From NCBI GenBank assembly GCA_031255835.1, contig JAIRRT010000192.1, forward strand, positions 1 through 40,716: a stretch of 40,716 nt of DNA, in the 5' to 3' direction. This DNA comes from Bifidobacteriaceae bacterium. Lineage in GTDB: Bacteria; Actinomycetota; Actinomycetes; Actinomycetales; WQXJ01. The notes beneath the pieces were generated by a model. It did not search any database and was not told the DNA's origin. It saw only the letters and a program-made list of their open reading frames with translations. The translations under genes and the position numbers were made by a program. Positions within the stretch are counted from its first letter, which is position 1. Each line of letters begins with the position of its first letter. Positions 1 through 40,716 of the stretch are shown piece by piece.

Positions 1-2430
1 GCTGATCTGCCCGCCGTCCGCTGGCGCCACCCACGATTCCTGCGAAGGCGTCAGCGGGGCTGGGCCAGCGGCCTGGGTTACCGTCACCGACCTGCTCGTG
101 GTGCCGGCCGTCACCGTGAACGTCGCCTTGCGCGTTGCCGACGTCGGGTTGGGGCTGACGCTGAGCACAACATCACGGCCTGTCATGCCTTCCATGTCCG
201 ATGCCGTCAACCATGGTTCAGAGGTTGTAGCCGACCACAGCACCCGGTTTGTGCTCACCGAAAGCGAGACAGACCCGGCGGACGATGGCGCAGACCAGGT
301 GGTCCTTCCCAACGTCACCGTGGCTGTGGTTGCGGCCGCCTGGGTCACCGTGATGGTTCGGGTGACCTGGCCTGCCGAAAGGGTGATTGTGCCGACCCGG
401 CGAGCGCCGGTGTTGCGTTCGGCTACCCACTGGACCTCGTCATCGGACACTCCGCTTGTGGGCGTCATGGTCAACCAGTCCGAATCGCTGACTGCCGACC
501 AGCTTGACTGGTTGGTGGTGATCCGCGGGGTGGTCACCGATCCGGTCGAGACCGGCGCCCAGCTGAGCAGGGACGATGTGATTGTGGCAGCTGCCTGGGA
601 GACGGTCACGTCACGCGAAGCCGTGCCGGCTGGCCCTGTGGCCGTGACGGTGATCTTGCCGGACCGAGCCGCGCCTGGGTTGGGCGCCGCGGTGATCGCG
701 ATGGTCTGGCCGCTCGTGCCCACCGACGGGGTGACGCTCAACCAGCTTTCGCCCGATGCCGCCATCCAGTTCGCCTGGTTGGTGGTCACCGTCGCGCTGG
801 CAGATCCGCCGCCAACTGGCGCCGCCCACGTGATCCGCGACACGGTCACAGTGGGCCTCGGTGCAGCGGTCTGATTGACCGTCACCTGGCGCGTGAGGCT
901 CCCAGTCACTCCGACCACGGACACGGTGATGTGCCCGGTCCTGGCCGCCGCGACGTTGGCTGCCGCCGTGATCTGCATGTCCACACCAGTCCCGCCGCTT
1001 GCGGGGCTAACCGTCAGCCAGCTCGCGTCCGACGTTGCAGTCCAGCTTGCTTGGTTGGTGGTCACCCGCGACGTGGTGGTCGCTCCCCCAACCGCAGCCG
1101 ACCATGTTGTGCGCGACAGCGTGAGGGTTGGGCGTGGAGCTGTTGCCTGGGTAACTGTCAGCGTCCTGGTGGCTGTGCCGCCGGCCGAGACGGTCACCCT
1201 GGCCGTGCGGGTCGAGGATGGGTTGGGCTGTGCCTGAAGTTCAAACGACCCACCAGACGGACCGGACGTTGGTGTGACTGTCAGCCAACCTGCGTCCGAC
1301 GTTGCCGTCCAGTCAGCCTGGTTTGTTGTGACAGTCGCGCTGACCGATCCGCCTGCGCCTGGGGCTGACCATGTTGTCCTGGACACCGACACCGTTGGGG
1401 ACGGGCCCTGGGCGATATTGACCTGGGCTGTTGCAGCGCCTGAGGCGAAGGCGACGATCCCACTGCGCAGGGAGGTGCCTGGGTTGGCGCGTGCCGTCAA
1501 CATGACTGTGGCGCTGCCCGTGCCCGAGTTTGGCGAGGCAGTGACCCAGGCTGGCGTGCTTGTCACGCGCCAGGGCCGCCCGTTGGTGGTCAGGTTGACC
1601 GTGGTGGTCGAAGCCGAACCATATGGCGCCCAGAGTCCTGGCGTGACGCTCAGGGTATCGACCTCGAGTTGGCTGATCGACAACGTGGCGGACAACCCGC
1701 CACCGGTCACGGTGACCGCTCCGGTTCTGTTAGCACCTGTGCCGTTGGCGCTGACCGAGACCCGCACCTGTGTGCGGCCGGCGCTGCCGGCCGCTGGCGT
1801 GACACTGACCCACGCAGGCGCTGATGCGACGGTCCACGGCACGTTGGAGATGACCTCCACCGCTACAGCCTCGCCTTGACTGTCGGCCACGAAGGCCGTC
1901 CTGCTGAGCGACAAGTCGGCTGGCGCCTGGGCCACGGTCACTGTTTGGGTGTAGCCGCTGGCGGTAGTCAGCTCAATCGAACCGGTCCGGGCCTGGCCAT
2001 TGTTGGCTTGCGCACTGACGCTCACCTCTCCGCCAACGCCGCTGGTCGGTGAGACCGTCACCCAGGTGGGCGCAGAGACCAGAGTCCATGTGTTCCCGGC
2101 CAGCAAGCTCACGTGGAAGGTCTCCGAGCCACCTTGCGGTGGCAAGGTGATCGAGGCGGGGATGACCCTCATGGGCGGGCCGCTTTGCAGCACCGTGAGT
2201 GTGGCCGTCGCGTTTCCAGAACCAAACACCACCAAGCCGTCCCGTACTTGGTCATCGTTTTGCGTGACCGCAATCTGCACCGGTCCGCTCAGACCGGATG
2301 CTGGCGTGACGGTGATCCAATCTGGCGCAGAGACCAATGACCAGCTGCCATCAGTGCTGACGTTGACGGACAGTTGCTGTGCTGAATAGTCCGCCGTCCA
2401 CAGGGACCGTGACAATGCCAGTGTCTGCTC
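1..2430 (-). repeat. Coding tandem array of BACON/Ig-like domains of about 85-95 aa inside the protease gene. There are 9 complete copies and 1 partial copy here, plus one more upstream of the PPC-like domain at about 2790-3030.
   Basis: A recurring pattern is seen in the translated minus frame. Examples: TVSVSRTTWSAPGAGGSVSATVTTNQADWTATSDAGWLTVTPTSGPSGGSFELQAQPNPSSTRTARVTVS, TLTLSRTTWSAAVGGATTTSRVTTNQASWTATSDASWLTVSPASGGTGVDMQITAAANVAAARTGHITVS, and TVTVSRITWAAPVGGGSASATVTTNQANWMAASGESWLSVTPSVGTSGQTIAITAAPNPGAARSGKITVT. Assignment to the BACON family is from memory of the motif, not from an HMM search. Confidence 0.6.
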
Positions 2431-4608
2431 CCGCGTGACAGTTATTGTGTATGGCAGTTGCGTGGTGTTGTTCGCACTTTGCGAGAAGTGGCTAATCGCG
2501 ATGTAGTAGGTCTGACCGGCAGAAAGGGTGCGACGGATTTCGAACTGCCGGCCGCCTGCACTGTCGTCATCGAAGGTGATGGTGTTTCCCAGTGAGTCAT
2601 ACAGGGTTCCAAAAACGTCACCCGACGCGGCAGAAGTGAATGTCCATGCAGTCGAGTTCGGAGGAGTGAAGCGCCACCAGTCGACATCGTCGCCTCGCCC
2701 AAGCACACCGTCTACTCGTCCAGAACTGCCGTTGAACGCGAACTCGCAGGTGGTGTTTGGCGTGTCCAAACAGTCATCCAAGTACGCCTCCTGGTTGACC
2801 ACGATGGTCGCGGTCTCCGAGCCAGAGGTCACCGTGACGTGGCCCGTCCTGGAGCCACCCGGATAGGCCTGCGCTGTGATGCTCATCACGCGGCTGTCCG
2901 TGCCAACCTGGCTGGCCACAAGCCACGGGCTAGTGGACGTGATGCTCCACGGCGCACCGCCACTGTCCACAAAGACACGCCTTGTGGCGCCATATTCGGG
3001 CACATCCCAGAAGTCCTGGGAAAGGTTTAGGCCGAAGCGAGTGGATGCCATATCGACTCGCACCGTGGCAGATTCTTCAGCTATCTCCTCCACAGTGATC
3101 CGTAGCGCGCCAGTCTTGGAGAAGAACGTCTCACCCTCGTGGAAGAACATGTTCCCTGATTGGCTGTAATTGGCCGGGAACAGAACCACCATGTTGGGGT
3201 CATTCCTGTCCTGGTATGGCACATGGCGACTGATGGCGACTGACCGGCTCTCCACTGTGTCGTAGTAGTCAACCCAGTAGGTCACCGATCCGCCGTACGA
3301 ATTGTCGATGATCCTAAGCGCCTGCGGATCGTCTCGATCCGGCGTGCGGGCGGGGGTCAGAGTGTATCTGGCACCGTTTCTTGGACCCATCACAGTTGTG
3401 TAGCCGGAGCCGTCCTCGATGACGCCCTCCATGTACTTCTGTTCGCCCATGATCGAGTGCTCCATCCTGATGGTGGAGGAGCCCATGATGTTGTAGATGT
3501 TGCCGTAGTTGGAGACCGAACAGGCATCCGTTCCCGTTTTTTCTCCGTCCATATGGCCGGCTGGGCACTGCATGCTGCCTGAGTGAGCCAGACCGAAGTT
3601 GTGGCCCATCTCGTGCACAAACGTGGACAGCGGATAGGTAGGTGCTCCGGTGTCGGCGTTCGCGCCGACGATGGCGTGCAAGGAGCCGGGTGAGGCGAAG
3701 TTGGTCAGCAAGTAGCCGACTCCGGCGTATCCCGTATAGCAGGATCCTGTGTTCTCATCGCTGGGGGACAGGATCACAAGGTGTCGCTGTGCAGAGTTAT
3801 AGGTCCAGTTGTAGGCCTGTTGCCCATCCGCCCTGATCGCGTCGGTGGCTTCAGACTGGATTGTGGCCAAGGCTCCGGTGCAGTGGGCTTCGCTCTGAAC
3901 TGCCACGACGTCGTTCCAGTTGTAGCTGAACCCGGAGACCGCGCCGCGCGATTCTGTGCCCCACCACTGTGAGATGCCGTTGACGTATGCGTCGAGCTGG
4001 TTCTTGGACCAGAACACTCCTCGCCCGTCCTTCGACATAAACACGAAGTGCAGCGTGTGCTGATACGGGCCAGGCAAGTCGGCCATGGCATCGGCCGGCG
4101 ATTCGAGCACTGTGGCATCTTGCACACTGACCGGCTCATCGGAGTCGGCTAGGGCATCCAGCAGCACGGAGGCAACTTCCTCGGACTCGTCCAGGGGTGC
4201 GTCATCGGACACCTCAACTGCTGGGGCCTGGTCGATGTCCGCCAGGGCCTCGGGGGGCAACTCAGCGATCAGATCGCCCGGCACCTCCACAACGGCCTGG
4301 ATGATGTCGCCAGATGCGACTGAGGCATCGACGCTGTCAGATTCGACGTCGATGAACTGCTCGGAGCCGAACATGATCACGGCTTCGGAACTGTCGGGGA
4401 CAACAAGGAACTGGCCGGTCAAGGCGACATCTACGCCATCGGCCACCAGGTCATCCACAATGCCAGCTGCTGGTGGCGCGGCGGATTGCGCGGCCAACGC
4501 CGGCAGCCCGCCAATTCCGAGGGCGAGCGCCGCGGCGGCCATGATCGAGGGGATACGGAAAGCTTTCGACGCACCAAAACGCGTCAGGGAGCCAGGGACA
4601 TTCTTCAT
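1..4608 (-). CDS. Secreted multidomain zinc metalloprotease (metzincin HExxHxxGxxH) with a PPC-like domain and at least 10 BACON/Ig-like repeats. The C-terminus runs off the left window edge.
   Basis: The ORF is absent from the supplied track because it has no stop codon in the window. My manual reverse-complement translation from ATG 4608-4606 stays open in one frame down to position 1 (1536 codons). I checked for in-frame TTA/CTA/TCA over 1-100, 841-900, 1201-1280, 1861-1980, 2341-2460 and 2860-3330 and found none. The N-terminus MKNVPGSLTRFGASKAFRIPSIMAAAALALGIGGLPALAAQS looks like a Sec signal peptide. The zinc motif HEMGHNFGLAH lies at 3583-3615. A PPC-like segment DDVDWWRFTPPNSTAWTFTS...AGQTYYIAISHF lies at about 2480-2700. 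It is followed by repeats of the pattern W.A.SD..WLTVTP.SG. Confidence 0.8.
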   Translation of the reverse strand, partial: MKNVPGSLTRFGASKAFRIPSIMAAAALALGIGGLPALAAQSAAPPAAGIVDDLVADGVDVALTGQFLVVPDSSEAVIMFGSEQFIDVESDSVDASVASGDIIQAVVEVPGDLIAELPPEALADIDQAPAVEVSDDAPLDESEEVASVLLDALADSDEPVSVQDATVLESPADAMADLPGPYQHTLHFVFMSKDGRGVFWSKNQLDAYVNGISQWWGTESRGAVSGFSYNWNDVVAVQSEAHCTGALATIQSEATDAIRADGQQAYNWTYNSAQRHLVILSPSDENTGSCYTGYAGVGYLLTNFASPGSLHAIVGANADTGAPTYPLSTFVHEMGHNFGLAHSGSMQCPAGHMDGEKTGTDACSVSNYGNIYNIMGSSTIRMEHSIMGEQKYMEGVIEDGSGYTTVMGPRNGARYTLTPARTPDRDDPQALRIIDNSYGGSVTYWVDYYDTVESRSVAISRHVPYQDRNDPNMVVLFPANYSQSGNMFFHEGETFFSKTGALRITVEEIAEESATVRVDMASTRFGLNLSQDFWDVPEYGATRRVFVDSGGAPWSITSTSPWLVASQVGTDSRVMSITAQAYPGGSRTGHVTVTSGSETATIVVNQEAYLDDCLDTPNTTCEFAFNGSSGRVDGVLGRGDDVDWWRFTPPNSTAWTFTSAASGDVFGTLYDSLGNTITFDDDSAGGRQFEIRRTLSAGQTYYIAISHFSQSANNTTQLPYTITVTREQTLALSRSLWTADYSAQQLSVNVSTDGSWSLVSAPDWITVTPASGLSGPVQIAVTQNDDQVRDGLVVFGSGNATATLTVLQSGPPMRVIPASITLPPQGGSETFHVSLLAGNTWTLVSAPTWVTVSPTSGVGGEVSVSAQANNGQARTGSIELTTASGYTQTVTVAQAPADLSLSRTAFVADSQGEAVAVEVISNVPWTVASAPAWVSVTPAAGSAGRTQVRVSVSANGTGANRTGAVTVTGGGLSATLSISQLEVDTLSVTPGLWAPYGSASTTTVNLTTNGRPWRVTSTPAWVTASPNSGTGSATVMLTARANPGTSLRSGIVAFASGAATAQVNIAQGPSPTVSVSRTTWSAPGAGGSVSATVTTNQADWTATSDAGWLTVTPTSGPSGGSFELQAQPNPSSTRTARVTVSAGGTATRTLTVTQATAPRPTLTLSRTTWSAAVGGATTTSRVTTNQASWTATSDASWLTVSPASGGTGVDMQITAAANVAAARTGHITVSVVGVTGSLTRQVTVNQTAAPRPTVTVSRITWAAPVGGGSASATVTTNQANWMAASGESWLSVTPSVGTSGQTIAITAAPNPGAARSGKITVTATGPAGTASRDVTVSQAAATITSSLLSWAPVSTGSVTTPRITTNQSSWSAVSDSDWLTMTPTSGVSDDEVQWVAERNTGARRVGTITLSAGQVTRTITVTQAAATTATVTLGRTTWSAPSSAGSVSLSVSTNRVLWSATTSEPWLTASDMEGMTGRDVVLSVSPNPTSATRKATFTVTAGTTSRSVTVTQAAGPAPLTPSQESWVAPADGGQIS

Positions 4609-4901
4609 TTAGGGCACATCCAATATCTTTGGTAATCAGGTCTAGCCGCAGCGCGACGCCGCACTCGGTTAGGCGCATGAACCACCATCCTGGAACGCAG
4701 TTACGTCCCCGGCGGCAGTGCCCCGCCCCCCGAATGCCTGACGACATCCTCGCCGTCGGCCACGCACATGCTACCCGCCCAACCCCTCACAGCCCACACC
4801 CCCCGCCGTGCTCAACAAAGTGTGGTCCCGTGCTCACCCCCCAACGGCGGCCGCCCCAGGCGCCAGCGGGGGGTGAAAGGAGGGGTGGAAGGCGGGTGGA
4901 A

Positions 4902-6377
4902 CTAGATTAGGAGGAGTTCGTATAGGGGGGTTTGGTAGTAGCGATTTATTACGTAGACCAGGGAGATTACTAGCCATGCGACTGGCATGATTCGGACCAG
5001 GCGCATGTACCAGCGGCGGGTCATTTTGGCCAGGGCAGGCATGACGGGGAGTAGAAGCGGGAGGACTGGCAGGAAGTATCTGCCCTGCAGACCCCAGATG
5101 GTTGGCGCGCCGGGCTCGGAGCCGACAATGTACATACCCAGCGCGGTCACCCAAACGAATCCGACCGCCACCACCAGCAGGAACACTCGGGTGCGGCGGG
5201 GCAATACTGACAGCCGGCCGTGGTAGCACAGCAGGTAGGCGGCGGCGCAGATCAGGATCGGCACGGCCACACCCAGCGGCAAGGGAGTGTCCATGGCACC
5301 GAAGTTTCCGGCAAAGGAGATTATGTTGTCGTTGCCGCGCAGAGAGATGAATTCCCTGGTCATCAGCAAGAACGCCATCGCCGGGTGGTGAAGCAGGTAG
5401 GAGAACTGGAAGCTCGAATCGCGGCTGACGCCATCGTCGTAGCCGGCGGACAGGCCCTGGCTCGCCACATACAGCCAGCCCAAAGCACACATTCCGGCGA
5501 ACAGAATGATGCCGGCCTTGGCCGCCCAGCCGAAGCGCCTCAGCAGCCGGCCTGCCGGAACCACCAGCAGCGCACCCACGCACACAACCACGCCCGGTTT
5601 GGTCAGCGCCACCGCCCCGGCCAGGCCAGCCAGCCCGGCCACCTTGAGCCAACCGATTGGGCCACGCTCGGCGGTGCGGCGCAGATACAAGGCGAGGCTG
5701 ATGAACAGGGCGGACAGCCCAATCGACATGGCGTCCCCGCCCAGTACCGCTGATTGGGCCACCGCCATCGGCAACAACAGCAGCGCCGCCAGCCCCCACT
5801 GCTTGTCTCGCCACAGCCAAACCGCCAACACGCCCAGTGCCGTGCGGACTAGCAGGGTCAGCAGGCGGGCCAGCATGAAGATCCCACCTGGGCTCATATT
5901 GACGGTTTCCCCGACGATGACGGCCACCGCCTGGGGCAGGTGCGCTATCGGGGAATAACTCGAGGTGAGCGCCGTATTCACGACTTCCGTATCGTGCTTG
6001 TTCAGGGGGGTGTTGAACACCAAGTCTGCCGTTTGGGACAAGGAGGTCCTGACCGTCGGGTCCCAGTGGATCACCTTCCCCTCGGCATTCTTCTCACCCG
6101 TTTCCACCAGGCTCTTTGGGATCTCCACGACTGCTTGGCCATCGACCTTTTGAGAGATGAAGTGCCCATGGGCAACCTCGTAGGCGCGGTACATGTGGAC
6201 CGGCTCGTCCGGGGCGGCATTGATGGGCACGCAGACCGCGAACACCGTGCCGAACAGCAACGACACCGCGGCGTAGAACCAACACGGCCGGTTCCAGATC
6301 CGCCAGAACAGCCGTGTGGGCCGGGATGCGTGAGCTGGGGGCGCGGGGGGGTTGGTTGAGGCGGTTGGGGCGGTCAT
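4902..6377 (-). CDS. DUF2142-like polytopic membrane protein (predicted GT-C-like glycosyltransferase or polymer-modifying enzyme)
   Basis: The track ORF is 4902..6461 (GTG start). I prefer the internal ATG at 6377 (MTAPTASTNPP...), which is preceded by GGAGG. The sequence contains many hydrophobic helices. After the first TM helix the motif APDEPVHMYRAYEVAHGHF resembles the PDExxHxxRAY signature I associate with DUF2142. It is the last gene of the minus-strand sugar operon. Confidence 0.6.
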   Translation of the reverse strand: MTAPTASTNPPAPPAHASRPTRLFWRIWNRPCWFYAAVSLLFGTVFAVCVPINAAPDEPVHMYRAYEVAHGHFISQKVDGQAVVEIPKSLVETGEKNAEGKVIHWDPTVRTSLSQTADLVFNTPLNKHDTEVVNTALTSSYSPIAHLPQAVAVIVGETVNMSPGGIFMLARLLTLLVRTALGVLAVWLWRDKQWGLAALLLLPMAVAQSAVLGGDAMSIGLSALFISLALYLRRTAERGPIGWLKVAGLAGLAGAVALTKPGVVVCVGALLVVPAGRLLRRFGWAAKAGIILFAGMCALGWLYVASQGLSAGYDDGVSRDSSFQFSYLLHHPAMAFLLMTREFISLRGNDNIISFAGNFGAMDTPLPLGVAVPILICAAAYLLCYHGRLSVLPRRTRVFLLVVAVGFVWVTALGMYIVGSEPGAPTIWGLQGRYFLPVLPLLLPVMPALAKMTRRWYMRLVRIMPVAWLVISLVYVINRYYQTPLYELLLI

Positions 6378-6482
6378 GGCACAGCGGTCCTCCACATCGA
6401 GAAAGATACGCCCCAAAGCCACCTGAACGGCCCAGTGCTCAAGGCGACCGAACGCTAGCACACCCGCCCCCCACCAGGCAGG

Positions 6483-7202
6483 CTAGTTGCGGCGGGCTTG
6501 TTGCCACCATTCGGCTTGAGGTGCCAGGGCTGCTGGCATCGGCTCGGGTGGTTCGCACAGCGGCGCCCCGTCACCGCTCGGCGCGGGGGCGGCGGCGTAG
6601 CAGGATTCGAGGGTCTGGATCGCTTGGGGTGGGATGCCTTGGCGGGTCATGCCCACCTGGTTGGCGCCGTGGAGACGGGCGGGGTTGCCGTGGACCTTGG
6701 CGAATGGGGGGACATCGCGCGTGACCACTGAGCCTTGACCCACCATCGCGCCGGGGCCTATCACCCGGAACTGGTGCACCACTGCCGCCGCACCTACGTT
6801 CCCGGCCTGCCCAAGGCGCACGTGACCAGCCAAAATGGCCCCGAGAGCGCAAGTTACGCCATCGGACAGCTCGACATCGTGGGCAAGTTGGACGCGGGTC
6901 ATCAGGAAGCAGGAGCCGCCCACGCGAGTCTGGCGCCGCGACCCGCGCGAGATGGTCACCTGCTCGCGGATCACGTTGCCGTCGCCAATCACCACCCCGA
7001 ACTCCCCCGCCTGCTCAATCCAGTCCGCCGGGTGCGGGTAGCCGCGAATCTCCGGCAGCCCGCCGATGACGCACCCCGCCCCAATCCAGTTGTCTGACCC
7101 CAGCCGCGTGCCCGCCGCGATCACCGCCCACGGTCCAATGACATTGCCGTCACCCATCTGCACGCCATCGCCCACGATGGCGGTCGGGTGGACCGTGTTC
7201 AC
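6483..7202 (-). CDS. LpxA-family acyl-[ACP]--UDP-N-acetylglucosamine acyltransferase homologue (left-handed beta-helix plus LpxA-type C-terminal helical domain)
   Basis: The 239-aa ORF has a GTG start at 7202 that overlaps the stop of the upstream oxidoreductase (GTGA). Several motifs are co-linear with E. coli LpxA as I recall it. These are VHPTAIV at the N-terminus, IGDGNVIREQVTISRGS (LpxA: IGDRNRIRESVTIHRG), QLAHDVELSDG (LpxA catalytic-His context AHIAHDCTVG) and AILAGHVRLG...VHQFRVIGPGAMVGQGSVVTRDVPPF. The post-helix segment HGNPARLHGANQVGMTRQGIPPQAIQTLESCY matches LpxA G.N..GL.RRGFS.E.I..I..AY. Confidence 0.8.
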   Translation of the reverse strand: MNTVHPTAIVGDGVQMGDGNVIGPWAVIAAGTRLGSDNWIGAGCVIGGLPEIRGYPHPADWIEQAGEFGVVIGDGNVIREQVTISRGSRRQTRVGGSCFLMTRVQLAHDVELSDGVTCALGAILAGHVRLGQAGNVGAAAVVHQFRVIGPGAMVGQGSVVTRDVPPFAKVHGNPARLHGANQVGMTRQGIPPQAIQTLESCYAAAPAPSGDGAPLCEPPEPMPAALAPQAEWWQQARRN

Positions 7203-8176
7203 CGCTCGCCTTGGGTGGCCGCGGACAGGAGTTTGCCCACCACTTCATGGGGTGGGGCTATGGAGGCTCGCTCGGCCGCGGCATCGCCCTGGCCGGACAG
7301 GAGTTCCAAGAAGCGGTCCAGTTGGGCCGCGAGGGGCTCGCGGCTGGTGACCAGCTCGGGGATCTCGATTACGGCCTGCTGGCGGTAGCCCCGGCCGTCT
7401 GGCCCAATCGCCTCGCCGGCAACGTGCTGGTAGATGATGACATCGCGCAGCAGCAGGTCAATCTCGATGGACCGCTCGAGTTCATAGACCACCAGTTGGC
7501 GGACCTTGCGCTGAGCCAACCGGCTGGCCGAGACACTGGCAATGGCACCGGTGTCGAACTGGATGGTTGCCTCGACCACGTCCTCTGCGCCGACCGCTGA
7601 ATGGGGCGAGAACGCGCCCACCACGCCGCTGGCATCCACGGCCCGCCCGCCGGCAAACCGCAGCGCCAGATCGACATCGTGGATGGCCAAATCCCAGCCA
7701 ACCCCGGTGACTATCCGAGGCGCGTAGGGGGAATGCCGCACTGACCGCAGCGCAATGGGCGCCTTGACCAGCGGCAACGCCGTCACAACGGCCGGATTGA
7801 AACGCTCCAGCAGCCCGCACATCAACGGGATGTCACGCTGCCGCGACACCTCCAGCAGTTGGCGTGTCTGGTCAATCGACGCAGTCAGCGGCTTCTCAAC
7901 CAGCAGCGGCAGGCCGGCATCCAGGACGTGGCGAGCTACGGCATCGTGCGCGGGGGTGGGGGCGGCGATCACCACGCCATCCACGCCTGCCAGCGATCCG
8001 ACATCGCCGCGCCATGTCGTGTTCCACCGAGCGGCCAGCGCTTGGCCCACCGCCTGGTCCGGATCAACCACGCCAACCAGCCGCGCGTCGGGGTGCGTCG
8101 AGATCACGCGCGCATGCAGCGACCCCATCTGACCGGCCCCCACCAGGAGCAACGCGGCCGGCGCCCGCCCGGTCAT
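7199..8176 (-). CDS. Gfo/Idh/MocA-family NAD-dependent sugar-nucleotide dehydrogenase (GnnA/WbpB/WlbA-like)
   Basis: The track ORF is 7199..8449. I chose ATG 8176 (MTGRAPAALLLVGAGQMGSLHARV...) because it overlaps the stop of the upstream aminotransferase by 4 bp (ATGA), and because the upstream extension is Arg/Pro-rich junk. The sequence has a Rossmann motif VGAGQMG and the family-typical EKP motif in PLLVEKPLT. Confidence 0.8.
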   Translation of the reverse strand: MTGRAPAALLLVGAGQMGSLHARVISTHPDARLVGVVDPDQAVGQALAARWNTTWRGDVGSLAGVDGVVIAAPTPAHDAVARHVLDAGLPLLVEKPLTASIDQTRQLLEVSRQRDIPLMCGLLERFNPAVVTALPLVKAPIALRSVRHSPYAPRIVTGVGWDLAIHDVDLALRFAGGRAVDASGVVGAFSPHSAVGAEDVVEATIQFDTGAIASVSASRLAQRKVRQLVVYELERSIEIDLLLRDVIIYQHVAGEAIGPDGRGYRQQAVIEIPELVTSREPLAAQLDRFLELLSGQGDAAAERASIAPPHEVVGKLLSAATQGER

Positions 8177-9270
8177 GCCAGCAGCCTTCGCACAGCGGCG
8201 ATGATCTGGGCGACATCGCCGGAACTCAAGGCTGGATGGACAGGGAGCGAGACGACTTGCGAGGCGAGGCGGCGCGCCACCGGGACATCGCACACTTGTA
8301 CACGCGGGTGGTTCAGATACACCGGATAGTCGAACACAACTTTCGGATAGTAGACCCCGCAGCCGATGCCGGCCTCCGCCAGTCCCTCCACGAACTGTTC
8401 GCGCGTGAGGCGGGCCTCGGGCGTCAGGCGCACGGTGTATTGGTGCCACACGTGCCCGCGGCCGGGCAGCGCCTGCGGGACAACCAGCCCTTCGATGCCT
8501 TTCAGACCCTGGTTCAGCGCGGCCGCATTGGCCTGCCGCGCCGAGACGTTGGCGGCGTAGCGGTCGAGTTGCGGCAACACCAAAGCCGCCTGGAGATCGG
8601 TCAGCCGATAGTTGTGACCAGCCATAACGTATTCGTAGCGCTGCCGCATGCCCTGGTTGCGCAGCACCTGTAGCCGCTCGGCAAGGTCAGCATCATTGGT
8701 GGTCACCATGCCGCCCTCGCCGGTGGTCAGATTCTTGGTCCCATAAAACGAGAAGCCGCCGATGCCGTAGCTCCCCACTGCTTTCCCGTTCAGCGTGGCG
8801 CCGTGGGACTGGGCTGCATCCTCCACAACGGCCAGGCGGTGTTTCTGGGCAATCGGCATGAGCTGGTCCATCGGCGCGGCTTGGCCATACAGATGTACCG
8901 GCATTAGCACGCGTGTTCGAGGCCCCAAGGCGGCCCCTACGGAAGCTGGATCAATGGCGAAATCCGCCTCTGCGACATCGGCGAACACCGCTGTGGCGCC
9001 AGCCTCCAGGATGGCGTTGAGGGTGGCAACAAACGTCAGCGGACTGGTGATGACTTCATCGCCCGGCTGGAGTTGCAGCGCTTCGAGGGACGCCACCAAG
9101 GCTGTGGTGCCGCTCGAGACCGCCACGGCGTGGGCGCAACCGGTCATCTCGGCGAAGCGCCGCTCGAACTCGGCCACCACTGCGCCCTGGGCCAACCGGC
9201 CGGAGCGGAGCACTTCAACGGCCATGGCGATGGAATCTTCGCCCAGGTCAACACGGGAAATGGGTATCAA
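8173..9270 (-). CDS. DegT/DnrJ/EryC1/StrS-family PLP-dependent sugar aminotransferase (GnnB/WbpE-like)
   Basis: The ORF is 365 aa with a TTG start at 9270, preceded by GGGAG 5 nt upstream. Family motifs are present: RFAEMTGCAHAVAVSSGTTAL, the VEDAAQSHGA Asp/Gln region, and the PLP-lysine context FSFYGTKNLTTGEGGMV. Confidence 0.9.
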   Translation of the reverse strand: MIPISRVDLGEDSIAMAVEVLRSGRLAQGAVVAEFERRFAEMTGCAHAVAVSSGTTALVASLEALQLQPGDEVITSPLTFVATLNAILEAGATAVFADVAEADFAIDPASVGAALGPRTRVLMPVHLYGQAAPMDQLMPIAQKHRLAVVEDAAQSHGATLNGKAVGSYGIGGFSFYGTKNLTTGEGGMVTTNDADLAERLQVLRNQGMRQRYEYVMAGHNYRLTDLQAALVLPQLDRYAANVSARQANAAALNQGLKGIEGLVVPQALPGRGHVWHQYTVRLTPEARLTREQFVEGLAEAGIGCGVYYPKVVFDYPVYLNHPRVQVCDVPVARRLASQVVSLPVHPALSSGDVAQIIAAVRRLLA

Positions 9271-9334
9271 GGCGGCTCCCGCAGGGCGGTCGGGTCAGTG
9301 CGTCGCAGACCCTAGCACATGGCATCATTGCCCG

Positions 9335-10312
9335 GTGATCAGCAGCCAGACGGACCGCCCCCGGCGCAGCGCGCTGCTCGGGGCGGACCGGCGGGCCGGC
9401 ATCGCCGCTGTGTTGCGGTGGGTCGCCATCGTGGTGGTGGTTGGCGCGGCGGTTTGGGTGCTGGCATCCAACTGGGACGAGGCGCTGGCAACCGCCCGCG
9501 CGGTCCATCCACTGTCGCTTGGACTGTCGCTTTTGGTGCTGATGGCTGGATCTGCGGCGGCAACCATGAGTTGGCAGGTGCTGCTGGACGGGTTGGGCCC
9601 ACCGGTCGGCATACCTCGCGGATTCCAGATTTATCTTGTGGGGTTGCTGGGCAAATACGTACCGGGCTCTGTGTGGGCATACCTGCTCCAAATGGAGCTG
9701 GGAAAGCGCCATGGCGTGTCGCGCCCAAGGGTGCTGGCGGCGTCGCTGTTCGCTGCCGGTATCGGTGTGGTTGGCTCGCTGGTGCTTGGGCTGGCGGCGC
9801 TGCCGGCCATAAGCGGGGTTGACAGGCGGCTTTACTGGCTCTACGCCATCATCCCGCTCGGTCTGGCCGTGCTCAATCCGCGGGTGATGACGTGGATGGC
9901 CCGCCTGGTGTTCCGCCTGATGCGCCGCCCCGCGCCCGATGTCGCACTGCGCGGCCGGACGGTGGCGGCCGCCTTCGGATGTGTGCTGGTTGCATACGTG
10001 ATGTTTGGCCTGCACCTTTGGCTGCTGGCCAACTCCCTGGCCCAACCGACCATCTCCACTTTGGCGCTGTGCATCGGCGCATCAGGGTTGGGCATGACTG
10101 CCGGGCTATTCGCCTTCTTCATGCCATCCGGGCTGGGCGCGCGCGAGGCCGTGCTGGGCGCTGCCCTGGCCACCGTGCTATCCGTGGGCCAAGCCAGCGC
10201 GTTGGCGGTCGGTTCACGCATCATGTTCACCGTTTCCGATCTGGCGTTGGCGGGCATGGCCGCCGGCCTGGCCGTGCTGGCCGCCAGACGCACGCGGTCC
10301 CGGACCGTCTAG
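9335..10312 (+). CDS. UPF0104 / lysylphosphatidylglycerol-synthase-TM-type flippase-like membrane protein
   Basis: This is the C-terminal two-thirds of track ORF 8795..10312. The 5' part of that ORF is antisense to the DegT gene, so it cannot be real. The first plausible in-frame start after 9270 is GTG 9335 (MISSQTDRPRRSALL...). The protein has about 8 hydrophobic helices. The motifs LLGKYVPGSVW and MPSGLGAREAVLG match the P.G.G..E pattern of this family. The start coordinate is uncertain. Confidence 0.6.
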   Translation: MISSQTDRPRRSALLGADRRAGIAAVLRWVAIVVVVGAAVWVLASNWDEALATARAVHPLSLGLSLLVLMAGSAAATMSWQVLLDGLGPPVGIPRGFQIYLVGLLGKYVPGSVWAYLLQMELGKRHGVSRPRVLAASLFAAGIGVVGSLVLGLAALPAISGVDRRLYWLYAIIPLGLAVLNPRVMTWMARLVFRLMRRPAPDVALRGRTVAAAFGCVLVAYVMFGLHLWLLANSLAQPTISTLALCIGASGLGMTAGLFAFFMPSGLGAREAVLGAALATVLSVGQASALAVGSRIMFTVSDLALAGMAAGLAVLAARRTRSRTV

Positions 10313-10379
10313 ACTTGGGCGGCGTCCGCCCCGGCCAGCCCTGGCCAGCCATTGGGCGGGCGGCGCACCCGCTAGTGGA

Positions 10380-11537
10380 ATGGACCAGATGACGCACCAG
10401 GACCGTGTTGTTCCGCTCGGCCAACCCACCGTCGGTCAGGCCGAACTCGACGCCATCCGGGACGTCTTCGACTCCGGCTGGCTGGCCGGCGCCGGCCCAA
10501 CCTGCCGGCAGTTCGAGACCGAGTTGGCCGCAGCATGCGGCACAGCCCACGCGCTAGCCACCGCCAATTGCGGATCGGCACTCCATTTGGCTTTGCAGGT
10601 GCTCGATGCCGGCCCTGGCCAAGAGGTGATTGTTGCCGATTACACCTTCCCCGCCACCGGCCACGCCGTCGCCTGGACAGGCGCAACGCCCGTCTTCGCG
10701 GACATCCTGCCCGGCAGTTGGTGCGTGGATCCCGCCGCGGTGACCGCCGCCATCACCCCCCGGACCGCCGGGATCATCGCCGTTGACGCATTTGGCCAGC
10801 CGGCCGGCTACGCCGAGTTGGCGGACATCGCCGCAGCTCACGGCCTGTGGCTCATAGAAGACGCCGCCTGCTCAGTAGGCGCTACCTATCAGGGCCGGCC
10901 AGCCGGATCCTTTGGAGACATCGCCGCCGTTTCATTCCACGGCCGCAAGGGCATCACCGCCGGCGAGGGCGGCGCGCTTTTGACCGATAACCCCGAATGG
11001 GCCGCCCGCGCCCGGCGCCTCCACACCTACGGCACAGAACCGGCCATCAGCCGCGAAGGCGCCACCGGGCTTCCAATACCGCACTTTGCCGAGATTGGCC
11101 GCAACTACCGCATGTCAGATGTCGCCGCAGCCATAATGCGCGTGCAACTGACCAGATTGCCTGACCTATTGGCGGCCCGCAACCAAACCGCTGCCCACTA
11201 TCGCGAATTGCTGGGCGACGTTCCGGAAATTGACTTGCCGAACGTCATCGGCGGGCGGACTCATTCCTGGCAATCATACGTGCCGACGATGGCGCCGCAT
11301 ATTGACCGCGATGCCGTCGCCGCACAATTGCGGGCCGAGGGCGTCCAATGCAATTTCGGAACGTATGCCTCTCACCTCTTGCCGGTGTATGAGTCTGCAA
11401 GCCGCTGCCCCGTCTCGGCCGATGTGTTTGCCCGGCATTTGGCCATTCCGATGCACGCCAATTTGACCGCCAGCCAAGTCGAGCGGGTCGCAGCCACCCT
11501 GCGGGCCGCCGTCACCAACCCAGCCAACCGGCGGTAA
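10380..11537 (+). CDS. DegT/DnrJ/EryC1/StrS-family PLP-dependent sugar aminotransferase (second copy)
   Basis: The ORF is 385 aa. Family motifs are present: GQAELDAIRDVFDSGWL, IEDAACSVGA, and the PLP-lysine context VSFHGRKGITAGEGGAL. An alternative ATG lies at 10389. Confidence 0.9.
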   Translation: MDQMTHQDRVVPLGQPTVGQAELDAIRDVFDSGWLAGAGPTCRQFETELAAACGTAHALATANCGSALHLALQVLDAGPGQEVIVADYTFPATGHAVAWTGATPVFADILPGSWCVDPAAVTAAITPRTAGIIAVDAFGQPAGYAELADIAAAHGLWLIEDAACSVGATYQGRPAGSFGDIAAVSFHGRKGITAGEGGALLTDNPEWAARARRLHTYGTEPAISREGATGLPIPHFAEIGRNYRMSDVAAAIMRVQLTRLPDLLAARNQTAAHYRELLGDVPEIDLPNVIGGRTHSWQSYVPTMAPHIDRDAVAAQLRAEGVQCNFGTYASHLLPVYESASRCPVSADVFARHLAIPMHANLTASQVERVAATLRAAVTNPANRR

Positions 11538-11562
11538 CCTGCCGCCCCCACCGAGGAGTCCC

Positions 11563-12501
11563 ATGTCCGCAAACCCCAGCAAGACGGTGTTCTTTACCGG
11601 CGGAGCCGGCTTCATCGGGCTGCATGTGCTGCCCATGCTGTTGGCCGAGGGCTACCACGTCCGGGTGTTTGACAACATGTTCCGAGGTGACAGGGCCGCC
11701 ATCGCCCGGCTGGAAGGGACCGGCCAGGTTGAGTTGATTGACCAGGACGTACGCTACGGCGGGGCTGTGCATGCGGCCATGAAGGGTTGCAGCAAGGTCA
11801 TCCACGCGGCCGCTGTTTCGATCAACAAGAGCCAGGCTGACCCATACGAATCGCTTGACATCAACCTGATTGGCGAGCACAACGTCTTCGCCGCGGCTGT
11901 TGATCATGGCGTGGACCGGCTGGTGTTCTGCTCCAGCGCGTCAGTTTATGGCGATCCAACCCACCTGCCCATGCATGAGGACGATGTCCTCGATCCGCTC
12001 ACTCCGTACTGCATTTCCAAGCGTGCCGGCGAGGATCTGTTGCGGTATTACGAGCGCCGCGCCGGGTTGAACTGGATTGCGTTGCGGTTCTTCAACGTTT
12101 ACGGCCCGGGGCAAAAGACAACCGCCTATTACACGTCAGTCATCAACCATTTTGTGAACAGGTTGCGGTCTGGCGAACCGCCCGTCATTGACGGCAAAGG
12201 CGAACAGTCGATGGATTTCATTCATGTCCACGATATCGCCCGGGCCGTTGTGCTCGCTTTGACGGCTGAGCAGGGCAATATGGCGATCAATATCGGCACA
12301 GGGATAGACACTTCGATTGCTGAGCTTGCCCGAATCCTGATCGAGGCTGCCGGGGCGGACGTGGAGCCGATTTTCAACCCGCGTGACGTCCTGGTCTCCC
12401 GCCGGGCTGCCGATATCACCAGGGCCAAAGACGTGCTCGGATTCGCCCCATCGATTGCCGTGCGCGACGGCATGACAGACCTGATCCGGAGCGGCGGATG
12501 A
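11563..12501 (+). CDS. Extended-SDR NAD-dependent sugar-nucleotide epimerase/dehydratase
   Basis: The ORF is 312 aa, with GAGGAG 5 nt upstream of the ATG. It has the motif TGGAGFIG (GxxGxxG) and the catalytic YxxxK as YCISK preceded by CSSASVYG. Confidence 0.85.
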   Translation: MSANPSKTVFFTGGAGFIGLHVLPMLLAEGYHVRVFDNMFRGDRAAIARLEGTGQVELIDQDVRYGGAVHAAMKGCSKVIHAAAVSINKSQADPYESLDINLIGEHNVFAAAVDHGVDRLVFCSSASVYGDPTHLPMHEDDVLDPLTPYCISKRAGEDLLRYYERRAGLNWIALRFFNVYGPGQKTTAYYTSVINHFVNRLRSGEPPVIDGKGEQSMDFIHVHDIARAVVLALTAEQGNMAINIGTGIDTSIAELARILIEAAGADVEPIFNPRDVLVSRRAADITRAKDVLGFAPSIAVRDGMTDLIRSGG

Positions 12502-13034
12502 GCCCCGCAACGCCCCCATCCACTGGCGCGCCAACCGGCGGGCCCACCGCCGGGCCCACGCCCACCTCTGACCCCCCACCCACCCGGCCGGGTCTGCCGC
12601 CCAACCCTTACAACCCGCTGGCCTGGATCATTGGCGAGCCCTCCATAGGTGAGGGCACCTGGATTGGCGCGTTCACCGTCATCGACGGCTCCGGAGGACT
12701 GCAGATTGGCTCGGGGTGCGACATCGGCGCTGGCTGCCAGATCTACACCCACTCCTCCGCACGGCGCTGCGTGTCCGGCCGGCGCTACGGCGAAGTTGAC
12801 CGCAAGCCGGTGACCATGGGCGACAGGGTCTTCATGGGCCCCGGCGCCATGGTGTTCATGGGTGTCGAGGTGGGCGATGAAGCCGTCATCTGCGCAGGTG
12901 CCATGGTCACCCGCTCGGTTCCCCCACGCACAATCGTGGCGGGCGTGCCAGCCCGGCCAATCGGCATCGTCCAATTCGATGACCCGGCCAGCCCGCGATT
13001 TGTCCTCACCGACCCACCAACTGGGCAGATCTGA
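12498..13034 (+). CDS. Hexapeptide-repeat (LbH) acyl/acetyltransferase with a Pro-rich N-terminal extension
   Basis: The ORF is 178 aa. Its ATG overlaps the stop of the epimerase gene (ATGA). Hexapeptide repeats are visible: IGEGTWIGAFTVIDGSGGLQIGSGCDIGAGCQI and VFMGPGAMVFMGVEVGDEAVICAGAMV, followed by VAGVPARPIG. The first 40 aa or so are low-complexity Pro/Thr/Gly. Confidence 0.8.
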   Translation: MSPATPPSTGAPTGGPTAGPTPTSDPPPTRPGLPPNPYNPLAWIIGEPSIGEGTWIGAFTVIDGSGGLQIGSGCDIGAGCQIYTHSSARRCVSGRRYGEVDRKPVTMGDRVFMGPGAMVFMGVEVGDEAVICAGAMVTRSVPPRTIVAGVPARPIGIVQFDDPASPRFVLTDPPTGQI

Positions 13035-14227
13035 TGCGCATCGCCGTTGTCAACAACTTCTTCCCGCCGCGGGTGGGTGGCTCGTCCCACCTGTCCCACA
13101 CCCTGGCCACGCGCTACGCCCAGGCCGGCCACAAAGTCCTGGCCGTCACCGCCGCCTACCGCGATGCCCCCACATTCGAGGCGTTCGATGGCGGTCACAT
13201 AGTCCGCCTCCCGGCTTTCCAGATCCCCGAGACCCCTCTGGCCTTGAACTTCGACATCAGCTTTGCCACCAGGCCGTCGCTGCCGCGCCGGTTGGCTCGG
13301 ATCCTCGACGCGTTCAAGCCCGACGTCATCCACCAACACGGCCAGTTTTTCGACCTGACCTGGGCAAGCGGACTGTATGCGCGGCGGCGCGGCATCCCGA
13401 CGCTGCTCTCGGTGCACACTCGGCTGGAGAACCCGACGGCGCTGTATCGCGGCGCACTGCGGTACATCGACGCCTGCTTGGTGCGCCCGGCTCTGCTGGC
13501 GTACCGGCCAAACATGGTGGTCATGGACCGGCTGATGCGCAGCTACATCACCGAGCGCTACCCCGGCGCCTACCGCGAACTGTTCGATATCCCCGTCGGG
13601 ATTGACCCGGTGGCGGCGGCAGGTGGGGACGGCGGCGTTGGGCGGGCCAAGCTCGGGCTTGAGCCGGATGTGCCGCTGATTGTCTCGGTGGGCCACGTCA
13701 TCCCGCTGCGGGATCGGGTTGCCCTTGTCGAGGCCCTGCCGCATGTGCGCCGCCACATCCCGCAGGTCAAGCTGGCCGTCATCGGCGAGGTGTATTACGA
13801 CGTGTTCTCCCGGCGCGCGGCCGAGCTTGGTGTGTCCGATTCCGTCATCCAAGTTGGCCCGGTTCCCAAGGCTGACGTGCCGCATTACCTGGCCGCCGCC
13901 TGGGTGGAGAGCCACGAGCAGGGCTACGGCCTGGGCACCGCGACGCTGGAGGCGATGGCCGCCGGGGTGCCGGTGGTGGCCGCCGCCCGGCCCGACAACT
14001 TTGCGCCACTGGCGTTGACTGACCGCCGCGAACTGTTCCTCGCCCCGCCTGGCGATACCCCCGCCCTCGCCGCCGCGCTGACCGAGGCGCTGTCCAACCG
14101 GGCTCTGGCCGGGCAGGTTGGGCTTGCCGGCCAGGAGTTCGCCTTGGCCCACTTCACACTCGATGCCGTCACAAACCAGCACCTCGACGTGCTTGGCGAG
14201 TTGGCCAAGGAGGCGAGCACAGCGTGA
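13034..14227 (+). CDS. GT4-family (GT-B fold) glycosyltransferase
   Basis: The ORF is 397 aa. Its ATG overlaps the upstream stop (TGATG). The N-terminus MRIAVVNNFFPPRVGGSSH and the C-terminal motif ESHEQGYGLGTATLEAMAAGVPVVAA are typical of Glycos_transf_1/GT4 enzymes. Confidence 0.85.
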   Translation: MRIAVVNNFFPPRVGGSSHLSHTLATRYAQAGHKVLAVTAAYRDAPTFEAFDGGHIVRLPAFQIPETPLALNFDISFATRPSLPRRLARILDAFKPDVIHQHGQFFDLTWASGLYARRRGIPTLLSVHTRLENPTALYRGALRYIDACLVRPALLAYRPNMVVMDRLMRSYITERYPGAYRELFDIPVGIDPVAAAGGDGGVGRAKLGLEPDVPLIVSVGHVIPLRDRVALVEALPHVRRHIPQVKLAVIGEVYYDVFSRRAAELGVSDSVIQVGPVPKADVPHYLAAAWVESHEQGYGLGTATLEAMAAGVPVVAAARPDNFAPLALTDRRELFLAPPGDTPALAAALTEALSNRALAGQVGLAGQEFALAHFTLDAVTNQHLDVLGELAKEASTA

Positions 14228-15411
14228 ACCGCACCGATATTGCTGTGGTGGGGGCCGGCATCGTCGGCTTGGCAGTGGCGGAGGCTTTGTCCCGTCAAGG
14301 TCGCCATGTGACAGTACTGGAGAAGGAACCGACGATGGCGGCCCACCAGACTGGCCGCAATTCTGGGGTTATCCATTCGGGCATCTATTACGCCCCGGGC
14401 AGCTTGAAGGCGCGGTTGTGCCGGGCGGGGGCGGCGTCGATGGCGCGGTTCGCTGAGGAGCACGGTGTTGCTCGCGGACCGAGCGGCAAGGTGATTGTGG
14501 CGACGCGGCCGAGCGAACTGCCTGCTCTGAGGGCGCTGGCGGCCCGGGCCGGGGCCAACGGGATCGAGGCGCATCAGGTGACGCGCGCACAGGTGGCCGA
14601 ACTTGAGCCGCATGTTGGCGCCATCGCCGGCCTGCATTTGCCCGGCACGGGGACCATCGATTACTCCCAGGTTTGCCAGGCGTTGGGCGCGCTGGTGGTC
14701 AGCCAGGGCGGCGAGGTGCTGCTGGGGCAGCGGCTGGTGGCGGCGCGGACGGTGGGCGAGACGGTCGAGATCAGCCTGGCGGACGGCTCGCGGCTCGCGG
14801 CGAATGGCCTGATCAACTGCGGTGGGCTGCATTCGGATGAGATCTGCTCGGCCTGCGGCGTGGACCCAGGCGTCCGGATTGTGCCGTTCCGGGGCGAGTA
14901 CTACGAGCTGGCGCCTGACAGGCGGGACCTGGTGCGCAGCCTGGTCTATCCGGTGCCTGACCCGCGGTTCCCCTTCCTCGGGGTGCATCTGACGCGCATG
15001 GTTGACGGGTCGGTTCACGCCGGGCCGAATGCTGTGCTGGCGCTGGCGCGGGAGGGGTACACCTGGCGCGATATCCAGCTGGACGATCTAGCCGGCACGC
15101 TGACATGGCCCGGATTCTGGCGCCTGGCCGCGCGCTATGCACCCGCCGGCGCCAAGGAGATGGCCCGCTCCGCATCGATGCGCCTGTTCGCCGCGTCCCT
15201 GGTCCGCTTGGTGCCGGAGATCGAGCCCAGCGACCTCCGCCCAGCCCCCGCCGGAATCCGCGCCCAAGCCCTAACCGCCACCGGCGCCCTAGTAGACGAC
15301 TTCCTAATCCGCCGAGCCCCCCGCCAAATCCACGTCCTAAACGCCCCCTCCCCAGCAGCCACAGCCGCCCTAGAAATAGCCCACCACCTATCAACCCAAT
15401 CCCCCACCTAA
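14224..15411 (+). CDS. lhgO: FAD-dependent L-2-hydroxyglutarate oxidase/dehydrogenase (LhgO/YgaF family)
   Basis: The ORF is 395 aa. Its GTG start overlaps the GT4 stop (GTGA). It carries the FAD motif DIAVVGAGIVGLAVAEAL, then HQTGRNSGVIHSGIYYAPGSLKA, FRGEYYEL and FLGVHLTRMVDGSVHAGPNAV, which match the LhgO family as I recall it. The gene symbol is given at family level only. Confidence 0.75.
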   Translation: MNRTDIAVVGAGIVGLAVAEALSRQGRHVTVLEKEPTMAAHQTGRNSGVIHSGIYYAPGSLKARLCRAGAASMARFAEEHGVARGPSGKVIVATRPSELPALRALAARAGANGIEAHQVTRAQVAELEPHVGAIAGLHLPGTGTIDYSQVCQALGALVVSQGGEVLLGQRLVAARTVGETVEISLADGSRLAANGLINCGGLHSDEICSACGVDPGVRIVPFRGEYYELAPDRRDLVRSLVYPVPDPRFPFLGVHLTRMVDGSVHAGPNAVLALAREGYTWRDIQLDDLAGTLTWPGFWRLAARYAPAGAKEMARSASMRLFAASLVRLVPEIEPSDLRPAPAGIRAQALTATGALVDDFLIRRAPRQIHVLNAPSPAATAALEIAHHLSTQSPT

Positions 15412-15547
15412 CCCCACCACCCGCGCCGCTCGCGCCGGCAGCGCCGGCACCCGCCCCCAACGGGCCACCGCCGCAACTGCTCAAAACACCACCTCACCTC
15501 CGGTTTCCCGTCCCGTTGTGAGCACTTTCGGTTGTCGCTGTCACCCG

Positions 15548-15823
15548 TCCGCCGATGGCGTTCAGACGTTGGGGGTGTTCGCCCTGTAGCGCGTGCGTTG
15601 GGTAGGGGTTCGATGCCGCTGGCGGCATGCCTTTTGGAGCCGGTCACCGAATTCTTCTGGGGATGATGCGTGTGGTCCAGGGTTTCGTGATGTCGGTGGG
15701 TTTGGTGGTGGTCCGGTTCCCAGACGTCGCGTGGTTCGGATCCCGGACCTGGGTGCGGACAAGGAGGTGTGCGGGCGTGCCTCCTCCAACCTCACCATCC
15801 AGTGTGTGGACGGCCTGATCGGA
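15548..15823. repeat. Head module of a modular intergenic repeat element (left copy), homologous to 39766-40211
   Basis: Blocks of nucleotide identity are shared with the right-hand copy. The shared blocks are gccgatg.cg.tca.acgttggg, gtaggggttcgatgccgctggcggcatgcctttt, ggtcaccg, tctggggatgatgcgtgtggtc...ttcgtgatgtcggtgggtttggtggtggtccggttcccagacgtcg.gtggttcggatcc, and acctcacc immediately before the tandem array. Confidence 0.8.
15613..15635 (+). terminator. Possible intrinsic-terminator-like hairpin inside the head module
   Basis: The inverted repeat is ATGCCGC-tg-GCGGCAT (15613-15628), followed by gcc and TTTT (15632-15635). The sequence is identical in the right-hand copy (39828-39850). 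The stem is short and the U-tract is only 4 nt long, so this call is weak. Confidence 0.3.
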
Positions 15824-16130
15824 GGTGCTTAACTGACCAATTGAGCCGCCTGGCTCGCCAATTGGTCACTTAAGCACATCCACCTCGACGGGCCTGAGCA
15901 CAAGCGGGCAGGTGAACGGCCTGGTCGGAGGTGCTTAACTGACCAATTGAGCCGCCTGGCTCGCCAATTGGTCACTTAAGCACATCCACCCCGACGGGGC
16001 TGAGCACAAGCGGGCAGGCGAACGGCCCGGTGGGGAGTGCTTAACTGACCAATTGAGCCGCCTCCCACGCCAATTGGTCACTTAAGCACATCCACCTCGA
16101 TGGGGCTGAGCACGGCAGGGCACGCAGGAA
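15824..16130. repeat. Tandem array of 3 units of 106 bp, each containing an imperfect palindrome of about 53 nt (left locus)
   Basis: The landmark gcttaa recurs at 15827, 15933 and 16039, giving a period of exactly 106 bp. In unit 1 the left arm GTGCTTAACTGACCAATTG is at 15825-15843, the loop agccgcctggctcgc is at 15844-15858, and the right arm CAATTGGTCACTTAAGCAC is at 15859-15877. The third unit degenerates after about 16115. Confidence 0.9.
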
Positions 16131-16428
16131 GACTGAGCGAACTTGGGAACTGCTGGACCAGAGGCAGCATCCCCAGACAATCCAAGGTGACCATCTCTGT
16201 CGGTCTTGCCGCCAGGAGCACTGACCCACTACGCACCGACGGCGTTACCCAACGGAGCACCCAGGTTTGGACGGCATCGGCGACCGGAAGTGCTCAGCCC
16301 TGGGCTCGGGGTGGGGGGTTCTACTTGGGGGCGGGCGTGAGGTGGGGGGTTGTGGGGGGGAAGGGGGATAGGGTGGCTTGCGGGGCGGCTTTGGGTGCCG
16401 CTAGGGGACTAGGACAGGAGCACTCCAC

Positions 16429-17277
16429 ATGTCTATTGGGTTCATTGGCGCGGGCAACATGGCTGGCGCGATCATCCGCGGGATTGTCGGATCGGGGTAT
16501 GCGCCGGCTGCGCGGATATTGGCTTACGACCCTCATGCGCCGACTCTGGACGCGCTTGTTGAGCAGACCGGGATTGTGCCGGTGGCCGGGAATCCTGAGG
16601 TGATTGCGGCCGATACAACCGTTGTGCTGGCGGTAAAACCGCAGGTCATCCCGCGGGTCATGGAGGAGGTGGCTGCACAGATTGTTGCTGCCAGGCCCCT
16701 GGTCATCTCGATTGCCGCGGGCACGCCAATCCAGTCTCTGGAACGCTGGCTGGGCCCTGAGCAGCCAATTGTCCGCGCCATGCCGAACGTCAACGCCCAG
16801 GTGCGCCAAGCCGTCACAGCAGTGGCCGGAAACGGCGCCACCACGCCGGAGCAACTCGCCACGGCCAAGGCGATCTTCACCTCGGTTGGCGAGGTGGTCG
16901 AGTTGGATGAGTCGCTGTTCCGGGCGTTCGCGGCGTTGGCCGGCTCCTCCCCAGCCTGGACGTTCCTGTACATCGACGCACTCGCCCGCGGTGGCGTGGC
17001 AGCCGGGATGCCCAAAGCCCTGGCGCTGCAAATCGCCGCGAAAGCGGTTGCCGGCTCTGCTGCCCTCCTGGCCGATGGCGGCGCTCACCCTTGGGAGTTG
17101 ATCGACCAAGTGTCCTCCCCGGCGGGCACAACAATCGCTGGGTTGACCGTCCTGGAGGAGAAGGGCCTGTCAAGCGCTGTGCTTGGCGCCGTCGCCGCGA
17201 CCATGCGGCGTGAAGAGATGATCGCCCGGAAGAACCGCCCGCCCCGCCGCCCACGAAACCGCCCCGAGATCCCGTGA
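16429..17277 (+). CDS. proC: Pyrroline-5-carboxylate reductase
   Basis: The ORF is 282 aa, with AGGAG 9 nt upstream of the ATG. It has the NADP motif IGFIGAGNMAGAII, then VLAVKPQ, RAMPN and the C-terminal motif VSSPAGTTIAGL. A basic Pro/Arg tail is present. Confidence 0.9.
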   Translation: MSIGFIGAGNMAGAIIRGIVGSGYAPAARILAYDPHAPTLDALVEQTGIVPVAGNPEVIAADTTVVLAVKPQVIPRVMEEVAAQIVAARPLVISIAAGTPIQSLERWLGPEQPIVRAMPNVNAQVRQAVTAVAGNGATTPEQLATAKAIFTSVGEVVELDESLFRAFAALAGSSPAWTFLYIDALARGGVAAGMPKALALQIAAKAVAGSAALLADGGAHPWELIDQVSSPAGTTIAGLTVLEEKGLSSAVLGAVAATMRREEMIARKNRPPRRPRNRPEIP

Positions 17278-17819
17278 GCCGTTCCCAGACCGCGGGCCCG
17301 CGGATCCTGACCGTCTGCACCGGCAACATCTGCCGCTCGCCGATGGCGCAAACCGTCCTGCAGGACAGGCTGGAGGCTGCCGGCCTGGCCGCCACAGTCG
17401 ATTCCGCCGCGGTGTCAGATGAAGAGTGGGGCAACCCAATCGACCCTCGGGCGCGCCGCGTGCTGGAGCAAGCCGGATACACCGTGCCGGACCACAAGGC
17501 CCGCCGGATTGATCCAGATGACTTTGCCGACTATGACCTGATAATCGTCATGACGTTCCGCCACCATCTGATCCTGAGGCACCTGGCGGAGCGGGTCGGC
17601 GCAGGTGATCCACCGCTGCGGATGCTGCGGCAATTCGACCACCCAGACATCGAAACCGAACCATCGCCCGAGTTCGACATTGATGACCCGTGGTACGGAG
17701 ATCTGTCTGATTTTGAGAGGACTTTGGCGCAGATTGAGGCCGCCGCGCCTGGCGTGTTGACTTGGGTGGAACGCCAACTTGGGACCAACAACCCTGATCA
17801 TGGCAACGGCGCAGGGTAA
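17274..17819 (+). CDS. Low-molecular-weight protein-tyrosine phosphatase
   Basis: The ORF is 181 aa. Its GTG start overlaps the proC stop (GTGA). It has the P-loop LTVCTGNICRSPMA (CX5R-S) and the Asp-loop DDPWYG. Confidence 0.85.
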   Translation: MSRSQTAGPRILTVCTGNICRSPMAQTVLQDRLEAAGLAATVDSAAVSDEEWGNPIDPRARRVLEQAGYTVPDHKARRIDPDDFADYDLIIVMTFRHHLILRHLAERVGAGDPPLRMLRQFDHPDIETEPSPEFDIDDPWYGDLSDFERTLAQIEAAAPGVLTWVERQLGTNNPDHGNGAG

Positions 17820-17882
17820 GCTATGCCGCGCTGCCGGGTGAGCCTCCCAAAACCATCCAAACCATTCGAGGGGACCTGACAT

Positions 17883-20138
17883 ATGTCACAGCAGACTGCA
17901 CTGAACGTGCGTCGCATGCTCGCCCTGGTTATTGCATCGGCTGTTGTTGCCGTCACCGTGGGTGTCGCAGCGCCCGGATGGGCGGCGCCCACCGTGCCCG
18001 CCCCGACGCTTGCAGACCCCGCAAACCCGGATGTTGACGCCTCCACTTTGGTGGCGATTCCCGTCATCGGCGGCACCTCTCAGGAGGCGGTCCAGGTGGT
18101 TCTTGCGGCGGATAACCAGGCCCAAGTGGACCTGCCCACGGACGATGGCGGCCCAATCGCCATCCATACATCCCAGTCCCGTGCGCCGGGTCTGGCTGGC
18201 GAGCTGATGGCCTCAGGTCTGTTTGAAGCGGTCGACTATGACATGCAGCGCTACCCGTCCGATGCCGACTACACCGCCACCCCAAACGATCCGATGTTCA
18301 ACAACACCTACGGGTGGGGCCTGAAAGAGGCGCCAGGGTCAAACCTTTCCAGCTTGTGGCCAACACTGAGCAGCGCAAGGCCAGGTTCGGCCGCCCCAAT
18401 CGCGGTGATCGATTCAGGCTTTGTGGCTGCACATGACGATCTGGGTTCCTGGGTTGTGCCGAAGTGGGATTACGGCGATGACGATGCCGATGTTGTGCCC
18501 ACCGGACCAAACGCCAACTTCCATGGCACGCAGGTGGCGTCAATCATCGGCGCCATTCCGAACAACGCATTGGGTGTGGCCGGGGCCGGATGGGATACCC
18601 CGGTGTGGTGCTACAAAGTGGCAGATGAGAGCGGGATTGTGCGTGATTCCGCCATTTCCCAAGCCATCGATGCGGCCGTGCGCGATGGCGCCAAAGTGAT
18701 CAACATTTCAATGGGCGGCGCCGGGATGTCCCAGGCGATGAAGGCCGCCGTTGAACGTGCCCACTCCCAAGGCGTGGTTGTGGTGGCGGCAGCCGGCCAG
18801 ACCAATGACACTGATCCCACCGACTCCCAACTTGGACAGATGCACTATCCGGCATCGTTCCCCACTGTCGTTTCTGTGGCAGGCCTCAGGCCGGACGGTT
18901 CGGTGCTGCCAAACGGCTACCACAACACGCTGGTGGATCTGGCTGGGCCGGCATCGAAGGTCGGCATCCTGGTTGATGGCAACGGTGAGGCCTACGGCGT
19001 TGGCACAAGCTTCGCCGCGCCTCACGTGGCGGCCACAGCAGCGCTGCTGTTCAGGCACCGTCCGGACCTTTCACCTGACGCGGTCATTGAAGCGATAGTC
19101 TCCACAGCTCGTGATGTTGCCTCCACCGGCGCTGGGGTGGACCCGTACACCGGCGCCGGTTCTCTCGACGCCGCAGCAGCTTTGCGCAAAGCCACCGCGA
19201 CCGTTGGCCCGGCATCCAGACTGTCTGTGACGCCGTCAGCTCAAGCCACGCTTGCCGATAGGCCCATCTCGGTCGCCTTGGCCGCCTGGGATCTGGCCGA
19301 CAACCCGGTTCCAACCACCAAGGCAACCGTGACCTTCTCACTCGGCACAGGCTGCACATTCGCGGTGGGCACCAGCCCGGCCGTGCGGACCTGCACAATC
19401 ACAGCGCGCCAGGATGGCGCCCAAGCTCAGGCGACCGTCGCGGTATTCGACATCTCCGCGCTGCGCCGCGTCTCAATCTCAGGCAACCCAGTGCCAGGTG
19501 GCGTGCTCGCCCTGGCCGCGCCATCAGGGTGGCCGGCAGACGCCATCACCTGGCAGTGGACCCAGGCTGGCGCGGCGGTACCTGGCGCCATCGGCACCAG
19601 CTACACCCTGCCCGCCAATGCGGCTCCGGGCTTGCTGATCGGCGTCATCTGGACACTCCAACATCGCGGCCTGACCACTTCCGGTCACATCGATGCCCAA
19701 GCAGTGGTGCGTGATCCCAACGCACAAGGAGGCGGTGATTCCCCAGGCGGCGGCCAGCCGGGTGATGTGAAGGATCCTGGAGTCAGCTCCCCGCCTGGCC
19801 GCGACAGGTCAAAGGGAGTCACAAACCCGCCAGACACAAACCAGCCCGGGGCAACTCCCACTGCCAAGAAGGCAACCGCCAAGGTGACCCTCGCCCGCAA
19901 AGGTCGCAGCGTCATCGTGCGGGTCAAGGTGGCTGGGATCAGCAAACCGACTGGCAAGCTGCGTGTGAAGTTCGGCAAGACCACAGTCCGCGCAACCATG
20001 AAGGCCAGCGCAAAGGGTGTGGTCAAGGTGACCGTGCCCAAGAAGATTCGCGGCAAGGTCAAAGTGACTGCTGTGCTGGACGCGACCACCAAGATCGCCA
20101 AAGCGGTTTCCAAGACAAAGCGCCTTACATTCGTTTAG
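17883..20138 (+). CDS. Secreted S8 (subtilisin-like) serine protease with Ig-like C-terminal domains and a Lys-rich tail
   Basis: The ORF is 751 aa, with GAGGGGA upstream of the ATG. The signal peptide is MLALVIASAVVAVTVGVAAPGWA. The catalytic triad contexts are IAVIDSGF (Asp), FHGTQVASIIG (His) and GTSFAAPHVAATAALL (Ser). The C-terminus is KVTLARKGRSVIVRVKVAGISKPTGKLRVKFGKTTVRATMKASAKGVVKVTVPKK, and no LPXTG motif is present. Confidence 0.9.
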   Translation: MSQQTALNVRRMLALVIASAVVAVTVGVAAPGWAAPTVPAPTLADPANPDVDASTLVAIPVIGGTSQEAVQVVLAADNQAQVDLPTDDGGPIAIHTSQSRAPGLAGELMASGLFEAVDYDMQRYPSDADYTATPNDPMFNNTYGWGLKEAPGSNLSSLWPTLSSARPGSAAPIAVIDSGFVAAHDDLGSWVVPKWDYGDDDADVVPTGPNANFHGTQVASIIGAIPNNALGVAGAGWDTPVWCYKVADESGIVRDSAISQAIDAAVRDGAKVINISMGGAGMSQAMKAAVERAHSQGVVVVAAAGQTNDTDPTDSQLGQMHYPASFPTVVSVAGLRPDGSVLPNGYHNTLVDLAGPASKVGILVDGNGEAYGVGTSFAAPHVAATAALLFRHRPDLSPDAVIEAIVSTARDVASTGAGVDPYTGAGSLDAAAALRKATATVGPASRLSVTPSAQATLADRPISVALAAWDLADNPVPTTKATVTFSLGTGCTFAVGTSPAVRTCTITARQDGAQAQATVAVFDISALRRVSISGNPVPGGVLALAAPSGWPADAITWQWTQAGAAVPGAIGTSYTLPANAAPGLLIGVIWTLQHRGLTTSGHIDAQAVVRDPNAQGGGDSPGGGQPGDVKDPGVSSPPGRDRSKGVTNPPDTNQPGATPTAKKATAKVTLARKGRSVIVRVKVAGISKPTGKLRVKFGKTTVRATMKASAKGVVKVTVPKKIRGKVKVTAVLDATTKIAKAVSKTKRLTFV

Positions 20139-20243
20139 CCTGTTGACCAGGCAAAACGCACCGCGCCGCATCATGGTCTCGCGTGTGCCAACTCCGCTGT
20201 CCGTGTTGGGGTTACCGCGGCGCGGCAGGGCGGTCGCGTAGGG

Positions 20244-20855
20244 TTGGGGATTGTGGAGCCCTACCCTATTTCTGCTGACGGTCTTGTCCTGGATGAACTG
20301 CGTATTGAGGACGTCGAGCGCGTCCGCGCCTACTGCCAGGACCCTGACATCCGGATGTGGACCCAGATCCCGATGCCGTATGGCCGGGCTGACGCCCACG
20401 AGTACATCACTGGCAAGCAGATCGATGCCTGGCATGCCGATACCGAGCGGACGTGGGCCATCCGCGAGCCCGTTGGGGCGGCCTCGTTGCGGCTGGCTGG
20501 GGCGGTTTCGCTGAAGCTGGACAAATGCGGGTCAGGGGAGATCGGCTTCCTGCTGGCGCCCGATTCGCGCGGCCGTGGGCTGGCCACCGTCGCGGTCCGT
20601 GCCGTTGTGCGCCACGCTTTGGACCCGGCCGGGATTGGGCTGCGGCGCGTGGTTTGGAAGGCGGCCGTGGGCAACTGGGCGTCGCGCCAGGTGGCGGTCC
20701 GGGCCGGCTTCACCGTCGAGGGCACCATCCGCTCAGAGTGCATCCTGCACGGCCGGGCACGCGACGCCTGGGTTGGCACCGTGGTGCTGGGGGACCGATC
20801 AATCGAGGACGGCACCTGGGCTGACGTGCCTGTCCAGCCCTTCCCCGGTGCCTGA
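20244..20855 (+). CDS. GNAT-family N-acetyltransferase (RimJ/RimL-like)
   Basis: The ORF is 203 aa with a TTG start at 20244 (alternative GTG at 20253). The acetyl-CoA motif context is GFLLAPDSRGRGLATVAVRAVVRHAL, followed by NWASRQVAVRAGFTVEGTIR. Confidence 0.75.
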   Translation: MGIVEPYPISADGLVLDELRIEDVERVRAYCQDPDIRMWTQIPMPYGRADAHEYITGKQIDAWHADTERTWAIREPVGAASLRLAGAVSLKLDKCGSGEIGFLLAPDSRGRGLATVAVRAVVRHALDPAGIGLRRVVWKAAVGNWASRQVAVRAGFTVEGTIRSECILHGRARDAWVGTVVLGDRSIEDGTWADVPVQPFPGA

Positions 20856-22267
20856 TGATGCACGATGACGCAAGTGCAGTTGGCGGGGTAGGTGCAGGCT
20901 GTGGGGGCGGGCCGGAAGGCGGCGGCGGGCCGGGAGGCGGTGGCGCGAGCCCCGCACCGGACCGGGAGGAGTTGGCGGCGGCGGCAGTCGACGCCACCTG
21001 CCAGCTGATCCGCGTCGACACAACAAACACCGGCGGCGATGATTCACGCGGCGAACGTCAGGCCGCCGAATGGGTGATGGAGCAGCTCACCGAAGTCGGC
21101 TATCAGCCGGTTTACATCGAATCACGCCCCGGGCGCGCCAACGTCTTTCTGCGCCTGGCTGGCACCGAGCCCAACCGGCCCGCTTTGGTGGTTCACGGGC
21201 ACCTCGACGTTGTGCCAGCCGATGCCAGCGAATGGTCCCATCCGCCATTTGGCGGGATCATCGATGACGCCATGATCTGGGGCCGCGGCGCTGTCGATAT
21301 GAAAGACATGGTCGGCATGATGGTCGCCTGCGCTCGCGATATGGCGTTGACCGGTTGGCGCCCGCGCCGGGACATCATTTTGGCTTTCTTTGCCGATGAG
21401 GAATCGAGCGGCGTATGGGGCGCCCAATGGTGCGTGCGGCACCACCCAGAGTTCTTTGACGGCGCCGATGAGGCAATTGGTGAGGTGGGCGGGTTTTCAG
21501 CCGTTGTGGCGGGCCGGCGTGCATACCTGATCCAGACTGCCGAGAAAGGCCTGATGTGGCTGCGGCTGATCCAACGCGGCACCCCCGGCCATGGAAGCGT
21601 CACCAATCCCGACAACGCCGTAACCCACCTGGCCGATGCCGTATCCCGCCTGGCCGCCCACCGCTGGCCAGTCGAGATCAGCACCCCGGTGGAGGGCCTG
21701 CTGCGCGGCGTGGCCGAGTTGGTGGGCCGGCCCTACGCGGATGATCCCGAAACACTTGCTGAGCTGCTGGCCGCACTCGGTCCGGTTAGACGATTTGTGG
21801 AACCGTCACTTGCGGCATCGTGCAATCCGACTGGGTTGAAGGCGGGATACAAGGCCAACGTGGTGCCGTCGGTAGCGGAGGCGACTTTGGACGTTCGGCC
21901 GCTGCCTGGGCAGGGTGACCAGACGCTGGAGCGGATAAGACAGTTGGCGGGTACGGGCACTCGCGTTGAGCCGATTCACCGCGGGATTGGGGTGGAGGCG
22001 CCGTTTGAGGTTCCGCTGGTTGCTGCGATGGCGCAGGCGTTGGGGCGGGCTGATCCAGATGGTGTGGTGTTGCCGTATCTGCTGCCGGCTGGCACTGATG
22101 CGAAGTCGCTGTCCGAGTTGGGGATCAGGTCATATGGGTTTGTGCCGCTGCGGTTGGCGGCTGATTTCGACTTCACCGCCATGTTCCACGGCCTGGATGA
22201 GCGAGTCCCAGTTGCCGCAGTCGAGTTCGGTGTGGGCGTCCTAGCCGACTTCCTGGCCAACTGCTAG
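20855..22267 (+). CDS. M20/M25/M40-family metallopeptidase (dipeptidase/deacylase-like)
   Basis: The ORF is 470 aa. The metal-ligand motifs are VVHGHLDVVPA, GRGAVDMKD and FFADEESSG, and the C-terminal motif is PAGTDAK. The ATG overlaps the GNAT stop by 1 nt. The first 35 aa or so are Gly-rich low complexity, so the true start is uncertain. Confidence 0.8.
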   Translation: MMHDDASAVGGVGAGCGGGPEGGGGPGGGGASPAPDREELAAAAVDATCQLIRVDTTNTGGDDSRGERQAAEWVMEQLTEVGYQPVYIESRPGRANVFLRLAGTEPNRPALVVHGHLDVVPADASEWSHPPFGGIIDDAMIWGRGAVDMKDMVGMMVACARDMALTGWRPRRDIILAFFADEESSGVWGAQWCVRHHPEFFDGADEAIGEVGGFSAVVAGRRAYLIQTAEKGLMWLRLIQRGTPGHGSVTNPDNAVTHLADAVSRLAAHRWPVEISTPVEGLLRGVAELVGRPYADDPETLAELLAALGPVRRFVEPSLAASCNPTGLKAGYKANVVPSVAEATLDVRPLPGQGDQTLERIRQLAGTGTRVEPIHRGIGVEAPFEVPLVAAMAQALGRADPDGVVLPYLLPAGTDAKSLSELGIRSYGFVPLRLAADFDFTAMFHGLDERVPVAAVEFGVGVLADFLANC

Positions 22268-22277
22268 CCGCCAGCCC

Positions 22278-22323
22278 CCCGGCGCTCCGGGCGCGGTGGG
22301 CGCAGCGGGTGCGGCATCCCGCT
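22278..22323. terminator. Two short GC hairpins between the convergent M20 and uppP genes (possible bidirectional terminator)
   Basis: The hairpins are CCCGG-cgct-CCGGG at 22278-22291 and GCGGG-tgcggcat-CCCGC at 22305-22322. Neither has a clear U-tract. Confidence 0.25.
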
Positions 22324-22326
22324 CCC

Positions 22327-23151
22327 CTAGAGCGGCGCGATTACTCCGGTGGCCAACAATGCGAACACCACAACACCCAAACCCACCCGATACAACACAA
22401 ACGGACGGAACGAATAAGTCGAGATAATCCGCAAGAAAGCCACAATCACCAAATAGCCGACACCGAACGCCAGAACAGCGGCAGTCAGAGTTGGGAACCA
22501 GCCCGGCAGGGCACCGGGCTCACCCAGGGAAGTGGCCAACTCGAACAGGCCAGAACCGAAGACTGCCGGCATGGCCAGAAGGAAAGAATAGCGGGCGGCC
22601 GCCTGGCGGGTGTATCCCATGAACAGGCCGGCCGCGATGGTCCCGCCGGAGCGTGAAACGCCTGGGATCAGGGCTAACGCTTGGGCAAAGCCGTAGATGA
22701 TCCCGTCCCGCGGGGTCAACTGCTTCAGCGTCAACCGGCCTGTGACCCGGGAATCAGCCCACCCTAGAACCAGACCGAAAACCACAAGCATTGTGGCAGT
22801 GATGTACAGATTGCGCAAATGTGTTTCAATAGCATCTTGGAATAGCAAACCGCCAGCCACAATCGGCACAGAACCAATAACAATCAGCCAGCCCAGCCGG
22901 GATTCGGGACTGTGTTGACCATGCCAAACAGACCGCCAAACCCCGCGCACAATAGCCACAACCTCACGCCAGAAATACACCAATACCGCCAACTCGGTAC
23001 CCAACTGGATCACAGCGGTGAACGCCGCCCCAGGATCGGCCCCTGACGGCAGGAACGCCCCGAGCAGACGCAGGTGTGCGGAGGAGGAGATCGGCAGGAA
23101 CTCGGTGAGCCCCTGAAGCACCCCCATGACCACGGCTTCCCACAGACTCAC
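22327..23151 (-). CDS. uppP: Undecaprenyl-diphosphate phosphatase
   Basis: The ORF is 274 aa and polytopic. It has the hallmark N-terminal motif VLQGLTEFLPISSSAHL and the later motif PGVSRSGGTI. Confidence 0.9.
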   Translation of the reverse strand: MSLWEAVVMGVLQGLTEFLPISSSAHLRLLGAFLPSGADPGAAFTAVIQLGTELAVLVYFWREVVAIVRGVWRSVWHGQHSPESRLGWLIVIGSVPIVAGGLLFQDAIETHLRNLYITATMLVVFGLVLGWADSRVTGRLTLKQLTPRDGIIYGFAQALALIPGVSRSGGTIAAGLFMGYTRQAAARYSFLLAMPAVFGSGLFELATSLGEPGALPGWFPTLTAAVLAFGVGYLVIVAFLRIISTYSFRPFVLYRVGLGVVVFALLATGVIAPL

Positions 23152-23201
23152 CCCGGCAGGGTAGCGGAAGGCGCGGACAATCCTGGCTAAGGTCGGGCGC
23201 T

Positions 23202-24167
23202 ATGGAGTATCGCGCCGTCGGCCGCACTGGGCTGGTCGTTTCCGTCCTCGGCCTTGGCACGATGACCTGGGGCCGGGACACCGATGACCTGGACGCGACC
23301 GATCAGCTGGCCGATTTCCTCGAAGCCGGCGGGACGCTGATCGACACGGCGGCCTCCTACGGCGACGGCGCGGCAGAGGAGCAGCTCGGCAAGCTGATCG
23401 GGACGGTTGCCGAAAGGTCAGACCTGATCATCGCGACCAAATCCGGCGTCGGCACCCGCGGCGGGCAGGCGGTAGTCGATGCTTCCCGAGGCAACCTGCT
23501 GGCCTCGCTTGACGCATCGCTTGAGCGGCTGGGCACCTCATGGATTGACCTGTGGCTGGTCCAAGCCCCGGATCCTCACACCCCCCTAGCCGAGACCCTG
23601 AGCGCGCTGACGATGGCGGTGCGTTCAGGGCGCGCGCGTTACGTCGGGTTGTCCAACCACCCGGCCTGGACCACGGCCGCCGCCGCGGCTGAGCTGCGCC
23701 GCGAAGGCATCGAGTTGGCCGGGGTCGAGATGGAGTATTCGCTGCTGCAGCGCGGCATTGAACGTGAGGTGATCCCGGCTGCGGCCGGGATGGGATTCGG
23801 TGTGCTGGCGTGGTCACCGCTGGGCCGCGGTGTGCTGACCGGCAAGTATCGCCACTCCATCCCCGCCGATTCGCGGGCCGCCTCAGCACACCTGCGAGGC
23901 TTTGTCGAGCCGTACCTGAACTCCTCGGCCGGTGCGATTGTCGAAGCGGTCGCGACAGCGGCCGATGGCCTCGGGGTTTCACCGCTGGCTGTAGCCCTCG
24001 CGTGGGTGAGAAGAGCGCCGCAGGTGGCGAGCGCCATCGTCGGGGGGAGAACTGCGGGGCAACTGCGCGCATCTCTGGGCGCGGTCGATCTGGAACTGCC
24101 CGAGGCTATTGCTGAGGCCCTAAGCGAGGTCTCCGCCCCTCACCCCGCCTACCCTGAGCGCTTCTAG
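23202..24167 (+). CDS. Aldo/keto reductase family oxidoreductase
   Basis: The ORF is 321 aa. Motifs present are LGLGTMTWG, IDTAASYGDGAAEEQLG, YVGLSNH and WSPLGRGVLTGKY. Confidence 0.85.
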   Translation: MEYRAVGRTGLVVSVLGLGTMTWGRDTDDLDATDQLADFLEAGGTLIDTAASYGDGAAEEQLGKLIGTVAERSDLIIATKSGVGTRGGQAVVDASRGNLLASLDASLERLGTSWIDLWLVQAPDPHTPLAETLSALTMAVRSGRARYVGLSNHPAWTTAAAAAELRREGIELAGVEMEYSLLQRGIEREVIPAAAGMGFGVLAWSPLGRGVLTGKYRHSIPADSRAASAHLRGFVEPYLNSSAGAIVEAVATAADGLGVSPLAVALAWVRRAPQVASAIVGGRTAGQLRASLGAVDLELPEAIAEALSEVSAPHPAYPERF

Positions 24168-24172
24168 CGCTT

Positions 24173-24484
24173 CTAGTCCTCGTCCTCGTCGTCTTCGGGG
24201 TCTTCTTCGCCGTCAGGGCCGTCGTCCTCGTCTTCATCCAGGTCTAGATCATCGAAGTCATCGTCGTAGTCTTCCTCGGGATCGTCGTCATAGACGAGGA
24301 AGGGAGTGTCGATGCCGGTGGCTTCATACAGGGCCTCGTCATACGTCTCGAACGCATCGATCAGGGTGGCGTAGGCGGCGGTGAAGGCGGCATCCTCGGG
24401 GCCTCGGCCACTGGCGGCAGTGGCGTAATGGGACTCCAAAGCAGCGATCAGGCGGTCAAGGGCGGCGCGGGGTTCGACAGTCAT
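24173..24484 (-). CDS. Small highly acidic hypothetical protein (Asp/Glu-rich C-terminal tail)
   Basis: The track ORF is 24173..24520. I prefer the internal ATG at 24484 (MTVEPRAALDRLIAALE...). The C-terminus is DDDPEEDYDDDFDDLDLDEDEDDGPDGEEDPEDDEDED. I do not recognise a family with confidence. Confidence 0.5.
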   Translation of the reverse strand: MTVEPRAALDRLIAALESHYATAASGRGPEDAAFTAAYATLIDAFETYDEALYEATGIDTPFLVYDDDPEEDYDDDFDDLDLDEDEDDGPDGEEDPEDDEDED

Positions 24485-24520
24485 TGCTTGACCGTAGCGC
24501 GAACCGGGGGAGAATTGCAC

Positions 24521-24781
24521 GTGGTTTCATCGTCGAGATTGCTGAATCGGAAAGTTGCGCACGTGACCCCTACAGATCGCTGGATCGCTGCGGGCGGCAC
24601 TTACGACACCCGAGTGGTGCCCCTGGCCGCCACCACGCCCCGCGCAGAAGCTGCCCGCTACCTCACCGACGAGGCCGAACACGGCCGCTGGGAGCTGCAC
24701 CGCACAGTCACGTACTGGGGCGGGCGGCGCCAAGCATGGCTGCGGCGCAAGTCACTGCGGGTTGAGAGCACCCTGGACTAG
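24521..24781 (+). CDS. Small conserved-looking hypothetical protein (possibly DUF5703-like)
   Basis: This is the 3' part of track ORF 24428..24781. The portion upstream of 24520 overlaps the acidic-protein gene on the opposite strand. Candidate starts are GTG 24521, TTG 24539 and a GTG near 24563. The sequence TPTDRWIAAGGTYDTRVVPL...EAARYLTDEAEHGRWELHRTVTYWGGRRQAWLRRK resembles a small actinobacterial family, recalled from memory only. Confidence 0.4.
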   Translation: MVSSSRLLNRKVAHVTPTDRWIAAGGTYDTRVVPLAATTPRAEAARYLTDEAEHGRWELHRTVTYWGGRRQAWLRRKSLRVESTLD

Positions 24782-24810
24782 CTGTCTGAGGCATGGTCTA
24801 GTCTGCCGGG

Positions 24811-26076
24811 GTGCGAAGTTGGCCCCGTCCTGAGATTCCGCTGCTGCCCGGCAAGGGCCAGATTCCGGCCATCCATGATTCAGCTCTAGGCGAAAAGGTT
24901 GCCTCGGCTCAGCCCGATGCCACCACCGCCACCATCTACGTCTGCGGCATCACCCCCTACGATGCCGCGCACATGGGTCACGCAGCGACTTACCTTGCGT
25001 TTGACCTGCTGATCCGGGCATGGATCGATGCTGGACGCCAGGTCACGTACGCCCAGTGCGTCACCGATGTCGATGATCCGCTGCTGGAGCGGGCCGAGCA
25101 GACCGGGCAGGACTGGCGTGAGCTGGCCGAGGAGCAGACCGAGGTTTTCCGCCGCGAGATGGCGTCCCTGCACCTGGTGCCACCGGACCACTACGTCGCC
25201 GTGGCGGACATAGCCGAGCAGATCGCCCAAGCCGGCCTTGTCCTCCAAGAGTCCGGCTGGGCCTACCCAGTTCCCGTGGACGATGCCGGCCCAGACCTCT
25301 ACGCGGATCTGTCAGCTGACCAGTTGTTTGGCCAGGTGGCACACCTGGACGCCAAGACGATGGACGAGCTGTTTGCCGAGCGAGGCGGTGATCCAGACCG
25401 GGTGGGCAAACGCCACCGGCTAGATCCGCTGCTGTGGCGGGCGCGCCGGCCAGGTGAGCCGTGGTGGGATTCGCCGCTTGGCCAGGGCCGGCCCGGTTGG
25501 CACATCGAATGCTCCGTCATTGCAGCCAGCCGCCTGGGGGTGCCGTTCGACATTCAAGGTGGCGGCAAGGACCTGTTCTTCCCCCACCACGAGATGAGCA
25601 TCTCACACCTGCGGGGACTGACCGGTGTGGCCTCACCCGTCGGTGCCCATGTGCACACCGGCGTGATTGGCCTGGATGGCACCAAGATGAGCAAATCCTT
25701 GGGCAACCTCGTGCTCGTCTCGGATCTGGTGGCCGCTGGTTCGCCGCCAGCGGCCATACGCCTCGCCTTGATCTCGCAGCACTATCGCCTGGACCGCGAC
25801 TGGACCGACACCCTGCTTGCCGAGGCAACGCAAAGGTTGGCCGCATGGAGTGAAGGGCTGGCGGCAGCGTCGGATGAGGGCGTGGATGTGGGGGAGGGGG
25901 ACCCGCAGGCTGTCGCGACACTCGAACGCATGCGCACTGCGTTGGCTGACGATCTTGACAGTCCAGCTGCCATCGCGGCAGTGGACGAGTATGTGGCGAG
26001 CGGACCGCCAACTCCAGGTGGAGTGGCTTTGGTGCGCGGCGCCATCGGCGGCCTGTTGGGGGTTGAGCTGGGCTGA
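24811..26076 (+). CDS. mshC: Cysteine--1-D-myo-inosityl 2-amino-2-deoxy-alpha-D-glucopyranoside ligase (mycothiol biosynthesis)
   Basis: The ORF is 421 aa. The N-terminus MRSWPRPEIPLLPGKG...IHDSA...TIYVCGITPYDAAHMGHAATYLAFDLL closely parallels mycobacterial MshC as I recall it. It has class I HIGH-like (AAHMGHAA) and KMSKS (KMSKSLGN) motifs. Its length is typical of MshC and not of CysRS. Confidence 0.92.
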   Translation: MRSWPRPEIPLLPGKGQIPAIHDSALGEKVASAQPDATTATIYVCGITPYDAAHMGHAATYLAFDLLIRAWIDAGRQVTYAQCVTDVDDPLLERAEQTGQDWRELAEEQTEVFRREMASLHLVPPDHYVAVADIAEQIAQAGLVLQESGWAYPVPVDDAGPDLYADLSADQLFGQVAHLDAKTMDELFAERGGDPDRVGKRHRLDPLLWRARRPGEPWWDSPLGQGRPGWHIECSVIAASRLGVPFDIQGGGKDLFFPHHEMSISHLRGLTGVASPVGAHVHTGVIGLDGTKMSKSLGNLVLVSDLVAAGSPPAAIRLALISQHYRLDRDWTDTLLAEATQRLAAWSEGLAAASDEGVDVGEGDPQAVATLERMRTALADDLDSPAAIAAVDEYVASGPPTPGGVALVRGAIGGLLGVELG

Positions 26077-26126
26077 CCTAGCTCGCTGACCTGACGGATC
26101 TGCGCAACCCGCTCAGGGCCGGGAGG

Positions 26127-26990
26127 CTACTTGGTGGGTGGGCGGTCCCCGGGGCCGCTTTGGTCGCGGCGGTGAAGGTAGCGCTGGAACTCGCGGGCCA
26201 GAGCCTCACCTGAAGCGTCGGGGGAATCGACAGCGTCCTTGGCGGCCTCAAGCTGCGCAACGTACTCGGCGATGTCCTCATCCTCGCTGGCCAGCGCGTC
26301 AACCCCTTCGGTCCACGCCCGCGCCTCCTCTGGGAGGTCAGCTATGTCCAACGGCTCGCCCATGATCTCCTCGATCTTTGTCATCAGCGCCATGACAGCC
26401 TTCGGGTTGGGAGGGTTGGCCACGTAGTGCGGCACGGCCGCCCAAAGCGTCATCGAATCCATCTTGGCGTAGTGGCTCGCCGTGTAGTCCAGCACCCCCA
26501 CTATGCCTGTCGGTCCGGAGTAGTCATTGGTCTCCAGGCCGTAACGCTTGCGCAGACGCGGCGAATCGGATGTGCCGGTCACCGGGATTGGTCTGGTGTG
26601 AGGAACATCTGCCAGCAACGCGCCCAGCACGATGAGCGTGGTGACCCTCTCATTCTTGAGGATCATCAGCACCTCAGAGCAGAACTGTTCCCAGCGCATC
26701 GACGGCTCGATCCCGTCAACCAGCACCACTTCGCGGCCCTTCGGGGTGGTAGTCCTGAACAGCCTGGTCACAGGCCAAATCAGGTTGCGCTCAGGGCCGA
26801 TGGAGAAGAACTTTGGCCTCGTCACCTGGAAGTCGTGGTAGTCCTCAGGGTCCAGACCCTGGAAAGGCTCTGCATCCCACCCCTCTATCAGCATTTCAAG
26901 GGCGGTGGTTGCGGCATTCCCAGCATCGTTCCAGCCAGAGAATGCGGCGATGGCAATGCGGTCAGGGGATTGACGGCGCGACGAACCCAT
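26127..26990 (-). CDS. PAC2-family (proteasome assembly chaperone 2-like) protein
   Basis: The track ORF is 26127..27062, and its start would overlap the divergent metH start. I prefer ATG 26990 (MGSSRRQSPDRIAIAAFSGWNDAGNAAT...), which is preceded by GGAG. An alternative ATG lies at 27017. The motif FSGWNDAGNAAT is characteristic of actinobacterial PAC2 proteins. Confidence 0.8.
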   Translation of the reverse strand: MGSSRRQSPDRIAIAAFSGWNDAGNAATTALEMLIEGWDAEPFQGLDPEDYHDFQVTRPKFFSIGPERNLIWPVTRLFRTTTPKGREVVLVDGIEPSMRWEQFCSEVLMILKNERVTTLIVLGALLADVPHTRPIPVTGTSDSPRLRKRYGLETNDYSGPTGIVGVLDYTASHYAKMDSMTLWAAVPHYVANPPNPKAVMALMTKIEEIMGEPLDIADLPEEARAWTEGVDALASEDEDIAEYVAQLEAAKDAVDSPDASGEALAREFQRYLHRRDQSGPGDRPPTK

Positions 26991-27060
26991 GGGCTCCACT
27001 CTAGGGGGTAGTGCCATGATCGGCTCGCGCCGGGCCGGCTGATCTAAGGGCGCAAGTACC

Positions 27061-30000
27061 ATGGCCGGCGTGATTCCCTCGCTGCGTGCCGTCCTGGGCG
27101 AGCGCGTCTTGGTGGCCGATGGCGCAATGGGGACCGAGCTGATGGCCGCGGGTTTGACGCCCGATGACTTTGCTGGGCACGAGGGTTGCTACGAGTACCT
27201 GAACATCTCCCGGCCGGACATTGTGGCCGGGGTTCATGCCGCCTACCTGGACGTTGGCGTCGATGCAGTTGAGACCAACTCGTTCGGGGCCAACCCATCC
27301 AACCTTGGCGAATACGACCTGGCGGACCGAATCGAGGAGCTGTCCAGGCGCGCGGCGCTCATAGCCAGGGACGTGGCCGATTCCTATGACACCCGGCGCT
27401 GGGTGTTCGGTTCGCTCGGCCCAGGCAGCTGGCTGCCGTCCCTCGGTGCAACAACGTTCACTCGCCTGCGGGACGCCTTTGAGACCCAAGCCACCGGACT
27501 GCTTGATGGCGGAGTTGACCTGCTGCTGATCGAGACCGCGCAGGATCTGCTGGCCGCAAAAGCCGCCGTGATAGGGGCCAGGCGCGCCAAGTCACGGGCA
27601 GGGCGGGACGTGCCGATCATCGTCCAGATCACCGTTGAGACCACGGGAACCATGCTCCTTGGCACAGAGACGATGGCGGCCCTCACCTCACTAGCTGGGC
27701 TCGGCATCGACGGGATGGGCCTGAACTGTGCCACCGGACCCGATTCGATGCGCGAGCACCTGAGCCAACTGGCCGCACATCTGCCGGTGACATCGGTGAT
27801 GCCGAACGCCGGGATGCCTGAGCTGACCGACCAAGGCGCCGTCTACCATCTGACGCCAACCCAGCTGGCCGACGCTCTGGACGAGTTCACTGCGGAACTG
27901 GGATGCGGGATCGTCGGGGGGTGTTGCGGCACCACGCCAGCGCACCTGCGTGAGGTGGTCAAGCGGGTGTCGGGGCGGGAGCTGAACCGGCCGGCCATGG
28001 ACCCGCGCCCGTCCGCAGGTTGGGTGTCCAGCCTGTTCACAGCGGTGCCGTTGAGTCAGGACGTCAGCTATCTGGCCGTGGGCGAGCGGGCCAACGCGCA
28101 GGGTTCCAAAGCGTTCCGTGAGGCGCTGGCAGGCGATGATCTGGACCGCTGTGTCGATCTGGCGCGGGCACAGGCAGCGCGCGGGGCGCACGTCATTGAC
28201 CTGAGCGTGGACATGGTTGGGCGCGATGGGCCAGCCGATATGACCGCGCTGGCGGCCCGGCTGGCCACGGCGACGAGCCTGCCGATCATGGTGGACTCGA
28301 CCGACCCGCCCACCCACGTGGCGGCGCTGGAGCAGTTGGGCGGAAAGTCGATCCTCAACTCGGTCAGCTTCGAGGACGGCGGCGCGCGGCTGGCGGAGCT
28401 GTTGCCGCACATCCGCGAGCACGGCGCTGCGGTGGTGGCGCTGACCATCGATGAAACCGGCCAGGCGCGTGAGGCTGCCCACAAGGTGCAGGTGGCGCAA
28501 AGGCTGATAGATGCGCTGGTGAGCGGTGGGGTTGACGTGCGGGACGTCATCGTCGATCCGCTGACATTTCCGGTGGGGGCGGGCGAGGAGACCAAACGCG
28601 ACGGGCTGGAAACTCTGGCCGCGATCCGGGCCATTCGCGCAGCCCACCCGCAGGTTCACATCGGGCTCGGCGTGTCCAACATCAGCTATGGTCTGGCGCC
28701 GGCCGCCCGGTTGGCGGTCAACTCGGTGTTCCTCGACATGGCGCGGCAGGCGGGGCTTGACGTGGCGATTGTCGATCCGGCGCGGATTGAGCCGCTGGAC
28801 CGGATCGATCCGCAGTTGCGCCAAGCGGCAGTGGACCTGATTGAGGACCGTGACAGGCCGGCAGCGTTGGCGCAGTTGCTGGCCGCCGGCGCCCCACCCC
28901 CTCAAACCGACGGTGCCGGCCCTCCCCTCTCCCCGCCGGAGCGGCTGACCGCACGGATTGTGCAGGGGCGGACCGCTGGGCTGGAGGAGGACATGGCGGA
29001 GGCGTTGACGCAGCTCAGCGCTGTCGAGGTGCTGGACGGCGTGCTGTTGCCGGCCATGGCTGAGGTGGGGAAGGCGTTTGGTGAGGGCCGGCTGCAACTG
29101 CCGTTTGTGCTGCAAGCGGCCGAGGCGATGAAGGCGGCCATCGCGTGGTTGCAGCCGCACCTGCCGCGAAGGGACAGGACCAAGGGAACCGTTGTGCTGG
29201 CGACGGTGCGCGGTGACGTGCATGACATCGGCAAGAACCTGGTGGACATTGTGCTGTCCAACAACGGATATCGCGTGATCAACCTGGGGATCAAGCAGCC
29301 GCTCTCGGCCATGTTGGACGCTGCCCAGGAGCATGGCGCTCAGGCGATTGGCATGTCCGGGCTGCTGGTCAAATCGGTCGAGGTGATGCGGCAGAACCTG
29401 GCCGAGATGAACGCGCGCGGCCGGCTGTGGCCGGTGATCCTGGGTGGGGCGGCGCTGACCAGGCAATACGTTGACGGCGAGCTGCGTGGGCTCTATCAAG
29501 GCGAAGTCCGCTATGCCAAAGACGCCTTCGAGGCGCTGGGTGTGCTCGCTGATTGGGAGGGTGCAGGTGGTGGGGTTGGTGGGGAAAGTGACGTTGGTGA
29601 GGTTGGTGAGGTTGGTGAGCGAGTTGATGCCGACGATGCCGGTGACTCTTCAGATCAGCCGCCAACTCAGCCTGTGCCGCCAAGAAGCAGGGGGTCAGTT
29701 CCGGCGGCGCCTGTTCCCAGTCCGCCGTTCTTTGGCGCGCGGTTGGCTGAGGGCATAGCCCTGTCCGATTACCTGCCTCACCTGGATGAACGCGCTCTGT
29801 TGACCGGCCGGTTTGGGTTGCGAGCGGTGACAGGTGACCCGCGCAGCGTCGAGGAGGTCATCGAAGAGGAGGGACTGCCCAGGTTGCGGGCGTTGATCGA
29901 CAAACTGCGCGCCGAGCGCCTGGCCCAAGCACGCGTTGCCTACGGGTTCTTCGCCGCCCACGCCGAGGGTGACGCCCTGCTGATTGAGGACGGCCAAACG

Positions 30001-30465
30001 GTTCACCGGCTGGTCTTCCCGCGCCAACAGCGCGAGCCTGGCCTGGCTATACCGGACTACTTCGACCAGGTGAGGGACGTCATCGGACTCCAAGTTGTGA
30101 CTGTGGGGCCGGCAATTGGAGAGGCTGCACGCGATCTGTATGAGGCGGGGCACTACCGCGACTACCTGGAGCTTCATGCGGTTGGGGCGGGGTTGACCGA
30201 GGCGCTCGCGGACTATTGGCACGCACGGATGCGGCGCTGGCTTGGGATCTCGGGTGGGCGGCGCTACTCGTTCGGCTATCCTTCCTGCCCGGACCTTGCC
30301 GGACGCCGGAGCGTGGTTGCCTTGACCGAGGCGGGGCGAGCCGGGGTGGAGCTGACCGAGACGGACATGCTGGTTCCGGAGTTCTCGACGGACGCGATGA
30401 TCGTCCATCATCCGGCGGCGAGGTATTTCTCCGTGGCTCGGCGCGGTCCGGACAGTGAGGAGTAG
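27061..30465 (+). CDS. metH: Cobalamin-dependent methionine synthase
   Basis: The ORF is 1134 aa. The Hcy-binding N-terminus is LVADGAMGTELM...GGCCGTTPAH. The pterin-binding region is GERANAQGSKAFRE...DLSVDM. The B12-binding region contains VLATVRGDVHDIGKNLV (DxHxxG) and GMSGLL. The C-terminal AdoMet-activation domain contains YSFGYPSCPDL. A low-complexity linker lies at about 29560-29720. Confidence 0.92.
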   Translation: MAGVIPSLRAVLGERVLVADGAMGTELMAAGLTPDDFAGHEGCYEYLNISRPDIVAGVHAAYLDVGVDAVETNSFGANPSNLGEYDLADRIEELSRRAALIARDVADSYDTRRWVFGSLGPGSWLPSLGATTFTRLRDAFETQATGLLDGGVDLLLIETAQDLLAAKAAVIGARRAKSRAGRDVPIIVQITVETTGTMLLGTETMAALTSLAGLGIDGMGLNCATGPDSMREHLSQLAAHLPVTSVMPNAGMPELTDQGAVYHLTPTQLADALDEFTAELGCGIVGGCCGTTPAHLREVVKRVSGRELNRPAMDPRPSAGWVSSLFTAVPLSQDVSYLAVGERANAQGSKAFREALAGDDLDRCVDLARAQAARGAHVIDLSVDMVGRDGPADMTALAARLATATSLPIMVDSTDPPTHVAALEQLGGKSILNSVSFEDGGARLAELLPHIREHGAAVVALTIDETGQAREAAHKVQVAQRLIDALVSGGVDVRDVIVDPLTFPVGAGEETKRDGLETLAAIRAIRAAHPQVHIGLGVSNISYGLAPAARLAVNSVFLDMARQAGLDVAIVDPARIEPLDRIDPQLRQAAVDLIEDRDRPAALAQLLAAGAPPPQTDGAGPPLSPPERLTARIVQGRTAGLEEDMAEALTQLSAVEVLDGVLLPAMAEVGKAFGEGRLQLPFVLQAAEAMKAAIAWLQPHLPRRDRTKGTVVLATVRGDVHDIGKNLVDIVLSNNGYRVINLGIKQPLSAMLDAAQEHGAQAIGMSGLLVKSVEVMRQNLAEMNARGRLWPVILGGAALTRQYVDGELRGLYQGEVRYAKDAFEALGVLADWEGAGGGVGGESDVGEVGEVGERVDADDAGDSSDQPPTQPVPPRSRGSVPAAPVPSPPFFGARLAEGIALSDYLPHLDERALLTGRFGLRAVTGDPRSVEEVIEEEGLPRLRALIDKLRAERLAQARVAYGFFAAHAEGDALLIEDGQTVHRLVFPRQQREPGLAIPDYFDQVRDVIGLQVVTVGPAIGEAARDLYEAGHYRDYLELHAVGAGLTEALADYWHARMRRWLGISGGRRYSFGYPSCPDLAGRRSVVALTEAGRAGVELTETDMLVPEFSTDAMIVHHPAARYFSVARRGPDSEE

Positions 30466-30473
30466 CTACAGCA

Positions 30474-31160
30474 ATGAGTTTTGAACCGGCCATGCCCTTG
30501 CCGGCCGCGGTGCTTTGGGACCTGGATGGGACGCTGGTCGATTCGGAAGGCTATTGGATCGAAGGTGAATATGCCCTGGTCAACCAGTTTGGTGGGAACT
30601 GGACTGAGGCGGACGCGCTGGAGATGGTGGGCAACGATCTTGTGCGCACCGGGGAGGCACTGAGGGCGCGCGGAGTCGACATGCCGGTTGACAGGATTGT
30701 GCGGTTCTTGCTGGACGGGGTGATCTCGCGGATGCGCGAGCGGGTGCCGTGGCGGCCCGGGGCGGTCGATCTGATTGCCGATTGTCGGGAGCATGGCGTG
30801 CCATGCGCGATGGTGACCGCCTCGTATCGCGACTATGCCCAGGCGGTTGTGGACGCCCTTCCCGATGGGTCGTTTTCCGCCATCGTGCCTGGTGAGGAGG
30901 TTGGGGCGGGGAAACCGGACCCGGAGGGGTACCTGCGGGCAGCCGAGGTGCTGGGGGTTGACCCGCACCGGTGCGTCATCCTGGAGGACTCCCACACCGG
31001 GGTGCAGGCAGCCATCAACTCCGGGATGCCGGCGGTGGCGATTCCGCTGATGGTCGAGGTGCCGGACGCGCCGAACCTCTCACGGGTGGGCAGTTTGTGC
31101 GAACTCACTGTCGAGTTGCTGGGCGAGATTGCGCACGGCCGGGTGGTGCGCACCGTCTGA
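30474..31160 (+). CDS. HAD-superfamily hydrolase (beta-phosphoglucomutase/phosphatase-like subfamily IA)
   Basis: The ORF is 228 aa. Motif I is AVLWDLDGTLVDSE (DxDxT). Motif II is VTAS. Motif III/IV is GAGKPDPEGY...ILEDSHTGVQAA. Confidence 0.85.
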   Translation: MSFEPAMPLPAAVLWDLDGTLVDSEGYWIEGEYALVNQFGGNWTEADALEMVGNDLVRTGEALRARGVDMPVDRIVRFLLDGVISRMRERVPWRPGAVDLIADCREHGVPCAMVTASYRDYAQAVVDALPDGSFSAIVPGEEVGAGKPDPEGYLRAAEVLGVDPHRCVILEDSHTGVQAAINSGMPAVAIPLMVEVPDAPNLSRVGSLCELTVELLGEIAHGRVVRTV

Positions 31161-31258
31161 CCGCGAGGCCCGGCGCGGGGGGTGGGGGCGGCGCGGTAGG
31201 GCTGCCCTAGAATTGAGCCCGCCTTTCCTGGACCTCTCCCGCCCGAATCGAGCCGACG

Positions 31259-33073
31259 ATGCCGCCAGCCGCCCCGCGTATGAGGGGTGGAGTGTGGCTT
31301 GGTCTCCTGGTGGCTGTGGCGGTGATTGCCAGTGCCGGTGGGTTGCTGGCTGGGCGGCTGATCGTTTCGCCGCGTGAGATGGCGGCTTTGTCCGAGCCGC
31401 CGGAGGCTACGTTGATCACCGTCGAGGTGGTGCGGCAAAGGATCAGCGACACGATCATCACTCGCGGTGAGGTGGCGCCTGCCGCCCAGGTCAGTCTGGG
31501 TTATGGCGAACTTGTCAAACCGGCCGAGCCTGGTGGGTTCGATGCCGGAATTGGTGGCGGTGTTGGAGGCGAAGGTGGTGGCGGCGCTGGGGTGCTGACC
31601 GGCGCATCTGCCCATGTGGGTGACGAGGTGGACGAGGGCGAGACGATTGTCGAGGTGGACAACAGGCCCGTGTTTCTGCTGGCAGGCGTTCGGCCCGCAG
31701 TGCGGGACCTGAAGCCGGGGGATTCTGGGCCAGATGTGGCTCAACTTCAAGAGGCGTTGGGGCGGCTGGGGCTGTACAGCGGGCCGGTCACTGCGGTGTT
31801 CGATTCGGCGACCGATGCGGCGGTAGCACGTATGTACGAACGTGCCGGCTACGCGCCGCCCACAACGGACGGTGGGTCCGGTGAGGATGCTGAGGCTTTG
31901 AGTGGTGCTGAGCTGGCGGTGTCCAGTGCGCGCCAGGCGGTTGAATCAGCATTGGACGGGGTGGATACGGCTCGTGCTGCGGTCAAGACGGCCAAGGCTG
32001 GTCTGGCTGAGGCGCAGGCTGGCCTGCGGCAGGCTCGCCGGGAGCGGGCGGATCTGCGAGCGGCCCGCCGCACGGCCGAGGATGCCAAACGAGCAGCGGA
32101 GAACACGGCGCGAGCCCAATGGGCCGCTGGGGGTGCGGGGACTGGCGGCGGGTCCGGTGGTGACGCGGCCGGCGGAGGTACCGGGGGAGACGGAAGTGGT
32201 GCGGGTGGCGGTGCTGGCTCGGGTTCAGGTGGCGCTGCGGTGACGTTGGAGCAGGCCATCGCGGCAGCGGTTGGTGCGGTGGACCCCGGGCCCACAGATT
32301 CCCAGTTGGCAGCCGCCACCGACGCCATCGCCTCAGCCAAGCGATCAGTTCAGGCCGCCGATGACGGCATAGACGCAGCCCAGGCTGGTGTCACCACTGC
32401 AAAGAAGGCAGTCGCAGCGGCACGGGCAGGCGAGGCCGCCGCTGTTCAGTCTCTTGCACGGCTGACCGCCAGCAAAGGCACCGTTTTGCCGCGAGTGGAG
32501 ATCTCCTTTGTGCCGGTCCTGCCCGCGTTCGTCACCTCAATGGCAACAGACGTGGGCTACGCGATCCCTCAGATCCTGGCCACATTGACACCCAGCGCCT
32601 TGATGGTGCGTGTCACCGGCCTGTCCGAGGGAGAGGCCGCCATGCTCGAGCCGGGCGGGCCCGCCGAGCTGACCATGCCCGATGGGACGGTCCGTTCTGG
32701 CACTGTCGGCGAACTCTCCAGTCAGGCTGAGACAGGAGAAGGTGGGATCTCTATGGGGGCGCCGGGCGCCATCGTCGATGTGATTCCGGATGAGGAACTG
32801 GACTTCGCGCTGTCTGGGGTCAACTTGAAGGTGACGTTTGTGGCTGCCCAGACGGCCACGGAGGTGCTTGGGGTGCCGCTGGGGGCAATCAGCTCCAACC
32901 CGGCCGGGGACCTGAGCGTGATTGTGGCTGGTGAGCCGCCCGCGCCTGGGGTCGATCCGCCGCTGGAGCGGGTGGCTGTGGTGACGGGGGTGAGTGGCGA
33001 GGGGCTGGTCGAGGTCACCCCGGTGGAGCCGGGCACGCTGGACGCCGGTATGCGGGTGGTGATCGGCGGATGA
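31259..33073 (+). CDS. Membrane-anchored peptidoglycan-binding / HlyD-like periplasmic adaptor partner of the downstream ABC exporter
   Basis: The ORF is 604 aa with an N-terminal TM helix (GVWLGLLVAVAVIASAGGLLAG). A PG_binding_1-like segment is present: DSGPDVAQLQEALGRLGLYSGPVTAVFDSATDAAVARMYERAGY. It also has an Ala-rich coiled-coil region interrupted by a Gly-rich insert, and a beta-rich C-terminus. Its stop overlaps the ABC ATPase start (ATGA at 33070-33073). Confidence 0.7.
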   Translation: MPPAAPRMRGGVWLGLLVAVAVIASAGGLLAGRLIVSPREMAALSEPPEATLITVEVVRQRISDTIITRGEVAPAAQVSLGYGELVKPAEPGGFDAGIGGGVGGEGGGGAGVLTGASAHVGDEVDEGETIVEVDNRPVFLLAGVRPAVRDLKPGDSGPDVAQLQEALGRLGLYSGPVTAVFDSATDAAVARMYERAGYAPPTTDGGSGEDAEALSGAELAVSSARQAVESALDGVDTARAAVKTAKAGLAEAQAGLRQARRERADLRAARRTAEDAKRAAENTARAQWAAGGAGTGGGSGGDAAGGGTGGDGSGAGGGAGSGSGGAAVTLEQAIAAAVGAVDPGPTDSQLAAATDAIASAKRSVQAADDGIDAAQAGVTTAKKAVAAARAGEAAAVQSLARLTASKGTVLPRVEISFVPVLPAFVTSMATDVGYAIPQILATLTPSALMVRVTGLSEGEAAMLEPGGPAELTMPDGTVRSGTVGELSSQAETGEGGISMGAPGAIVDVIPDEELDFALSGVNLKVTFVAAQTATEVLGVPLGAISSNPAGDLSVIVAGEPPAPGVDPPLERVAVVTGVSGEGLVEVTPVEPGTLDAGMRVVIGG

Positions 33074-33801
33074 CACAAACGTTCGAGCAGGCGCCGCCTG
33101 GGGCGGTGATCGAGCTGGATGGGATCGAACGCACATACCCTGGCCCACCGCCCGTGCCGGCATTGGCGGCGACTCGTCTGACCATCGCGGCGGGGGACTA
33201 CGTGGCGGTGGTTGGGCCGTCCGGTTCGGGAAAGTCGACCCTGCTGAACGTCATCGGACTGCTCGATGTGCCAACTGCGGGACGCTATGTGCTCGATGGC
33301 TATGACACCGGGGCGCTCAACCCTTCGGAGCGGGCGGCGCTGCGGGGGACCAGGATCGGTTTTGTGTTCCAGTCCTTCCATCTGATGGCTCACCGCACGG
33401 TGTTGGAGAACGTCGCACTTGCTGGTACATATGTACGGTTGCCGCGGCGCCGGAGGTTGGCGCAGGCGGCCGAGGCGATTGAGCGCGTCGGGTTGGGGCA
33501 TCGCTCCCAGTTTCTGCCTTCCCAGCTTTCTGGCGGCGAGCGGCAGCGGGTCGCCATTGCGCGGGCGATTGCCGGACGGCCCAAAGTGCTGCTGTGCGAC
33601 GAGCCAACCGGAAACCTCGACACCCACCGCGCGGGGGAGATAGTCGCGCTGTTTGAGCAGATGCACACCGACGGCATGACGGTGGTTGTGGTGACCCACG
33701 ATGAATCGCTGGCCGGCCGTGCCGCGCGCCAACTGCACGTGCGCGATGGCGTTGTGACAGATGCCGCGGCGAGCCGGCCCGCGTGGGCGGGAGGGGTTTG
33801 A
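33070..33801 (+). CDS. ABC transporter ATP-binding protein (MacB/LolD-type)
   Basis: The ORF is 243 aa. Walker A is GPSGSGKST, the Q-loop is FVFQSF, the signature motif is LSGGERQRVAIARA, Walker B is LLCDEPTGNLD, and the H-loop is VVVTHD. Confidence 0.92.
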   Translation: MTQTFEQAPPGAVIELDGIERTYPGPPPVPALAATRLTIAAGDYVAVVGPSGSGKSTLLNVIGLLDVPTAGRYVLDGYDTGALNPSERAALRGTRIGFVFQSFHLMAHRTVLENVALAGTYVRLPRRRRLAQAAEAIERVGLGHRSQFLPSQLSGGERQRVAIARAIAGRPKVLLCDEPTGNLDTHRAGEIVALFEQMHTDGMTVVVVTHDESLAGRAARQLHVRDGVVTDAAASRPAWAGGV

Positions 33802-35060
33802 TGGCCGGGGAAGCGCCGGCAGCGCATCGCTCAGCCTTGGCGGCGCCGCGCTCGGGCATCCGCGTGGCCGATCTTCTGCGTGAAGGGGTCGCGTCAGTGG
33901 CCGCCAGGCCCGGCCGCTCAATCCTGACAATGACCGGAACCGTGCTGGGTTGCGCAGCGTTCCTGGCGATCATCGGCCTGACATCAACGGCATCTGGGCA
34001 GATCACAGCCCAGTTCAACGAACTCGAAGCCACAAGCGTGACGGTGGTGGACACCGGCGTCAGTGAGCGCGGCGAGCCGCGGTACAACTTCCCCGAGCAG
34101 GTGGGGCCGCTGATGCGGGGGCTGAACGGCGTGGTGGATGCCGGGGTGTATGCCTCGCTGAACGTGTCAGAGACCATCGCGATCCGCCCGCAAGTCGATG
34201 CCGAGGCCTCGGCCGGCTCGAGCCTGGCGGTCTACGGAGGCGAGCCGGGGACTTTGGCCGCTGCCGGTGTGGAGTTGGTCTCTGGCAACGGGATGGATGA
34301 GTTCCACATCCAGACCCGCCAGCCGGTGGCGGTGCTTGGGTTTGCGGCTGCGGCCCAGCTTGGCATCGCCTCGGTGGTGTCCCAGCCAACTGTGTTCATC
34401 GGCAACCGGCCCTACCAGGTGGTTGGCATCCTTGGCCAGGGAGGCTCGCTGCCCGAGCTTGGCAACGCAGTGATTGTGCCGATTGGCCTCGGGCTGGAGC
34501 GCTACGGTCCGCCCAGTCCCGCCACCCCGGCCCACGTCTTGGTGCGCACCGATCTGGGTGCAGCAGGCCTGATCGCTCGCCAAGCGGCATATCGCTTGCG
34601 TCCCGACGCCCCAGACCTTCTGGATTCCATAGCCCCACCCGATTGGTCCATGATCACCGACGATGTCGATACTTCCGTTGGCACGTTGCTGCTGGCTTTG
34701 GCGGGTATCGCCTTGGTGATCGGATGCGTGGCCATTGCCAACACCACGCTGGTGGCAGTGATGGAGCGCACCGGCGAGATCGGGTTGCGCCAAGCATTGG
34801 GCGCCAAACGCAGCCACATCCTTGCCCAGTTCCTGGTCGAGTCGGTGCTGCTGGGCGCCATCGGCGGCTTGTTGGGAAGTGCTCTGGGAATCGCGGCAGT
34901 CCTGATCGGGTCGGTTTCCCGCTCGTGGACTCCTGTTCTGGAACCGGCGCTGCCGCTGGCCGCTCCGGTTGTCGGAATTGTTGTTGGCGCGCTGGCCGGG
35001 CTATATCCCTCCTGGCAGGCGTCCAGAATCCCTCCCGCAGCAGCCCTGCAGCGCGTGTGA
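33801..35060 (+). CDS. ABC transporter permease (FtsX/MacB-type, with an extracytoplasmic domain between TM1 and TM2)
   Basis: The track ORF is 33783..35060. I prefer ATG 33801, which overlaps the ATPase stop by 1 nt (TGATG). TM1 is TGTVLGCAAFLAIIGL. It is followed by an extracytoplasmic domain of about 230 aa and three C-terminal TM helices containing EIGLRQALGAKRSHI (FtsX-type motif). Confidence 0.85.
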   Translation: MAGEAPAAHRSALAAPRSGIRVADLLREGVASVAARPGRSILTMTGTVLGCAAFLAIIGLTSTASGQITAQFNELEATSVTVVDTGVSERGEPRYNFPEQVGPLMRGLNGVVDAGVYASLNVSETIAIRPQVDAEASAGSSLAVYGGEPGTLAAAGVELVSGNGMDEFHIQTRQPVAVLGFAAAAQLGIASVVSQPTVFIGNRPYQVVGILGQGGSLPELGNAVIVPIGLGLERYGPPSPATPAHVLVRTDLGAAGLIARQAAYRLRPDAPDLLDSIAPPDWSMITDDVDTSVGTLLLALAGIALVIGCVAIANTTLVAVMERTGEIGLRQALGAKRSHILAQFLVESVLLGAIGGLLGSALGIAAVLIGSVSRSWTPVLEPALPLAAPVVGIVVGALAGLYPSWQASRIPPAAALQRV

Positions 35061-35323
35061 TGTGGTGTGCGGTGGTTTGTGCTCGGGCGGCAAGACGGCA
35101 TGAAACTGCGTGTTCCGAGATTCAGACAATTGCATCGAAAGTGACTTAAACGTTCGTGCGTGGGCGGTATCGCGTTTGCATCAACCTGCCTATAGGCTTG
35201 TCCGGACGCAACCTCCCGGGCTTGTGGGTGGTCGGCAGCGCTTGACGGGCTCAAAGATGGCTCGTCCTGCCCAGCGTCGAGTTCACAACTGACCCGTTTG
35301 ACCAAAGGAGCGACAACGAGGCC

Positions 35324-38300
35324 ATGAAACCGATTACCGCAACACGCACTGCCTTGGCGGCGGCCGCCGCCATGGCGCTGGTCCTGTCGGGCGGAGCCCC
35401 GGCCATGGGCTGGTCCACCACGACAGACATCGAAGAGATGGAGGCGAGGCACATCGCCATCGCCGAGGAGGCCGCGGCCGAGTCGATTGTCTTGCTAGAG
35501 AACTACGGCAACGTCCTGCCACTTGCCCCCGGCGGCAACATCGCCATTTTCGGCCCAGGCGCCGTGCGCAACTACCCAACTGGGACCGGTTCCTCGGCGA
35601 TGACGGGCATCCGGTACACCGGCGCGCTTGGCATGTCAACCATTGAGGGCGCCCTGGCGGATGCCGGCTTCACTAATACGGCATCAGCCGCATACAACAC
35701 TGCTCGCAACTCCAGGTTGAGCGCCATTCCGGCGATGGGCTACTGGGGCTTGCACACATTCAATCCGCCATCGAACTACTCAAACGCTGACGCAGTGATG
35801 ACAGATCAGAACGGTCTGGCCGAGCCCACGGCTCCGACAGACACAGCGGTCTACGTCCTGCTGCGCAACTCAGGTGAGACCTATGACAGGGTTCTCGCCC
35901 AGAGCTACTACCTCACCCAGGCAGAGAAAGACAACATTGCACTGCTCGGCCAGACCTACAAGAACGTTGTTGTGGTTCTGTACGTGCCAGGTGTGACGGA
36001 TACCGACTTCTTCCGCGAGATCAACGCCGATCAGTCCATCCGCGATCCCGAAGGCGGCCTGCCGCTCGATGCCCTGGTCAACGCCGGCATCCCCGGCCAA
36101 GAGGGCGCTGAGGCGATTGTCGATGTCCTCACCGGCCAGGTCACGCCCTCTGGCAAGACTGCCGATACTTGGGCCGCGGATTATTCGCTGTACCCAGCAG
36201 CTCCTACCTGGGCAAATAACGATGGCGATGCCTATGACGAGGTTTACACCGAGGGCATCTACGTTGGTTACCGTTACTTCGATTCCTTCTACAAGCAGAT
36301 CGAGATAGTTCCAGGCGATCCGGATGCCTCTGTCAGCTATCCGTTCGGCTTTGGTCTTTCATACACCAGCTTCGACATCGACACGCTTTCAGTTGTTGGC
36401 GATCCTGATCAGGTAACAGTCAGTGCTCGCGTTACAAACACTGGCGCAACCTATTCGGGTAAAGAGGTTGTCCAGGTTTACGCCTCGGCACCGCAGACTG
36501 GTCTGGACAAGCCCTACCAGGAGCTGGTCGGATACGCCAAGACCGGCACACTCGCTCCAGGCCAATCCGAGGTTGTCACCATCTCGTTCGACACTGACAA
36601 CCTGTCCTCCTATGACCCGGCACTGGCTGCCTACACCCTCGAGGCCGGGGAATACCCGATCCGTGTTGGCAACTCCTCCCGTTCCACTGAGGTGGCGGCC
36701 GTGCTGACAGTGGCGCAGAACGTCATCGTGCAGCAGCTGGCCAACCAGCTCGACAACGGCGTTGTTCCGAACGAACTTGAGTCGGATCCAGCTGACTTCT
36801 TCACCTATCCAGGTGAGGCGGCCGAGATTGCTGCTGCGCCGCGTATGCCGCTGAACATGGTCGGCTTCACTGCGCCGAACAATGCCTCGCCGACGGCTGT
36901 GAAGACCGTTGCGATCAGCCCCACTCACCCGATGGCGATCTCTCAGGGCACCATGATTGCTCCGGTCTCGACCTACCTGACCCTGGCCGATCTGATGGAT
37001 TGGCGTGGCACCGGAGGCAGCTATCCTGCGCTTCCGGGCGAGCGGATTTCGCTGGTCGATCCTGCGCCTCCCAGCGCGACGCTGTTCGATGTCGCCAAGG
37101 GCCAGGTCAGCCTTGAGTCGTTTGTTGCCTCGATGAGCGTTGAGGAACTCGCTGCTGCGGCCGTTGCCGGCCAGGCGAGTGGCGCGACCACCCCATATGC
37201 CCGTGGAGCAGCTGGCTACCTGCGGCACAACGAGGCAAAGGGCATCCCTGTGATGGCCTTCAATGACGGCCCGAGCGGTCTGAACGGTTCGACTTCGTTC
37301 AACCTCAACGGCACCAAGTATCAGCGGGTTGTCGCGTACCCCTCAGGCACCAACATTGCCCAGATGTGGAACGTCGATCTGGCTGAGGCAGTCGGCCGGG
37401 CCATCGGTGAAGAGATGGAAGATATGGGCGCAATGACCTGGCTGGCTCCAGGCGCCAACATCCACCGCGACCCGCTGTGCGGCCGCAACGTCGAGTACTA
37501 CTCGGAGGATCCGCTGCTGTCCGGCATGTCCGGCGCTGCGACCACCATCGGCCTGCAGTCCGTCCCCGGCGTCGGGGTGTCCGTCAAGCACTTCGCTGCC
37601 AACAACCAGGAGGCCGAGCGCGAGGGGAATGACAACCAAATCTCCGAGCGCGCGCTGCGTGAGATCTACCTGCGCAGCTTCGAGATCATCGTGCGTGGCG
37701 CACAGCCGATGTCGATCATGAGCTCCTACAACATGATCAACGGCACCTACACCGCGGCCGATTATGAACTGCTGACCGACGTCCTGCGCAACGAGTGGGG
37801 CTTCGACGGCTTCGTCATGACTGACTGGGGCGGCAACCGCGCCGGCGTTATCAACACCATGTATGGCGGCAACAACGTCCAATCGCCTGGCGGCAACGGC
37901 CCGCTCAATGCGATCATCGGCGGCGTTGCTCCGGCGGATCCGCTCTGGCAGGCCAACGGCCTTCCGCAGGTGCGTCAGACTGAGTCCTACGGTGCCGCCC
38001 CGGCGTACAACTGCTTCTGGTTGGCGCTGGGCGACATCGTCCCGATGGCAGGCGGACCGCTGGTCGAATCCCACCAGGTCAACGGGACAATCGCCGCGGC
38101 CACCACCAACACTCTGAACAACTGGGTCGCCGCCGCAGAGCGTGCCGATCAGTTCTCCGGAGTGCCGGCTGGATCAATCCAACTGGTGCAGGAAAACGGC
38201 TACTACACCGTCAACATCTACGGATTCAAGGGCCACTCCATCAGGCTCGGCGACGTCCAGAAGAACGTCATCGAGGTCCTGAAGGTTGCGATGCGGTCGC

Positions 38301-39652
38301 TGTCCTTCGCCCAGCTGGCTGACCTCAAGGGCGTCAGTGGCATTGCTCCTGCGTCCTACACCGGCATCCACGCCGCCACCCTCAAGCCCTACCTCTCCAA
38401 CGACTTCGAGGCTGCCACCCAGTGGGCACTTCGGGTTCTGGAGTCGCTGACCATGGTTGGCGAGCTGTATGAGGGCCAGGCTCACCGCTACACCCCGGCT
38501 TCGTTCGCGGAACTGGAAGCAGCGATGACCCAGGCGAGGGCACTGCTGGCCATCACCGGTCCGGTCCCGGCCAACTCGGTAGTTTGGGCACAGTCCCAGC
38601 TCGAGGCCGCCATCGCCGGTCTGGTTGAAGGTGTGGACACCTCCACACTGGAGGCGCTGATCGCTCAGGCCGAGGACATTCTGGCCAATCCCGATGGCTA
38701 CCTCTCAGCTGGTCTGCCGGCACTCGCGGCGGCGCTGGCCGTTGCTCAGGCTGCTCTGGCCGATCCAGGGCTGACCCAGACCGGAGAGACCGCTGCATCG
38801 GCCGCATTGGCTGAGGCGCTGTCGAACGTGATGCCGAAGGGCGACAAGACCGGCCTGAACGCGCTCATTGCTGCTGTCGGTGGCCTTGATCCGCAGCGCT
38901 TCACGCCTGCGACTTGGGCTCCGGTTCAGGCTGCTTTGGCTGCTGGCGGGATTGTTTCTGCCGATCCAGAGGCGTCGATGATTGACGTCGAGAATGCCTT
39001 CGCTGCGCTGGATGCGGCCATTGGCGATCTGGTTCTGCGGGCGAGCAAGGCGGGTCTGGCCTCTGCGGTCAGCGTCGGCAACACGATCCTCGCCTCGGCC
39101 GCAAGCTATGTGCCGTCCACGATCATCGGGCTGGCCGAGCTTGTTCTGGCCGGTGAGGGGATCTTGGCCGATGACGACGCAACCCAGCAGGAAGTCGAGG
39201 CCGCTCACACCGCGCTTGTCGTGGCCATCGGGCGGGCCAAGCTGATGCCTGTCACCCGGGCCGCGCCACAGTCGCTGGCAGCAGTTGCGCTGGTGGTAGG
39301 CGCGGCAGCCTCGCCCGCCGAGGCCGCCGAGGCGATCGAAGCCGCCGCAGATGAGGATGCAGCCGCTGGCGATGCCGCTCCTGCAGCCTTCATCAAGGCG
39401 TCGGCACCGAAGATCGTCGGCGTGGCAAAGGTTGGGCGCAAGCTCAAGGCGAAGACACCGGGTTGGTCCCCGGCGCCATCGTTCACCTACCAGTGGTACC
39501 GGTCCGGCAAGGCGATAGCCAAGGCGACAAAGGCGACCTACAAGGTGACCAAGGCTGACAAGGGCAAGCGCCTGTCAGTCAAGGTCAAGGCCGCCAAGCC
39601 CGGCTACAAGTCCATAGCCAAGGCCTCAGCCAAAACCAAGCGAGTCCGCTAA
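35324..39652 (+). CDS. Secreted GH3-family glycosidase with permuted domain order, FIVAR-like helical repeats and a C-terminal Lys-rich Ig-like domain
   Basis: The ORF is 1442 aa with signal peptide MKPITATRTALAAAAAMALVLSGGAPAMG. The GH3 alpha/beta-sandwich region comes first (IVLLENYGNVLPL...PGQEGAEAIVDVLTGQVTPSGKTADTW...YTEGIYVGYRYFD...YPFGFGLSYTSF). An Fn3-like region follows (VTVSARVTNTGATYSGKEVVQVYAS). The GH3 TIM-barrel region comes afterwards (GIPVMAFNDGPSGLN...KHFAANNQE...SIMSSYNMINGTY...WGFDGFVMTDWGG). After about aa 1050 come 4-5 helical repeats of the FIVAR type (e.g. TPATWAPVQAALAAG...VENAFAALDAAIGDL). The protein ends with FTYQWYRSGKAIAKATKATYKVTKADKGKRLSVKVKAAKPGY. Confidence 0.85.
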   Translation: MKPITATRTALAAAAAMALVLSGGAPAMGWSTTTDIEEMEARHIAIAEEAAAESIVLLENYGNVLPLAPGGNIAIFGPGAVRNYPTGTGSSAMTGIRYTGALGMSTIEGALADAGFTNTASAAYNTARNSRLSAIPAMGYWGLHTFNPPSNYSNADAVMTDQNGLAEPTAPTDTAVYVLLRNSGETYDRVLAQSYYLTQAEKDNIALLGQTYKNVVVVLYVPGVTDTDFFREINADQSIRDPEGGLPLDALVNAGIPGQEGAEAIVDVLTGQVTPSGKTADTWAADYSLYPAAPTWANNDGDAYDEVYTEGIYVGYRYFDSFYKQIEIVPGDPDASVSYPFGFGLSYTSFDIDTLSVVGDPDQVTVSARVTNTGATYSGKEVVQVYASAPQTGLDKPYQELVGYAKTGTLAPGQSEVVTISFDTDNLSSYDPALAAYTLEAGEYPIRVGNSSRSTEVAAVLTVAQNVIVQQLANQLDNGVVPNELESDPADFFTYPGEAAEIAAAPRMPLNMVGFTAPNNASPTAVKTVAISPTHPMAISQGTMIAPVSTYLTLADLMDWRGTGGSYPALPGERISLVDPAPPSATLFDVAKGQVSLESFVASMSVEELAAAAVAGQASGATTPYARGAAGYLRHNEAKGIPVMAFNDGPSGLNGSTSFNLNGTKYQRVVAYPSGTNIAQMWNVDLAEAVGRAIGEEMEDMGAMTWLAPGANIHRDPLCGRNVEYYSEDPLLSGMSGAATTIGLQSVPGVGVSVKHFAANNQEAEREGNDNQISERALREIYLRSFEIIVRGAQPMSIMSSYNMINGTYTAADYELLTDVLRNEWGFDGFVMTDWGGNRAGVINTMYGGNNVQSPGGNGPLNAIIGGVAPADPLWQANGLPQVRQTESYGAAPAYNCFWLALGDIVPMAGGPLVESHQVNGTIAAATTNTLNNWVAAAERADQFSGVPAGSIQLVQENGYYTVNIYGFKGHSIRLGDVQKNVIEVLKVAMRSLSFAQLADLKGVSGIAPASYTGIHAATLKPYLSNDFEAATQWALRVLESLTMVGELYEGQAHRYTPASFAELEAAMTQARALLAITGPVPANSVVWAQSQLEAAIAGLVEGVDTSTLEALIAQAEDILANPDGYLSAGLPALAAALAVAQAALADPGLTQTGETAASAALAEALSNVMPKGDKTGLNALIAAVGGLDPQRFTPATWAPVQAALAAGGIVSADPEASMIDVENAFAALDAAIGDLVLRASKAGLASAVSVGNTILASAASYVPSTIIGLAELVLAGEGILADDDATQQEVEAAHTALVVAIGRAKLMPVTRAAPQSLAAVALVVGAAASPAEAAEAIEAAADEDAAAGDAAPAAFIKASAPKIVGVAKVGRKLKAKTPGWSPAPSFTYQWYRSGKAIAKATKATYKVTKADKGKRLSVKVKAAKPGYKSIAKASAKTKRVR

Positions 39653-39756
39653 CTCACCCAGGGGCGCCCCCAGGCCCACCCGGCCCAGGGGGCGCCCCTG
39701 CAAAACTCACCACCCAAGGCGCCCCCCAGGCCACCCGGCCCAGGGGGCGCCCCCGC
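39653..39756. repeat. Direct repeat (2 copies, about 53 bp) built from GGGGCGCCCC palindromes, immediately after the GH3 stop
   Basis: The landmark ctcac recurs at 39653 and 39706. The sequence GGGGCGCCCC or a near-variant occurs four times (about 39661, 39689, 39718 and 39743). Confidence 0.8.
39660..39699 (+). terminator. Strong GC hairpin downstream of the GH3 gene (terminator-like, no U-tract)
   Basis: The left arm AGGGGCGCCCCCAGG (39660-39674) pairs with the right arm CCAGGGGGCGCCCCT (39685-39699) at 14 of 15 positions, with a 10-nt loop. It starts 8 nt after the stop codon. A second, similar hairpin lies in the next repeat copy. Confidence 0.45.
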
Positions 39757-39765
39757 ACCCCCACC

Positions 39766-40211
39766 CACGCCGATGACGCTCAACGTTGGGTGCTCGGGTT
39801 GTGGTGCGGAGGTTGCGTAGGGGTTCGATGCCGCTGGCGGCATGCCTTTTGAAGGCGGTCACCGGAGTATCTGGGGATGATGGGTGTGGTCAGGGGTTTC
39901 GTGGTGTCGGTGGGTTTGGTGGTGGCCGGGCTATGCGACGTTCTTGCGCACCTGCCGCCTAGGGTCACCGGTTGCCGCCATCGTCGCGGTGGTTGGTTCA
40001 GTGGTGTTGGCGGCAAGACTGATCGAGGTGGTCACCGATGTCTTCTGGGGATGATGCGTGTGGTCAGGGGGTTCGTGATGTCGGTGGGTTTGGTGGTGGT
40101 CCGGTTCCCAGACGTCGAGTGGTTCGGATCCGATACGTGGCCGCGGACAGGCAGGTGTGTCGAGTGTGTCTCCCCCCACCTCACCCCTCAGCCGTGGTTG
40201 GCCTGGTGAGG
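39766..40211. repeat. Head module of the modular intergenic repeat element (right copy), with an internal duplication of about 173 bp
   Basis: It shares the same conserved blocks as 15548-15823. The block ggtcaccg...tctggggatgatg.gtgtggtc...tcggtgggtttggtggtgg occurs twice, with GGTCACC at 39857 and 40030 (spacing 173 bp). An extra GGTCACC lies at 39963. The hairpin plus TTTT at 39828-39850 is identical to 15613-15635. Confidence 0.8.
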
Positions 40212-40716
40212 GGTGCTTAACTGACCAATTGAGCCGCCTTGGTCGCCAATTGGTCACTTAAGCACATCCACCTCGACCGGCCTGAGCACAAAAGGGTGTG
40301 TGGACGGCCCGGTCAGAGGTGCTTAACTGACCAATTGAGCCGCCTGGCTCGTCAATTGGTCACTTAAGCACATCCACCTCGACGGGCCTGAGCACGACAG
40401 GGTGTGTGGGTGGCCTGGTCAGGGGTGCTTAACTGACCAGTTGAGCCGCCTTGGTCGCCAATTGGTCACTTAAGCACATCCACCCCGACCGGCCTGAGCA
40501 CGACAGGGTGTGCGGATGGCCCGGTCAGAGGTGCTTAACTGACCAATTGAGCCGCCTGGCTCGCCAATTGGTCACTTAAGCACATCCACCCCGACGGGCC
40601 TGAGCACGACAGGGGGTGTGGACGGCCTGGTCGGAGGTGCTTAACTGACCAATTGAGCCGTCTGGCTCGCCAATTGGTCACTTAAGCACATCCACCCCGA
40701 CGGGGTTGAGCACGAC
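40212..40716. repeat. Tandem array of at least 4.8 units of 106 bp, each with the imperfect palindrome of about 53 nt (right locus). The array is truncated by the window end.
   Basis: The landmark gcttaa recurs at 40215, 40321, 40427, 40533 and 40639, giving a period of exactly 106 bp. The units are about 85-95 percent identical to each other and to the left-locus units by eye. The window ends inside unit 5. Confidence 0.9.

Follow-up and report, generated by a model that had tools for sequence, protein, structure and literature searches.

The ten genes at positions 4902 to 15411 of the window (the whole stretch of 40,716 nucleotides that was analysed, from a Bifidobacteriaceae bacterium) raise the question of what product is made by a cluster that unites amino-sugar enzymes, a glycosyltransferase and two membrane proteins, and to which acceptor it is delivered. 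An ORF and Pfam profile check recovered all ten genes with the families given in an earlier, sequence-only reading, which had regarded the enzyme mix as unusual; the latter view needs correction as far as Actinobacteria are concerned, since the ten genes belong to an uncharacterised module common to many of them. There is perhaps an even chance that the cluster is a self-contained decoration system that uses a lipid-linked intermediate to add N-acylated amino sugars to a polymer or lipid already present in the envelope. The observed basis of this decoration model comprises family assignments, fold matches, gene coupling and comparative co-occurrence, from which we infer all of its steps.

The two divergent operons are separated, as previously estimated, by a spacer of 64 bp between the start codons (9271–9334), where a sigma-70 consensus scan found no promoter, the consensus saying little for a high-G+C actinobacterium. 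Direct reading of the sequence confirmed the five start/stop overlaps (GTGA at 7199–7202, ATGA at 8173–8176 and 12498–12501, TGATG at 13032–13036 and GTGA at 14224–14227), which support a probable co-translation of the coupled genes; such overlaps are commonplace in high-G+C operons. Between the DUF2142 and LpxA-like genes, the ambiguous start of the former results in a gap of 21–105 bp rather than an overlap. The G+C content of the cluster (0.63–0.69) is the same as that of the remainder of the window.

For the comparison, the LpxA-like gene served as the anchor of 81 loci from Actinobacteria. It is accompanied by the Gfo and DegT1 genes in 69 loci; 47 loci contain UPF0104, and 23 the DegT2-SDR-LbH-GT4 block. 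The LpxA-like, Gfo and DegT1 genes were seen again in metagenome loci for which UPF0104 was the independent anchor, and the neighbourhood search indicated that this window is unique only in its two-operon arrangement. No locus has both UPF0104 and GtrA, the latter being present in 17 (Fisher p = 2e-8, uncorrected for phylogeny), and GT2 is present in all 17 GtrA loci. In 17 Microbacteriaceae loci, the trio composed of the Gfo, DegT1 and LpxA-like genes lies in a DegT1-Gfo-GtrA-GT2 operon, with DUF2142 adjacent in 13 of them. The literature searched contained neither a published characterisation of the module nor a homologous cluster assigned to a known polymer.

The Gfo/Idh/MocA oxidoreductase (7199–8176, minus strand), the gene of which is translationally coupled at both ends by start/stop overlaps, matched the Pfam profile GFO_IDH_MocA and that of its C-terminal domain. 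The top NCBIfam match was an archaeal UDP-GlcNAc 3-dehydrogenase (125 bits, under the cut-off), and the top PDB match was 7bvj/7bvk (97 bits), which we take to be GnnA, a UDP-GlcNAc 3-dehydrogenase; no WbpB/WlbA-type entry was present among the PDB matches down to E = 1e-10. Its partner DegT1 (8173–9270, minus strand), adjoining Gfo in those 69 loci, is a PLP aminotransferase (Pfam DegT, 393 bits) that contains the PLP lysine motif SFYGTK..GEGG and matched WbpE with 197 bits in the PDB search. The LpxA-like left-handed beta-helix acyltransferase (6483–7202, minus strand) scored 171 and 156 bits against the NCBIfam LpxA models, missing both cut-offs (226 and 231), and matched PDB LpxA entries at 1e-44 to 1e-47; PDB entry 8e62 (189 aa) represents the same subfamily. 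The family resembles LpxA in its catalytic residues, retaining the equivalents of H125, H144, H160, Q161, N198 and R204 (the catalytic histidines among them), but differs in the sugar loop, as the Q73–K76 (GlcNAc) loop is deleted. The match of Gfo to 7bvj/7bvk and the recurrence of the trio support the 3-amino branch suggested in the sequence-only reading: Gfo would oxidise C3 of UDP-GlcNAc, DegT1 would aminate the 3-keto sugar, and the LpxA-like enzyme would N-acylate the new amine, giving UDP-GlcNAc3N(acyl) with a probably short acyl group.

DegT2 (10380–11537, plus strand; Pfam DegT, 346 bits) contains the motif SFHGRK..GEGG, and its closest PDB relatives (perosamine synthase, DesI and ArnB) are, as we understand it, C4-acting enzymes. 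The extended SDR (11563–12501, plus strand), the best conserved gene of the module (70–83% identity), has the motif SSASVYG...YxxxK and a top PDB match to 6wjb/6wj9 (156–159 bits), presumably the PelX UDP-GlcNAc 4-epimerase; a motif check revealed neither the dehydratase (TDE) nor the decarboxylase (STSE) signature. Since the SDR resembles a plain 4-epimerase, it is not evident where DegT2 would obtain a keto sugar, which counts against the decoration model. The small LbH acetyltransferase (12498–13034, plus strand) matched Pfam Hexapep and Hexapep_2 and, as the top PDB match, 8vr6, annotated as a putative acetyltransferase (89 bits); its N-terminus is extended by about 40 aa rich in Pro and Thr, and ATG 12498 is the single in-frame start available. 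The adjacent GT4 glycosyltransferase of the GT-B fold (13034–14227, plus strand; Pfam Glycos_transf_1 and Glyco_transf_4) is positively associated with DegT2 (odds ratio 63) and with UPF0104 (odds ratio 10), but negatively with GT2a (odds ratio 0.19), all in the 81 loci and by tests ignoring phylogenetic relatedness. The separate block accompanying GT4 favours the previously proposed second branch, where the three enzymes of the block (DegT2, epimerase-type SDR and small LbH) would yield another N-acetylated amino sugar or make additional changes to the first; two branches are not the sole option, because both enzyme sets could act successively on one sugar.

For the membrane steps, the UPF0104/LPG_synthase_TM protein (PplT; 9335–10312, plus strand) passed the Pfam LPG_synthase_TM cut-off (39.6 versus 33.4 bits), and its AlphaFold2 model (pLDDT 89.8, pTM 0.86) had MprF as all of its best six Foldseek PDB matches (probability 1.0, TMq 0.50–0.62). 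Both results strengthen the case for a candidate flippase, here a stand-alone protein akin to the flippase domain of MprF. The DUF2142 protein (4902–6461, minus strand; Pfam, 171 bits versus a cut-off of 30) is polytopic, with about 9–10 hydrophobic segments, and may start at GTG 6461 (519 aa) or ATG 6377 (491 aa, the Logan gene call); a start at GTG 6266 would remove part of the first transmembrane helix. The family alignment contains an invariant PDE..H loop motif after TM1, and the Foldseek matches of the AlphaFold2 model (pLDDT 85) were nearly all GT-C enzymes, with weak scores (E 0.02–0.3, TMq about 0.35); taken together, this is in line with the GT-C-like nature attributed to the protein earlier. 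Two DUF2142 proteins, WpsI and WpsJ, are the predicted polymerase and transferase of lactococcal wall polysaccharide (PMC12599335). The window protein is a sequence outlier (28–29% identity to its best homologues). In favour of its role, the nearest homologue also lies beside a DegT and Gfo pair and GT2, in a rhamnan-type locus. In the decoration model, GT4 would link the sugar to an acceptor lipid on the cytoplasmic side of the membrane, UPF0104 would flip the lipid-linked sugar, and DUF2142 may transfer it to the final acceptor outside the membrane. The lack of GT2 in the window counts against the lipid-linked step, since we know of no GT4 enzymes that load sugars onto polyprenyl phosphate; the uncoupled gene, the outlier sequence, the presence in 21 of the 81 loci and the weak fold matches count against the role of DUF2142. 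The reported absence of Wzx/Wzy, a polysaccharide ABC exporter and a priming transferase was borne out across every large ORF scanned in the window, where the sole ABC system is of the MacB/FtsX type (33070–35060).

The last gene (14224–15411, plus strand), coupled to GT4 by the GTGA overlap, had been called LhgO-like, with no role given. The LhgO family is correct, and the wording was too cautious, as this FAD-dependent DAO-family protein passes the cut-off of the L-2-hydroxyglutarate oxidase equivalog NF008726 (515 versus 299 bits). LhgO was found in 28 of the 81 loci, usually next to DegT2 and far more often than a single-copy gene would be expected to turn up within a neighbourhood of 20 kb; in 17 of these it lies less than 450 bp from a module gene, mostly divergent from DegT2. 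LhgO may recycle 2-hydroxyglutarate formed in sugar oxidation: the tightly bound NADH of a sugar dehydrogenase would be reset by 2-oxoglutarate, yielding L-2-hydroxyglutarate, which LhgO would re-oxidise to 2-oxoglutarate, passing electrons to the respiratory chain. To our knowledge, there is no evidence that GnnA, to which Gfo is nearer than to WbpB, uses 2-oxoglutarate, and the absence of LhgO from all 17 GtrA-type loci, despite Gfo there, counts against the recycling role. As a precedent, WbpB forms D-2-hydroxyglutarate from 2-oxoglutarate, and O-antigen is reduced when the 2-hydroxyglutarate dehydrogenase is lost (PMC8651671); the stereochemistry speaks against the recycling step, the substrate of LhgO being the L form.

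The pairing of GT4 with UPF0104 is exactly that of GpgS and GpgF, which produce GlcN-phosphatidylglycerol (PMC12713373), and fusions of GT-B domains to PplT occur in Actinobacteria (bioRxiv 10.1101/2022.03.11.483950); both are precedents for the decoration model as well. The product might instead be a membrane amino-glycolipid made in the GpgSDF/HexSDF manner, where GT4 glycosylates phosphatidylglycerol, phosphatidylinositol or diacylglycerol, UPF0104 flips the product, which stays in the outer leaflet, and DUF2142 is accessory or belongs to another pathway. This explanation, which we consider rather unlikely, agrees with the presence of UPF0104 in 23 of the 26 GT4 loci, the 17 GT4 loci without a nearby GT2 and the top, if weak, PDB match of GT4 (55 bits), the phosphatidylinositol-mannoside mannosyltransferase PimB'. 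The substrates of MprF-type domains known to us so far are also glycerophospholipids only. It is opposed by the score of GT4 against the GpgS model (29.8 bits, cut-off 480), the lack of a deacetylase in the cluster, the GT2a found in 10 UPF0104 loci without GT4, polytopic GT-C-like proteins of some family beside the module in 45 of the 81 loci, and the exclusion of GtrA, a family that flips polyprenyl-phosphate sugars, by UPF0104 in loci otherwise having the same sugar genes.

The combination of GnnA-like, DegT and LpxA-like proteins has the same logic as the pathway to GlcN3N-type lipid A, in which LpxA of Leptospira and Acidithiobacillus transfers (3-hydroxy)acyl groups from acyl-ACP to UDP-GlcNAc3N; a lipid-A-precursor-like glycolipid of a monoderm would require the LpxA-like enzyme to do the same with a (3-hydroxy)acyl group of medium or long chain length, GT4 to glycosylate the product and UPF0104 to flip the amphiphile. 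The conservation of the LpxA residues for catalysis and, in part, of those for UDP binding, as well as scores of the family against LpxA far higher than against the sugar N-acetyltransferases WlbB, PglD and QdtC, fit such a pathway, but it seems highly improbable in view of the missed equivalog cut-offs and of the hydrocarbon-ruler position G173, filled by Met in the family and by Gln in the window protein, either of which presumably shortens the acyl chain taken. Furthermore, LpxC, LpxD, LpxH and LpxB are absent from the window, an ACP gene from both the window and the 85 loci searched (L001–L086), and GtrA-type loci evidently pass the product to a GT2/GtrA/GT-C route for ordinary sugars. Alternatively, a conventional wall polysaccharide or teichuronic-acid-like polymer could be assembled by genes located elsewhere, with the cluster doing no more than supplying nucleotide sugars (e.g., UDP-GlcNAc3NAc and an acetamido sugar) and with UPF0104 and DUF2142 having membrane roles of no relation to it. 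A precedent is the utr cluster of Streptomyces griseus, where ManNAc3NAcA and GalNAc, destined for a teichuronic-acid-like polymer, are provided by an aminotransferase/oxidase pair together with an N-acetyltransferase and a 4-epimerase (PMC13274773), and many sister loci lie among Wzy_C, GT2, GT4, RmlC/RmlD and TagF-like genes. We judge such a supply role to be improbable: UDP-sugar 6-dehydrogenase, 2-epimerase and polymerase were not found among the scanned window ORFs, which likewise lack the exporter and priming transferase, and the linkage of UPF0104 to the LpxA-like gene is tight, the stop codon of one often overlapping the start codon of the other. That UPF0104 alternates with GtrA, and GT4 with GT2a, is a further argument for regarding the membrane proteins as an integral part of the module.

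Returning to the decoration model, action on an existing acceptor, one of the two options left by the sequence-only reading, fits the GtrA/GT2/DUF2142 architecture of the sister loci, and the GT-C-like proteins in 45 of the 81 loci likewise favour the model. The mutual exclusion of UPF0104 and GtrA, along with GT2 in every GtrA locus, points to a three-component, Arn-like decoration logic, in which UPF0104 may replace GtrA, GT4 may replace GT2, and DUF2142 may serve as the GT-C transferase acting outside. By this analogy, the logic of the cluster is similar both to that of the Arn pathway and to that of the three-component GT2/GtrA/GT-C systems.

ORF listing combined with Pfam and NCBIfam scans reproduced the ten genes of the cluster and the families proposed for them in the sequence-only reading. 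The minus-strand operon includes the genes of DegT1 (9270–8173), a Gfo/Idh/MocA protein (Gfo; 8176–7199), an LpxA-like LbH protein (7202–6483) and a DUF2142 protein (6461–4902, start uncertain), and the plus-strand operon contains the genes of a UPF0104/LPG_synthase_TM protein (9335–10312), DegT2 (10380–11537), an extended SDR (11563–12501), a small LbH protein (12498–13034), a GT4 (13034–14227) and an FAD oxidase, LhgO (14224–15411). The five stop/start overlaps postulated at 7199–7202, 8173–8176, 12498–12501, 13032–13036 and 14224–14227 are present in the sequence, and the start codons of the two divergent operons are separated by 64 bp, matching the earlier estimate. The DUF2142 gene can start at either GTG 6461 or ATG 6377, so the gap to the LpxA-like gene measures 21–105 bp and these two genes are not coupled. 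The promoter and terminator scan of the region 4400–16300, the sigma-70 consensus of which says little for a high-G+C actinobacterium, gave one promoter-like site (1.5 expected) and three terminator-like sites (7.2 expected), and no such site was located inside the divergent spacer. The cluster does not stand out from its surroundings in composition, and for this reason the suggestion of a horizontally acquired island was rejected. The reported lack of Wzx/Wzy, an exporter and a priming transferase also held, as Wzx, Wzy, Wzm/Wzt and priming transferases were absent from all large ORFs of the window.

The sole ABC system of the window is of the MacB/FtsX type, not of the polysaccharide-export type; the genes of its ATPase and permease follow that of a PG_binding_1 protein (31259–35060). 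The region 1900–4900 has a lower G+C content and no ORFs were listed there at first; Rfam and tRNA scans of this region found nothing, and its non-coding nature was rejected, since the G+C content by codon position and translation show a long minus-strand ORF. This single unbroken ORF (1–4608, minus strand) comprises over 1500 codons and continues beyond the left window end; its product has a signal-peptide-like N-terminus, HEMGHNFGLAH as a zincin motif and Ig-like segments that occur repeatedly. Consequently, the plus-strand ORFs 98–874, 1274–1879 and 4085–4612 are spurious reverse-frame artefacts. A gene of BacA/UppP undecaprenyl-diphosphatase (22327–23151, minus strand) is located about 7 kb downstream of the cluster, which might be relevant to lipid-carrier recycling or might be a coincidence. 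The region 24811–30465 encodes a class-I Cys-tRNA-synthetase-like protein (421 aa, possibly the mycothiol ligase MshC), a PAC2-family protein and a B12-dependent methionine synthase, presumably a typical actinomycete housekeeping context. The region 35324–39652 encodes a 1442-aa GH3 protein with an unusual order of Pfam domains, where Glyco_hydro_3_C (residues 55–316) is followed by an Fn3-like domain (381–452) and the Glyco_hydro_3 N-domain (670–836).

Comparative analysis shows that the cluster belongs to a conserved actinobacterial module, probably one of lipid-linked extracytoplasmic glycosylation, for which no characterisation was found; literature searches on GnnA/GnnB, Gram-positive LpxA and 2-hydroxyglutarate with UDP-GlcNAc found no description of it. 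The genes were counted by tblastn in 81 non-redundant genome loci anchored on the LpxA-like gene, with about 10 kb of flank each where the contig allowed. Gfo was present in 72 of the 81 loci and DegT1 in 69, followed by UPF0104 (47), GT2a (40), SDR (39), the small LbH protein (34), DegT2 (29), LhgO (28), GT4 (26), DUF2142 (21) and GtrA (17). Several families share a canonical nine-gene order, LhgO(−), DegT2-SDR-LbH-GT4(+), Gfo-DegT1(−), LpxA-like-UPF0104(+), and the window presents the genes of this canonical module rearranged as two divergent operons. The two-operon order was found nowhere else, either in the genome scan or among the metagenome contigs anchored independently on UPF0104; the top UPF0104 match on a long metagenome contig (60% identity) lies in the canonical order. 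In 17 Microbacteriaceae loci, a DegT1-Gfo-GtrA-GT2 operon is divergent from the LpxA-like gene, with DUF2142 adjacent in 13 of the 17; these loci represent a textbook three-component decoration system.

UPF0104 and GtrA never occur together in the 81 loci (Fisher p = 2e-8, kinship ignored). In the same set, and likewise with kinship ignored, GT4 is negatively associated with GT2a (odds ratio 0.19) and travels with DegT2 (odds ratio 63) and UPF0104 (odds ratio 10). This pattern, the statistics of which ignore phylogeny, is one of non-orthologous replacement within one functional scheme. Some polytopic GT-C-like protein, namely DUF2142, PMT_2-like, DUF7657, DUF6077 or DUF6541, is encoded in 45 of the 81 loci. 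In four loci of the Tetrasphaera and Jatrophihabitans type (L068, L039, L079 and L082), the nine-gene module is flanked by genes of a TagF-like CDP-glycerol glycerophosphotransferase and DUF6077/DUF6541 polytopic proteins, which suggests that the acceptor in these lineages could be a teichoic-acid-type polymer.

The LpxA-like protein represents a family of about 230 aa, widespread in Actinobacteria and carried by Cellulomonas, Actinotalea, Pengzhenrongella, Leifsonia, Agromyces, Microbacterium, Cryobacterium, Blastococcus, Lentzea, Umezawaea, Rhodococcus, Tetrasphaera and a Streptomyces; the window protein shares only 45–65% identity with any relative. PDB entry 8e62 (189 aa) belongs to the same subfamily. 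In two Microbacterium loci (L046 and L071), a second, divergent LpxA-like paralogue with 33–35% identity to the window protein is encoded at about 18.0–18.1 kb, some 8 kb from the first. Many records at NCBI and JGI label members of the family as UDP-GlcNAc acyltransferases, and this label is probably wrong in detail for these monoderm LpxA-fold proteins. The window protein scores below the equivalog cut-offs of both models of LpxA, the acyl-ACP–UDP-GlcNAc O-acyltransferase, namely NF003657 (170.9 bits against 226) and TIGR01852 (156.2 bits against 231), and the NCBIfam match spans only model positions 23–218 of 264. An alignment with E. coli LpxA, the residue numbering of which checked out, placed the catalytic H125 and H144, H160/Q161, N198 and R204 at H108, H127, H143/Q144, N181 and R187, all invariant in 24 relatives. 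In the alignment of these relatives, the GlcNAc-binding loop (Q73, D74, L75, K76) is deleted and a conserved segment PPE(V/I)RGxxH..W is found instead; the hydrocarbon-ruler position G173 is Met in the family and Gln in the window protein. The helical domain at the C-terminus is also shorter, Pfam Acetyltransf_11 being matched over the first 41 of 82 positions only. A lipid-A-like product of the cluster is unlikely, because no ACP gene accompanies the module (none in the window or in the 85 loci searched) and no further Lpx genes are present, the LpxC, LpxD and LpxB families being absent among the window ORFs scanned.

The top NCBIfam match of Gfo was the archaeal UDP-GlcNAc 3-dehydrogenase NF040723 (125 bits, below the cut-off of 450) and the top PDB match was 7bvj/7bvk (97 bits), which we take to be GnnA of Acidithiobacillus ferrooxidans; no WbpB/WlbA-type entries appeared among the PDB matches of Gfo down to E = 1e-10. 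Gfo pairs with a DegT aminotransferase, since its gene has a stop/start overlap with DegT1 and the two occur together in 69 of the 81 loci. Both DegT1 and DegT2 keep the PLP lysine, and their PDB neighbours do not fix which carbon either acts on. The nearest solved structure of the SDR is 6wj9/6wjb, presumably the PelX UDP-GlcNAc 4-epimerase; the SDR carries the epimerase motif SSASVYG...YxxxK and no dehydratase or decarboxylase signatures, and the roles of 4,6-dehydratase and decarboxylase were rejected on these motifs. The nearest solved relative of the small LbH protein is 8vr6, annotated as a putative acetyltransferase. ATG 12498 is the sole possible start codon of its gene, and the region 12498–12620, with no alternative start codon, encodes some 40 N-terminal residues rich in Pro, Thr and Gly, an extension apparently missing from the homologues of Pengzhenrongella and Agromyces (148–153 aa). 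Consecutive PDB codes (8vr2, 8vr3/8vr5, 8vr6) belong to an SDR, a DegT aminotransferase and an acetyltransferase resembling the second branch of the window; literature searches on PDB 8E62 and 8VR2/3/6/7 returned only irrelevant papers. The top solved relative of GT4 is PimB', with a weak score of 55 bits, and the score against the GpgS model NF053787 is 29.8 bits, below the cut-off of 480.

The UPF0104 protein passes the gathering score of Pfam LPG_synthase_TM (39.6 bits against 33.4) and contains 7–8 hydrophobic segments, where about 8 transmembrane helices are expected for MprF/PplT. AlphaFold2 modelling (pLDDT 89.8) followed by a Foldseek search gave MprF as all six best PDB matches (probability 1.0, TMq 0.50–0.62). 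The protein has no aminoacyl-PG synthase domain and thus appears, as modelled, to be a stand-alone PplT with an MprF-like fold and a candidate flippase. Fusions of GT-B domains to PplT have been described in Actinobacteria (bioRxiv 10.1101/2022.03.11.483950). The DUF2142 protein (Pfam, 171 bits) has the PDE..H motif after TM1, which is invariant in the family; its model (pLDDT 85) gave mostly GT-C matches in Foldseek (Pmt, STT3, ArnT, ALG, Emb, AftB, PglB), all of them weak (E 0.02–0.3, TMq about 0.35). DUF2142 proteins WpsI/WpsJ have predicted roles in the lactococcal wall polysaccharide system (PMC12599335, PMC9746298). The gene of the nearest DUF2142 homologue (29% identity) adjoins a DegT and Gfo pair and a GT2, amid Wzt and WsaF-like genes. 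In this locus (L087, 8001–16567), the DegT and Gfo genes precede those of a 488-aa DegT-like protein, a metallophosphoesterase, an ATP-grasp enzyme, an SDR and a GT2. An LpxA-like gene is missing from this locus, where acylation of the amino sugar may be the task of the ATP-grasp enzyme.

The oxidase matched the NCBIfam equivalog NF008726 at 514.9 bits (cut-off 299) over model positions 2–387 of 389 and contains the FAD-binding GxGxxG motif (VVGAGIVGLA, residues 8–17); judged from its sequence by the equivalog criterion, it is a bona fide L-2-hydroxyglutarate oxidase. The known contexts of lhgO are csiD-lhgO-gab and lhgR-lhgO (PMC8206213); they are quite different and are absent here. In WbpB, the tightly bound NADH is reset by reducing 2-oxoglutarate to D-2-hydroxyglutarate, and the loss of D-2-hydroxyglutarate dehydrogenase leads to less O-antigen (PMC8651671). 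By analogy, a dehydrogenase of the cluster would yield L-2-hydroxyglutarate, which LhgO would recycle. A stop/start overlap joining LhgO to GT4 in the window is in favour of such a shuttle, as is the presence of LhgO in 28 of the 81 loci; in 17 of these 28, a module gene is found within 450 bp of LhgO, which is as a rule transcribed divergently from DegT2. Against it, LhgO is L-specific, whereas the WbpB product is D-2-hydroxyglutarate; the nearest structure to Gfo is 7bvj/7bvk and not a WbpB-type enzyme; and LhgO is missing from all 17 GtrA-type loci. The tie of LhgO with the DegT2 block is the stronger one (odds ratio 9), a hint that 2-hydroxyglutarate could come from the epimerase-like SDR. 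The presence of LhgO is the sole, indirect hint of 2-hydroxyglutarate production in the cluster.

The overall interpretation proposed earlier for the cluster is largely supported, and the following sequence of reactions can be suggested. Gfo would oxidise UDP-GlcNAc at C3, DegT1 would aminate the product and the LpxA-like protein would N-acylate it, with an acetyl or a longer group; DegT2, the SDR and the small LbH protein would introduce a second N-acetylated amino function, on the same or another sugar. GT4 may then attach the sugar to a lipid acceptor, either a polyprenyl phosphate or a glycerolipid, at the inner membrane face, UPF0104 would flip the lipid-linked sugar and DUF2142 would transfer it to an envelope acceptor. 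Single steps of this route have support from precedents in the literature, namely GpgS with GpgF, the PplT fusions, WpsI/WpsJ and the sugars of Streptomyces wall polymers. A more specific version, which we consider improbable as a whole, confines both branches to one UDP-hexose, with Gfo, DegT1 and the LpxA-like protein working at C3 and then the SDR, DegT2 and the small LbH protein at C4. This would give a 2,3,4-tri-N-acylated triamino sugar, for which one GT4 would suffice. The SDR, Gfo or both would release a keto sugar, the bound NADH being re-oxidised by 2-oxoglutarate; LhgO would return L-2-hydroxyglutarate to 2-oxoglutarate, so that the respiratory chain would drive sugar oxidation, and the membrane crossing would occur on the MprF-type PplT. 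If this were true, the PplT family would extend to glycolipid or polyprenyl-linked sugars and be interchangeable with GtrA.

If the general model of a lipid-linked, flipped amino sugar is correct, the module represents a widespread actinobacterial route by which N-acylated diamino sugars reach the cell surface. Surface decorations can serve as phage and toxin receptors, as was shown for Streptomyces teichuronic-acid-like polymers (PMC13274773). The large stand-alone UPF0104/PplT family would gain a substrate class beyond aminoacyl-phosphatidylglycerol, which the UPF0104/GtrA replacement supports, and LhgO would serve sugar oxidation as a housekeeping enzyme of biosynthesis, in a parallel to the link between D-2-hydroxyglutarate and WbpB in Pseudomonas. 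The ideas emerging from the model are that monoderm bacteria have an LpxA-fold N-acyltransferase acting on 3-amino sugars, a flippase of the MprF type exchangeable for GtrA and a sugar biosynthesis with a built-in L-2-hydroxyglutarate shuttle.

Among known systems, 2,3-diacetamido sugars occur in Streptomyces wall polymers (PMC13274773), and the WbpB/WbpE/WbpD pathway and the utr genes of Streptomyces griseus for a teichuronic-acid-like polymer (PMC8651671, PMC13274773) share with the window an oxidase/aminotransferase pair and an LbH N-acyltransferase leading to 2,3-diacylamido sugars. The 2-hydroxyglutarate of the WbpB pathway must be recycled; the putative recycler in the window is the L-specific LhgO. 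No homologue of WbpA, the supplier of the WbpB substrate UDP-GlcNAcA, was found in the window ORFs scanned, and since the window has neither a WbpA-type 6-dehydrogenase nor a 2-epimerase, its product is probably not a uronic acid. GpgS, a GT4, and GpgF, a UPF0104 protein, act in the synthesis of GlcN-phosphatidylglycerol, and the GpgSDF system of Pseudomonas aeruginosa and HexSDF of Clostridioides difficile combine, like the window, a GT4 and a stand-alone UPF0104 protein in one amino-sugar operon (PMC12713373). The deacetylase GpgD has no counterpart in the window, and the window GT4 is not a GpgS orthologue; in addition, the window encodes a GT-C-like protein and seven further sugar-modifying enzymes. 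The GT4 and UPF0104 pairing is the only feature shared with a GpgSDF-type operon.

The GnnA/GnnB/LpxA route leads to the GlcN3N-type lipid A of Acidithiobacillus and Leptospira. Its set of a Gfo-family 3-dehydrogenase, a DegT protein and an acyltransferase of the LpxA fold, working on a UDP-linked sugar, recurs in the window with Gfo as a putative 3-dehydrogenase, but the window LpxA-like protein misses the equivalog cut-offs and the GlcNAc loop, the other Lpx enzymes are absent and the phylum is monoderm. The Arn pathway (ArnA, B, C, D, E/F, T) carries out the L-Ara4N modification of lipid A. Like the route suggested for the window, it relies on an SDR and a DegT protein and on a UDP-amino sugar that is N-acylated transiently, after which come a lipid-linked intermediate, its flippase and a transferase of the GT-C type. 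Both DegT proteins of the window match ArnB (172–196 bits), and ArnT is among the weak fold matches of DUF2142. However, the window SDR has no decarboxylase signature, a formyltransferase, deformylase, ArnC-type GT2 and ArnE/F are missing, the host appears from its closest homologues to be an actinobacterium, and the window contains no lipid A genes.

In three-component periplasmic glycosylation systems, including GtrA/GtrB with a Gtr-type GT-C, Listeria GtcA/GtlA/GtlB, Streptococcus GacI-L and the mycobacterial PpgS/Rv3632/Rv3779 (GalN of arabinogalactan), a cytoplasmic nucleotide sugar gives a lipid-linked monosaccharide, which is flipped before a polytopic GT-C adds it to a polymer already present. 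The route suggested for the window is alike, and the Microbacteriaceae sister loci contain the exact set, DegT1-Gfo-GtrA-GT2 with DUF2142. Neither GT2 nor GtrA was found in the window, both being present in the 17 sister loci; in the window, the GT2 polyprenyl-phosphate glycosyltransferase is replaced by GT4 and GtrA by the MprF-type UPF0104. UPF0104 fills the place of GtrA, as their mutual exclusion indicates, and GT4 fills that of GT2, as indicated by their negative association; to this scheme, the window adds LhgO, encoded within the cluster, and dedicated enzymes that would make an unusual diamino sugar.

Follow-up and report, generated by a model that had tools for sequence, protein, structure and literature searches.

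Why should an actinobacterial genome carry an lpxA-like gene that is coupled to genes for a GnnA-like dehydrogenase and a GnnB-like aminotransferase? This question is raised by a contig of a Bifidobacteriaceae bacterium (JAIRRT010000192.1), of which a stretch of 40,716 nucleotides, referred to here as the window, was analysed. The first-pass annotation had proposed a fatty-acylated 3-amino sugar nucleotide that feeds a glycolipid. The reading that we favour, and hold to be probable, is that the coupled genes would convert UDP-GlcNAc into a short-chain, most probably acetyl, 3-N-acylated amino sugar destined for an envelope glycan.

The features of the locus are compiled in Table 1. The three genes are joined by 4-bp overlaps, and this part of the annotation was confirmed in the minus-strand sequence: in GGCATGACC the Gfo start codon (ATG) runs into the DegT stop codon (TGA; 8176-8173), and in GCGGTGAAC the LbH start codon (GTG) runs into the Gfo stop codon (TGA; 7202-7199). 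The listed reading frame of the Gfo gene covers positions 7199 to 8449 of the minus strand; its start was set at the internal ATG, and homologous proteins comprise 322 aa. The three-gene arrangement is confirmed as a real observation, the assignments to the DegT, Gfo/Idh/MocA and LbH families hold in Pfam searches, and the translational coupling holds likewise. The DUF2142 gene lies 21 nt downstream of LbH, also on the minus strand, and probably closes the operon.

Table 1. Features of the amino-sugar locus in the window.
Feature	Position	Strand	Size or evidence
DUF2142 polytopic membrane protein	4902..6461	-	Pfam PF09913, 171 bits
Left-handed beta-helix (LbH) acyltransferase gene, LpxA / Pcryo_0615 superfamily	6483..7202	-	239 aa
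GTGA start/stop overlap, Gfo stop and LbH start	7199..7202	-	sequence read
Gfo/Idh/MocA NAD-dependent oxidoreductase gene	7199..8176	-	325 aa from ATG at 8176
ATGA start/stop overlap, DegT stop and Gfo start	8173..8176	-	sequence read
DegT/DnrJ/EryC1-family PLP aminotransferase gene	8173..9270	-	365 aa
PF03706 (LPG_synthase_TM, flippase-like) membrane protein	9335..10312	+	Pfam, 39.6 bits
Second amino-sugar module (DegT2, SDR, small LbH, GT4)	10380..14227	+	
DegT2	10380-11537	+	
SDR epimerase/dehydratase	11563-12501	+	
Small LbH acetyltransferase	12498-13034	+	
GT4 glycosyltransferase	13034-14227	+	
L-2-hydroxyglutarate oxidase (LhgO)	14224..15411	+	NCBIfam NF008726 equivalog, 514.9 bits (cut-off 299)

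The contig is actinobacterial, as had been assumed, because it encodes an MshC equivalog (540 bits, cut-off 485) and a PAC2 protein, and all close homologues of the LbH protein are actinobacterial. The view that no other gene of the Raetz pathway lies nearby was likewise upheld, since tblastn searches of the window with E. coli LpxC, LpxB and FabZ gave no match and LpxD matched the LbH gene alone. Additionally, neither the window nor 83 fetched loci with related LbH genes contained an ORF with an ACP motif, lpxC, lpxD, lpxB or fabZ, and no acyl-activating gene was detected in the window.

The LbH proteins form a family of about 230 aa that is spread across many orders of the Actinomycetota, and a survey of the three-gene module revealed that 74 of the 83 loci have the corresponding Gfo and DegT genes no more than 10 kb away from LbH. 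Accordingly, the linkage of the three genes is not due to chance. The DegT homologue, with 56-67% identity, adjoins the Gfo gene in 74 of these loci. The LbH enzyme might instead acylate another substrate, such as the sugar of the second module, a hydroxyl group or an acceptor other than a sugar, with the linkage reflecting a shared glycan only; compatible with this are the adjacent second amino-sugar module, which has a small LbH protein of its own, and nine of the 83 loci in which the LbH gene has neither Gfo nor DegT within 10 kb. Such an explanation is nevertheless very improbable in view of the start/stop overlaps that couple LbH to Gfo and DegT here, the linkage in loci devoid of the second module (e.g. 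locus L002), the same partners of the Pcryo_0615-type homologue described below, and the UDP-GlcNAc-contacting residues H144, H160, Q161, N198 and R204 (LpxA numbering), which are invariant or nearly so in the family.

The Gfo protein consists of a GFO_IDH_MocA domain (PF01408) and the C-terminal domain PF22725, and its annotated EKP motif is present in the translation as VEKPL. The closest solved structure in a PDB sequence search was 7BVJ (E 1.2e-26, 97 bits, residues 11-295), which represents GnnA (Table S3 in PMC13274773), so that the annotation as GnnA-like is borne out at the level of homology. The top NCBIfam match was the archaeal UDP-GlcNAc 3-dehydrogenase model NF040723 with 126.6 bits, below the cut-off of 450. 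In a sequence comparison, the Gfo protein showed no similarity to the WbpB-type enzyme encoded in the Psychrobacter-type cluster. Moreover, a WbpA-like 6-dehydrogenase is absent from the window and from 81 of the 83 loci, and the expected substrate is therefore UDP-GlcNAc and not a uronic acid. We propose that the enzyme is a GnnA-like UDP-GlcNAc 3-dehydrogenase. For the DegT protein, which scored 392.7 bits with DegT_DnrJ_EryC1 (PF01041) and had WbpE among its PDB matches (197 bits), a role as UDP-3-keto-GlcNAc 3-aminotransferase in a GnnB/WbpE-like step is proposed.

Membership of the LbH protein in the LpxA superfamily was borne out by both sequence and fold. Pairwise identities amount to 35.5% with E. 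coli LpxA (32-36% for LpxAs overall) and 33.5% with Pcryo_0615, and LpxAs ranked first in a Foldseek search with the predicted model (TM 0.83 to 6oss, E about 1e-13), which contains helices at residues 182-187, 192-204 and 224-238. WlbB (3MQG) was matched with E 1e-8 over about 50 residues only in the sequence search and with E 3e-7 by Foldseek. The co-linearity with LpxA, which had been claimed for the whole length, extends over residues 3-204 and includes the QLAHD motif with the His108-Asp109 dyad that is invariant across the actinobacterial family. Pfam detected the Hexapep repeat and Acetyltransf_11 (PF13720; 40.6 bits, gathering score 24.5), with the latter match restricted to model positions 1-41 of 82; the second half of this domain is missing, and the protein stays below the cut-offs of both NCBIfam LpxA equivalog models. 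The C-terminal segment had been regarded as LpxA-specific, but it aligns to Pcryo_0615 (PDB 8E62) as well. With PF13720 itself, Pcryo_0615 reached 13.5 bits, which is below threshold, compared with 36-41 bits for the actinobacterial proteins.

The phylogenetic position points in the same direction as the missed equivalog cut-offs. The best single-domain score with a profile of the family was obtained by Pcryo_0615 (160.7 bits), followed by LpxAs with 157-160 bits. In a rooted tree, a simple neighbour-joining tree with four LpxAs only and E. coli LpxD as single outgroup, the family formed an actinobacterial clade in 100 of 100 bootstraps; this clade was sister to the Pcryo_0615 clade in 91 and grouped with LpxA in 9. 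In this tree, the apparent "LpxA" is a closer relative of a known sugar N-acetyltransferase than of the lipid A enzyme. The annotation had itself named a short-chain N-acetyltransferase without the LpxA C-terminal domain as the contrary outcome, and about half of this applies: the nearest characterised relative is such an enzyme, whereas part of the C-terminal domain is present. Public pipelines label homologues as 'acyl-ACP--UDP-N-acetylglucosamine O-acyltransferase', a name suited to a true LpxA that serves lipid A synthesis in a diderm or a contaminating genome. This candidate was rejected, as it is contradicted by the MshC equivalog, the PAC2 gene and the actinobacterial gene order of this contig, by the missing lpxC, lpxB and fabZ, by the scores with the equivalog models and by the fully supported actinobacterial clade, and its probability is negligible.

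The LpxA fold and the His-Asp dyad are retained, and the ruler and channel residues are replaced. At positions 155, 162 and 173, E. coli LpxA has G-F-G, and 88 of 120 sequences of the actinobacterial family have either M-R-M or L-R-M; these are also the commonest triplets of the Pcryo_0615 clade. Ruler position 173 is Met in 100% of the family and Gln in the window protein, and position 155 is Leu or Met in 98% and Ala in the window protein. With Ala138, Phe145 and Gln156 (A-F-Q), the window protein departs from the family in the donor cleft, which may be wider than in most members; A-F-M is found in its nearest relative. In E. coli LpxA, the exchange G173M alone cuts the preferred chain to C10. 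The 3-hydroxyacyl-selecting residues H122 and Q73 are replaced in the family (by Y and E, with R205 not conserved) as well as in the window protein, which has also lost H99 (H99 to Ser85, H122 to Gln105). Furthermore, the C-terminal region of the family has an acidic character (net charge -1.55 on average, +4 in E. coli LpxA) and does not contain the part of the domain that carries R258, a residue of LpxA suggested to contact ACP.

Long-chain fatty acylation by the LbH enzyme is not supported by these data. An enzyme resembling the LpxA of Leptospira or Acidithiobacillus would transfer a medium or long acyl chain from acyl-ACP onto UDP-GlcNAc3N and thereby seed a non-LPS glycolipid that is flipped by the PF03706 protein. 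The superfamily sequence and fold, the catalytic dyad, most UDP-sugar contacts, a partial PF13720 match above the threshold that Pcryo_0615 does not reach, the GnnA-like partner, the comparatively open A-F-Q cleft and the tight linkage of a protein family named for a lipid flippase domain would all agree with this. In addition, a cassette encoding LuxC, LuxE, an AMP-ligase and a FabG-like protein is present in 12-13 related loci and hints at fatty-acid chemistry there, but the LbH proteins of these loci retain M/L155 and M173. Together with the missed equivalog cut-offs, the sister position of the N-acetyltransferase clade, the family-wide replacement of the ruler and channel glycines, the loss of most 3-hydroxyacyl-binding residues, the acidic and truncated C-terminal domain and the absence of ACP and lpx genes from the window and the 83 loci, this renders the fatty-acylated product unlikely.

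Somewhat more weight may be given to the same pathway with another short acyl group, such as (R)-3-hydroxybutyryl, propionyl or another C3-C6 group from CoA, possibly differing by subclade, although this too remains a minority reading. A bulky residue at position 155 would leave room for about C4-C6 if the ruler logic of LpxA is extrapolated, and positions 155 and 162 of the window protein are occupied by Ala and Phe, respectively. Where a locus encodes both an acyl ligase and a FabG-like 3-oxoacyl reductase, the LbH protein more often has His at the two positions (99 and 122) through which LpxA binds the 3-hydroxyl group. These residues are lost in the window protein, however, the window contains no gene for acyl activation, and the sole characterised relative that shares the cleft residues of the family is an N-acetyltransferase. 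We propose that the LbH protein is a UDP-GlcNAc3N 3-N-acyltransferase, with acetyl as the likeliest group.

The neighbouring genes fit into the favoured acetylation pathway as follows. The PF03706 gene is divergent from the DegT gene (its start is uncertain, the GTG at 9335 matching the length of homologues), and about 50 of the 83 loci have a homologue in the vicinity of LbH, often directly adjacent to it and in locus L002 overlapping it by 4 bp. About 10 other loci likewise have a DUF2142 gene close to LbH; the DUF2142 protein of the window had no match among PDB sequences and might conceivably act as extracytoplasmic glycosyltransferase. The second amino-sugar module accompanies the Gfo/DegT/LbH core in about 27 of the 83 loci, and 29 loci have LhgO at a distance of up to 10 kb from LbH, whether or not the second module is present. 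WbpB uses 2-oxoglutarate as NADH oxidant (PMC10622841), and a corresponding recycling of 2-oxoglutarate, which would explain the clustered LhgO, is suggested by analogy.

In the proposed pathway, the GnnA-like enzyme would oxidise C3 of UDP-GlcNAc in the cytoplasm, the DegT aminotransferase would convert the 3-keto sugar into UDP-GlcNAc3N at the expense of glutamate, and the beta-helix enzyme would N-acylate the new 3-amino group by means of the His108-Asp109 dyad. The donor would be short, most probably acetyl-CoA; given the GnnA-like dehydrogenase and the missing 6-dehydrogenase, the likeliest product would be UDP-2,3-diacetamido-2,3-dideoxyglucose (UDP-GlcNAc3NAc) or another short N-acyl form. 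LhgO would return 2-hydroxyglutarate to 2-oxoglutarate, assuming that the dehydrogenase re-oxidises its NADH like WbpB, and the sugar would enter a cell-envelope glycan through the GT4 transferase and the PF03706 and DUF2142 membrane proteins.

Among known systems, Pcryo_0615 of Psychrobacter cryohalolentis K5 is reportedly the N-acetyltransferase of the UDP-2,3-diacetamido-2,3-dideoxy-D-glucuronic acid pathway, in work attributed to Hofmeister et al. (Protein Sci 2023). The PDB title of 8E62 names an N-acetyltransferase of the UDP-GlcNAc3NAcA pathway, and the protein was deposited as 'UDP-N-acetylglucosamine acyltransferase'. It resembles the actinobacterial family in its LpxA-like beta-helix, the AHD catalytic motif, the PPE loop, the GH, HQ(R), G(M/L)G and GMG motifs and the first two C-terminal helices, and a homologue is encoded between a Gfo and a DegT gene, the same partners as here. 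In contrast, Pcryo_0615 comprises 189 aa and ends after helix 2, whereas the actinobacterial proteins continue for about 35 residues that include a third helix and a conserved Trp. Pcryo_0615 is partnered by a 6-dehydrogenase of the WbpA type and a Gfo enzyme of the WbpB type that acts on the uronic acid, and its cleft triplet is M-R-M instead of the A-F-Q of the window protein.

LpxA, including the UDP-GlcNAc3N-specific, N-acylating enzyme of Leptospira interrogans (PDB 3HSQ), shares with the LbH protein the fold, the level of identity given above and the first half of the C-terminal domain. The window protein keeps His108-Asp109, Gly126-His127, His143-Gln144, Asn181 and Arg187, the counterparts of His125-Asp126, Gly143, His144, His160, Gln161, Asn198 and Arg204 of LpxA, and its gene has GnnA-like and DegT partners as in organisms with GlcN3N-lipid A. 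The differences comprise the exchanges at G155, G173, H122 and Q73, the acidic C-terminus, the gene neighbourhood, the monoderm host and the separate clade. In Acidithiobacillus ferrooxidans, GnnA and GnnB act as UDP-GlcNAc 3-dehydrogenase and 3-aminotransferase and provide UDP-GlcNAc3N for lipid A. The Gfo enzyme of the window is closest to GnnA and likewise DegT-coupled, but the downstream use would not be lipid A, and LhgO is part of the cluster here, an arrangement that is not known for gnnA/gnnB. The archaeal pathway of Methanococcus to UDP-GlcNAc3NAc(A) also starts from UDP-GlcNAc and not from a uronic acid, and it supplies the best, though sub-threshold, NCBIfam model for the Gfo protein.

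The sequence of 3-oxidation, transamination and N-acetylation is furthermore known from WbpB/WbpE/WbpD (WlbA/WlbC/WlbB) of Pseudomonas and Bordetella and from the teichuronic acid of Streptomyces griseus, which contains 2,3-diacetamido sugars and involves UtrB, UtrA and UtrJ. WbpD, WlbB and UtrJ belong to another LbH subfamily than the window protein, and the Wbp, Wlb and Utr pathways employ a uronic acid, a 6-dehydrogenase and a 2-epimerase, both enzymes being missing from the window. The Utr cluster nevertheless follows the same three-step logic with an actinobacterial GnnA-like dehydrogenase and wall-polymer 2,3-diacetamido sugars. By these comparisons, the operon most likely belongs, as an uncharacterised representative, to a type of pathway that is already known and is not an instance of Gram-positive lipid A chemistry.

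Three co-directional genes on the minus strand of the window encode a DegT-family aminotransferase (DegT), a Gfo/Idh/MocA dehydrogenase (Gfo) and a left-handed beta-helix (LbH) protein that resembles LpxA. Open reading frames, Pfam matches and the minus-strand sequence bear out the arrangement described in the first-pass annotation, in which the genes are joined by ATGA and GTGA overlaps. The start of the Gfo gene was set since an alternative ORF of 416 aa reaches 277 nt into the DegT gene and Gfo homologues comprise 322 aa. The same contig encodes an MshC equivalog (540 bits, cut-off 485) and a PAC2 protein, and the close homologues of the cluster genes all belong to Actinomycetota; the contig is actinobacterial.

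Features of the window and of related loci (L-numbers denote fetched loci around homologues of the LbH gene)
Feature	Position	Strand	Remarks
DegT-family aminotransferase	8173-9270	-	365 aa; DegT_DnrJ_EryC1 392.7 bits (Pfam)
ATGA overlap	8176-8173	-	
Gfo/Idh/MocA oxidoreductase	7199-8176	-	325 aa from ATG at 8176; GFO_IDH_MocA and its C-terminal domain (Pfam)
GTGA overlap	7202-7199	-	
Hexapeptide-repeat LbH protein	6483-7202	-	239 aa; Hexapep and Acetyltransf_11 (Pfam)
Second amino-sugar module	10380-14227	+	DegT, SDR, small LbH acetyltransferase, GT4
FAD enzyme, L-2-hydroxyglutarate oxidase (LhgO) equivalog	14224-15411	+	514.9 bits, cut-off 299; last gene of glycan operon
ORF-poor stretch	1900-4800		about 2.9 kb; G+C about 0.60 vs 0.66; no ORF >130 aa on either strand
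ORFs flanking the ORF-poor stretch	98-874; 1274-1879		no Pfam match
Region of strong positive GC skew	28000-33000		up to +0.19
metH	27061-30465		
GH3-type protein	35324-39652	+	1442 aa
Fatty-acid cassette	L080:3507-11683		likewise L058, L067, L009, L026, L030, L046, L061, L064, L071, L077, L005
Cof-type HAD-IIB phosphatase	L025:10699-11508		example; about 18 loci
F420-type luciferase-like oxidoreductase	L037:11568-12443		example; about 13 loci
Pcryo_0615-like LbH protein	L087:4430-5089		219 aa

The best solved relative of the deduced Gfo protein is 7BVJ (97 bits, E 1.2e-26, residues 11-295), which is GnnA, the UDP-GlcNAc 3-dehydrogenase of Acidithiobacillus ferrooxidans (Table S3, PMC13274773). 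The structures of WbpB and WlbA gave no match to Gfo at E <= 1e-5, and the Gfo protein of the Psychrobacter-type cluster, with 24% identity over 83 aa, is unrelated to it beyond the Rossmann fold. Additionally, a WbpA-like 6-dehydrogenase was detected neither in the window nor in 81 of the 83 related loci. A uronic acid pathway of the WbpB type was rejected on these grounds. Homology to GnnA and the absence of a 6-dehydrogenase suggest instead that Gfo would oxidise UDP-GlcNAc at C3, and a pathway of this kind should start from UDP-GlcNAc and yield UDP-GlcNAc3N, in agreement with the earlier analogy to GnnA and GnnB. DegT has the sequence of a generic sugar aminotransferase (WbpE match 197 bits).

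The best sequence matches of the LbH protein in the PDB are LpxA proteins, ranging from 4EQY (E 3.6e-30) down to E. coli LpxA (5e-27). An AlphaFold (AF2) model built from 141 sequences (pLDDT 95.8) has the LpxA-type beta-helix fold, and the top Foldseek matches of this model are all LpxA (best 6OSS, TM 0.83, rmsd 2.8 Å). His108 and Asp109, corresponding to the His125-Asp126 dyad of LpxA, and Gly126, corresponding to the oxyanion position Gly143, are invariant in the 141 sequences, and the equivalents of LpxA His144, His160, Gln161, Asn198 and Arg204 show little or no variation; the roles of all these residues have been described for the E. coli enzyme (PMC6286764). The co-linearity with E. coli LpxA that was previously extended to the whole protein holds for residues 3-204; the second half of the C-terminal domain is missing. 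Besides Hexapep, Pfam gives the PF13720 profile (Acetyltransf_11, 'domain 2' of LpxA), which exceeds its gathering score of 24.5 with 40.6 bits but covers model positions 1-41 of 82 only, whereas E. coli LpxA fills positions 1-82 (100.8 bits, residues 187-262). The stretch holding R258 of LpxA is absent, and the protein remains below the NCBIfam LpxA equivalog cut-offs (NF003657, 170.9 vs 226 bits; TIGR01852, 156.2 vs 231.05 bits). Genes for lpxC, lpxB and fabZ were found neither in the window nor in the 83 related loci with 10-kb flanks, and an LpxD query matched the LbH gene itself only, which agrees with the initial view that lpxC, lpxD and lpxB are not visible in the window.

Among the 'LpxA' matches, PDB entry 8E62 is a protein of 189 aa that was deposited as 'UDP-N-acetylglucosamine acyltransferase', and its title names Pcryo_0615 of Psychrobacter cryohalolentis, an N-acetyltransferase needed for diacetamido-2,3-dideoxy-D-glucuronic acid. 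The N-acetyltransferase activity of Pcryo_0615 is taken here from this title and from a citation in another paper. A profile of the actinobacterial family, i.e. the relatives of about 230 aa of the LbH protein, scored highest for a single domain in 8E62, where the alignment spans 184 residues and contains few gaps (160.7 bits); LpxA proteins reached 157-160 bits. The segment GNPARLHGANQVGMTRQGIPPQAIQTLESCY, which the first-pass annotation regarded as specific for LpxA, aligns to Pcryo_0615 as well. In a neighbour-joining tree of 17 actinobacterial members, 16 Pcryo_0615-like proteins and four LpxAs, rooted with E. coli LpxD, the three groups were each monophyletic (100, 97 and 100 of 100 bootstraps, respectively). 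Of 100 bootstraps, 91 joined the actinobacterial family with the Pcryo_0615 clade as sister groups and nine joined it with LpxA, and the family forms a clade of its own beside the Pcryo_0615 clade, not nested within it. Sequence identities of typical family members amount to 39-41% with Pcryo_0615 and 31-36% with LpxAs, and the window protein is roughly equidistant (33.5% vs 35.5%). That the LbH protein is a true LpxA, or the contig a contaminant, is of practically negligible probability and was rejected, as the LpxA clade excludes the actinobacterial family, the scores are below the cut-offs, MshC lies on the contig and lpxC, lpxB and fabZ are lacking. An orthologue of WbpD/WlbB was likewise rejected, with a phmmer E-value of 1.2e-8 to WlbB (3MQG) over about 50 residues only and a Foldseek match of E 3e-7 and TM 0.49.

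With respect to gene context, a homologue of Pcryo_0615 (73% identical) is encoded between Gfo and DegT genes and after a UDP-sugar 6-dehydrogenase gene, and the three core genes of the window represent the same enzyme trio as this locus, the pathway of which has been studied biochemically. Enzymes of the Pcryo_0615 type act on the uronic acid UDP-GlcNAc3NA with partners of the WbpA and WbpB types, in contrast to the GnnA-type Gfo and the missing 6-dehydrogenase of the window.

The specificity for the acyl donor was addressed by means of the cleft residues. LpxA is defined by the transfer of a C10-C16 (R)-3-hydroxyacyl chain from acyl-ACP. In the E. coli enzyme, this chain lies along the cleft between subunits, which is lined by Gly173 and capped by His191; a G173M exchange shifts the preferred chain from C14 to C10, and Gln73, His99 and His122 hold the 3-hydroxyl group.

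Residues at donor-cleft positions, numbered according to E. coli LpxA
Position	LpxA	Actinobacterial family	Pcryo_0615 clade
122	His	Tyr 92%	His 84% (Pcryo_0615 itself Tyr)
152	Ile/Phe	Asn 94%	Asn 95%
155	Gly	Leu 53%, Met 45%	Leu 52%, Met 42%
162	Phe/Tyr	Arg 73%	Arg/Lys 87%
173	Gly	Met 100%	Met 95%

The commonest triplets at positions 155, 162 and 173, MRM and LRM, are common to the actinobacterial family and the Pcryo_0615 clade and occur in 88 of 120 family sequences. The family carries Glu at the position of Gln73, and neither the family nor the window protein has the residue pattern that defines the open acyl-chain channel of LpxA (Gly155, Gly173 or Met173, cap at 191) together with the 3-hydroxyacyl-binding set Q73/H99/H122. 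Moreover, the C-terminal region is acidic in the family (mean charge -1.55) vs +4 in E. coli LpxA, where R258 belongs to the basic residues for which a contact with ACP has been suggested. The cleft residues and an acidic C-terminal region without the R258 part speak for a donor site held in common with the acetyl-CoA-using relative, as opposed to the long hydrophobic channel of LpxA. The window protein is an outlier with Ala138, Phe145 and Gln156 (A-F-Q), for which reason its cleft may be roomier than the family norm; the relative nearest to it (a metagenome sequence, 65% identical) has A-F-M. Even so, a Gln at the ruler position does not resemble LpxA, nor does the absence of His99 and His122 (E51, S85 and Q105 at positions 73, 99 and 122).

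These data are best, and probably correctly, explained by a pathway in which the GnnA-like Gfo would convert UDP-GlcNAc to UDP-3-keto-GlcNAc, DegT would form UDP-GlcNAc3N, and the LbH enzyme would produce UDP-GlcNAc3NAc with acetyl-CoA as the predicted donor, the product then feeding an envelope glycan. It is very unlikely that the LbH enzyme acts on a different acceptor. The ACP-dependent fatty acylation envisaged by the first-pass annotation could profit from the atypical and possibly roomier cleft of the window protein, and a fatty-acid cassette is present in related loci; this model is nevertheless improbable, given the sister relationship to the Pcryo_0615 clade, the failed LpxA cut-offs and the halved and acidic C-terminal domain.

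The cassette, which the window does not contain, was found in 12-13 loci, where it separates the LpxA-like gene from a PF03706 or GT4 gene, and specifies a LuxC-family acyl-CoA reductase, a LuxE-family acyl-protein synthetase, an AMP-forming acyl ligase and a FabG-like reductase (SDR). The hosts are Micromonospora, Saccharothrix, Umezawaea, Actinosynnema, Prauserella, Actinokineospora, Yinghuangia and Lentzea alba. In the LbH proteins encoded there, His is enriched at positions 99 and 122; together with the cassette, this is a hint that the donor in some subclades may be a (hydroxy)acyl group different from acetyl. Short non-acetyl donors are overall unlikely, though conceivable for such subclades. 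An opened cleft in the cassette loci was rejected, as Met/Leu155 and Met173 are retained, and an ACP attachment-site motif was not present in any plausible ORF of the 18 loci searched; both results speak against the transfer of fatty acids from ACP. The cassette and the histidine enrichment keep a lipid product under consideration at low probability: with little likelihood, the family or some subclades, the candidates being the A-F-Q variant of the window and those clustered with LuxC, LuxE, the acyl ligase and the FabG-like enzyme, would attach a fatty or hydroxy-fatty acyl group of at least C6 to UDP-GlcNAc3N. The product would be an N-acylated amino-sugar building block resembling that of lipid A, but in monoderm bacteria, and the tightly linked PF03706 protein would flip it to the outer membrane face, where it would represent an envelope glycolipid of a new class.

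A database search at E <= 1e-5 detected more than 1,800 relatives of the LbH protein, among which the top 120 uniformly represent the type with about 230 aa. A scan of one genome per species yielded at least 493 loci, the best 80 of which belong to Rhodococcus, Micromonospora, Lentzea, Saccharothrix, Umezawaea, many Microbacteriaceae, Cellulomonas, Actinotalea, Blastococcus, Nakamurella, Ilumatobacteraceae and Solirubrobacterales. Linkage of the core is maintained across many genera, with Gfo and DegT located within 10 kb of the LbH gene in 74 of the 83 loci; both are usually divergent from the LbH gene, and the co-linear overlapping order of the window recurs in locus L083. A flippase-like membrane protein (PF03706, LPG_synthase_TM) is encoded in about 50 of the 83 loci, often adjoining the LbH gene and overlapping it by 4 bp in locus L002. 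The neighbourhood also often includes GT2 and GT4 transferases, a second DegT/SDR/LbH module, rhamnose genes, GlfT2-like transferases and the membrane proteins DUF2142, DUF6541, YfhO-like and Wzy_C, and this set of genes is wall-glycan machinery. The DUF2142 and PF03706 proteins of the window gave no usable sequence match in the PDB, and the roles assigned to them are putative. In Pseudonocardiaceae, genes for a Cof-type HAD-IIB phosphatase and an F420-type luciferase-like oxidoreductase are found repeatedly, directly beside the LpxA-like gene. Locus L087 contains its Pcryo_0615-like gene in an apparent phage or prophage region with a GH25 lysin carrying PG_binding_1, an AAA_24 protein and many small ORFs, which suggests phage-borne glycan-modifying acetyltransferases of this clade.

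LhgO accompanies the core in 29 of the 83 loci, irrespective of the presence of the second sugar module. Since WbpB re-oxidises its bound NADH with 2-oxoglutarate (PMC10622841), this clustering suggests by analogy that the GnnA-like Gfo may do the same and that LhgO may recycle the 2-hydroxyglutarate locally. GnnA-type 3-dehydrogenases would then recycle NADH via 2-oxoglutarate in cells that repair 2-hydroxyglutarate on the spot.

The SDR of the second amino-sugar module is 70-83% identical across genera and has its best PDB match in 6WJB/6WJ9, the UDP-GlcNAc 4-epimerase PelX; the small LbH protein of this module matches 8VR6 best. The ORF-poor stretch of the window yielded no Rfam, tRNA or tandem-repeat match and resembled nothing in the related loci. 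The region of GC skew covers metH, a HAD hydrolase and a PG_binding_1 protein, and the GH3-type protein contains two sets of beta-glucosidase/xylosidase matches, suggestive of a duplication or rearrangement in the order of its domains.

Hundreds of actinobacterial genomes name the family 'acyl-ACP--UDP-N-acetylglucosamine O-acyltransferase' or 'UDP-N-acetylglucosamine acyltransferase', and surveys that infer LPS or a diderm envelope from LpxA or PF13720 profiles would count its members as false positives. The sequence data argue for renaming them putative UDP-GlcNAc3N N-acyl(acetyl)transferases. The module predicts a sugar derived from 2,3-diamino-2,3-dideoxyglucose as a common envelope component well beyond Streptomyces, with Rhodococcus, Micromonospora, Saccharothrix/Lentzea, Microbacteriaceae, Cellulomonas and Acidimicrobiia as predicted carriers; fatty acylation, if true, would represent lipid-A-like chemistry in monoderms.

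A literature search for the actinobacterial LpxA-like family, and for LpxA homologues or GlcNAc3N in Actinobacteria, retrieved no specific publication. The module belongs to a known pathway type, of which it is a widespread, uncharacterised and probably mis-named member. The wall teichuronic acids of S. griseus and S. antibioticus contain GlcNAc3NAcA and ManNAc3NAcA, and polymers of this kind were recently identified as umbrella toxin receptors (PMC13274773). The respective Utr cluster encodes the GnnA-like dehydrogenase UtrB, the aminotransferase UtrA and the WlbB-type acetyltransferase UtrJ (PMC13274773), and the three-step logic is therefore already known in an actinobacterium. Compared with Utr of Streptomyces, the LbH protein of the window belongs to an LpxA/Pcryo_0615-like and not to a WlbB-like subfamily, and the window lacks the uronic acid steps but keeps the company of PF03706 and LhgO.

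Follow-up and report, generated by a model that had tools for sequence, protein, structure and literature searches.

The window analysed here, a stretch of 40,716 nucleotides from a Bifidobacteriaceae bacterium (GCA_031255835.1, JAIRRT010000192.1), carries two divergent groups of genes for the modification of nucleotide sugars. The minus strand encodes a DUF2142 membrane protein (4902-6461; Pfam PF09913, 171 bits), an LpxA-like beta-helix acyl/acetyltransferase (6483-7202) scoring 171 bits with the NCBIfam LpxA model (cutoff 226) and 84-109 bits with LpxA structures in the PDB, a GnnA-like Gfo/Idh/MocA sugar-nucleotide 3-dehydrogenase (7199-8176; Pfam GFO_IDH_MocA, PF01408 and PF22725), hereafter Gfo, and a first DegT-family aminotransferase, DegT1 (8173-9270; Pfam DegT, 393 bits), whose stop codon is overlapped by the start of the Gfo gene (ATG at 8176) as ATGA. 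The plus-strand operon opens with an LPG_synthase_TM-family membrane protein of uncertain start (9320-10312, with an in-frame ATG at 9320; Pfam PF03706), followed by a second, C4-aminotransferase-like DegT protein, DegT2 (10380-11537; Pfam DegT, 346 bits), with perosamine synthase and ArnB as best PDB matches. Both the Gfo/DegT pair (7199-9270) and the second DegT were present as reported in a preliminary description of this DNA. Downstream lie an epimerase-type extended SDR, a putative C4 dehydrogenase (11563-12501; Pfam Epimerase, 182 bits), a left-handed beta-helix (LbH) sugar N-acetyltransferase of NeuD/PglB/VioB-like type (12498-13034; Pfam Hexapep), whose best NCBIfam match, TIGR03570, reached 62.9 bits and thus stayed under the 160.8-bit cutoff, a GT4 glycosyltransferase (13034-14227; Pfam Glycos_transf_1 and Glyco_transf_4) and, as last gene of the operon, lhgO (14224-15411), encoding a predicted FAD-dependent L-2-hydroxyglutarate dehydrogenase/oxidase of 395 amino acids. 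Of the window ORFs that were scanned, none was recognised as CsiD, and the cluster contains no 4,6-dehydratase; since a C4-type aminotransferase is present, a non-dehydrating C4 oxidase appears to be needed. Many actinobacterial genera share the cluster (SDR 74-88% identical), and such broad conservation suggests that its product is probably a widespread but so far unstudied amino-sugar glycan of the cell envelope.

The GTG start codon of lhgO at 14224 and the TGA stop codon of the GT4 gene (14225-14227) form the sequence GTGA (14224-14227), a 4-nt overlap, and a perfect Shine-Dalgarno sequence, AAGGAGG, was read directly on the plus strand at 14207-14213, within the 3' end of the GT4 gene and 10 nt 5' of the GTG. 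This GTG is the earliest start codon past the preceding in-frame stop, the GxGxxG motif of the Rossmann beta1 element follows four codons later and the alignment with the family model begins at residue 5, which together leave the start essentially fixed. At the other junctions, the SDR and LbH genes overlap at 12498-12501, the LbH and GT4 genes have nucleotide 13034 in common, and intergenic gaps of 25 and 67 nt were found further upstream, back to the membrane-protein gene. Gene order and the 4-nt GT4/lhgO overlap are identical in the closest relative, locus L161, whose LhgO is 72% identical, while the source run (a termite gut metagenome), assembled independently in Logan, gave a contig that matches the window over 13900-15447. 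The overlapping start and the membership of lhgO in one operon with the sugar genes, both put forward in the preliminary description, are thereby upheld, and the amino-sugar operon ends in a translationally coupled lhgO. A codon scan also revealed that the gene ends in a tail free of G (and of T) at third codon positions (15226-15420, plus strand), with 65 consecutive codons lacking G at position 3, the longest such run in the window and the same in the Logan contig. No intrinsic terminator-like site was detected on the plus strand between 9000 and 16600, and the spacer between lhgO and proC yielded nothing meaningful when scanned with Rfam and for terminators. Speculatively, this C-rich and G-poor tail could be a Rho-loading region at the operon end.

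The protein encoded by lhgO matched the NCBIfam equivalog NF008726 with 514.9 bits (cutoff 299), residues 5-389 aligning with positions 2-387 of the 389 of the model, and Pfam DAO with 181 bits, the N-terminal GxGxxG being represented by VVGAGIVG at residues 8-15. It also aligned end to end with Drosophila L2HGDH (8w75; 305 bits), in which 2-oxoglutarate is bound by Ser88, His92, Tyr289, Leu299, His302 and Arg393 (PMC10726252). All six residues are found in the window protein as S47, H51, Y242, L252, H255 and R346, and they were invariant in 150 of 150 aligned sequences, comprising the window LhgO and 149 homologues from inside and outside the cluster. The family assignment made earlier was thus borne out by the HMM search, and on the evidence of family model and substrate residues the window gene is a genuine LhgO/L2HGDH, an identity that we consider firm. 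The LhgO family is strictly L-specific (PMC5974017), L-specificity being documented for the enzymes of P. putida, E. coli and Drosophila (PMC5974017, PMC10726252). The LhgO tree tracked taxonomy, with copies inside and outside the cluster interleaved, as expected for a normal orthologue and not for a neofunctionalised paralogue. The tree, which has no separate in-cluster clade, and the invariant active site rule out a specialised in-cluster paralogue, which had been considered as a candidate.

Co-occurrence of lhgO with the sugar cluster, proposed in the preliminary description as a check, is very strong and extends well beyond this bacterium. Among 81 actinobacterial loci with the orthologous DegT-SDR-acetyltransferase module, a set that includes many related species (about 30 of them Micromonospora), lhgO was located within 10 kb in 71, and at least five different gene orders were observed. 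Linked loci occur in Cellulomonas, Micromonospora, Nocardioides, Leifsonia, Lentzea, Jatrophihabitans, Phosphoribacter, a Solirubrobacterales MAG and others, and the cluster is present in Microbacterium too. In most cases lhgO is divergent from DegT2-SDR (50 of 73 loci, median gap 194 bp), and it lies within 1.5 kb of DegT2 in 46 of 72 loci. Median distances to lhgO were 228 bp for DegT2 (72 loci) and 1407 bp for the SDR, as against 5490 bp for Gfo and 5407 bp for DegT1, a comparison biased by the fact that the loci were centred on the SDR. In two loci (L092 and L070) lhgO accompanies the SDR module with Gfo out of reach. Thus lhgO is more closely associated with DegT(10380)-SDR(11563) than with the Gfo pair. 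The SDR is also the most conserved protein of the cluster, with a median identity of 79% over the 81 loci. A genome scan started from the window Gfo, using peptide patterns of this single protein, was insensitive, matching only two weak relatives.

An alternative explanation of this arrangement dispenses with any metabolic coupling: LhgO would be a housekeeping enzyme repairing the L-2-hydroxyglutarate (L-2-HG) formed in side reactions of malate and lactate dehydrogenases, its gene happening to adjoin an ancient cell-envelope locus passed on vertically, and the GT4 overlap in this lineage a local packing accident. The taxonomy-like tree with a single orthologue is in keeping with this possibility, as is the occurrence of LhgO away from the cluster in many other bacteria and in several Actinobacteria, such as Oerskovia and Sanguibacter, where lhgO adjoins mfd and the cluster is not nearby, or Phytohabitans and Kutzneria, where the orthologous cluster genes are absent within 10 kb. 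Core synteny is, moreover, generally conservative in Actinobacteria, and four full-length cluster loci (L140, L146, L148 and L153) showed neither lhgO within 10 kb nor a D-2-HG dehydrogenase of the FAD_binding_4 type as a substitute. The neighbours at these four loci encode lectins, GT87, a geranylgeranyl-reductase-like protein, a protease and others. As to Cellulomonas, the idea that mfd separates lhgO from the cluster was discarded, since the intervening genes encode an unknown protein and a DUF7657/DUF7654 protein. Nevertheless, mere inheritance of a neighbourhood appears unlikely, given that the linkage persists through the at least five rearrangements, including loci with lhgO inside the operon (L115 and L120), and that lhgO is translationally coupled to three different neighbours across loci. 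A further point against it is the independent linkage of lhgO to SDR genes in other phyla, where the partner belongs to the family of a known L-2-HG producer.

This partner family is the one represented by Campylobacter jejuni Cj1427. The 6vo6 chain, which we take to be Cj1427, is 96% identical to a 313-aa C. jejuni SDR cluster, and it was the best solved match (92.7 bits) of the lhgO-linked SDR of cyanobacteria, the motif AT.FG.SPRMR.D being common to both. In cyanobacteria a trio rfbF-lhgO-SDR occurs in 32 of 46 lhgO loci and, when the survey started from the Cj1427-like SDR, lhgO was found within 6 kb in all 79 loci. The trio, or at least an SDR orthologue near lhgO, was also detected in Legionellales, Verrucomicrobia and Acidimicrobiales. 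Chloroflexales likewise show linkage of lhgO and SDR, and in Bacillota a homologue that shares 67% identity with the 6vo6 chain has an LhgO (332 bits) encoded two genes away. In cyanobacteria, Verrucomicrobia, Legionellales, Chloroflexales and Bacillota alike, the linked genes have different neighbours. Close homologues of Cj1427 had lhgO nearby in only one of the five lineages sampled, with none seen at a Helicobacter locus. In sum, the linkage is found repeatedly among Actinobacteria, and cyanobacteria have it in a different form. Cj1427 is a C4-dehydrogenase whose non-exchangeable NADH is re-oxidised by alpha-ketoglutarate in a ping-pong mechanism with formation of L-2-HG (PMC10680097; PMC7949155), and it is the only sugar-nucleotide dehydrogenase that we found reported as an L-2-HG producer (PMC10680097).

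The window SDR contains the motifs SSASVYG and YCISK and lacks the TDE dehydratase motif, so that it combines the catalytic Ser/Thr and YxxxK of extended SDRs with the absence of the dehydratase acid/base pair. Its best PDB match was the 6wjb/6wj9 family (159 bits), and the structures nearest to it carry the designations epimerase/dehydratase-family protein and UDP-sugar 4-epimerase. Compared with a Cj1427 fragment it is 23% identical (46.6 bits), and it carries RFFNVYGPG instead of the AT.FG.SPRMR.D motif, which places it outside the Cj1427 subfamily. The window SDR may be a simple 4-epimerase; non-exchangeable NADH and formation of L-2-HG are predicted for it solely from the linkage of lhgO and the logic of the pathway, which make it the favoured candidate source.

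Taking these observations together, we regard the lhgO product as an FAD-dependent L-2-hydroxyglutarate dehydrogenase of the ordinary kind, specific for the L form, whose gene has become part of a cluster for an amino-sugar glycan of the cell envelope, and we consider it moderately probable that this enzyme closes a 2-oxoglutarate/L-2-HG hydride shuttle for a dehydrogenase of the cluster, most likely the SDR. According to this model, one sugar-nucleotide dehydrogenase with tightly held NAD(H) would work in ping-pong mode, oxidising the sugar to a keto-sugar and then having its bound NADH re-oxidised by reduction of 2-oxoglutarate to L-2-HG. The partner DegT enzyme would aminate the keto-sugar with L-glutamate, supplying 2-oxoglutarate, and LhgO would return L-2-HG to 2-oxoglutarate, passing the electrons to quinone or O2. 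Removal of L-2-HG would both clear an inhibitory dead-end metabolite and pull an unfavourable oxidation forward. The SDR at 11563-12501, feeding the C4-type aminotransferase at 10380-11537, is the favoured source of L-2-HG in the model, while the GnnA-like Gfo at 7199-8176 would be a second candidate; we infer both the reduction of 2-oxoglutarate by some cluster enzyme and the choice of that enzyme. More tentatively, the 2-oxoglutarate/L-2-HG pair may serve in general as a hydride shuttle from SDRs with locked-in NAD, through a cluster-encoded LhgO, to the respiratory quinone pool, in which case this two-enzyme module would be a widespread and previously unrecognised element of actinobacterial (DegT-SDR-LbH) and cyanobacterial (rfbF-lhgO-SDR) glycan synthesis.

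The preliminary description had assigned the role of LhgO's partner to Gfo, viewed as a WbpB/WlbA-type enzyme whose bound NADH would reduce 2-oxoglutarate delivered by the DegT protein at 8173-9270, LhgO recycling the 2-HG. This assignment is doubtful. Gfo has the Gfo/Idh/MocA fold and an adjacent DegT gene, and its best solved relative is GnnA (7bvj, 97 bits), a type of enzyme that turns over free NAD+. The NCBIfam model for UDP-GlcNAc 3-dehydrogenase gave 125 bits, below its cutoff, and the WlbA structures 3q2k and 3q2i aligned over the Rossmann region only, with E~0.004 and about 20 bits; 3oa2 and 3o9z, presumably the PDB entries of WbpB, were absent from the best 60 PDB matches. A specific relationship to WbpB/WlbA is therefore not seen in this sequence, contrary to what had been proposed. 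In addition, the 2-HG formed by P. aeruginosa WbpB is the D form, and D2HGDH recycles it (PMC8651671), so that the model enzyme itself makes the enantiomer that the strictly L-specific LhgO family (PMC5974017), with its active site unchanged here, does not use, an outcome that the preliminary description itself had named as refuting its proposal and that applies here to the model enzyme. Genomic context offers some support to Gfo, since it forms a translationally coupled pair with its DegT gene, this pair is present in 65 of 73 lhgO-containing loci, and in Nocardioides-type loci lhgO is the gene directly 5' of Gfo, read in the same direction and 70-137 bp away; WbpB, besides, is a precedent for 2-oxoglutarate-dependent reoxidation within the Gfo fold (PMC8651671). 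As a rule, however, some 5.5 kb separate Gfo from lhgO, and the cyanobacterial and Bacillota linkages of lhgO involve an SDR and no Gfo enzyme. Altogether, Gfo is probably the wrong partner.

Least probable is a different, cluster-specific role for the LhgO-like enzyme, as an oxidase of some other 2-hydroxy acid or of a group attached to a sugar, or chiefly as a quinone reductase acting locally: DAO-family enzymes are versatile and 2-hydroxyglutaryl amide substituents occur on some glycans, yet the six invariant contact residues, the end-to-end alignment with a strictly L-2-HG-specific animal enzyme and the lack of a separate clade of in-cluster copies argue against it. A quinone-reducing role within a CoQ metabolon has been proposed for eukaryotic L2HGDH in a 2026 preprint, which would favour the last of these variants.

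The shuttle that we favour has counterparts in known systems. The WbpB-D2HGDH pair differs from it in the D enantiomer, the Gfo/Idh/MocA dehydrogenase and the different FAD family (PA0317), whereas here an L-specific DAO-family enzyme is encoded in the operon. To our knowledge, the D2HGDH PA0317 is not encoded in the glycan cluster of P. aeruginosa. Common to WbpB-D2HGDH and our proposal are the re-oxidation of bound NADH by 2-oxoglutarate, a DegT-type partner and an FAD-dependent 2-HG dehydrogenase (PMC8651671), and in the P. aeruginosa O-antigen pathway loss of the FAD-dependent D2HGDH impairs glycan synthesis (Xiao et al. 2021, PMC8651671). Cj1427 (MlghA), the GDP-manno-heptose C4-dehydrogenase of C. 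jejuni, resembles the window SDR in being an extended SDR with a nucleotide-sugar substrate (PMC10680097, PMC7949155), in spite of the low identity and the missing motif, and provides the L enantiomer that LhgO consumes (PMC10680097); PMC10680097 says nothing about what becomes of L-2-HG. The CsiD-LhgO system of E. coli and Pseudomonas putida employs the same L-specific LhgO family, with 2-oxoglutarate as product and quinone, O2 or dyes as acceptors, although there L-2-HG derives from glutarate hydroxylation by CsiD in a catabolic operon (glutarate/lysine; PMC5974017) while the neighbours here belong to glycan biosynthesis. The same principle, an unfavourable dehydrogenation pulled by 2-oxoglutarate reduction and FAD-dependent reoxidation of 2-HG, operates in SerA-D2HGDH of L-serine synthesis, which, as cited within PMC5974017 and PMC8651671, involves the D enantiomer and central metabolism with no glycan gene-cluster linkage. 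Regarding the novelty claimed in the preliminary description, literature searches combining lhgO or L-2-hydroxyglutarate oxidase with DegT or glycosyltransferase, and WlbA with hydroxyglutarate, which covered few subscription papers, returned no earlier description of the lhgO-cluster linkage, in keeping with this part of the claim; the WbpB coupling through the D enantiomer, in contrast, had already been published.

If the shuttle operates as proposed, it would make the net oxidation of nucleotide sugars at C4 (or C3) catalytic and irreversible in these clusters, and LhgO would gain a defined function in biosynthesis in addition to those in glutarate catabolism and metabolite repair. The shuttle would be for L-2-HG what the WbpB-D2HGDH and SerA-D2HGDH couplings are for D-2-HG. 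A neighbouring lhgO would then be a genomic marker of ping-pong sugar-nucleotide dehydrogenases, including SDRs that resemble plain 4-epimerases. Such epimerase-annotated SDRs would be flagged as 2-oxoglutarate-dependent dehydrogenases, which, in the manner of Cj1427, would seem inactive in vitro unless 2-oxoglutarate is supplied.

The gene that closes the glycan operon encodes an L-2-hydroxyglutarate oxidase (LhgO), as the preliminary description had assigned it: the protein scored 514.9 bits on the NCBIfam equivalog of that name (cutoff 299; next family 113 bits), matched Pfam DAO and aligned end to end with Drosophila L2HGDH (8w75, 305 bits). Crystallography of the Drosophila enzyme placed its 2-oxoglutarate/L-2-hydroxyglutarate (L-2-HG) contacts at Ser88, His92, Tyr289, Leu299, His302 and Arg393, whose mutation abolishes or weakens activity (PMC10726252). 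The equivalent residues (S47, H51, Y242, L252, H255 and R346) are invariant in 150 aligned sequences, namely the window protein and 149 homologues from the fetched loci. Pseudomonas putida LhgO has no activity with D-2-HG (PMC5974017). The equivalog score, the L2HGDH alignment, the invariant contacts and this specificity together make a glycerol-3-phosphate or sarcosine-type substrate very unlikely. A diverged paralogue serving the cluster is ruled out by the neighbour-joining tree of 153 LhgO sequences, in which the sequences group by taxonomy and copies from inside and outside the cluster are intermingled; judged from sequence, cluster-side lhgO appears to be the normal single orthologue, repeatedly retained beside the cluster.

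lhgO (395 codons, plus strand) starts at a GTG at 14224 that overlaps the GT4 stop (TGA, 14225-14227) in a GTGA read from the window sequence. This overlap, already pointed out in the preliminary description, recurs together with the same gene order in the closest relative found (L161; LhgO 72% identical). No earlier start codon separates this GTG from the in-frame stop upstream; it lies four codons ahead of the Rossmann GxGxxG motif and is preceded by a perfect AAGGAGG (14207-14213). The gene is the last of a tightly packed plus-strand set with two further overlapping junctions, comprising a membrane protein (9320-10312), the aminotransferase DegT2 (10380-11537; Pfam and PDB comparison), an epimerase-type SDR (11563-12501; motifs and PDB matches), a beta-helix acetyltransferase (LbH, 12498-13034) and the GT4 (13034-14227). 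Positions 13900-15447 were reproduced by an independent Logan contig, the source being a termite-gut metagenome. In L161, a gene for an AbiEii-family toxin plus a small ORF (751-1752) sit between the membrane-protein gene and DegT2, parting the plus-strand module from whatever is upstream.

The 3′ end of lhgO has a peculiar codon usage. Its last 65 codons (15226-15420, counting the stop codon and the two that follow it) lack G or T at third position (A3 33%, C3 67%), while the rest of the gene has about 46-53% G3. This is the longest such G3-free run in the window, was confirmed by a Logan contig, and may serve as a C-rich/G-poor, rut-like site where Rho loads at the end of the operon. The encoded protein stays conserved and the closest relatives have G-ending codons there; no comparable run stood out in other high-GC (actinobacterial) lhgO genes in a scan of 148 homologues. 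Downstream lies one of two window copies of a dispersed repeat (15573-16207, within high-copy DNA at about 15500-16300, and 39788-40716), built of a ~230-bp leader followed by tandem 106-bp units, 2.9 of them in the first copy and no fewer than 5 in the one that reaches the contig end. Each unit folds into a strong hairpin on a palindrome with 19-bp arms, GTGCTTAACTGACCAATTG...CAATTGGTCACTTAAGCAC (-49 kcal/mol, z -4.5); the repeat had no match in Rfam, the other fetched loci or JGI metagenome contigs. In the source metagenome it attains a depth of about 11,800, compared with 8 for flanking genes, so the lhgO-to-proC join may be assembly-fragile; the operon itself is unaffected. The contig ends inside the second copy, which may make joins across the repeat unreliable. 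Elsewhere in the window, four copies of an 82-nt segment (441-1332; 66-71% alike, spaced 267-276 bp) span two ORFs without Pfam match (98-874 and 1274-1879), probably reflecting repetition of a ~90-aa protein domain.

Co-occurrence in other genomes, suggested earlier as a check, was borne out. With the window SDR as query and one genome per species, 80 actinobacterial loci were retrieved (74-88% identity), 81 with L161; an LhgO homologue lay within 10 kb in 71 of these 81, many of which are phylogenetically related, and the ten loci lacking it comprise six truncated contigs and four genuine absences. The linkage takes at least five architectures. In the commonest (50/73 loci), lhgO is divergent from DegT2-SDR-LbH with a median gap of 194 bp, an arrangement that spans Micromonospora, Leifsonia, Lentzea, Jatrophihabitans and a Solirubrobacterales MAG; elsewhere lhgO is found 3′ of the membrane-protein gene, directly 5′ of the Gfo/Idh/MocA gene (Nocardioides), 3′ of GT4 as in the window, or inside the operon, with a cluster gene on either side (L115, L120). 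lhgO is within 1.5 kb of DegT2 in 46/72 loci, and a Microbacterium genome sampled via its LhgO carries the full cluster. In Oerskovia and Sanguibacter, lhgO adjoins mfd with no cluster genes nearby. Mere synteny, that is, proximity without a functional tie, we consider unlikely, if worth keeping in mind.

These SDR orthologues (L081-L161) are unusually conserved across actinobacterial orders (74-88%, median 79%), other cluster proteins of the same loci having median identities of 44-68%. In Cellulomonas sp. McL0617 (L086:14711-15450) the LhgO match falls into two adjacent pieces (14711-15118 and 15121-15450), which suggests a frameshift, a pseudogene or a sequencing error. In several genera, same-strand 740-970-aa proteins, some with LGFP cell-wall-anchor repeats, follow lhgO (L164:11185-17936, L135:5092-7458, L081:867-3788); in Microbacterium the first of these genes overlaps the lhgO stop by 4 nt.

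The minus strand carries a DUF2142 membrane protein (Pfam), a beta-helix transferase resembling LpxA (6483-7202; LpxA model score 171 bits, under its cutoff) and the Gfo/Idh/MocA dehydrogenase (7199-8176), ATGA-coupled to DegT1 (8173-9270). The preliminary description had proposed this dehydrogenase as the WbpB-type partner of lhgO, an idea that is probably wrong. Among solved structures the enzyme comes closest to 7bvj (97 bits), according to a preprint GnnA, a UDP-GlcNAc 3-dehydrogenase, and the WlbA entries 3q2k and 3q2i reached only E~0.004; by sequence it is classed as GnnA-like, not WbpB/WlbA-like. Moreover, P. aeruginosa WbpB yields D-2-HG, the wrong enantiomer for LhgO; this D-2-HG is recycled by D2HGDH, whose loss lowers O-antigen, and the general coupling idea is thereby already published for the D form (PMC8651671). 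As the Gfo gene also lies a median of ~5.5 kb from lhgO, it is rather doubtful that this enzyme makes the 2-HG recycled by LhgO. The GnnA-like/DegT/LpxA-like trio (6483-9270), here with LPG_synthase_TM and the DUF2142 protein in a Gram-positive actinobacterium, is reminiscent of how lipid A-type pathways make UDP-GlcNAc3N; by analogy, the product may be a 3-amino sugar or glycolipid that is N-acylated or N-acetylated.

One sugar-nucleotide dehydrogenase has been reported to yield L-2-HG, the Campylobacter jejuni SDR Cj1427, which purifies with NADH not displaceable by NAD+; this NADH is re-oxidised by alpha-ketoglutarate, itself reduced to L-2-HG, in a ping-pong mechanism (PMC10680097; PMC7949155). 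The window SDR is only 23% identical to Cj1427 and no member of its family, so that the likeness is an analogy. It has SSASVYG and YCISK and lacks the dehydratase TDE motif; its best PDB matches carry epimerase/dehydratase-family or UDP-sugar 4-epimerase annotations, and the enzyme may itself be an ordinary epimerase. The closest PDB matches to DegT2 are C4 aminotransferases, perosamine synthase and ArnB among them, and the cluster contains no 4,6-dehydratase to provide a 4-keto sugar. Median distances from lhgO are 228 bp for DegT2, 1.4 kb for the SDR and about 5.5 kb for Gfo and DegT1, with the SDR nearer in 54 loci and Gfo in 19, a comparison biased by the centring of the loci on the SDR; L092 and L070 carry lhgO together with the SDR module, and no Gfo gene within range.

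In cyanobacteria, a glucose-1-phosphate cytidylyltransferase immediately 5′ and an epimerase-type SDR immediately 3′ flank lhgO in 32 of the 46 LhgO loci first retrieved. With that SDR as query, lhgO was within 6 kb in 79/79 loci, directly upstream on the same strand in 65. The trio is nearly invariant in Nostocales-type cyanobacteria (L036:9113-12300 and ~79 further loci, L167-L245), where it may form part of the polysaccharide island for the heterocyst envelope. The SDR orthologue also lies near lhgO in several Verrucomicrobia, an Acidimicrobiales MAG and Legionellales, where 83-84% identity suggests horizontal transfer of the trio; in a Chloroflexales locus lhgO comes after a UXS/ArnA-like SDR, and DegT is divergent. 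The best solved relative of the cyanobacterial SDR is 6vo6 (92.7 bits; shared AT.FG.SPRMR.D motif). The 6vo6 chain shares 96% identity with a 313-aa SDR cluster from C. jejuni, and we take it to be Cj1427. In a Bacillota MAG, a homologue 67% identical to this chain is encoded two genes downstream of an lhgO whose product scores 332 bits, and a heptose-kinase-like gene separates the two; close 6vo6 homologues in four other sampled lineages had no lhgO nearby, so this linkage is lineage-specific. By analogy, we favour the SDR over Gfo as the L-2-HG source, since the known precedent for the L enantiomer is an SDR, DegT2/SDR are the genes nearest to lhgO, an SDR is the common denominator across phyla and the pathway requires a non-dehydrating C4 oxidase.

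LhgO identity, the translational coupling and the conserved yet rearranged linkage are established here; beyond them, we propose a four-step cycle. A cluster dehydrogenase with locked NAD(H) would oxidise a nucleotide sugar; DegT would aminate the keto-sugar with glutamate, releasing 2-oxoglutarate; the dehydrogenase would pass its hydride to 2-oxoglutarate, giving L-2-HG; and LhgO would return this to 2-oxoglutarate, with electrons going to quinone or O2. A different role for LhgO is very improbable, and we lean towards LhgO recycling cluster-made L-2-HG. 2-Oxoglutarate-dependent ping-pong dehydrogenases are already published for both enantiomers; within an incomplete literature coverage, no publication turned up that ties lhgO to clusters for glycans or sugar aminotransferases. 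The system would represent the L-enantiomer, operon-encoded counterpart of the D-enantiomer WbpB-D2HGDH coupling, and likewise of SerA-D2HGDH coupling.

Follow-up and report, generated by a model that had tools for sequence, protein, structure and literature searches.

BOX elements are composite repeats of the form boxA-boxB(n)-boxC, in which the copy number of boxB varies and which fold into a stem-loop through pairing of A with C (PMC3049150); in Streptococcus suis, their terminal modules measure 115-133 nt (PMC3049150). BIMEs of Proteobacteria combine regularly spaced inverted REPs with other motifs and bind several proteins (gyrase, IHF), and REPs are read by their Y1 transposase (RAYT). 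Each REP is a palindrome of 20-40 nt carrying a GTAG or CGTC tag. To our knowledge, composite repeats such as BOX, BIME and ERIC have mostly been studied in Proteobacteria and Firmicutes, mosaic hairpin-array elements have hardly been documented in high-G+C Actinobacteria, and we know of none in uncultured termite-gut relatives of the Bifidobacteriaceae. Mycobacteria reportedly harbor intergenic tandem repeats between co-directional genes, the MIRUs, which Supply and colleagues are said to have described in 1997 with lengths of ~46-101 bp.

The element that we report here is previously undescribed and lies between ordinary genes of an uncultured actinobacterium of the termite-gut type. The evidence comes from two loci and eight tandem units in one short-read metagenomic contig, and the window (the whole stretch of DNA that was analysed) is this entire contig of 40,716 bp. 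Its inner module is called U and its terminal module M (subtypes Ma and Mb), and the features of the two loci are as follows.

15549 to 15735, plus strand: M1, subtype Ma, directly 5' of the left array, with its core at 15621-15665 followed by a G+T-rich extension (direct repeats, alignments, core pattern).
15613 to 15636, plus strand: terminator-like hairpin in M1, ATGCCG-CTGG-CGGCAT followed by GCCTTTTG, ~200 nt after the stop codon of the lhgO-like gene (read from the sequence).
15736 to 15805, plus strand: junction J from M1 to the first unit, moderately conserved between the loci, with compensating indels (alignment).
15806 to 16123, plus strand: left array of module U, with units L1 (15806-15911), L2 (15912-16017) and L3 (16018-16123) (TRF, unit alignment, BLAST of the unit against the window).
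15825 to 15877: imperfect palindrome of L1, 53 bp, whose arms (15825-15843 and 15859-15877) flank a 15-nt centre and show the fixed C/G mismatch.
15931 to 15983 and 16037 to 16089: the equivalent palindromes of L2 and L3, respectively.
16153 to 16283, minus strand: M2, subtype Mb, directly 3' of the left array, with its core at 16168-16213 (BLAST against the reverse-complement leader, alignments).
39768 to 39941, plus strand: M3, subtype Ma, ~115 nt after the stop codon of the GH3 gene, with its core at 39836-39879 (direct repeats, BLAST, alignment, core pattern).
39828 to 39851, plus strand: terminator-like hairpin in M3, identical in sequence to that of M1.
39972 to 40125, plus strand: M4, subtype Mb, in tandem with M3, with its core at 40009-40053 (direct repeats, BLAST, alignment, core pattern).
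40126 to 40193, plus strand: junction J from M4 to the right array (alignment).
40194 to 40716, plus strand: right array of module U, with units R1-R5, of which R5 is cut by the contig end (TRF, arm search, unit alignment).

TRF detected an exact 106-bp period at 15806-16113 (2.9 copies, 93% matches, 0% indels) and a second one at 40200-40716 (4.9 copies), which reaches the last base of the window. Within each array, the left arm GTGCTTAACTGACCAATTG recurs at exactly 106 bp, starting at 15825, 15931 and 16037 on the left and at 40213, 40319, 40425, 40531 and 40637 on the right; the first-pass annotation of this DNA had read the spacing of the three left units correctly, placing each start one base before the arm. 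Because the window is a whole contig, the right array sits at an assembly break and contains at least five units. In every unit, an inverted partner of GTGCTTAACTGACCAATTG follows 34 nt downstream with an identical single C/G mismatch, and arm and partner together gave 16 matches on the two strands against 0 expected from 100 shuffles. The earlier description of 19-nt arms with one mismatch conserved in eight copies thus holds for all eight units.

Site counts also agreed with the AT-rich hexamers noted earlier in this G+C-rich DNA. Each unit carries CAATTG twice and CTTAAG once, the G+C content of the arms is 42% (~65% for the window), and the arrays contain all eight CTTAAG sites and 16 of the 17 TTAA sites of the 40.7-kb window. 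Outside the arrays, we observed a single TTAA in ~40 kb, no CTTAAG and no GTTAAC; with the last two absent and TTAA nearly so, the arrays are the sole places with such sites. The arrays are non-coding, as stop codons occur in all reading frames and 106 is not a multiple of 3, and the first-pass annotation had rightly argued that the repeat cannot encode an in-frame protein repeat. ORFs of 48 aa on the minus strand of the array were rejected as genes, being a mechanical product of the 106-bp period.

The 106-bp units form no more than the inner portion of a larger, modular repeat, whose module M had been missed by the first-pass annotation. M is 130-190 nt long and is present in four copies across the two loci, which were aligned together; its core, GGCGGCA-N10-14-GGTCACC-N6-9-TCTGGGGATG (24 specified bases), had four matches against 0 expected. 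The two Ma copies (M1 and M3) share an identical 32-nt stretch holding the hairpin, and the two Mb copies (M2 and M4) have GGCAAGAC at that place. The hairpin was not called by a consensus terminator scan because its T run consists of four T only. In three of the four M copies, the small hairpin is preceded at a distance of 7 nt by a GTAG, an observation that is suggestive at most. Another motif, GAGCAC, is carried by every U unit in a single copy (CTGAGCAC) and lies at the outer end of both M1 (15529) and M2 (16293, on the minus strand); three additional copies are found in the stretch leading from the left array to proC (~16215, 16256 and 16419).

BLAST within the window revealed that the stretch 3' of the left array is a reverse-complement copy of the 'leader' upstream of it, and the local alignment of M1 with inverted M2 scored 57, against 21 ± 2.5 in shuffles. 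With M1 before the array and an inverted M2 after it, positions 15545-16305 fold back on themselves as a single large structure (-403 kcal/mol, z = -10). The left locus is laid out as Ma-J-U3-Mb(inverted), and the right one as Ma-Mb-J-U (at least five units), the contig ending within the array. Since the M subtypes are common to both loci and M is duplicated at the right one, the element is a mosaic rather than a simple leader followed by an array. ORFs of 51-52 aa in the leader and of 34 aa entering the first hairpin were rejected as coding, their frame not being conserved because the two loci differ by compensating indels. No target-site duplication was visible at the ends of M. A larger palindrome extending into the outer C-rich and G-rich tracts was also rejected as not significant (26 vs 22 ± 3.5). 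The first of these tracts (15412-15500) lies just 3' of lhgO and is complementary to the second in composition, not significantly in sequence; the second (16308-16390) is a long G-run tract (GGGGTGGGGGG...GGGGGGG...GGGGG) just 5' of proC with possible quadruplex potential.

Both arrays occupy long intergenic gaps 3' of plus-strand genes, in the same orientation and 24 kb apart. The left one is located between a gene for an lhgO-like FAD oxidase (14224-15411) and proC (16429-17277), the right element is found 3' of a gene encoding a 1442-aa GH3 protein (35324-39652), and all flanking genes are on the plus strand. The ORFs around and between the arrays correspond to ordinary chromosomal genes, encoding glycosyltransferases, sugar-modifying enzymes, a low-molecular-weight phosphatase, an S8 peptidase and an M20 peptidase, together with uppP, an mshC-like ligase, a PAC2 protein, metH and an ABC transporter. 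Among the window ORFs examined, there were no partition, cas, toxin, integrase, transposase or RAYT genes and no IS elements. A tRNA-derived att site was rejected, as the window contains no tRNA or tmRNA. Immediately 3' of the GH3 stop codon, ahead of M3, two tandem and very G+C-rich hairpins (GGCGCCCCC...GGGGGCGCC, 55-nt spacing, 39659-39757) resemble terminators without a T tail.

Alignment of the eight units showed where module U is constrained. Only one of 38 columns is variable in the arms, compared with 6 of 15 in the central loop and 22 of 53 in the linker (arms vs the remaining 28/68 variable columns, Fisher p = 7e-6), and the eight units differ by at least 34 substitutions and 0 indels. 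The arm sequence is therefore held constant while the rest drifts, and so is the length of the unit. L3 is the most diverged unit (80-86% identity to the others), with a diverged and truncated linker. R5 is 93-95% identical to L1 and L2, as near as to its own neighbours, and the units are thus not simply array-specific. The conservation confined to the arms argues for a protein that would read them, either as duplex or as hairpin and either as DNA or as RNA; protein recognition of the arms had been proposed in the first-pass annotation, and near-invariant arms beside a drifting loop and linker are consistent with it. The lack of indels in eight units is compatible with helical phasing (106 bp corresponds to ~10 turns).

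Searches in sequence collections placed the element in no known family. The exact 19-mer arm had no match in 185,579 GTDB species genomes, the inner arms had none in JGI metagenome contigs (same project included) or IMG/VR, and the M-core pattern had none in species genomes, JGI metagenomes and viral contigs. Plasmids and phages gave no match (blastn, distant mode), and concatenated spurious ORFs of the array and leader, queried against 5.8 billion predicted proteins, yielded no further copy. Unit, leader and tail had no nhmmer match in 166 loci of relatives, and the loose pattern GACCAATTG-N-CAATTGGTC gave single chance matches only (L001-L107). A scan of the whole window with Rfam returned 0 matches at gathering thresholds; at E<=10, only miRNA-precursor models appeared, with 15-27 bits against thresholds of 65-100, which is noise. 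The first-pass annotation could assign the unit to no family, which agrees with Rfam and with all the collections scanned, and the Rfam match that would have counted against its view was not found at the gathering score.

The best loci in the genome collection were from termite-gut-type bins, and a termite-gut lineage of this type has been described (PMC11707648). The nearest ProC proteins (72-76% identical) belong to 'Bifidobacteriaceae bacterium' MAGs with different upstream genes and no array, and no comparable repeats were detected when proC loci L269, L271 and L273 from relatives were scanned with TRF and for other repeats. LhgO has no close relative (best <=59% identical), no exact-protein matches were found for ProC, the GH3 protein or the low-molecular-weight phosphatase, and the C-terminus of the GH3 protein has no near-identical relative.

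Because this anatomy matches that of composite interspersed repeats, we read the element as a new, sequence-unrelated family of that kind. More specifically, it would be an interspersed intergenic repeat family with a layout like that of BOX (A-B(n)-C) or BIME, whose arms are read sequence-specifically by a putative protein, a reading to which we give about an even chance of being correct. Of the alternatives listed in the first-pass annotation, a BOX-like modular element fits best, given the four copies of M, one of them inverted beyond the array.

The likeness to the BOX elements of S. pneumoniae and S. suis is one of architecture. Both are composite, non-coding and intergenic, with mutually pairing terminal modules flanking tandem inner modules, as is seen at the left locus, where M1 (plus) and M2 (minus) surround three U units; both fold as a whole into a large stem-loop, and in both the inner array would be expected to vary by slippage or unequal crossing-over. 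They differ in that there is no sequence similarity and that the host here is a high-G+C actinobacterium, not a streptococcus. Moreover, boxB is 45 nt long, whereas the 106-bp U forms a long palindrome of its own with near-invariant 19-nt arms, M also occurs in direct tandem (right locus), and no IS is known whose terminal inverted repeats match. For boxA, boxB and boxC alike, homology is implausible, since the G+C contents are very different and neither the arm nor the M core has a match in the species genomes, and the comparison is one of architecture only.

With the REP, BIME and REPIN repeats of Proteobacteria, the element shares inverted arms alternating at a short and a long regular spacing (in this element 15 and 53 nt), an intergenic position and a mosaic arrangement with other motifs, and the conserved arms of REP/BIME are known protein-binding sites. 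However, the 19-nt arms are neither palindromic in themselves nor tagged as REPs are, CGTC standing beside the stem (on the minus strand) in five of the eight units only, and the window contains no RAYT gene. MIRUs are likewise intergenic tandem repeats between co-directional genes of Actinobacteria, but MIRUs show no dyad symmetry and contain short ORFs that are coupled to their neighbouring genes; in the present units, a palindrome predominates and every frame contains stops. A CRISPR does not match the data either: the 53-nt intervals are homologous to one another, as the first-pass annotation maintained in setting aside a repeat/spacer array, even if the linker conservation that it reported is not strict (~80-85% identity outside the arms). 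As for integron attC arrays (CALIN), in which each palindrome has complementary R''/R' core sites (RYYYAAC / GTTRRRY) and cassettes lie between the sites, the left arm contains GCTTAAC but the right arm reads CTTAAGC instead of GTTAAGC, the fixed mismatch falling on the G, and the conserved, non-coding 53-nt intervals are not cassettes.

Under the interpretation as a composite interspersed repeat, U would be the tandemly amplifiable inner module, made of a hairpin palindrome and a linker, and M the terminal module. The element may have spread to several intergenic sites, probably including others than the two loci, via a trans-acting enzyme or recombination, and the copy number of U would shift through slipped-strand mispairing or unequal crossing-over. 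The 19-nt arms would be under purifying selection because a putative protein reads them sequence-specifically, and arrays 3' of genes, if co-transcribed, could in addition fold into highly stable stem-loops at the 3' ends of mRNAs. A further role there is plausible from the position after genes and the terminator-like hairpin of Ma. The contig break inside the right array is what is expected of a multi-copy repeat, and such an element, which breaks short-read assemblies as the contig end within it indicates, would serve as a strain-typing (VNTR) locus. Pointers to a specific, putative partner protein are the near-invariant AT-rich 19-bp arms in a TTAA-poor genome, the strict 106-bp period and the strand-asymmetric palindrome. 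Several points speak against this interpretation: the data comprise two loci of a single short-read contig, whereas dispersal across the genome is what defines interspersed repeats; the invariance of the arms exceeds the usual level for protein-contacted sites; the strict period, kept with 0 indels through at least 34 substitutions, hints at constrained spacing, which a selfish repeat does not need; and neither a transposase, a RAYT gene nor an IS was found in the window, nor any further copy in JGI metagenomes or predicted proteins.

A rather unlikely alternative is that the array acts as RNA, either as a plus-strand multi-hairpin non-coding RNA or UTR element (terminator, 3'-end stabiliser, RNase III sites), or after being cut into 106-nt protein-binding units (type III antitoxin, sponge). 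The whole unit folds as RNA into a ~33-bp stem (-49 to -50 kcal/mol, z about -4.5), all flanking genes lie on the same plus strand, and the terminator-like hairpin stands ahead of the leader in both loci. Nevertheless, folding is just as good for the minus strand, both as RNA and as DNA (-22 to -24 kcal/mol for the 76-nt hairpin as DNA, z about -7). The inner pairing of GAGCC with GGCTC around a 4-nt loop, which the first-pass annotation had attributed to each unit, is present in five of the eight and broken in L3, R1 and R3, so that apical pairing is lost in 3/8 units. Single-base variants of the inner stem (R3 A>G, R2 C>T) leave G.U on the plus strand and A.C on the minus strand, in the direction expected of a plus-strand RNA; assigning the strand from these counts was rejected as too weak, there being two inner-stem events only. 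Covariation, for which the first-pass annotation had proposed a test, was absent among the eight units, where a single pair showed a double change and the signal equalled that of shuffled controls because the stem is nearly invariant. A purely structural RNA predicts compensatory change, not invariance of sequence. In addition, a consensus scan found neither a sigma-70-type promoter nor a canonical terminator, and Rfam gave no match. Known type III antitoxin repeat units measure roughly 34-47 nt, compared with 106 nt here, and the left array is followed by inverted M and then proC, with no toxin-like ORF or gene downstream.

It is improbable that the units are iterated duplex-DNA operators phased on one helical face, forming a centromere of the sopC/parC type or a loading site that structures the chromosome. 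The absence of any indel in eight units with a period of ~10 turns favours this view, and invariant, inverted, AT-rich arms around a 15-bp centre that varies in sequence and is fixed in length are the pattern of dimeric half-sites. With sopC and parC, the arrays share tandem units of equal length that each contain an inverted repeat. The analogy with sopC drawn in the first-pass annotation is nevertheless not supported: no parA/parB-like or other DNA-binding genes were found among the ORFs examined or adjoining the arrays, the neighbours being chromosomal housekeeping genes, the plasmid and phage collections yielded no match, and the unit is 2.5 times longer. The arrays moreover occupy two loci 24 kb apart on the chromosome, as parts of a larger repeated mosaic with inverted M modules that are absent from centromere arrays, and the half-sites are 34 bp apart centre to centre, unusually far for one dimer.

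The arrays might also be a dedicated cis-acting device instead of selfish filler, which we hold to be a doubtful proposal, suggested by the invariant AT-rich arms, the strict 106-bp period and the fixed strand-asymmetric mismatch. A putative protein would then read two sequence-invariant, asymmetric arms (as hairpins or operators) every 106 bp, the C.C/G.G mismatch distinguishing the strands, and the device could be a chromosome-organising or loading site, or a transcript of leader and array could be cut into 106-nt hairpin RNAs partnering a protein encoded elsewhere. If true, the version with 106-nt hairpin RNAs would be a new actinobacterial system resembling type III antitoxins or sponge RNAs. 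Finally, a tandem structure or copy number created by short-read metagenome assembly is very unlikely: the contig does end inside the right array and no second assembly confirms the array, but the left one has unique sequence on either flank, mutual differences at 4-17 positions show that its units are not collapsed copies, and the unit was found independently at two loci with locus-specific variants.

Regarding the composite repeat, one further assembly bears on its variation between strains. An independent Logan contig (SRR14710884, L188) is 99.75% identical to window positions 12704-15447 (2744 nt) and encodes an identical LhgO protein, stopping short of the array; it diverges completely 36 nt after the lhgO stop codon, right after the palindrome GCCGGCAGCGCCGG, so that intergenic content varies between close strains. 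Its divergent 43-nt tail had no significant match to the window (score 22, in the chance range). The switch could stem from an empty site, from replacement of the segment or from an assembly tip; the tail was rejected as a demonstrated 'empty site', as it matches nothing and the contig stops there.

Two observations concern repeats elsewhere in the window. The minus strand of positions 1-4200 contains an ORF of more than 1400 aa that runs off the contig start; repeats of ~267-276 nt inside it (441-1332) suggest a large surface protein with Ig-like domains in tandem. The plus-strand ORFs listed in the same region look like antisense artefacts. Within the coding region of metH, a 9-bp tandem repeat (TGGTGAGGT) is present in 5.8 copies at 29568-29619.

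Follow-up and report, generated by a model that had tools for sequence, protein, structure and literature searches.

A BOX/BIME-like composite repeat resembling a MITE in termite-gut Bifidobacteriaceae

The window, that is the whole stretch of 40,716 nucleotides analysed here (contig JAIRRT010000192.1), carries two copies of a repeat element, which the sequence-only reading of this DNA had placed behind an lhgO-like gene and a GH3 gene. The left element (15454-16298) is a complete copy made up of a head, three units and a tail, and it is the only complete example in which a tail is seen, the right copy being cut by the window end. We compared these two with one copy on a JGI contig (L085), with another in a GTDB Bifidobacteriaceae MAG (L086) and with the contigs of a termite-gut metagenome run (X1) which holds the window's own strain at about 10x, the flanks showing 0-7 differences over 4.5 kb. 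The parts of the two elements in the window are as follows.

15454 to 15540, plus strand: H0 hairpin before the left head, with arms CCGCCGCAACTGCTCAAAAC and GTTGTGAGCACTTTCGGTTGTCG and a loop of about 27 nt.
15519 to 15680, plus strand: left terminal inverted repeat, which is the 5' module of the head and contains the 34-mer, GGTCACCG and TCTGGGGATGATG.
15602 to 15635, plus strand: 34-mer, GTAG-GGGTTCG-ATGCCG-CTGG-CGGCAT-GCCTTTT.
15656 to 15745, plus strand: G/T-rich block, TCTGGGGATGATGCGTGTGGTC ... GGTGGGTTTGGTGGTGGTCCGGTTCCCAGACGTCG.GTGGTTCGGATCC, overlapping a spurious ORF at 15627-15818.
15681 to 15805, plus strand: head-internal segment, running from the left inverted repeat up to the first unit.
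15806 to 16123, plus strand: left array of three 106-bp units (Tandem Repeats Finder: 15806-16113, 2.9 copies).
16124 to 16152, plus strand: short tail-internal segment, between the array end and the start of the inverted homology.
16153 to 16298, minus strand: right terminal inverted repeat (tail), a diverged inverted head 5' module.
39748 to 39856, plus strand: 5' part of the right head, with an intact 34-mer at 39817-39850; homology to L085 begins at 39748.
39857 to 40029, plus strand: 173-bp segment specific to the long head, with GGTCACCG at either boundary.
40030 to 40193, plus strand: second module and head-internal segment of the right head, equal to the entire post-GGTCACCG part of the short (left) head.
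40194 to 40716, plus strand: right array, with at least 4.9 of the 106-bp units before the window ends (Tandem Repeats Finder: 40200-40716, 4.9 copies).

The two heads are collinear and in the same orientation (15550-15716 against 39768-39929, 84% identity), and the match extends from the left head and array (15607-16120) to the right ones (39995-40508), again at 84%, which bears out the claim of the sequence-only reading that the same head precedes both arrays in one orientation. The identical 34-nt segment it had pointed to, GTAGGGGTTCGATGCCGCTGGCGGCATGCCTTTT, was found exactly at 15602 and 39817 and nowhere else in the window, with 0 occurrences expected by chance. No other piece of the head is as conserved or as abundant as this 34-mer, which is identical at 33-34 of 34 positions across the four heads, the remainder of which are 77-85% identical. 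GGTCACCG occurs at 15642, 39857, 39963 and 40030, and TCTGGGGATGATG.GTGTGGTC at 15656, 39870 and 40044; the G/T-rich block is conserved in all four copies (left, right, L085 and L086), and the head-internal segment is alignable across copies, though more variable and with 1-nt indels. The 34-mer had further been described as a hairpin followed by TTTT, and a 6-bp stem with a 4-nt loop, GCC and TTTT is indeed present, but its folding is no better than that of shuffled sequence (z +0.3) and a simple terminator scan was negative.

Each 106-bp unit of the arrays holds a long hairpin of about 35 bp with arms GTGCTTAACTGACCAATTG and CAATTGGTCACTTAAGCAC and a fixed C.C mismatch at arm position 9; the arms have 16 matches in the window against 0 expected, and the unit folds with a z of -4.5. 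The consensus stem comprises 34 pairs on the plus strand, where G.U pairs are used, and 28 on the minus strand, with a negligible difference in energy (-38.0 and -37.1 kcal/mol). The units are 88-96% identical over the whole 106 bp, the inter-hairpin stretch included, and their loop subtypes are common to different loci. No variant of the arms reaches 15% or more across the X1 family. As had been proposed, the head is followed by one internal module in varying number (3 units in the left copy, at least 4.9 in the right and 3.2 in L085). The right array shows in addition a 212-bp higher-order periodicity, with 95-96% identity at a two-unit shift and 90-91% at a one-unit shift. That the 3' part of the head is a degenerate unit was rejected, as the local alignment score was no better than that of shuffles.

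The left element, which measures 845 bp or more with 60-64% GC in a 65% GC genome, starts at about 15454, that is 5' of the head start given by the sequence-only reading, and so includes the additional hairpin H0. This is a separate small repeat module, the 3' arm of which also forms the outer end of the left inverted repeat; two copies of such a hairpin stand upstream of the head in L086 and two after the truncated array in L085, and the right head has none before it. At its start (15454) the X1 depth rises from 0 to 92-200, and 15419-15521 is absent from one X1 variant. H0 does not fold more stably than shuffled sequence (z -0.3).

A conserved tail module, for which a search had been suggested, was found in the complete left copy. 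The head (15537-15680) and the reverse complement of the tail (16153-16298) are identical at 105 of 138 positions (76%), collinear and with small gaps, and the tail contains GGTGACC at 16186, CATCCCCAGA and a degenerate GTAG-hairpin. As the tail is thus a diverged inverted copy of about the first 145 nt of the head, the element reads head-(unit)n-tail and is bounded by long, imperfect terminal inverted repeats. These are about 145 nt long, the outermost match being TGAGCACTTTCGG... with ...CCGGAAGTGCTCA, and the element ends read TGAGCACTT.CGGTCG.... The whole left element folds so that the head pairs with the tail (z -8.95). Of the 33 head/tail mismatches 19 are transversions, and those compatible with G.U pairing number 8 on the plus and 6 on the minus strand; as this mismatch spectrum argues against it, a head-tail helix as a selected RNA structure was rejected.

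The right copy had been said to carry an internal duplication of 173 bp. The duplication is real (39870-39941 against 40044-40115, 86% identity at 174-bp spacing, the distance from GGTCACC to GGTCACC being 173 bp), but it is not private to this copy, as L085, which comes from another sample, shares the long head and aligns collinearly to the right copy over 787 nt (87%), the long head included. The 173-bp segment consists of the first G/T block, a unique stretch with the third GGTCACCG (39963) and a degenerate second 34-mer region, which is included in the duplicated segment when 39822-39929 is aligned to 39995-40104 (82% identity). The two modules within one long head are only about 82% alike, against 87% between loci, and in both short heads the spacer after GGTCACCG is of the second-module type. 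The short-form joint 39856>40030 is found in X1, with 8 letters fitting both sides, and the depth over the insert-specific part of the long head is 27-60, or about 3-6 copy-equivalents. The long head is an inherited subtype that has been copied between loci.

The element is present at unrelated loci and in a different species. L085 has a head and 3.2 units at an unrelated locus downstream of a 620-aa gene, and L086, in the MAG Ct408_bin70, follows a GH3 gene that shares only 32% identity with the GH3 of the window; its sequence stops inside the head, probably at the end of the MAG contig. All four known copies are intergenic, downstream of a gene and co-oriented with it, so that the suggested check, whether the elements always sit downstream of genes in one orientation, comes out positive in 4 of 4. 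The copy on L085 was recovered with the 110-aa ORF of the right head as query; a minus-strand 78-aa ORF used as query gave no further element copies, and an exact look-up with ProC recovered no contig. Exact scans with the unit arms (a 27-mer and a 19-mer) found none in GTDB representative genomes and, in JGI metagenomes, chance single matches in AT-rich, unrelated DNA only. A gapped palindrome pattern returned 28 unrelated single hairpins from diverse phyla, which were rejected as chance palindromes. The element had no match in plasmids, phages or viral contigs. No Rfam family matched at gathering score; at E<1 there was generic miRNA-precursor noise on the hairpins only.

The copy number is high and the element boundaries are sharp. 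The summed X1 depth amounts to 190-740 at H0 and the start of the head, peaks at about 5000-5300 on the 34-mer, lies at 1400-3200 on GGTCACCG with the G/T block and at about 570 in the 3' part of the head, reaches about 24000 on the unit arms and is 400-860 in the tail core, so that parts of the head stand at 50-500 times the flank depth; 332 distinct X1 contigs match the 391-nt head. The depth is back to baseline at 15454 and at 16296-16310 (9.6), the unique X1 contigs end at 15447, and one X1 contig agrees with the window as far as 16297 and has about 1 kb of different sequence beyond it. With about 5000 over the 34-mer and about 10 over the flanking genes, the depth points to hundreds of copies, to which other organisms could contribute. 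As these copy numbers are summed k-mer depths of short Logan contigs, which other organisms of the metagenome could inflate, the copies per genome are approximate, and the 2 elements in the 40.7 kb of the window, if extrapolated, imply a copy number about 5-fold lower than that from the depth.

In its layout the element is close to the BOX elements of Streptococcus pneumoniae and the BOX-type elements of S. suis, in which boxA and boxC bracket boxB arrays (PMC3049150), and the parallel is stronger than the sequence-only reading had it, the tail of the left copy being an inverted, diverged head 5' module. Shared with BOX are a 5' module followed by n tandem internal modules and a 3' module, the partly reverse-complementary and mutually pairing 5' and 3' modules, an internal module that folds independently, the many dispersed and mostly intergenic copies per genome and the spurious ORFs which large elements can contain (PMC3049150). 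The host differs, being a streptococcus for BOX and a high-GC actinobacterium here, and so do the sizes, the BOX head having 59 bp, the unit 45 bp and the tail 50 bp against 280-450 bp, 106 bp and about 175 bp here, with inverted ends of about 145 nt; in S. suis variants, however, end modules can exceed 100 nt and extra module types exist (PMC3049150). Unlike BOX, the head described here exists in one- and two-module forms. As the comparison is one of layout and Rfam gave no match, we claim an architecture class and not membership in the streptococcal family, and the repeat is treated as a new sequence family.

With MITEs the element shares its non-coding nature, terminal inverted repeats round a core, high copy number and sharp ends, and a MITE core may, as here, consist of a short tandem array whose length varies. 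MITEs are AT-rich and under about 300-500 bp, and since the size and GC content of the element lie outside this range, we describe it as MITE-like and not as a typical MITE. Its inverted repeats are also unusually long and diverged, it has no known matching insertion sequence, and no target-site duplication was found, in that no direct repeat was seen flanking the approximate ends 15454/16298 or 15519/16296. Mycobacterial MIRUs, which have an actinobacterial host as well, are intergenic tandem units of 46-101 bp in variable number and in one orientation to the flanking genes. They are not known to have head or tail modules or a long hairpin per unit, unlike the element here, and they contain short ORFs coupled to neighbouring genes, whereas the unit here has a length that is no multiple of 3 and the ORFs called within the arrays do not exceed 48 aa.

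A further likeness is to the REP, BIME-2 and REPIN systems (PMC2817692, PMC3733652, PMC3116915), which are high-copy extragenic palindromes in mosaics with other motifs, BIME-type clusters having hairpins at regular spacing as do our arrays. A GTAG-tagged REP is a 20-40 nt palindrome with a 6-13 bp stem, a short loop and an unpaired GTAG at one end, present in >100 copies per genome (PMC3733652). The 34-mer likewise begins with GTAG and has a 6-bp stem and a 4-nt loop, there is one GTAG-hairpin per inverted end in opposite orientations as in a REPIN, and G.T pairs favour one strand in both. One may picture the family as a REP/REPIN-like system in Actinomycetota, in which the GTAG hairpins in the inverted ends would be handled by a RAYT-type tyrosine or other single-strand DNA transposase, the 106-bp units would have expanded to thousands and the C.C-mismatched arms would form a protein-recognition array. 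We hold this to be unlikely. GTAG stands 7 nt from the perfect stem, compared with 0-2 nt in REPs, a spacing unlike that of described REP families; the stem extends into the AG of GTAG if G.U pairs are allowed; and GTAG is kept in the inverted tail copy and not in the second head module. REPs alternate in orientation, whereas all 106-bp units here are co-oriented, and the unit hairpin arms of 19-23 nt are not themselves REP-sized palindromes. REPs have RAYT transposases, and no RAYT was seen in the 40.7-kb window; Actinobacteria are not among the phyla listed with GTAG REPs in PMC3733652.

The 34-mer and the unit hairpins may instead serve the host in a REP- or BIME-like manner, as a 3' stabiliser, attenuator or terminator of the upstream transcript or as a binding place for a nucleoid or topology protein, and BIMEs and BOX elements have been reported with such effects on transcripts (PMC3049150, PMC2817692). 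This is possible, though it falls well short of being probable, and it would be compatible with a mobile origin. It would account for the position of every copy just 3' of a gene and co-oriented with it, for the very stable unit hairpins, for arms free of variants at the 15% level next to a near-invariant 34-mer, and for a plus-strand stem lengthened by G.U pairs; the conservation of arms and 34-mer could reflect such a function instead of mobility. In three loci, however, the upstream gene has its own GC-rich hairpin before the element, the 34-mer hairpin is thermodynamically unremarkable and without a proper T tract, and the strands scarcely differ in energy. The sequence-only reading had raised a promoter or processing signal in the head, from which the array would be transcribed into hairpin RNAs, and the fixed order and orientation of head and array wherever both are seen and the strong folding of the units agree with it; but in neither head was a sigma-70-like promoter found, no Rfam family matched, the units have no unique spacers and the head/tail mismatches show no sign of selection on an RNA helix. 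A repeat element accounts better than an RNA gene for the mirror-image tail, the sharp boundaries and a copy number in the tens to hundreds, and a leader role is thus not supported and seems decidedly improbable.

That the head encodes a small hydrophobic protein (MMRVVQGFVMSVGLVVVRFPDV...), extended to 110 aa in the right copy by an in-frame duplication of 58 codons, is suggested by the ORFs at 15627-15818 (63 aa) and 39877-40209 (110 aa) and by the 174-bp spacing of the direct repeat, a multiple of three. A 1-nt deletion in L085 nevertheless splits the ORF into pieces of 58 and 68 aa, more 1-nt indels separate left and right copies in the 3' part, and the alignment of the left copy with L085 has 10 non-synonymous against 2 synonymous nucleotide changes. 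The variant sites in X1 fall 4, 4 and 3 times on codon positions 1, 2 and 3, without third-position bias, the sole relative among 5.8 billion proteins is another element copy, and no convincing ribosome-binding-site spacing is visible in the sequence. A protein-coding head was rejected on the frameshift and the substitution pattern and is hardly credible. A CRISPR array with its leader was likewise rejected, the inter-hairpin stretches being conserved and the window without cas genes; with no unique spacers in the units there is no CRISPR-like logic. A type III toxin-antitoxin repeat array (no toxin gene, hundreds of copies) and a plasmid centromere or iteron array (chromosomal housekeeping context, many loci) were rejected as well.

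We therefore favour, with a probability of roughly 0.72, the reading that the head forms the left end of the members of a family of composite, non-coding interspersed repeats in a clade of uncultured termite-gut Bifidobacteriaceae, with presumed MITE-like spread. The complete layout is an optional H0, a left inverted-repeat module of about 145-160 nt, a head-internal segment, n 106-bp units and an inverted tail. The family is a BOX/BIME-like composite repeat resembling a MITE, the mode of movement of which we infer. It would be, or would once have been, a mobile element spreading non-autonomously like a MITE, its inverted-repeat modules being recognised by a protein encoded elsewhere in the genome; no transposase is encoded in the 40.7-kb window. 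The near-invariant 34-mer is the best candidate for the recognition site, and a second one lies in the unit arms, which are likewise near-invariant and in which the C.C mismatch is fixed. Array length may change through in-register tandem duplication or unequal recombination, which fits the 212-bp higher order of the right array, and long and short heads may turn into one another through duplication or deletion between the two modules that GGTCACCG bounds. On read-through from the upstream gene the hairpins probably alter transcript stability or termination, which would be a side effect and not a designed leader function.

To our knowledge, good descriptions of composite head-array-tail repeats exist only for streptococci (BOX) and enterobacteria (BIME), and in the literature we searched no such family is reported for Bifidobacteriaceae or any other Actinomycetota. 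For strain typing, the 34-mer and the unit arms, both near-invariant, provide specific probes, and they could be used as bait for the recognising protein. The family breaks short-read assemblies, the window and X1 contigs ending at or inside the element, for which reason it is likely to be under-represented in MAGs of these termite symbionts. If all of the summed depth of about 24000x belongs to the 10x strain, the units would make up on the order of 10% of a symbiont genome of roughly 2 Mb, and the family may form a sizeable hidden fraction of the genomes of these symbionts.

Two elements were delineated in this window: a complete left copy (15454-16298) and a right copy whose head begins at 39748 and whose array reaches the window end (40716). 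They lie in ordinary chromosome (overall GC content 65%) among genes such as metH, a class-I cysteinyl-tRNA-synthetase-like protein, PAC2, proC, a low-molecular-weight phosphatase and cell-envelope sugar genes. The nearest ProC loci belong to termite-gut Bifidobacteriaceae MAGs (56-58% amino-acid identity). In the two closest, Cd354_bin28 and Pcl387_bin9, proC lies 115-222 nt from the contig end (L005 1-115, L006 1-222); the visible flank near proC in these contigs held no element sequence, and a repeat could have broken the assembly upstream of the gene. Elsewhere in the window, unannotated ORFs at 493-1398 contain diverged direct repeats (728-855 vs 1271-1398 at 72%; 647-842 vs 923-1118 at 65%, self-BLAST), which may represent a repeated protein segment; the two largest ORFs at the window start had no Pfam match.

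Modules of the elements and associated small repeats
15454-15540: H0, a hairpin module upstream of the left head, also recurring beside other copies
15806-16113: left array, 2.9 copies, period 106 bp (Tandem Repeats Finder)
40200-40716: right array, 4.9 copies, period 106 bp, reaching the window end (Tandem Repeats Finder)
L085 (JGI metagenome contig) 3705-3785 and 3838-3915: H0-type hairpins
L085 2881-2925, 3899-3950 and 2465-2570: short repeats and motifs around the element
L086 (GTDB MAG contig) about 345-415 and 215-285, minus strand: H0-type hairpins

The arms of the 106-bp unit (GTGCTTAACTGACCAATTG and CAATTGGTCACTTAAGCAC) were matched 16 times within the window against 0 expected, and their sequence was invariant across 11 units from three loci, with a C.C mismatch at arm position 9 common to every unit. 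Variation was confined to the inter-hairpin spacer and the apical loop, the latter falling into three subtypes that were found at more than one locus. The unit folds strongly by itself (z -4.5 on the plus strand, -3.8 on the minus strand). The right array has a 212-bp (two-unit) higher-order repeat, with 95-96% identity at a two-unit shift vs 90-91% at a one-unit shift, which is a signature of in-register tandem duplication.

The sequence-only reading had held that the same head precedes both arrays in the same orientation, and the two heads were indeed collinear in two blocks at 84% identity (15550-15716 vs 39768-39929; 15607-16120 vs 39995-40508), the left element starting upstream of where that reading had placed it. 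The identical 34-nt segment it described (34-mer) occurs exactly twice, at 15602 and 39817, and the duplication it saw inside the right head was recovered as a direct repeat (39870-39941 vs 40044-40115, 86%, spacing 174 bp) with GGTCACCG at 39857 and 40030, 173 bp apart; the duplicated segment also holds a degenerate second 34-mer region (39822-39929 vs 39995-40104, 82%). This duplication had been taken as private to the right copy, which did not hold, as a head of this two-module kind is also present in L085, where it aligns collinearly with the right one at 87% over 787 nt. Since the two modules within a single long head are only ~82% alike, the duplication predates the divergence of these copies and was propagated to different loci, and the two-module head defines a long-head subtype. 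Its first module (alpha) has the intact 34-mer and its second (beta) the degenerate one, and the inverted tail resembles beta more than alpha (77% vs 69%). The short heads of the left copy and L086 consist of the alpha hairpin and a beta-type continuation past GGTCACCG, a composition that deletion or duplication between two GGTCACCG-bounded modules would produce. The public termite-gut metagenome run X1 also shows the short-form joint (39856>40030, where the 8 letters of GGTCACCG fit both sides), and its depth over the insert-specific part of the long head was 27-60, or ~3-6 copy-equivalents.

The left element is closed by a tail (16153-16298) that was identified, by inverted-repeat search and local alignment, as an inverted, diverged copy of the first head module (15537-15680), collinear and identical at 105/138 positions. 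It contains GGTGACC, CATCCCCAGA and a degenerate GTAG-hairpin, and the outermost inverted match pairs TGAGCACTTTCGG... at 15519 with ...CCGGAAGTGCTCA ending at 16296. In the fold of the complete element, the head pairs with the tail (z -8.95). Selection on RNA to keep this helix is disfavoured by the mismatch spectrum: most arm mismatches break pairs (transversions 19/33) and G.U-compatible changes lack strand bias (8 on the plus strand vs 6 on the minus strand), hence the arms look like diverged inverted DNA copies. A C-rich tract (15401-15424) and a G-rich tract (16327-16358) flanking the element are mutually complementary (75-77%), so that a longer stem could enclose it; by itself, the G-rich tract was also matched in runs X2 and X3 and is maybe just low-complexity sequence. 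In one X1 contig (depth 5.8), 15418 is followed by TCTTGG and then by 15522; this co-occurring variant is without the H0 region (15419-15521), which suggests that gain or loss of H0 is not tied to the head. H0-type hairpins (GACCGCCGTAACTGCYCAAAAC, a ~30-nt loop, TTTGAGCAGTTRCGGTCG) are found two at a time near elements, in L085 immediately next to the truncated array. They seem to be a second repeat family, of very small size, with an arm motif also present at the large element's outer ends.

The window's own strain is present in X1, with contigs differing from the window flanks at 0-7 positions over 4.5 kb at depth ~10. Depth over the element, summed over contigs matching it at >=80% likeness, was far higher. 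The absolute number of copies is uncertain, since other members of the sampled community may also harbour the family.

Summed X1 depth over modules of the element
H0 and head start: 190-740
34-mer: ~5000-5300
GGTCACCG and the G/T-rich block of the head: 1400-3200
3' part of the head: ~570
Unit arms: up to ~24000
Tail core: 400-860

The 391-nt head was covered by 332 distinct contigs, unique contigs end at 15447, and depth drops back to baseline at 15454 and 16296-16310; such a pattern is expected of a dispersed repeat with defined ends. Extrapolation from the window (2 elements per 40.7 kb) gives ~5x fewer copies than the depth implies. X1 unique contigs also break at 39703, within a GC-rich region after the GH3 gene where two near-identical hairpins without a T tract (GGCGCCCC.AGGCC.ACCCGGCCCAGGGGGCGCC; 39659-39700 and 39718-39757, spacing 55 bp) sit between the stop codon and the right head and may represent a duplicated terminator of the GH3 gene itself. 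Within coding regions, X1 contigs skip 284-291 nt in 33240-33535 (ORF 33070-33801) and 97-276 nt in 37516-37793 (GH3 gene), with local depth up to 70-257; these stretches represent either internal repeats that vary or conserved domains that also occur in other organisms of the sample.

Two copies were found at other loci. L085, recovered via a spuriously called ORF, has a long head and 3.2 units, then is truncated and followed by two H0 hairpins, while L086 ("Bifidobacteriaceae bacterium Ct408_bin70") holds H0 and a short head 86% identical to the left copy and ends inside the head. The genes upstream of the four copies all differ (FAD oxidoreductase, GH3 enzyme, unknown 620-aa protein and another GH3, which shares just 32% identity with the first one), and the proposed check on position gave 4/4 copies downstream of a gene and in its orientation. 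The element occupies several unrelated insertion loci and occurs in at least two species-level genomes, and the head subtype was copied between loci. Unit arms and head had no match in other GTDB representative genomes, JGI contigs, viral contigs, plasmids or phages. Around the L085 element lie short tandem repeats (14-bp ACAGTCGCCCCCGC x3, a 21-bp unit x2.5), a duplicated GCTGAGCGGCAAGAGCGCCCCG motif and, at 2830-2885, a partial extra head start joined to one half of an H0. Several repeat modules are patched together in these intergenic regions.

The head is not coding. Its ORF (63 aa left, 110 aa right) is broken in L085 by a 1-nt deletion, further 1-nt indels separate the left and right heads in the 3' part, left and L085 module 2 differ by 10 non-synonymous and 2 synonymous changes in alignment, family-wide X1 variant sites fall at codon positions 1/2/3 in 4, 4 and 3 cases, and the only database relative is another element copy; a protein-coding head was rejected on these grounds. 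The suggestion that the head serves as promoter or leader for the array is not supported, as the scan, which is blind to atypical actinobacterial promoters, found no sigma-70-like site in either head. A known small RNA or IS end is not supported either: Rfam gave no match to the element, and neither did 72,556 plasmids and 50,697 phages.

What emerges is a sharply bounded mosaic element, non-coding and present in many copies, in which long imperfect inverted repeats at the ends enclose a tandem core of variable length. We infer that it spreads as a non-autonomous mobile element, a protein encoded elsewhere recognising the end modules, while array length would change via unequal recombination or slippage and the hairpins may have secondary effects on upstream transcripts. 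Points against this reading are that no target-site duplication was found, that the window genes include no transposase, and that it draws on a single complete copy. The best candidate recognition site would be the 34-mer. Its hairpin (6-bp stem) folds no better than shuffles (z +0.3) and was not called by the terminator scan, yet it is 33-34/34 identical among four heads that are elsewhere only 77-85% identical, a constraint better explained by sequence-specific recognition than by stability alone. The first four letters of the 34-mer are GTAG, the tag carried by the REP elements that RAYT transposases cut (PMC3733652), but its GTAG-to-stem spacing of 7 nt lies outside described REP families, which makes the REP link a lead, short of a classification. 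The element may also benefit its host in the REP/BIME manner, which is compatible with a mobile origin.

The resemblance to BOX elements noted earlier was borne out and extended: like BOX, the element has a 5' module, n internal modules that fold independently and a 3' module pairing with the 5' module (PMC3049150), although its modules are two to five times larger. Its organisation also resembles that of BIME-2/REPIN (PMC2817692, PMC3116915) and of tandem-repeat-carrying MITEs (PMC3879986). Owing to its module size, GC-richness, units all in one direction and different host phylum, it belongs to none of these sequence families. A 2025 description of termite-associated Bifidobacteriaceae makes no mention of such repeats (PMC11707648). 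If confirmed, a very large copy number together with a REP/RAYT-like mechanism in Actinomycetota would raise the significance of this family.

Follow-up and report, generated by a model that had tools for sequence, protein, structure and literature searches.

Results

Two copies of a modular repeat flank a syntenic gene block

The window analyzed here is an entire contig of 40,716 bp, and it carries two arrays of 106-bp units, each lying 3′ of + strand genes and in the same orientation. The left-hand copy is situated between a DAO-family gene, whose stop is at 15411, and proC, which starts at 16429, and the right-hand copy follows a GH3 gene and runs to the end of the contig. The 24-kb interval between the two arrays encodes proC, mshC, metH, a PAC2 gene and uppP (BacA); a reading of this interval as an island bounded by direct repeats was rejected because of its synteny with relatives. 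Homologous head sequence of about 270 bp precedes both arrays on the 5′ side. The following features were delimited:

15519-16296, + strand: left-hand element (778 bp), comprising head, three units, 40-nt spacer and inverted head end
15519-15680, + strand: left inverted repeat, the outer part of head T1, with the outer end TGAGCACTTTCGG, found by local alignment
15681-15810, + strand: inner left head, consisting of GT-rich block and spacer, holding a spurious short ORF
15811-16113, + strand: left 106-bp array of three units, with hairpins at 15825-15877, 15931-15983 and 16037-16089
16153-16296, - strand: right inverted repeat, an inverted copy of the outer 145 nt of the head, ending in ...CCGGAAGTGCTCA
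39767-39941, + strand: right-hand head T1, truncated at its outer end, starting 115 bp after the GH3 stop and 90% identical to 15597-15711
39942-40199, + strand: right-hand head T2, running directly into the array, 94% identical to 15642-15743
40200-40716, + strand: right-hand 106-bp array of four complete units and an incomplete fifth (81 nt), which the contig end truncates
40213-40265, 40319-40371, 40425-40477, 40531-40583 and 40637-40689, + strand: the five hairpin cores of the right-hand array, located by arm search

TRF analysis of the right-hand array (40200-40716) gave a period of 106 bp with 4.9 copies, 91% matches and a score of 852, and the left-hand array (15806-16113) gave 2.9 copies with 93% matches. 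Each unit is composed of a 53-nt AT-rich hairpin followed by a 52-nt GC-rich linker. The hairpin core reads GTGCTTAA-C-TGACCAATTG, a 15-nt loop/bulge and CAATTGGTCA-C-TTAAGCAC, and the 19 positions of its stem form 18 base pairs and one C:C mismatch. All 16 arms found in the window belong to the eight hairpins of the two arrays (0 expected by chance). The GC content is 42% in the arms and 71-80% in linker and loop, as against 65% for the genome.

Neither the heads nor the units appear to encode protein. Head T2, which contains a GT-rich block (TCTGGGGATGATG...GGTTTGGTGGTGG), leads into the first unit, and the short head ORF, which lies in the GT-rich block, ends at the TGA of the first hairpin arm. 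This ORF was rejected as a real small protein, as it displays no coding constraint: its variable columns number 17, 12 and 10 by codon position, and its codon differences comprise 146 non-synonymous and 26 synonymous ones. Stop codons are present in all six frames of every unit. A head hairpin (ATGCCGCTGGCGGCAT) followed by TTTT was considered as a terminator and is weak (z = 0.36). DnaA-box-like GTCCACA motifs in the linkers were rejected because only two units have them.

Order and relatedness of the right-hand units

The unit table bears out the unit starts of the original prediction (40212, 40318, 40424, 40530 and 40636), with the window stopping 81 nt into the fifth unit. The two unit subtypes described there were recovered as well. 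With the units numbered R1 to R5, R1 and R3 are A-type, with the loop TTGGTC and the linker variants cgaCCggcc and ggccCggtc, and R2 and R4 are B-type, with the loop TGGCTC and the linker variants cgaCGggcc and ggccTggtc. Three derived features are common to R1 and R3 against R2 and R4.

From this pattern a 212-bp higher-order repeat had been proposed, built by duplication of a dimer of diverged units. R1 to R4 do alternate as A-B-A-B, and alternate units are closer to each other (6 differing positions between R1 and R3, 7 between R2 and R4) than neighboring units are (9-10). However, R5 breaks the alternation: it is B-type at both visible sites, having the B loop and a G in the linker, and the unit order is therefore A-B-A-B-B. 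Identity at a lag of 212 bp (0.928) barely exceeds that at lags of 106 and 318 bp (0.910 in both cases), and for the right-hand array TRF reported the 106-bp period only and no 212-bp period. The A/B alternation rests on four columns, two of which belong to one loop change, while the other two possible groupings of the units are backed by one column each. A-type units were seen only in R1 and R3, being absent from the left-hand array and from L099, a 6,185-bp second metagenome contig from a JGI sample that carries the same repeat family. A single duplication of a two-unit block is thus a plausible origin given the 6-7 against 9-10 differences, as one event spanning two periods, and the alternation looks like one local duplication event and not an established higher-order repeat. 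Since the window is the whole contig and the assembly ends inside the right-hand repeat, this array cannot be extended, and in a metagenome assembly neither the order nor the number of units can be taken as certain.

Linked linker substitutions trace shared ancestry

According to the original prediction, two linker substitutions always co-occur and might mark a second conserved stem through covariation. Co-occurrence holds in the four complete right-hand linkers, but G is found with C in left-array L2 and in one L099 linker. Over nine linkers from four arrays, the combinations at columns 13 and 45 are G/T in five, C/C in two and G/C in two. In the linker-closing stem, column 13 pairs with column 46 and column 45 with column 14, so the linked sites are not mutual partners; the G/T subtype consequently has one mismatch and one wobble, that is, two weakening changes and no compensated pair. 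Among the six complete window linkers, columns 13 and 46 form C-G in two and are unpaired in four, and columns 45 and 14 form G-C three times and G-U three times.

When the linker-closing stem was tested on these six linkers, its covariation was not above that of column shuffles (402 of 500 shuffles scored as high), and the same was true of a rival stem enclosing the hairpin, tested on the eight window units (461 of 500 as high). Both outer stems amount to about 8 bp with one bulge in every unit. Because the units are in tandem, the arm that follows hairpin n can pair with the one before hairpin n or before hairpin n+1, and the array cannot distinguish the two stems.

The second stem thus receives no support from covariation, its scores lying within the shuffles and the linked sites not being partners. 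Shared ancestry of alternate units, the other explanation offered at the time, is supported. C at linker column 13 and the A-type loop occur only in R1 and R3, and this unrelated loop change travels with both linker changes, as expected if R1 and R3 are copies of one unit, while the linkage is broken in two other arrays. These data support shared ancestry of R1 and R3 as the explanation for the linkage of the two linker sites. The seven other units, those of the left-hand array and L099 (a set of seven and not a genome-wide alignment), largely gave the outcome that had been named as refuting the original prediction, namely independent variation of the two sites and no A/B alternation in other arrays. 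The initial observation was largely accurate but over-read, as regards both the alternation and the stem covariation.

A complete left-hand element with long inverted ends

The left-hand element is the only complete copy available, and its ends are inverted copies of each other. Alignment of 15519-15680 with the reverse complement of 16153-16296 revealed 76% identity over about 125 aligned nt, extending to about 145-160 nt, and against dinucleotide shuffles the score of this inverted-repeat alignment stands at z = 13-20. Two ends in the window and one in L099 carry the terminal motif TGAGCACTTYCGG; by direct reading of the sequence, each unit linker also has the terminal heptamer TGAGCAC. The loops of the left-hand array are all B-like or a variant.

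Two hallmarks of MITEs are found in this element, namely terminal inverted repeats, which are here unusually long and degenerate, and a small size without transposase (778 bp, with a non-coding head ORF and unit stops in six frames). MITE ends are typically far shorter and better matched than these ends of about 150 nt with 76% identity. No target-site duplication was found at the left-hand element, as its flanks (..CCCGTTG / TGAGCAC ... GTGCTCA / GCCCTGG) share no direct repeat. A sister strain of 99.75-99.8% identity follows the window sequence through a putative terminator hairpin of the DAO gene and departs from it directly thereafter, some 70 bp short of the element.

The hairpin arms are nearly invariant

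Comparing the eight window units revealed that the 18 pairs of the hairpin are 100% paired and that 17 of them never vary. Variable columns account for 1 of 38 in the arms vs 33 of 68 in loop and linker (Fisher p = 2e-7). When the set was enlarged to 12 hairpins from three loci and two samples, the arms displayed two substitutions only, an A to G change in R3 that gives G.U and a C to G change in one L099 hairpin that repairs the C:C mismatch to C:G; the mismatch can therefore be dispensed with. Across the same copies, the divergence of loops, linkers and heads is 10-25%. Within the arms lie the palindromes CTTAAG and CCAATTGG. Of all features, this contrast between the arms and the rest of the unit is the only one that a passive, decaying repeat would not lead one to expect. 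The near-invariance of the arms could reflect selection, sequence-specific recognition or homogenization.

Copies at other loci and repeat-free sites in relatives

The spurious head ORF was used as a protein profile probe to find further copies. It matched five short JGI 'hypothetical proteins' (P0121-P0125), all of which end in ...VLN*, an ending that corresponds to the head running into GGTGCTTAACTGA. The copies now known are the two window loci, the L099 locus and a further three or four head-array junctions in the form of short ORFs; only the three loci of the window and L099 were read as DNA. The repeat occurs in at least two samples, at no fewer than three unrelated loci.

L099 displays a mirrored arrangement. 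One side has a head and one unit, and the other side, in reverse orientation, has 2.2 units followed by both head subtypes, so that the double-head order of the right-hand locus is found there too. A stretch of 669 nt is 87.9% identical to window positions 39768-40433, and L099 positions 13-394 match 39939-40321 at 87.5%. With 94% complementarity between them, the two sides join at one hairpin and form a large palindrome centered exactly in its loop. At TTAA this central hairpin has taken up an IS1380-family element (NF033539, 279 bits), with a TTAA duplication; the ends of this IS (CCTCGATCTTTC) are unrelated to those of the repeat, and it is itself an insertion. A second element, a miniature one of 573 bp that has ends of the form TGT...ACA and subterminal repeats of 24-25 nt, interrupts the other arm. 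At its outer end the L099 element has the TGAGCACTTCCGG terminus, the same as that of the left-hand element in the window, and it abuts an S4-domain gene.

The matching intergenic site of relatives has no repeat. In L100 and L101, which are 70% identical, the distance from the S4 gene to proC is only 84 bp, and the repeat is also absent from L093 and L095. As the left-hand and L099 elements both adjoin genes that flank the proC region in relatives, the distribution may in part reflect vertical inheritance and rearrangement instead of transposition. The closest proC relatives (amino-acid identity of at most 76%) are MAGs labelled Bifidobacteriaceae by NCBI. Logan contigs of the sister strain, obtained by exact-protein look-ups, are short and stop before the repeats.

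Further searches returned no additional copies. A 16-mer scan of a genome collection gave chance single matches among the matches listed (L001-L091). Metagenome scans for both exact arms and the head peptide gave 0 matches in a collection without relevant samples, zeros that are silent on rarity; since L099 holds a perfect match, this result is a false negative. Copies were found neither in viral contigs nor by blastn against phages and plasmids, and two viral matches to a GT-rich 19-mer fell in glycine-rich coding sequence and were ascribed to chance. Six-frame unit translations used as a protein query gave no matches, and literature searches for a described 106-bp repeat or bifidobacterial repeat family yielded nothing relevant.

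Discussion

A proposed modular foldback repeat family

We interpret the arrays as the minisatellite core of a new modular, non-coding, MITE/BOX-like foldback family of intergenic repeats, and assign this reading a probability of about 0.6. The family is present in a few uncultured actinobacteria. Its modular anatomy with long inverted ends, its occurrence at unrelated loci, the repeat-free intergenic site in relatives, the lack of coding constraint and the near-invariant arms are the observations on which this reading is founded; its mobility and function we infer. The general plan of an element is one or two heads (about 270 bp each), then a series of 106-bp units, and lastly a head copy in inverted orientation; in L099, a full inverted array with heads stands on the far side. 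The family may have spread by transposition in trans or by recombination, and the number of units would change by replication slippage or unequal crossing-over between units. The internal minisatellite would also occasionally invert, for which slippage, unequal recombination or template switching may be proposed. One such event could have copied a two-unit block, giving R1-R2 and R3-R4 and with them the A-B-A-B look of the right-hand array, and the linked linker substitutions would then be hitch-hiking markers of this duplication. If transcribed from the flanking same-strand genes, an element would fold into a very stable multi-hairpin structure, which could block read-through or exonucleases, possibly as a by-product. 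The very stable fold of the whole left-hand element and the departure of the sister strain shortly before it also speak for this reading. Against it, no transposase with matching ends was found in the window or in L099, and the missing target-site duplication, the very long and degenerate ends, the small number of loci read as DNA and the near-invariance of the arms weigh in the same direction.

Comparison with known repeat systems

The pneumococcal BOX element, boxA-(boxB)n-boxC, has a variable number of boxB modules, and its repeated module folds independently (PMC3049150). The present family resembles it as a composite intergenic repeat with end modules around a tandem short module of variable number, with MITE-like inverted ends, predicted stem-loops and intergenic positions only. 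In keeping with this design, the copies have a head, 3, at least 4.8, or 1-2 units per arm, and an inverted head. They differ in that the unit is 106 bp long with its own 19-bp-stem hairpin, whereas boxB has 45 nt; that heads measure about 270 bp and inverted ends about 150 nt, as against 50-60 nt in BOX; and that heads can double and arrays can form a large palindrome. The analogy is one of design only, since homology between a 65% GC actinobacterium and a low-GC streptococcus is implausible.

A second counterpart is provided by BrickBuilt and PgRS/MITE464 of Porphyromonas gingivalis, which are MITEs with minisatellites between leader and tail modules (PMC4596501). These share with the present family the MITE-like character, inverted ends, intergenic location, narrow host range and lack of an internal transposase, as well as target duplications that are unclear or absent in many copies. 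Their repeats, in contrast, are 23 or 41 nt long without a large hairpin, and their ends, 12 nt in length, correspond to IS5-family elements found in the same genome, while the ends described here are roughly ten times longer. For the present family we know of no parent IS, and the window holds no transposase.

REP, BIME and REPIN sequences of proteobacteria are extragenic palindromic hairpins that form mosaic clusters downstream of genes. They are believed to be mobilized in trans and to affect mRNA stability and termination; REPs are 20-40 nt long, GC-rich and of alternating orientation within a BIME. The hairpins studied here differ from them in being 53 nt long, AT-rich and all direct within an array, with no RAYT gene in view. 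In Drosophila and other eukaryotes, foldback (FB) transposons have long inverted arms of tandem short repeats, and some copies are coding. The heads-units > < units-heads arrangement of L099 is similar, but FB elements are eukaryotic and unrelated in sequence, and to our knowledge no bacterial counterpart of them has been established. With satellite higher-order repeats the right-hand array has in common that alternate units are closer than neighbors, and it differs in having two periods only, in the break at R5 and in the absence of the pattern from the other three arrays.

Three further identities were rejected. The arrays are not CRISPR arrays, as their 52-nt 'spacers' are 80-90% identical within and between loci and no cas domains are present in the window. 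Of the two core sites of an integron attC site, RYYYAAC is matched by the left arm (GCTTAAC), whereas GTTRRRY is not matched by the right arm, which is CTTAAGC; the units are contiguous without cassettes, with no integrase in the window. The repeats of a ToxI-like type III toxin-antitoxin system, which lie immediately 5′ of an endoribonuclease toxin gene, do not fit either, because the left-hand array is followed 3′ by the inverted head and then proC, and the L099 arrays face each other.

Alternative explanations

The hairpins could instead be a functional structured RNA, transcribed with or after the upstream + strand genes and acting as a terminator/insulator, a 3′-end stabilizer or a small-RNA array, with the structure of the unit, including the second stem, under selection. 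This would agree with the position of both window copies downstream of + strand genes in one orientation, with the stops in all six frames of every unit and with the two arm substitutions in 12 hairpins, both of which keep or improve pairing. Single hairpins fold with z of about -6 to -7, those of the right-hand array having about -7 on either strand. For the whole left-hand element, the predicted fold of the + strand has -398.9 kcal/mol (z = -12.2) and is more stable than that of the - strand, with -359.6 kcal/mol (z = -8.9). Single units, however, fold equally on both strands, and the G.U-type mismatches of the inverted ends (8 against 5) favor neither. Covariation exceeds shuffles in neither outer stem, and no promoter-like or U-tailed terminator-like sites were found in or beside the arrays. 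A search of the whole window against Rfam 15 returned nothing at the gathering threshold, the only matches being to miRNA hairpins at 18-28 bits (thresholds 74-100 bits). Half of the L099 units, moreover, are in the opposite orientation, so that no one transcribed strand fits all copies. We consider this explanation unlikely.

The arms could alternatively serve as sequence-specific recognition sites for a dedicated protein, with arrays and palindromes as products of its machinery; candidates would be a recombinase that acts on DNA hairpins, whether REP-associated (RAYT/HUH-type) or of another kind, or a host architectural protein as at enterobacterial BIMEs. What speaks for this is the near-identity of the arms in 12 hairpins whose surroundings differ by 10-25%, their nature as AT-rich palindromic motifs in a 65% GC genome, the exact position of the L099 palindrome center in a hairpin loop and the presence of the terminal heptamer in every unit linker; the lack of compensatory changes also fits sequence recognition rather than structure alone. 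Yet the 40.7-kb window and L099 hold no candidate gene, Pfam scans having returned housekeeping genes only, the C:C mismatch is not obligatory, and recent common ancestry or gene conversion could equally keep the arms identical. We regard a recognition site of this kind as quite unlikely. It is very unlikely that the 53-nt hairpin is a sequence-specific recognition site for a protein or processing machinery that builds the arrays and hairpin-centered palindromes, which would make the family a new foldback mobile element or processed RNA array and not a passive MITE.

That the alternating order, and possibly the unit count, is an artifact of short-read metagenome assembly at a contig end is highly improbable: the contig does stop inside the array, independent Logan contigs of the sister strain break close to the repeats and a strain mixture exists (the sister strain being 99.8% identical), but the 6 differences between R1 and R3 and the 7 between R2 and R4 mean that the four units do not represent one simple cycle run through a second time, ordinary k-mers can link the variable sites, none of which is more than about 26 nt from the next, unique sequence brackets the left-hand array on both sides, and the independent assembly L099 has the same units in tandem.

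Implications

If the modular foldback reading is correct, these elements would constitute a previously undescribed modular repeat family in a poorly sampled lineage, that of uncultured actinobacteria represented by MAGs labelled Bifidobacteriaceae by NCBI. Their presence has practical consequences, as the elements break assemblies (one contig ends in an element, and Logan contigs stop in their vicinity), give rise to spurious 'hypothetical proteins' of 43-57 aa in public databases and attract IS insertions at TTAA sites. The units could also act as variable-number markers for strain tracking. In evolutionary terms, high-GC bacteria would have arrived independently at the head/minisatellite/tail design of BOX and BrickBuilt, in a form distinguished by hairpin-centered palindromes and inverted arms of unusual length.

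The repeat in public sequence collections

The head of the repeat is represented in the JGI metagenome annotation by 'hypothetical proteins' of 43–57 aa, five of which (P0121–P0125) were matched by the head-ORF profile. Their standing as genuine proteins was rejected, as codon-position bias is absent and the reading frame varies among copies; P0121–P0125 are non-coding repeat DNA. Scanning of a metagenome contig collection with the repeat pattern returned 0 matches in a collection without relevant samples. L099, a 6,185-bp JGI metagenome contig carrying the same repeat family as a palindrome, matches the same pattern perfectly at 291–337, so the zero in that collection is no sign of rarity.

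Elements interrupting the L099 repeat

Two elements interrupt the repeat of L099. The first, an IS1380-family insertion sequence at L099 1031–2720 with the ends CCTCGATCTTTC and GAAATCTCGAGG, encodes a 459-aa transposase (NF033539); its target was TTAA within a hairpin arm, and the TTAA target duplication is present. Insertion sequences may favour the AT-rich hairpin arms as targets in this GC-rich genome. The second interruption of the array is a miniature element of 573 bp (L099 393–965) possessing TGT...ACA ends, each with three subterminal repeats of 24–25 nt (GTCTCA..TGTGGACA) that are similar in style to those of Tn7/Mu/Tn552-type ends. Both of its flanks carry the same ~15 nt of unit sequence, with 2 differences.

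Terminal heptamer and sequences outside the repeat

The heptamer TGAGCAC forms the terminus of the left element on both sides (window 15519–15531 and 16284–16296), and it also occurs once per 106-bp unit, in the linker (e.g. 40282–40288), in the context ..GGCCTGAGCACGAC... It could be a common recognition motif, or a vestige of a relationship between head and unit.

Immediately 3′ of the stop of the GH3 gene and shortly ahead of the right-hand repeat head lies a pair of near-identical GC-rich hairpins (GGCGCCCCC...GGGGGCGCC; window 39663–39757) spaced 55 bp apart. Folded as DNA, the pair gave −41.9 kcal/mol (z = −7.3), and these hairpins are probably the GH3 gene's own terminators, without a tail.

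GC content is lower in the first 4.8 kb of the window (0.60 at 2–4 kb), in which no recognisable domains were found, and the ORFs at 98–874, 875–1237 and 1274–1879 gave no Pfam match. An 82-nt segment occurs four times at 441–1332, at a spacing of 267–276 nt and spanning these successive ORFs; these repeats may represent tandem paralogous modules of an uncharacterised protein, or a repeat protein with a frameshift.

Possible rearrangement around proC

Comparison with the contig of a sister strain (L096, SRR14710884) revealed 99.75% identity across 2.7 kb, after which the sequence becomes unrelated just past the GCCGGCAGCGCCGGC hairpin 3′ of the DAO-family gene (L096 2745–2787 versus window 15448–15490), ~70 bp ahead of the repeat element. 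The 43 nt of L096 beyond this point have no match in the window. The intergenic region 3′ of the DAO gene is polymorphic between strains.

On the other side of the left element, the tract leading to the proC start (window 16297–16428) is strongly G-rich, with plus-strand runs of 4–7 G, and may be capable of forming G-quadruplexes. In relatives (L100 1954–2454), proC is divergent from an adjoining gene of the S4-domain (Hsp15-like) type, after which come SIR2 and a gene for an AI-2E transporter; upstream of proC in the window (15411–16429), the DAO-family gene and the repeat stand in place of the S4 gene, and in L099 the S4 gene directly adjoins a repeat. The proC region may have been rearranged through recombination between repeat copies.
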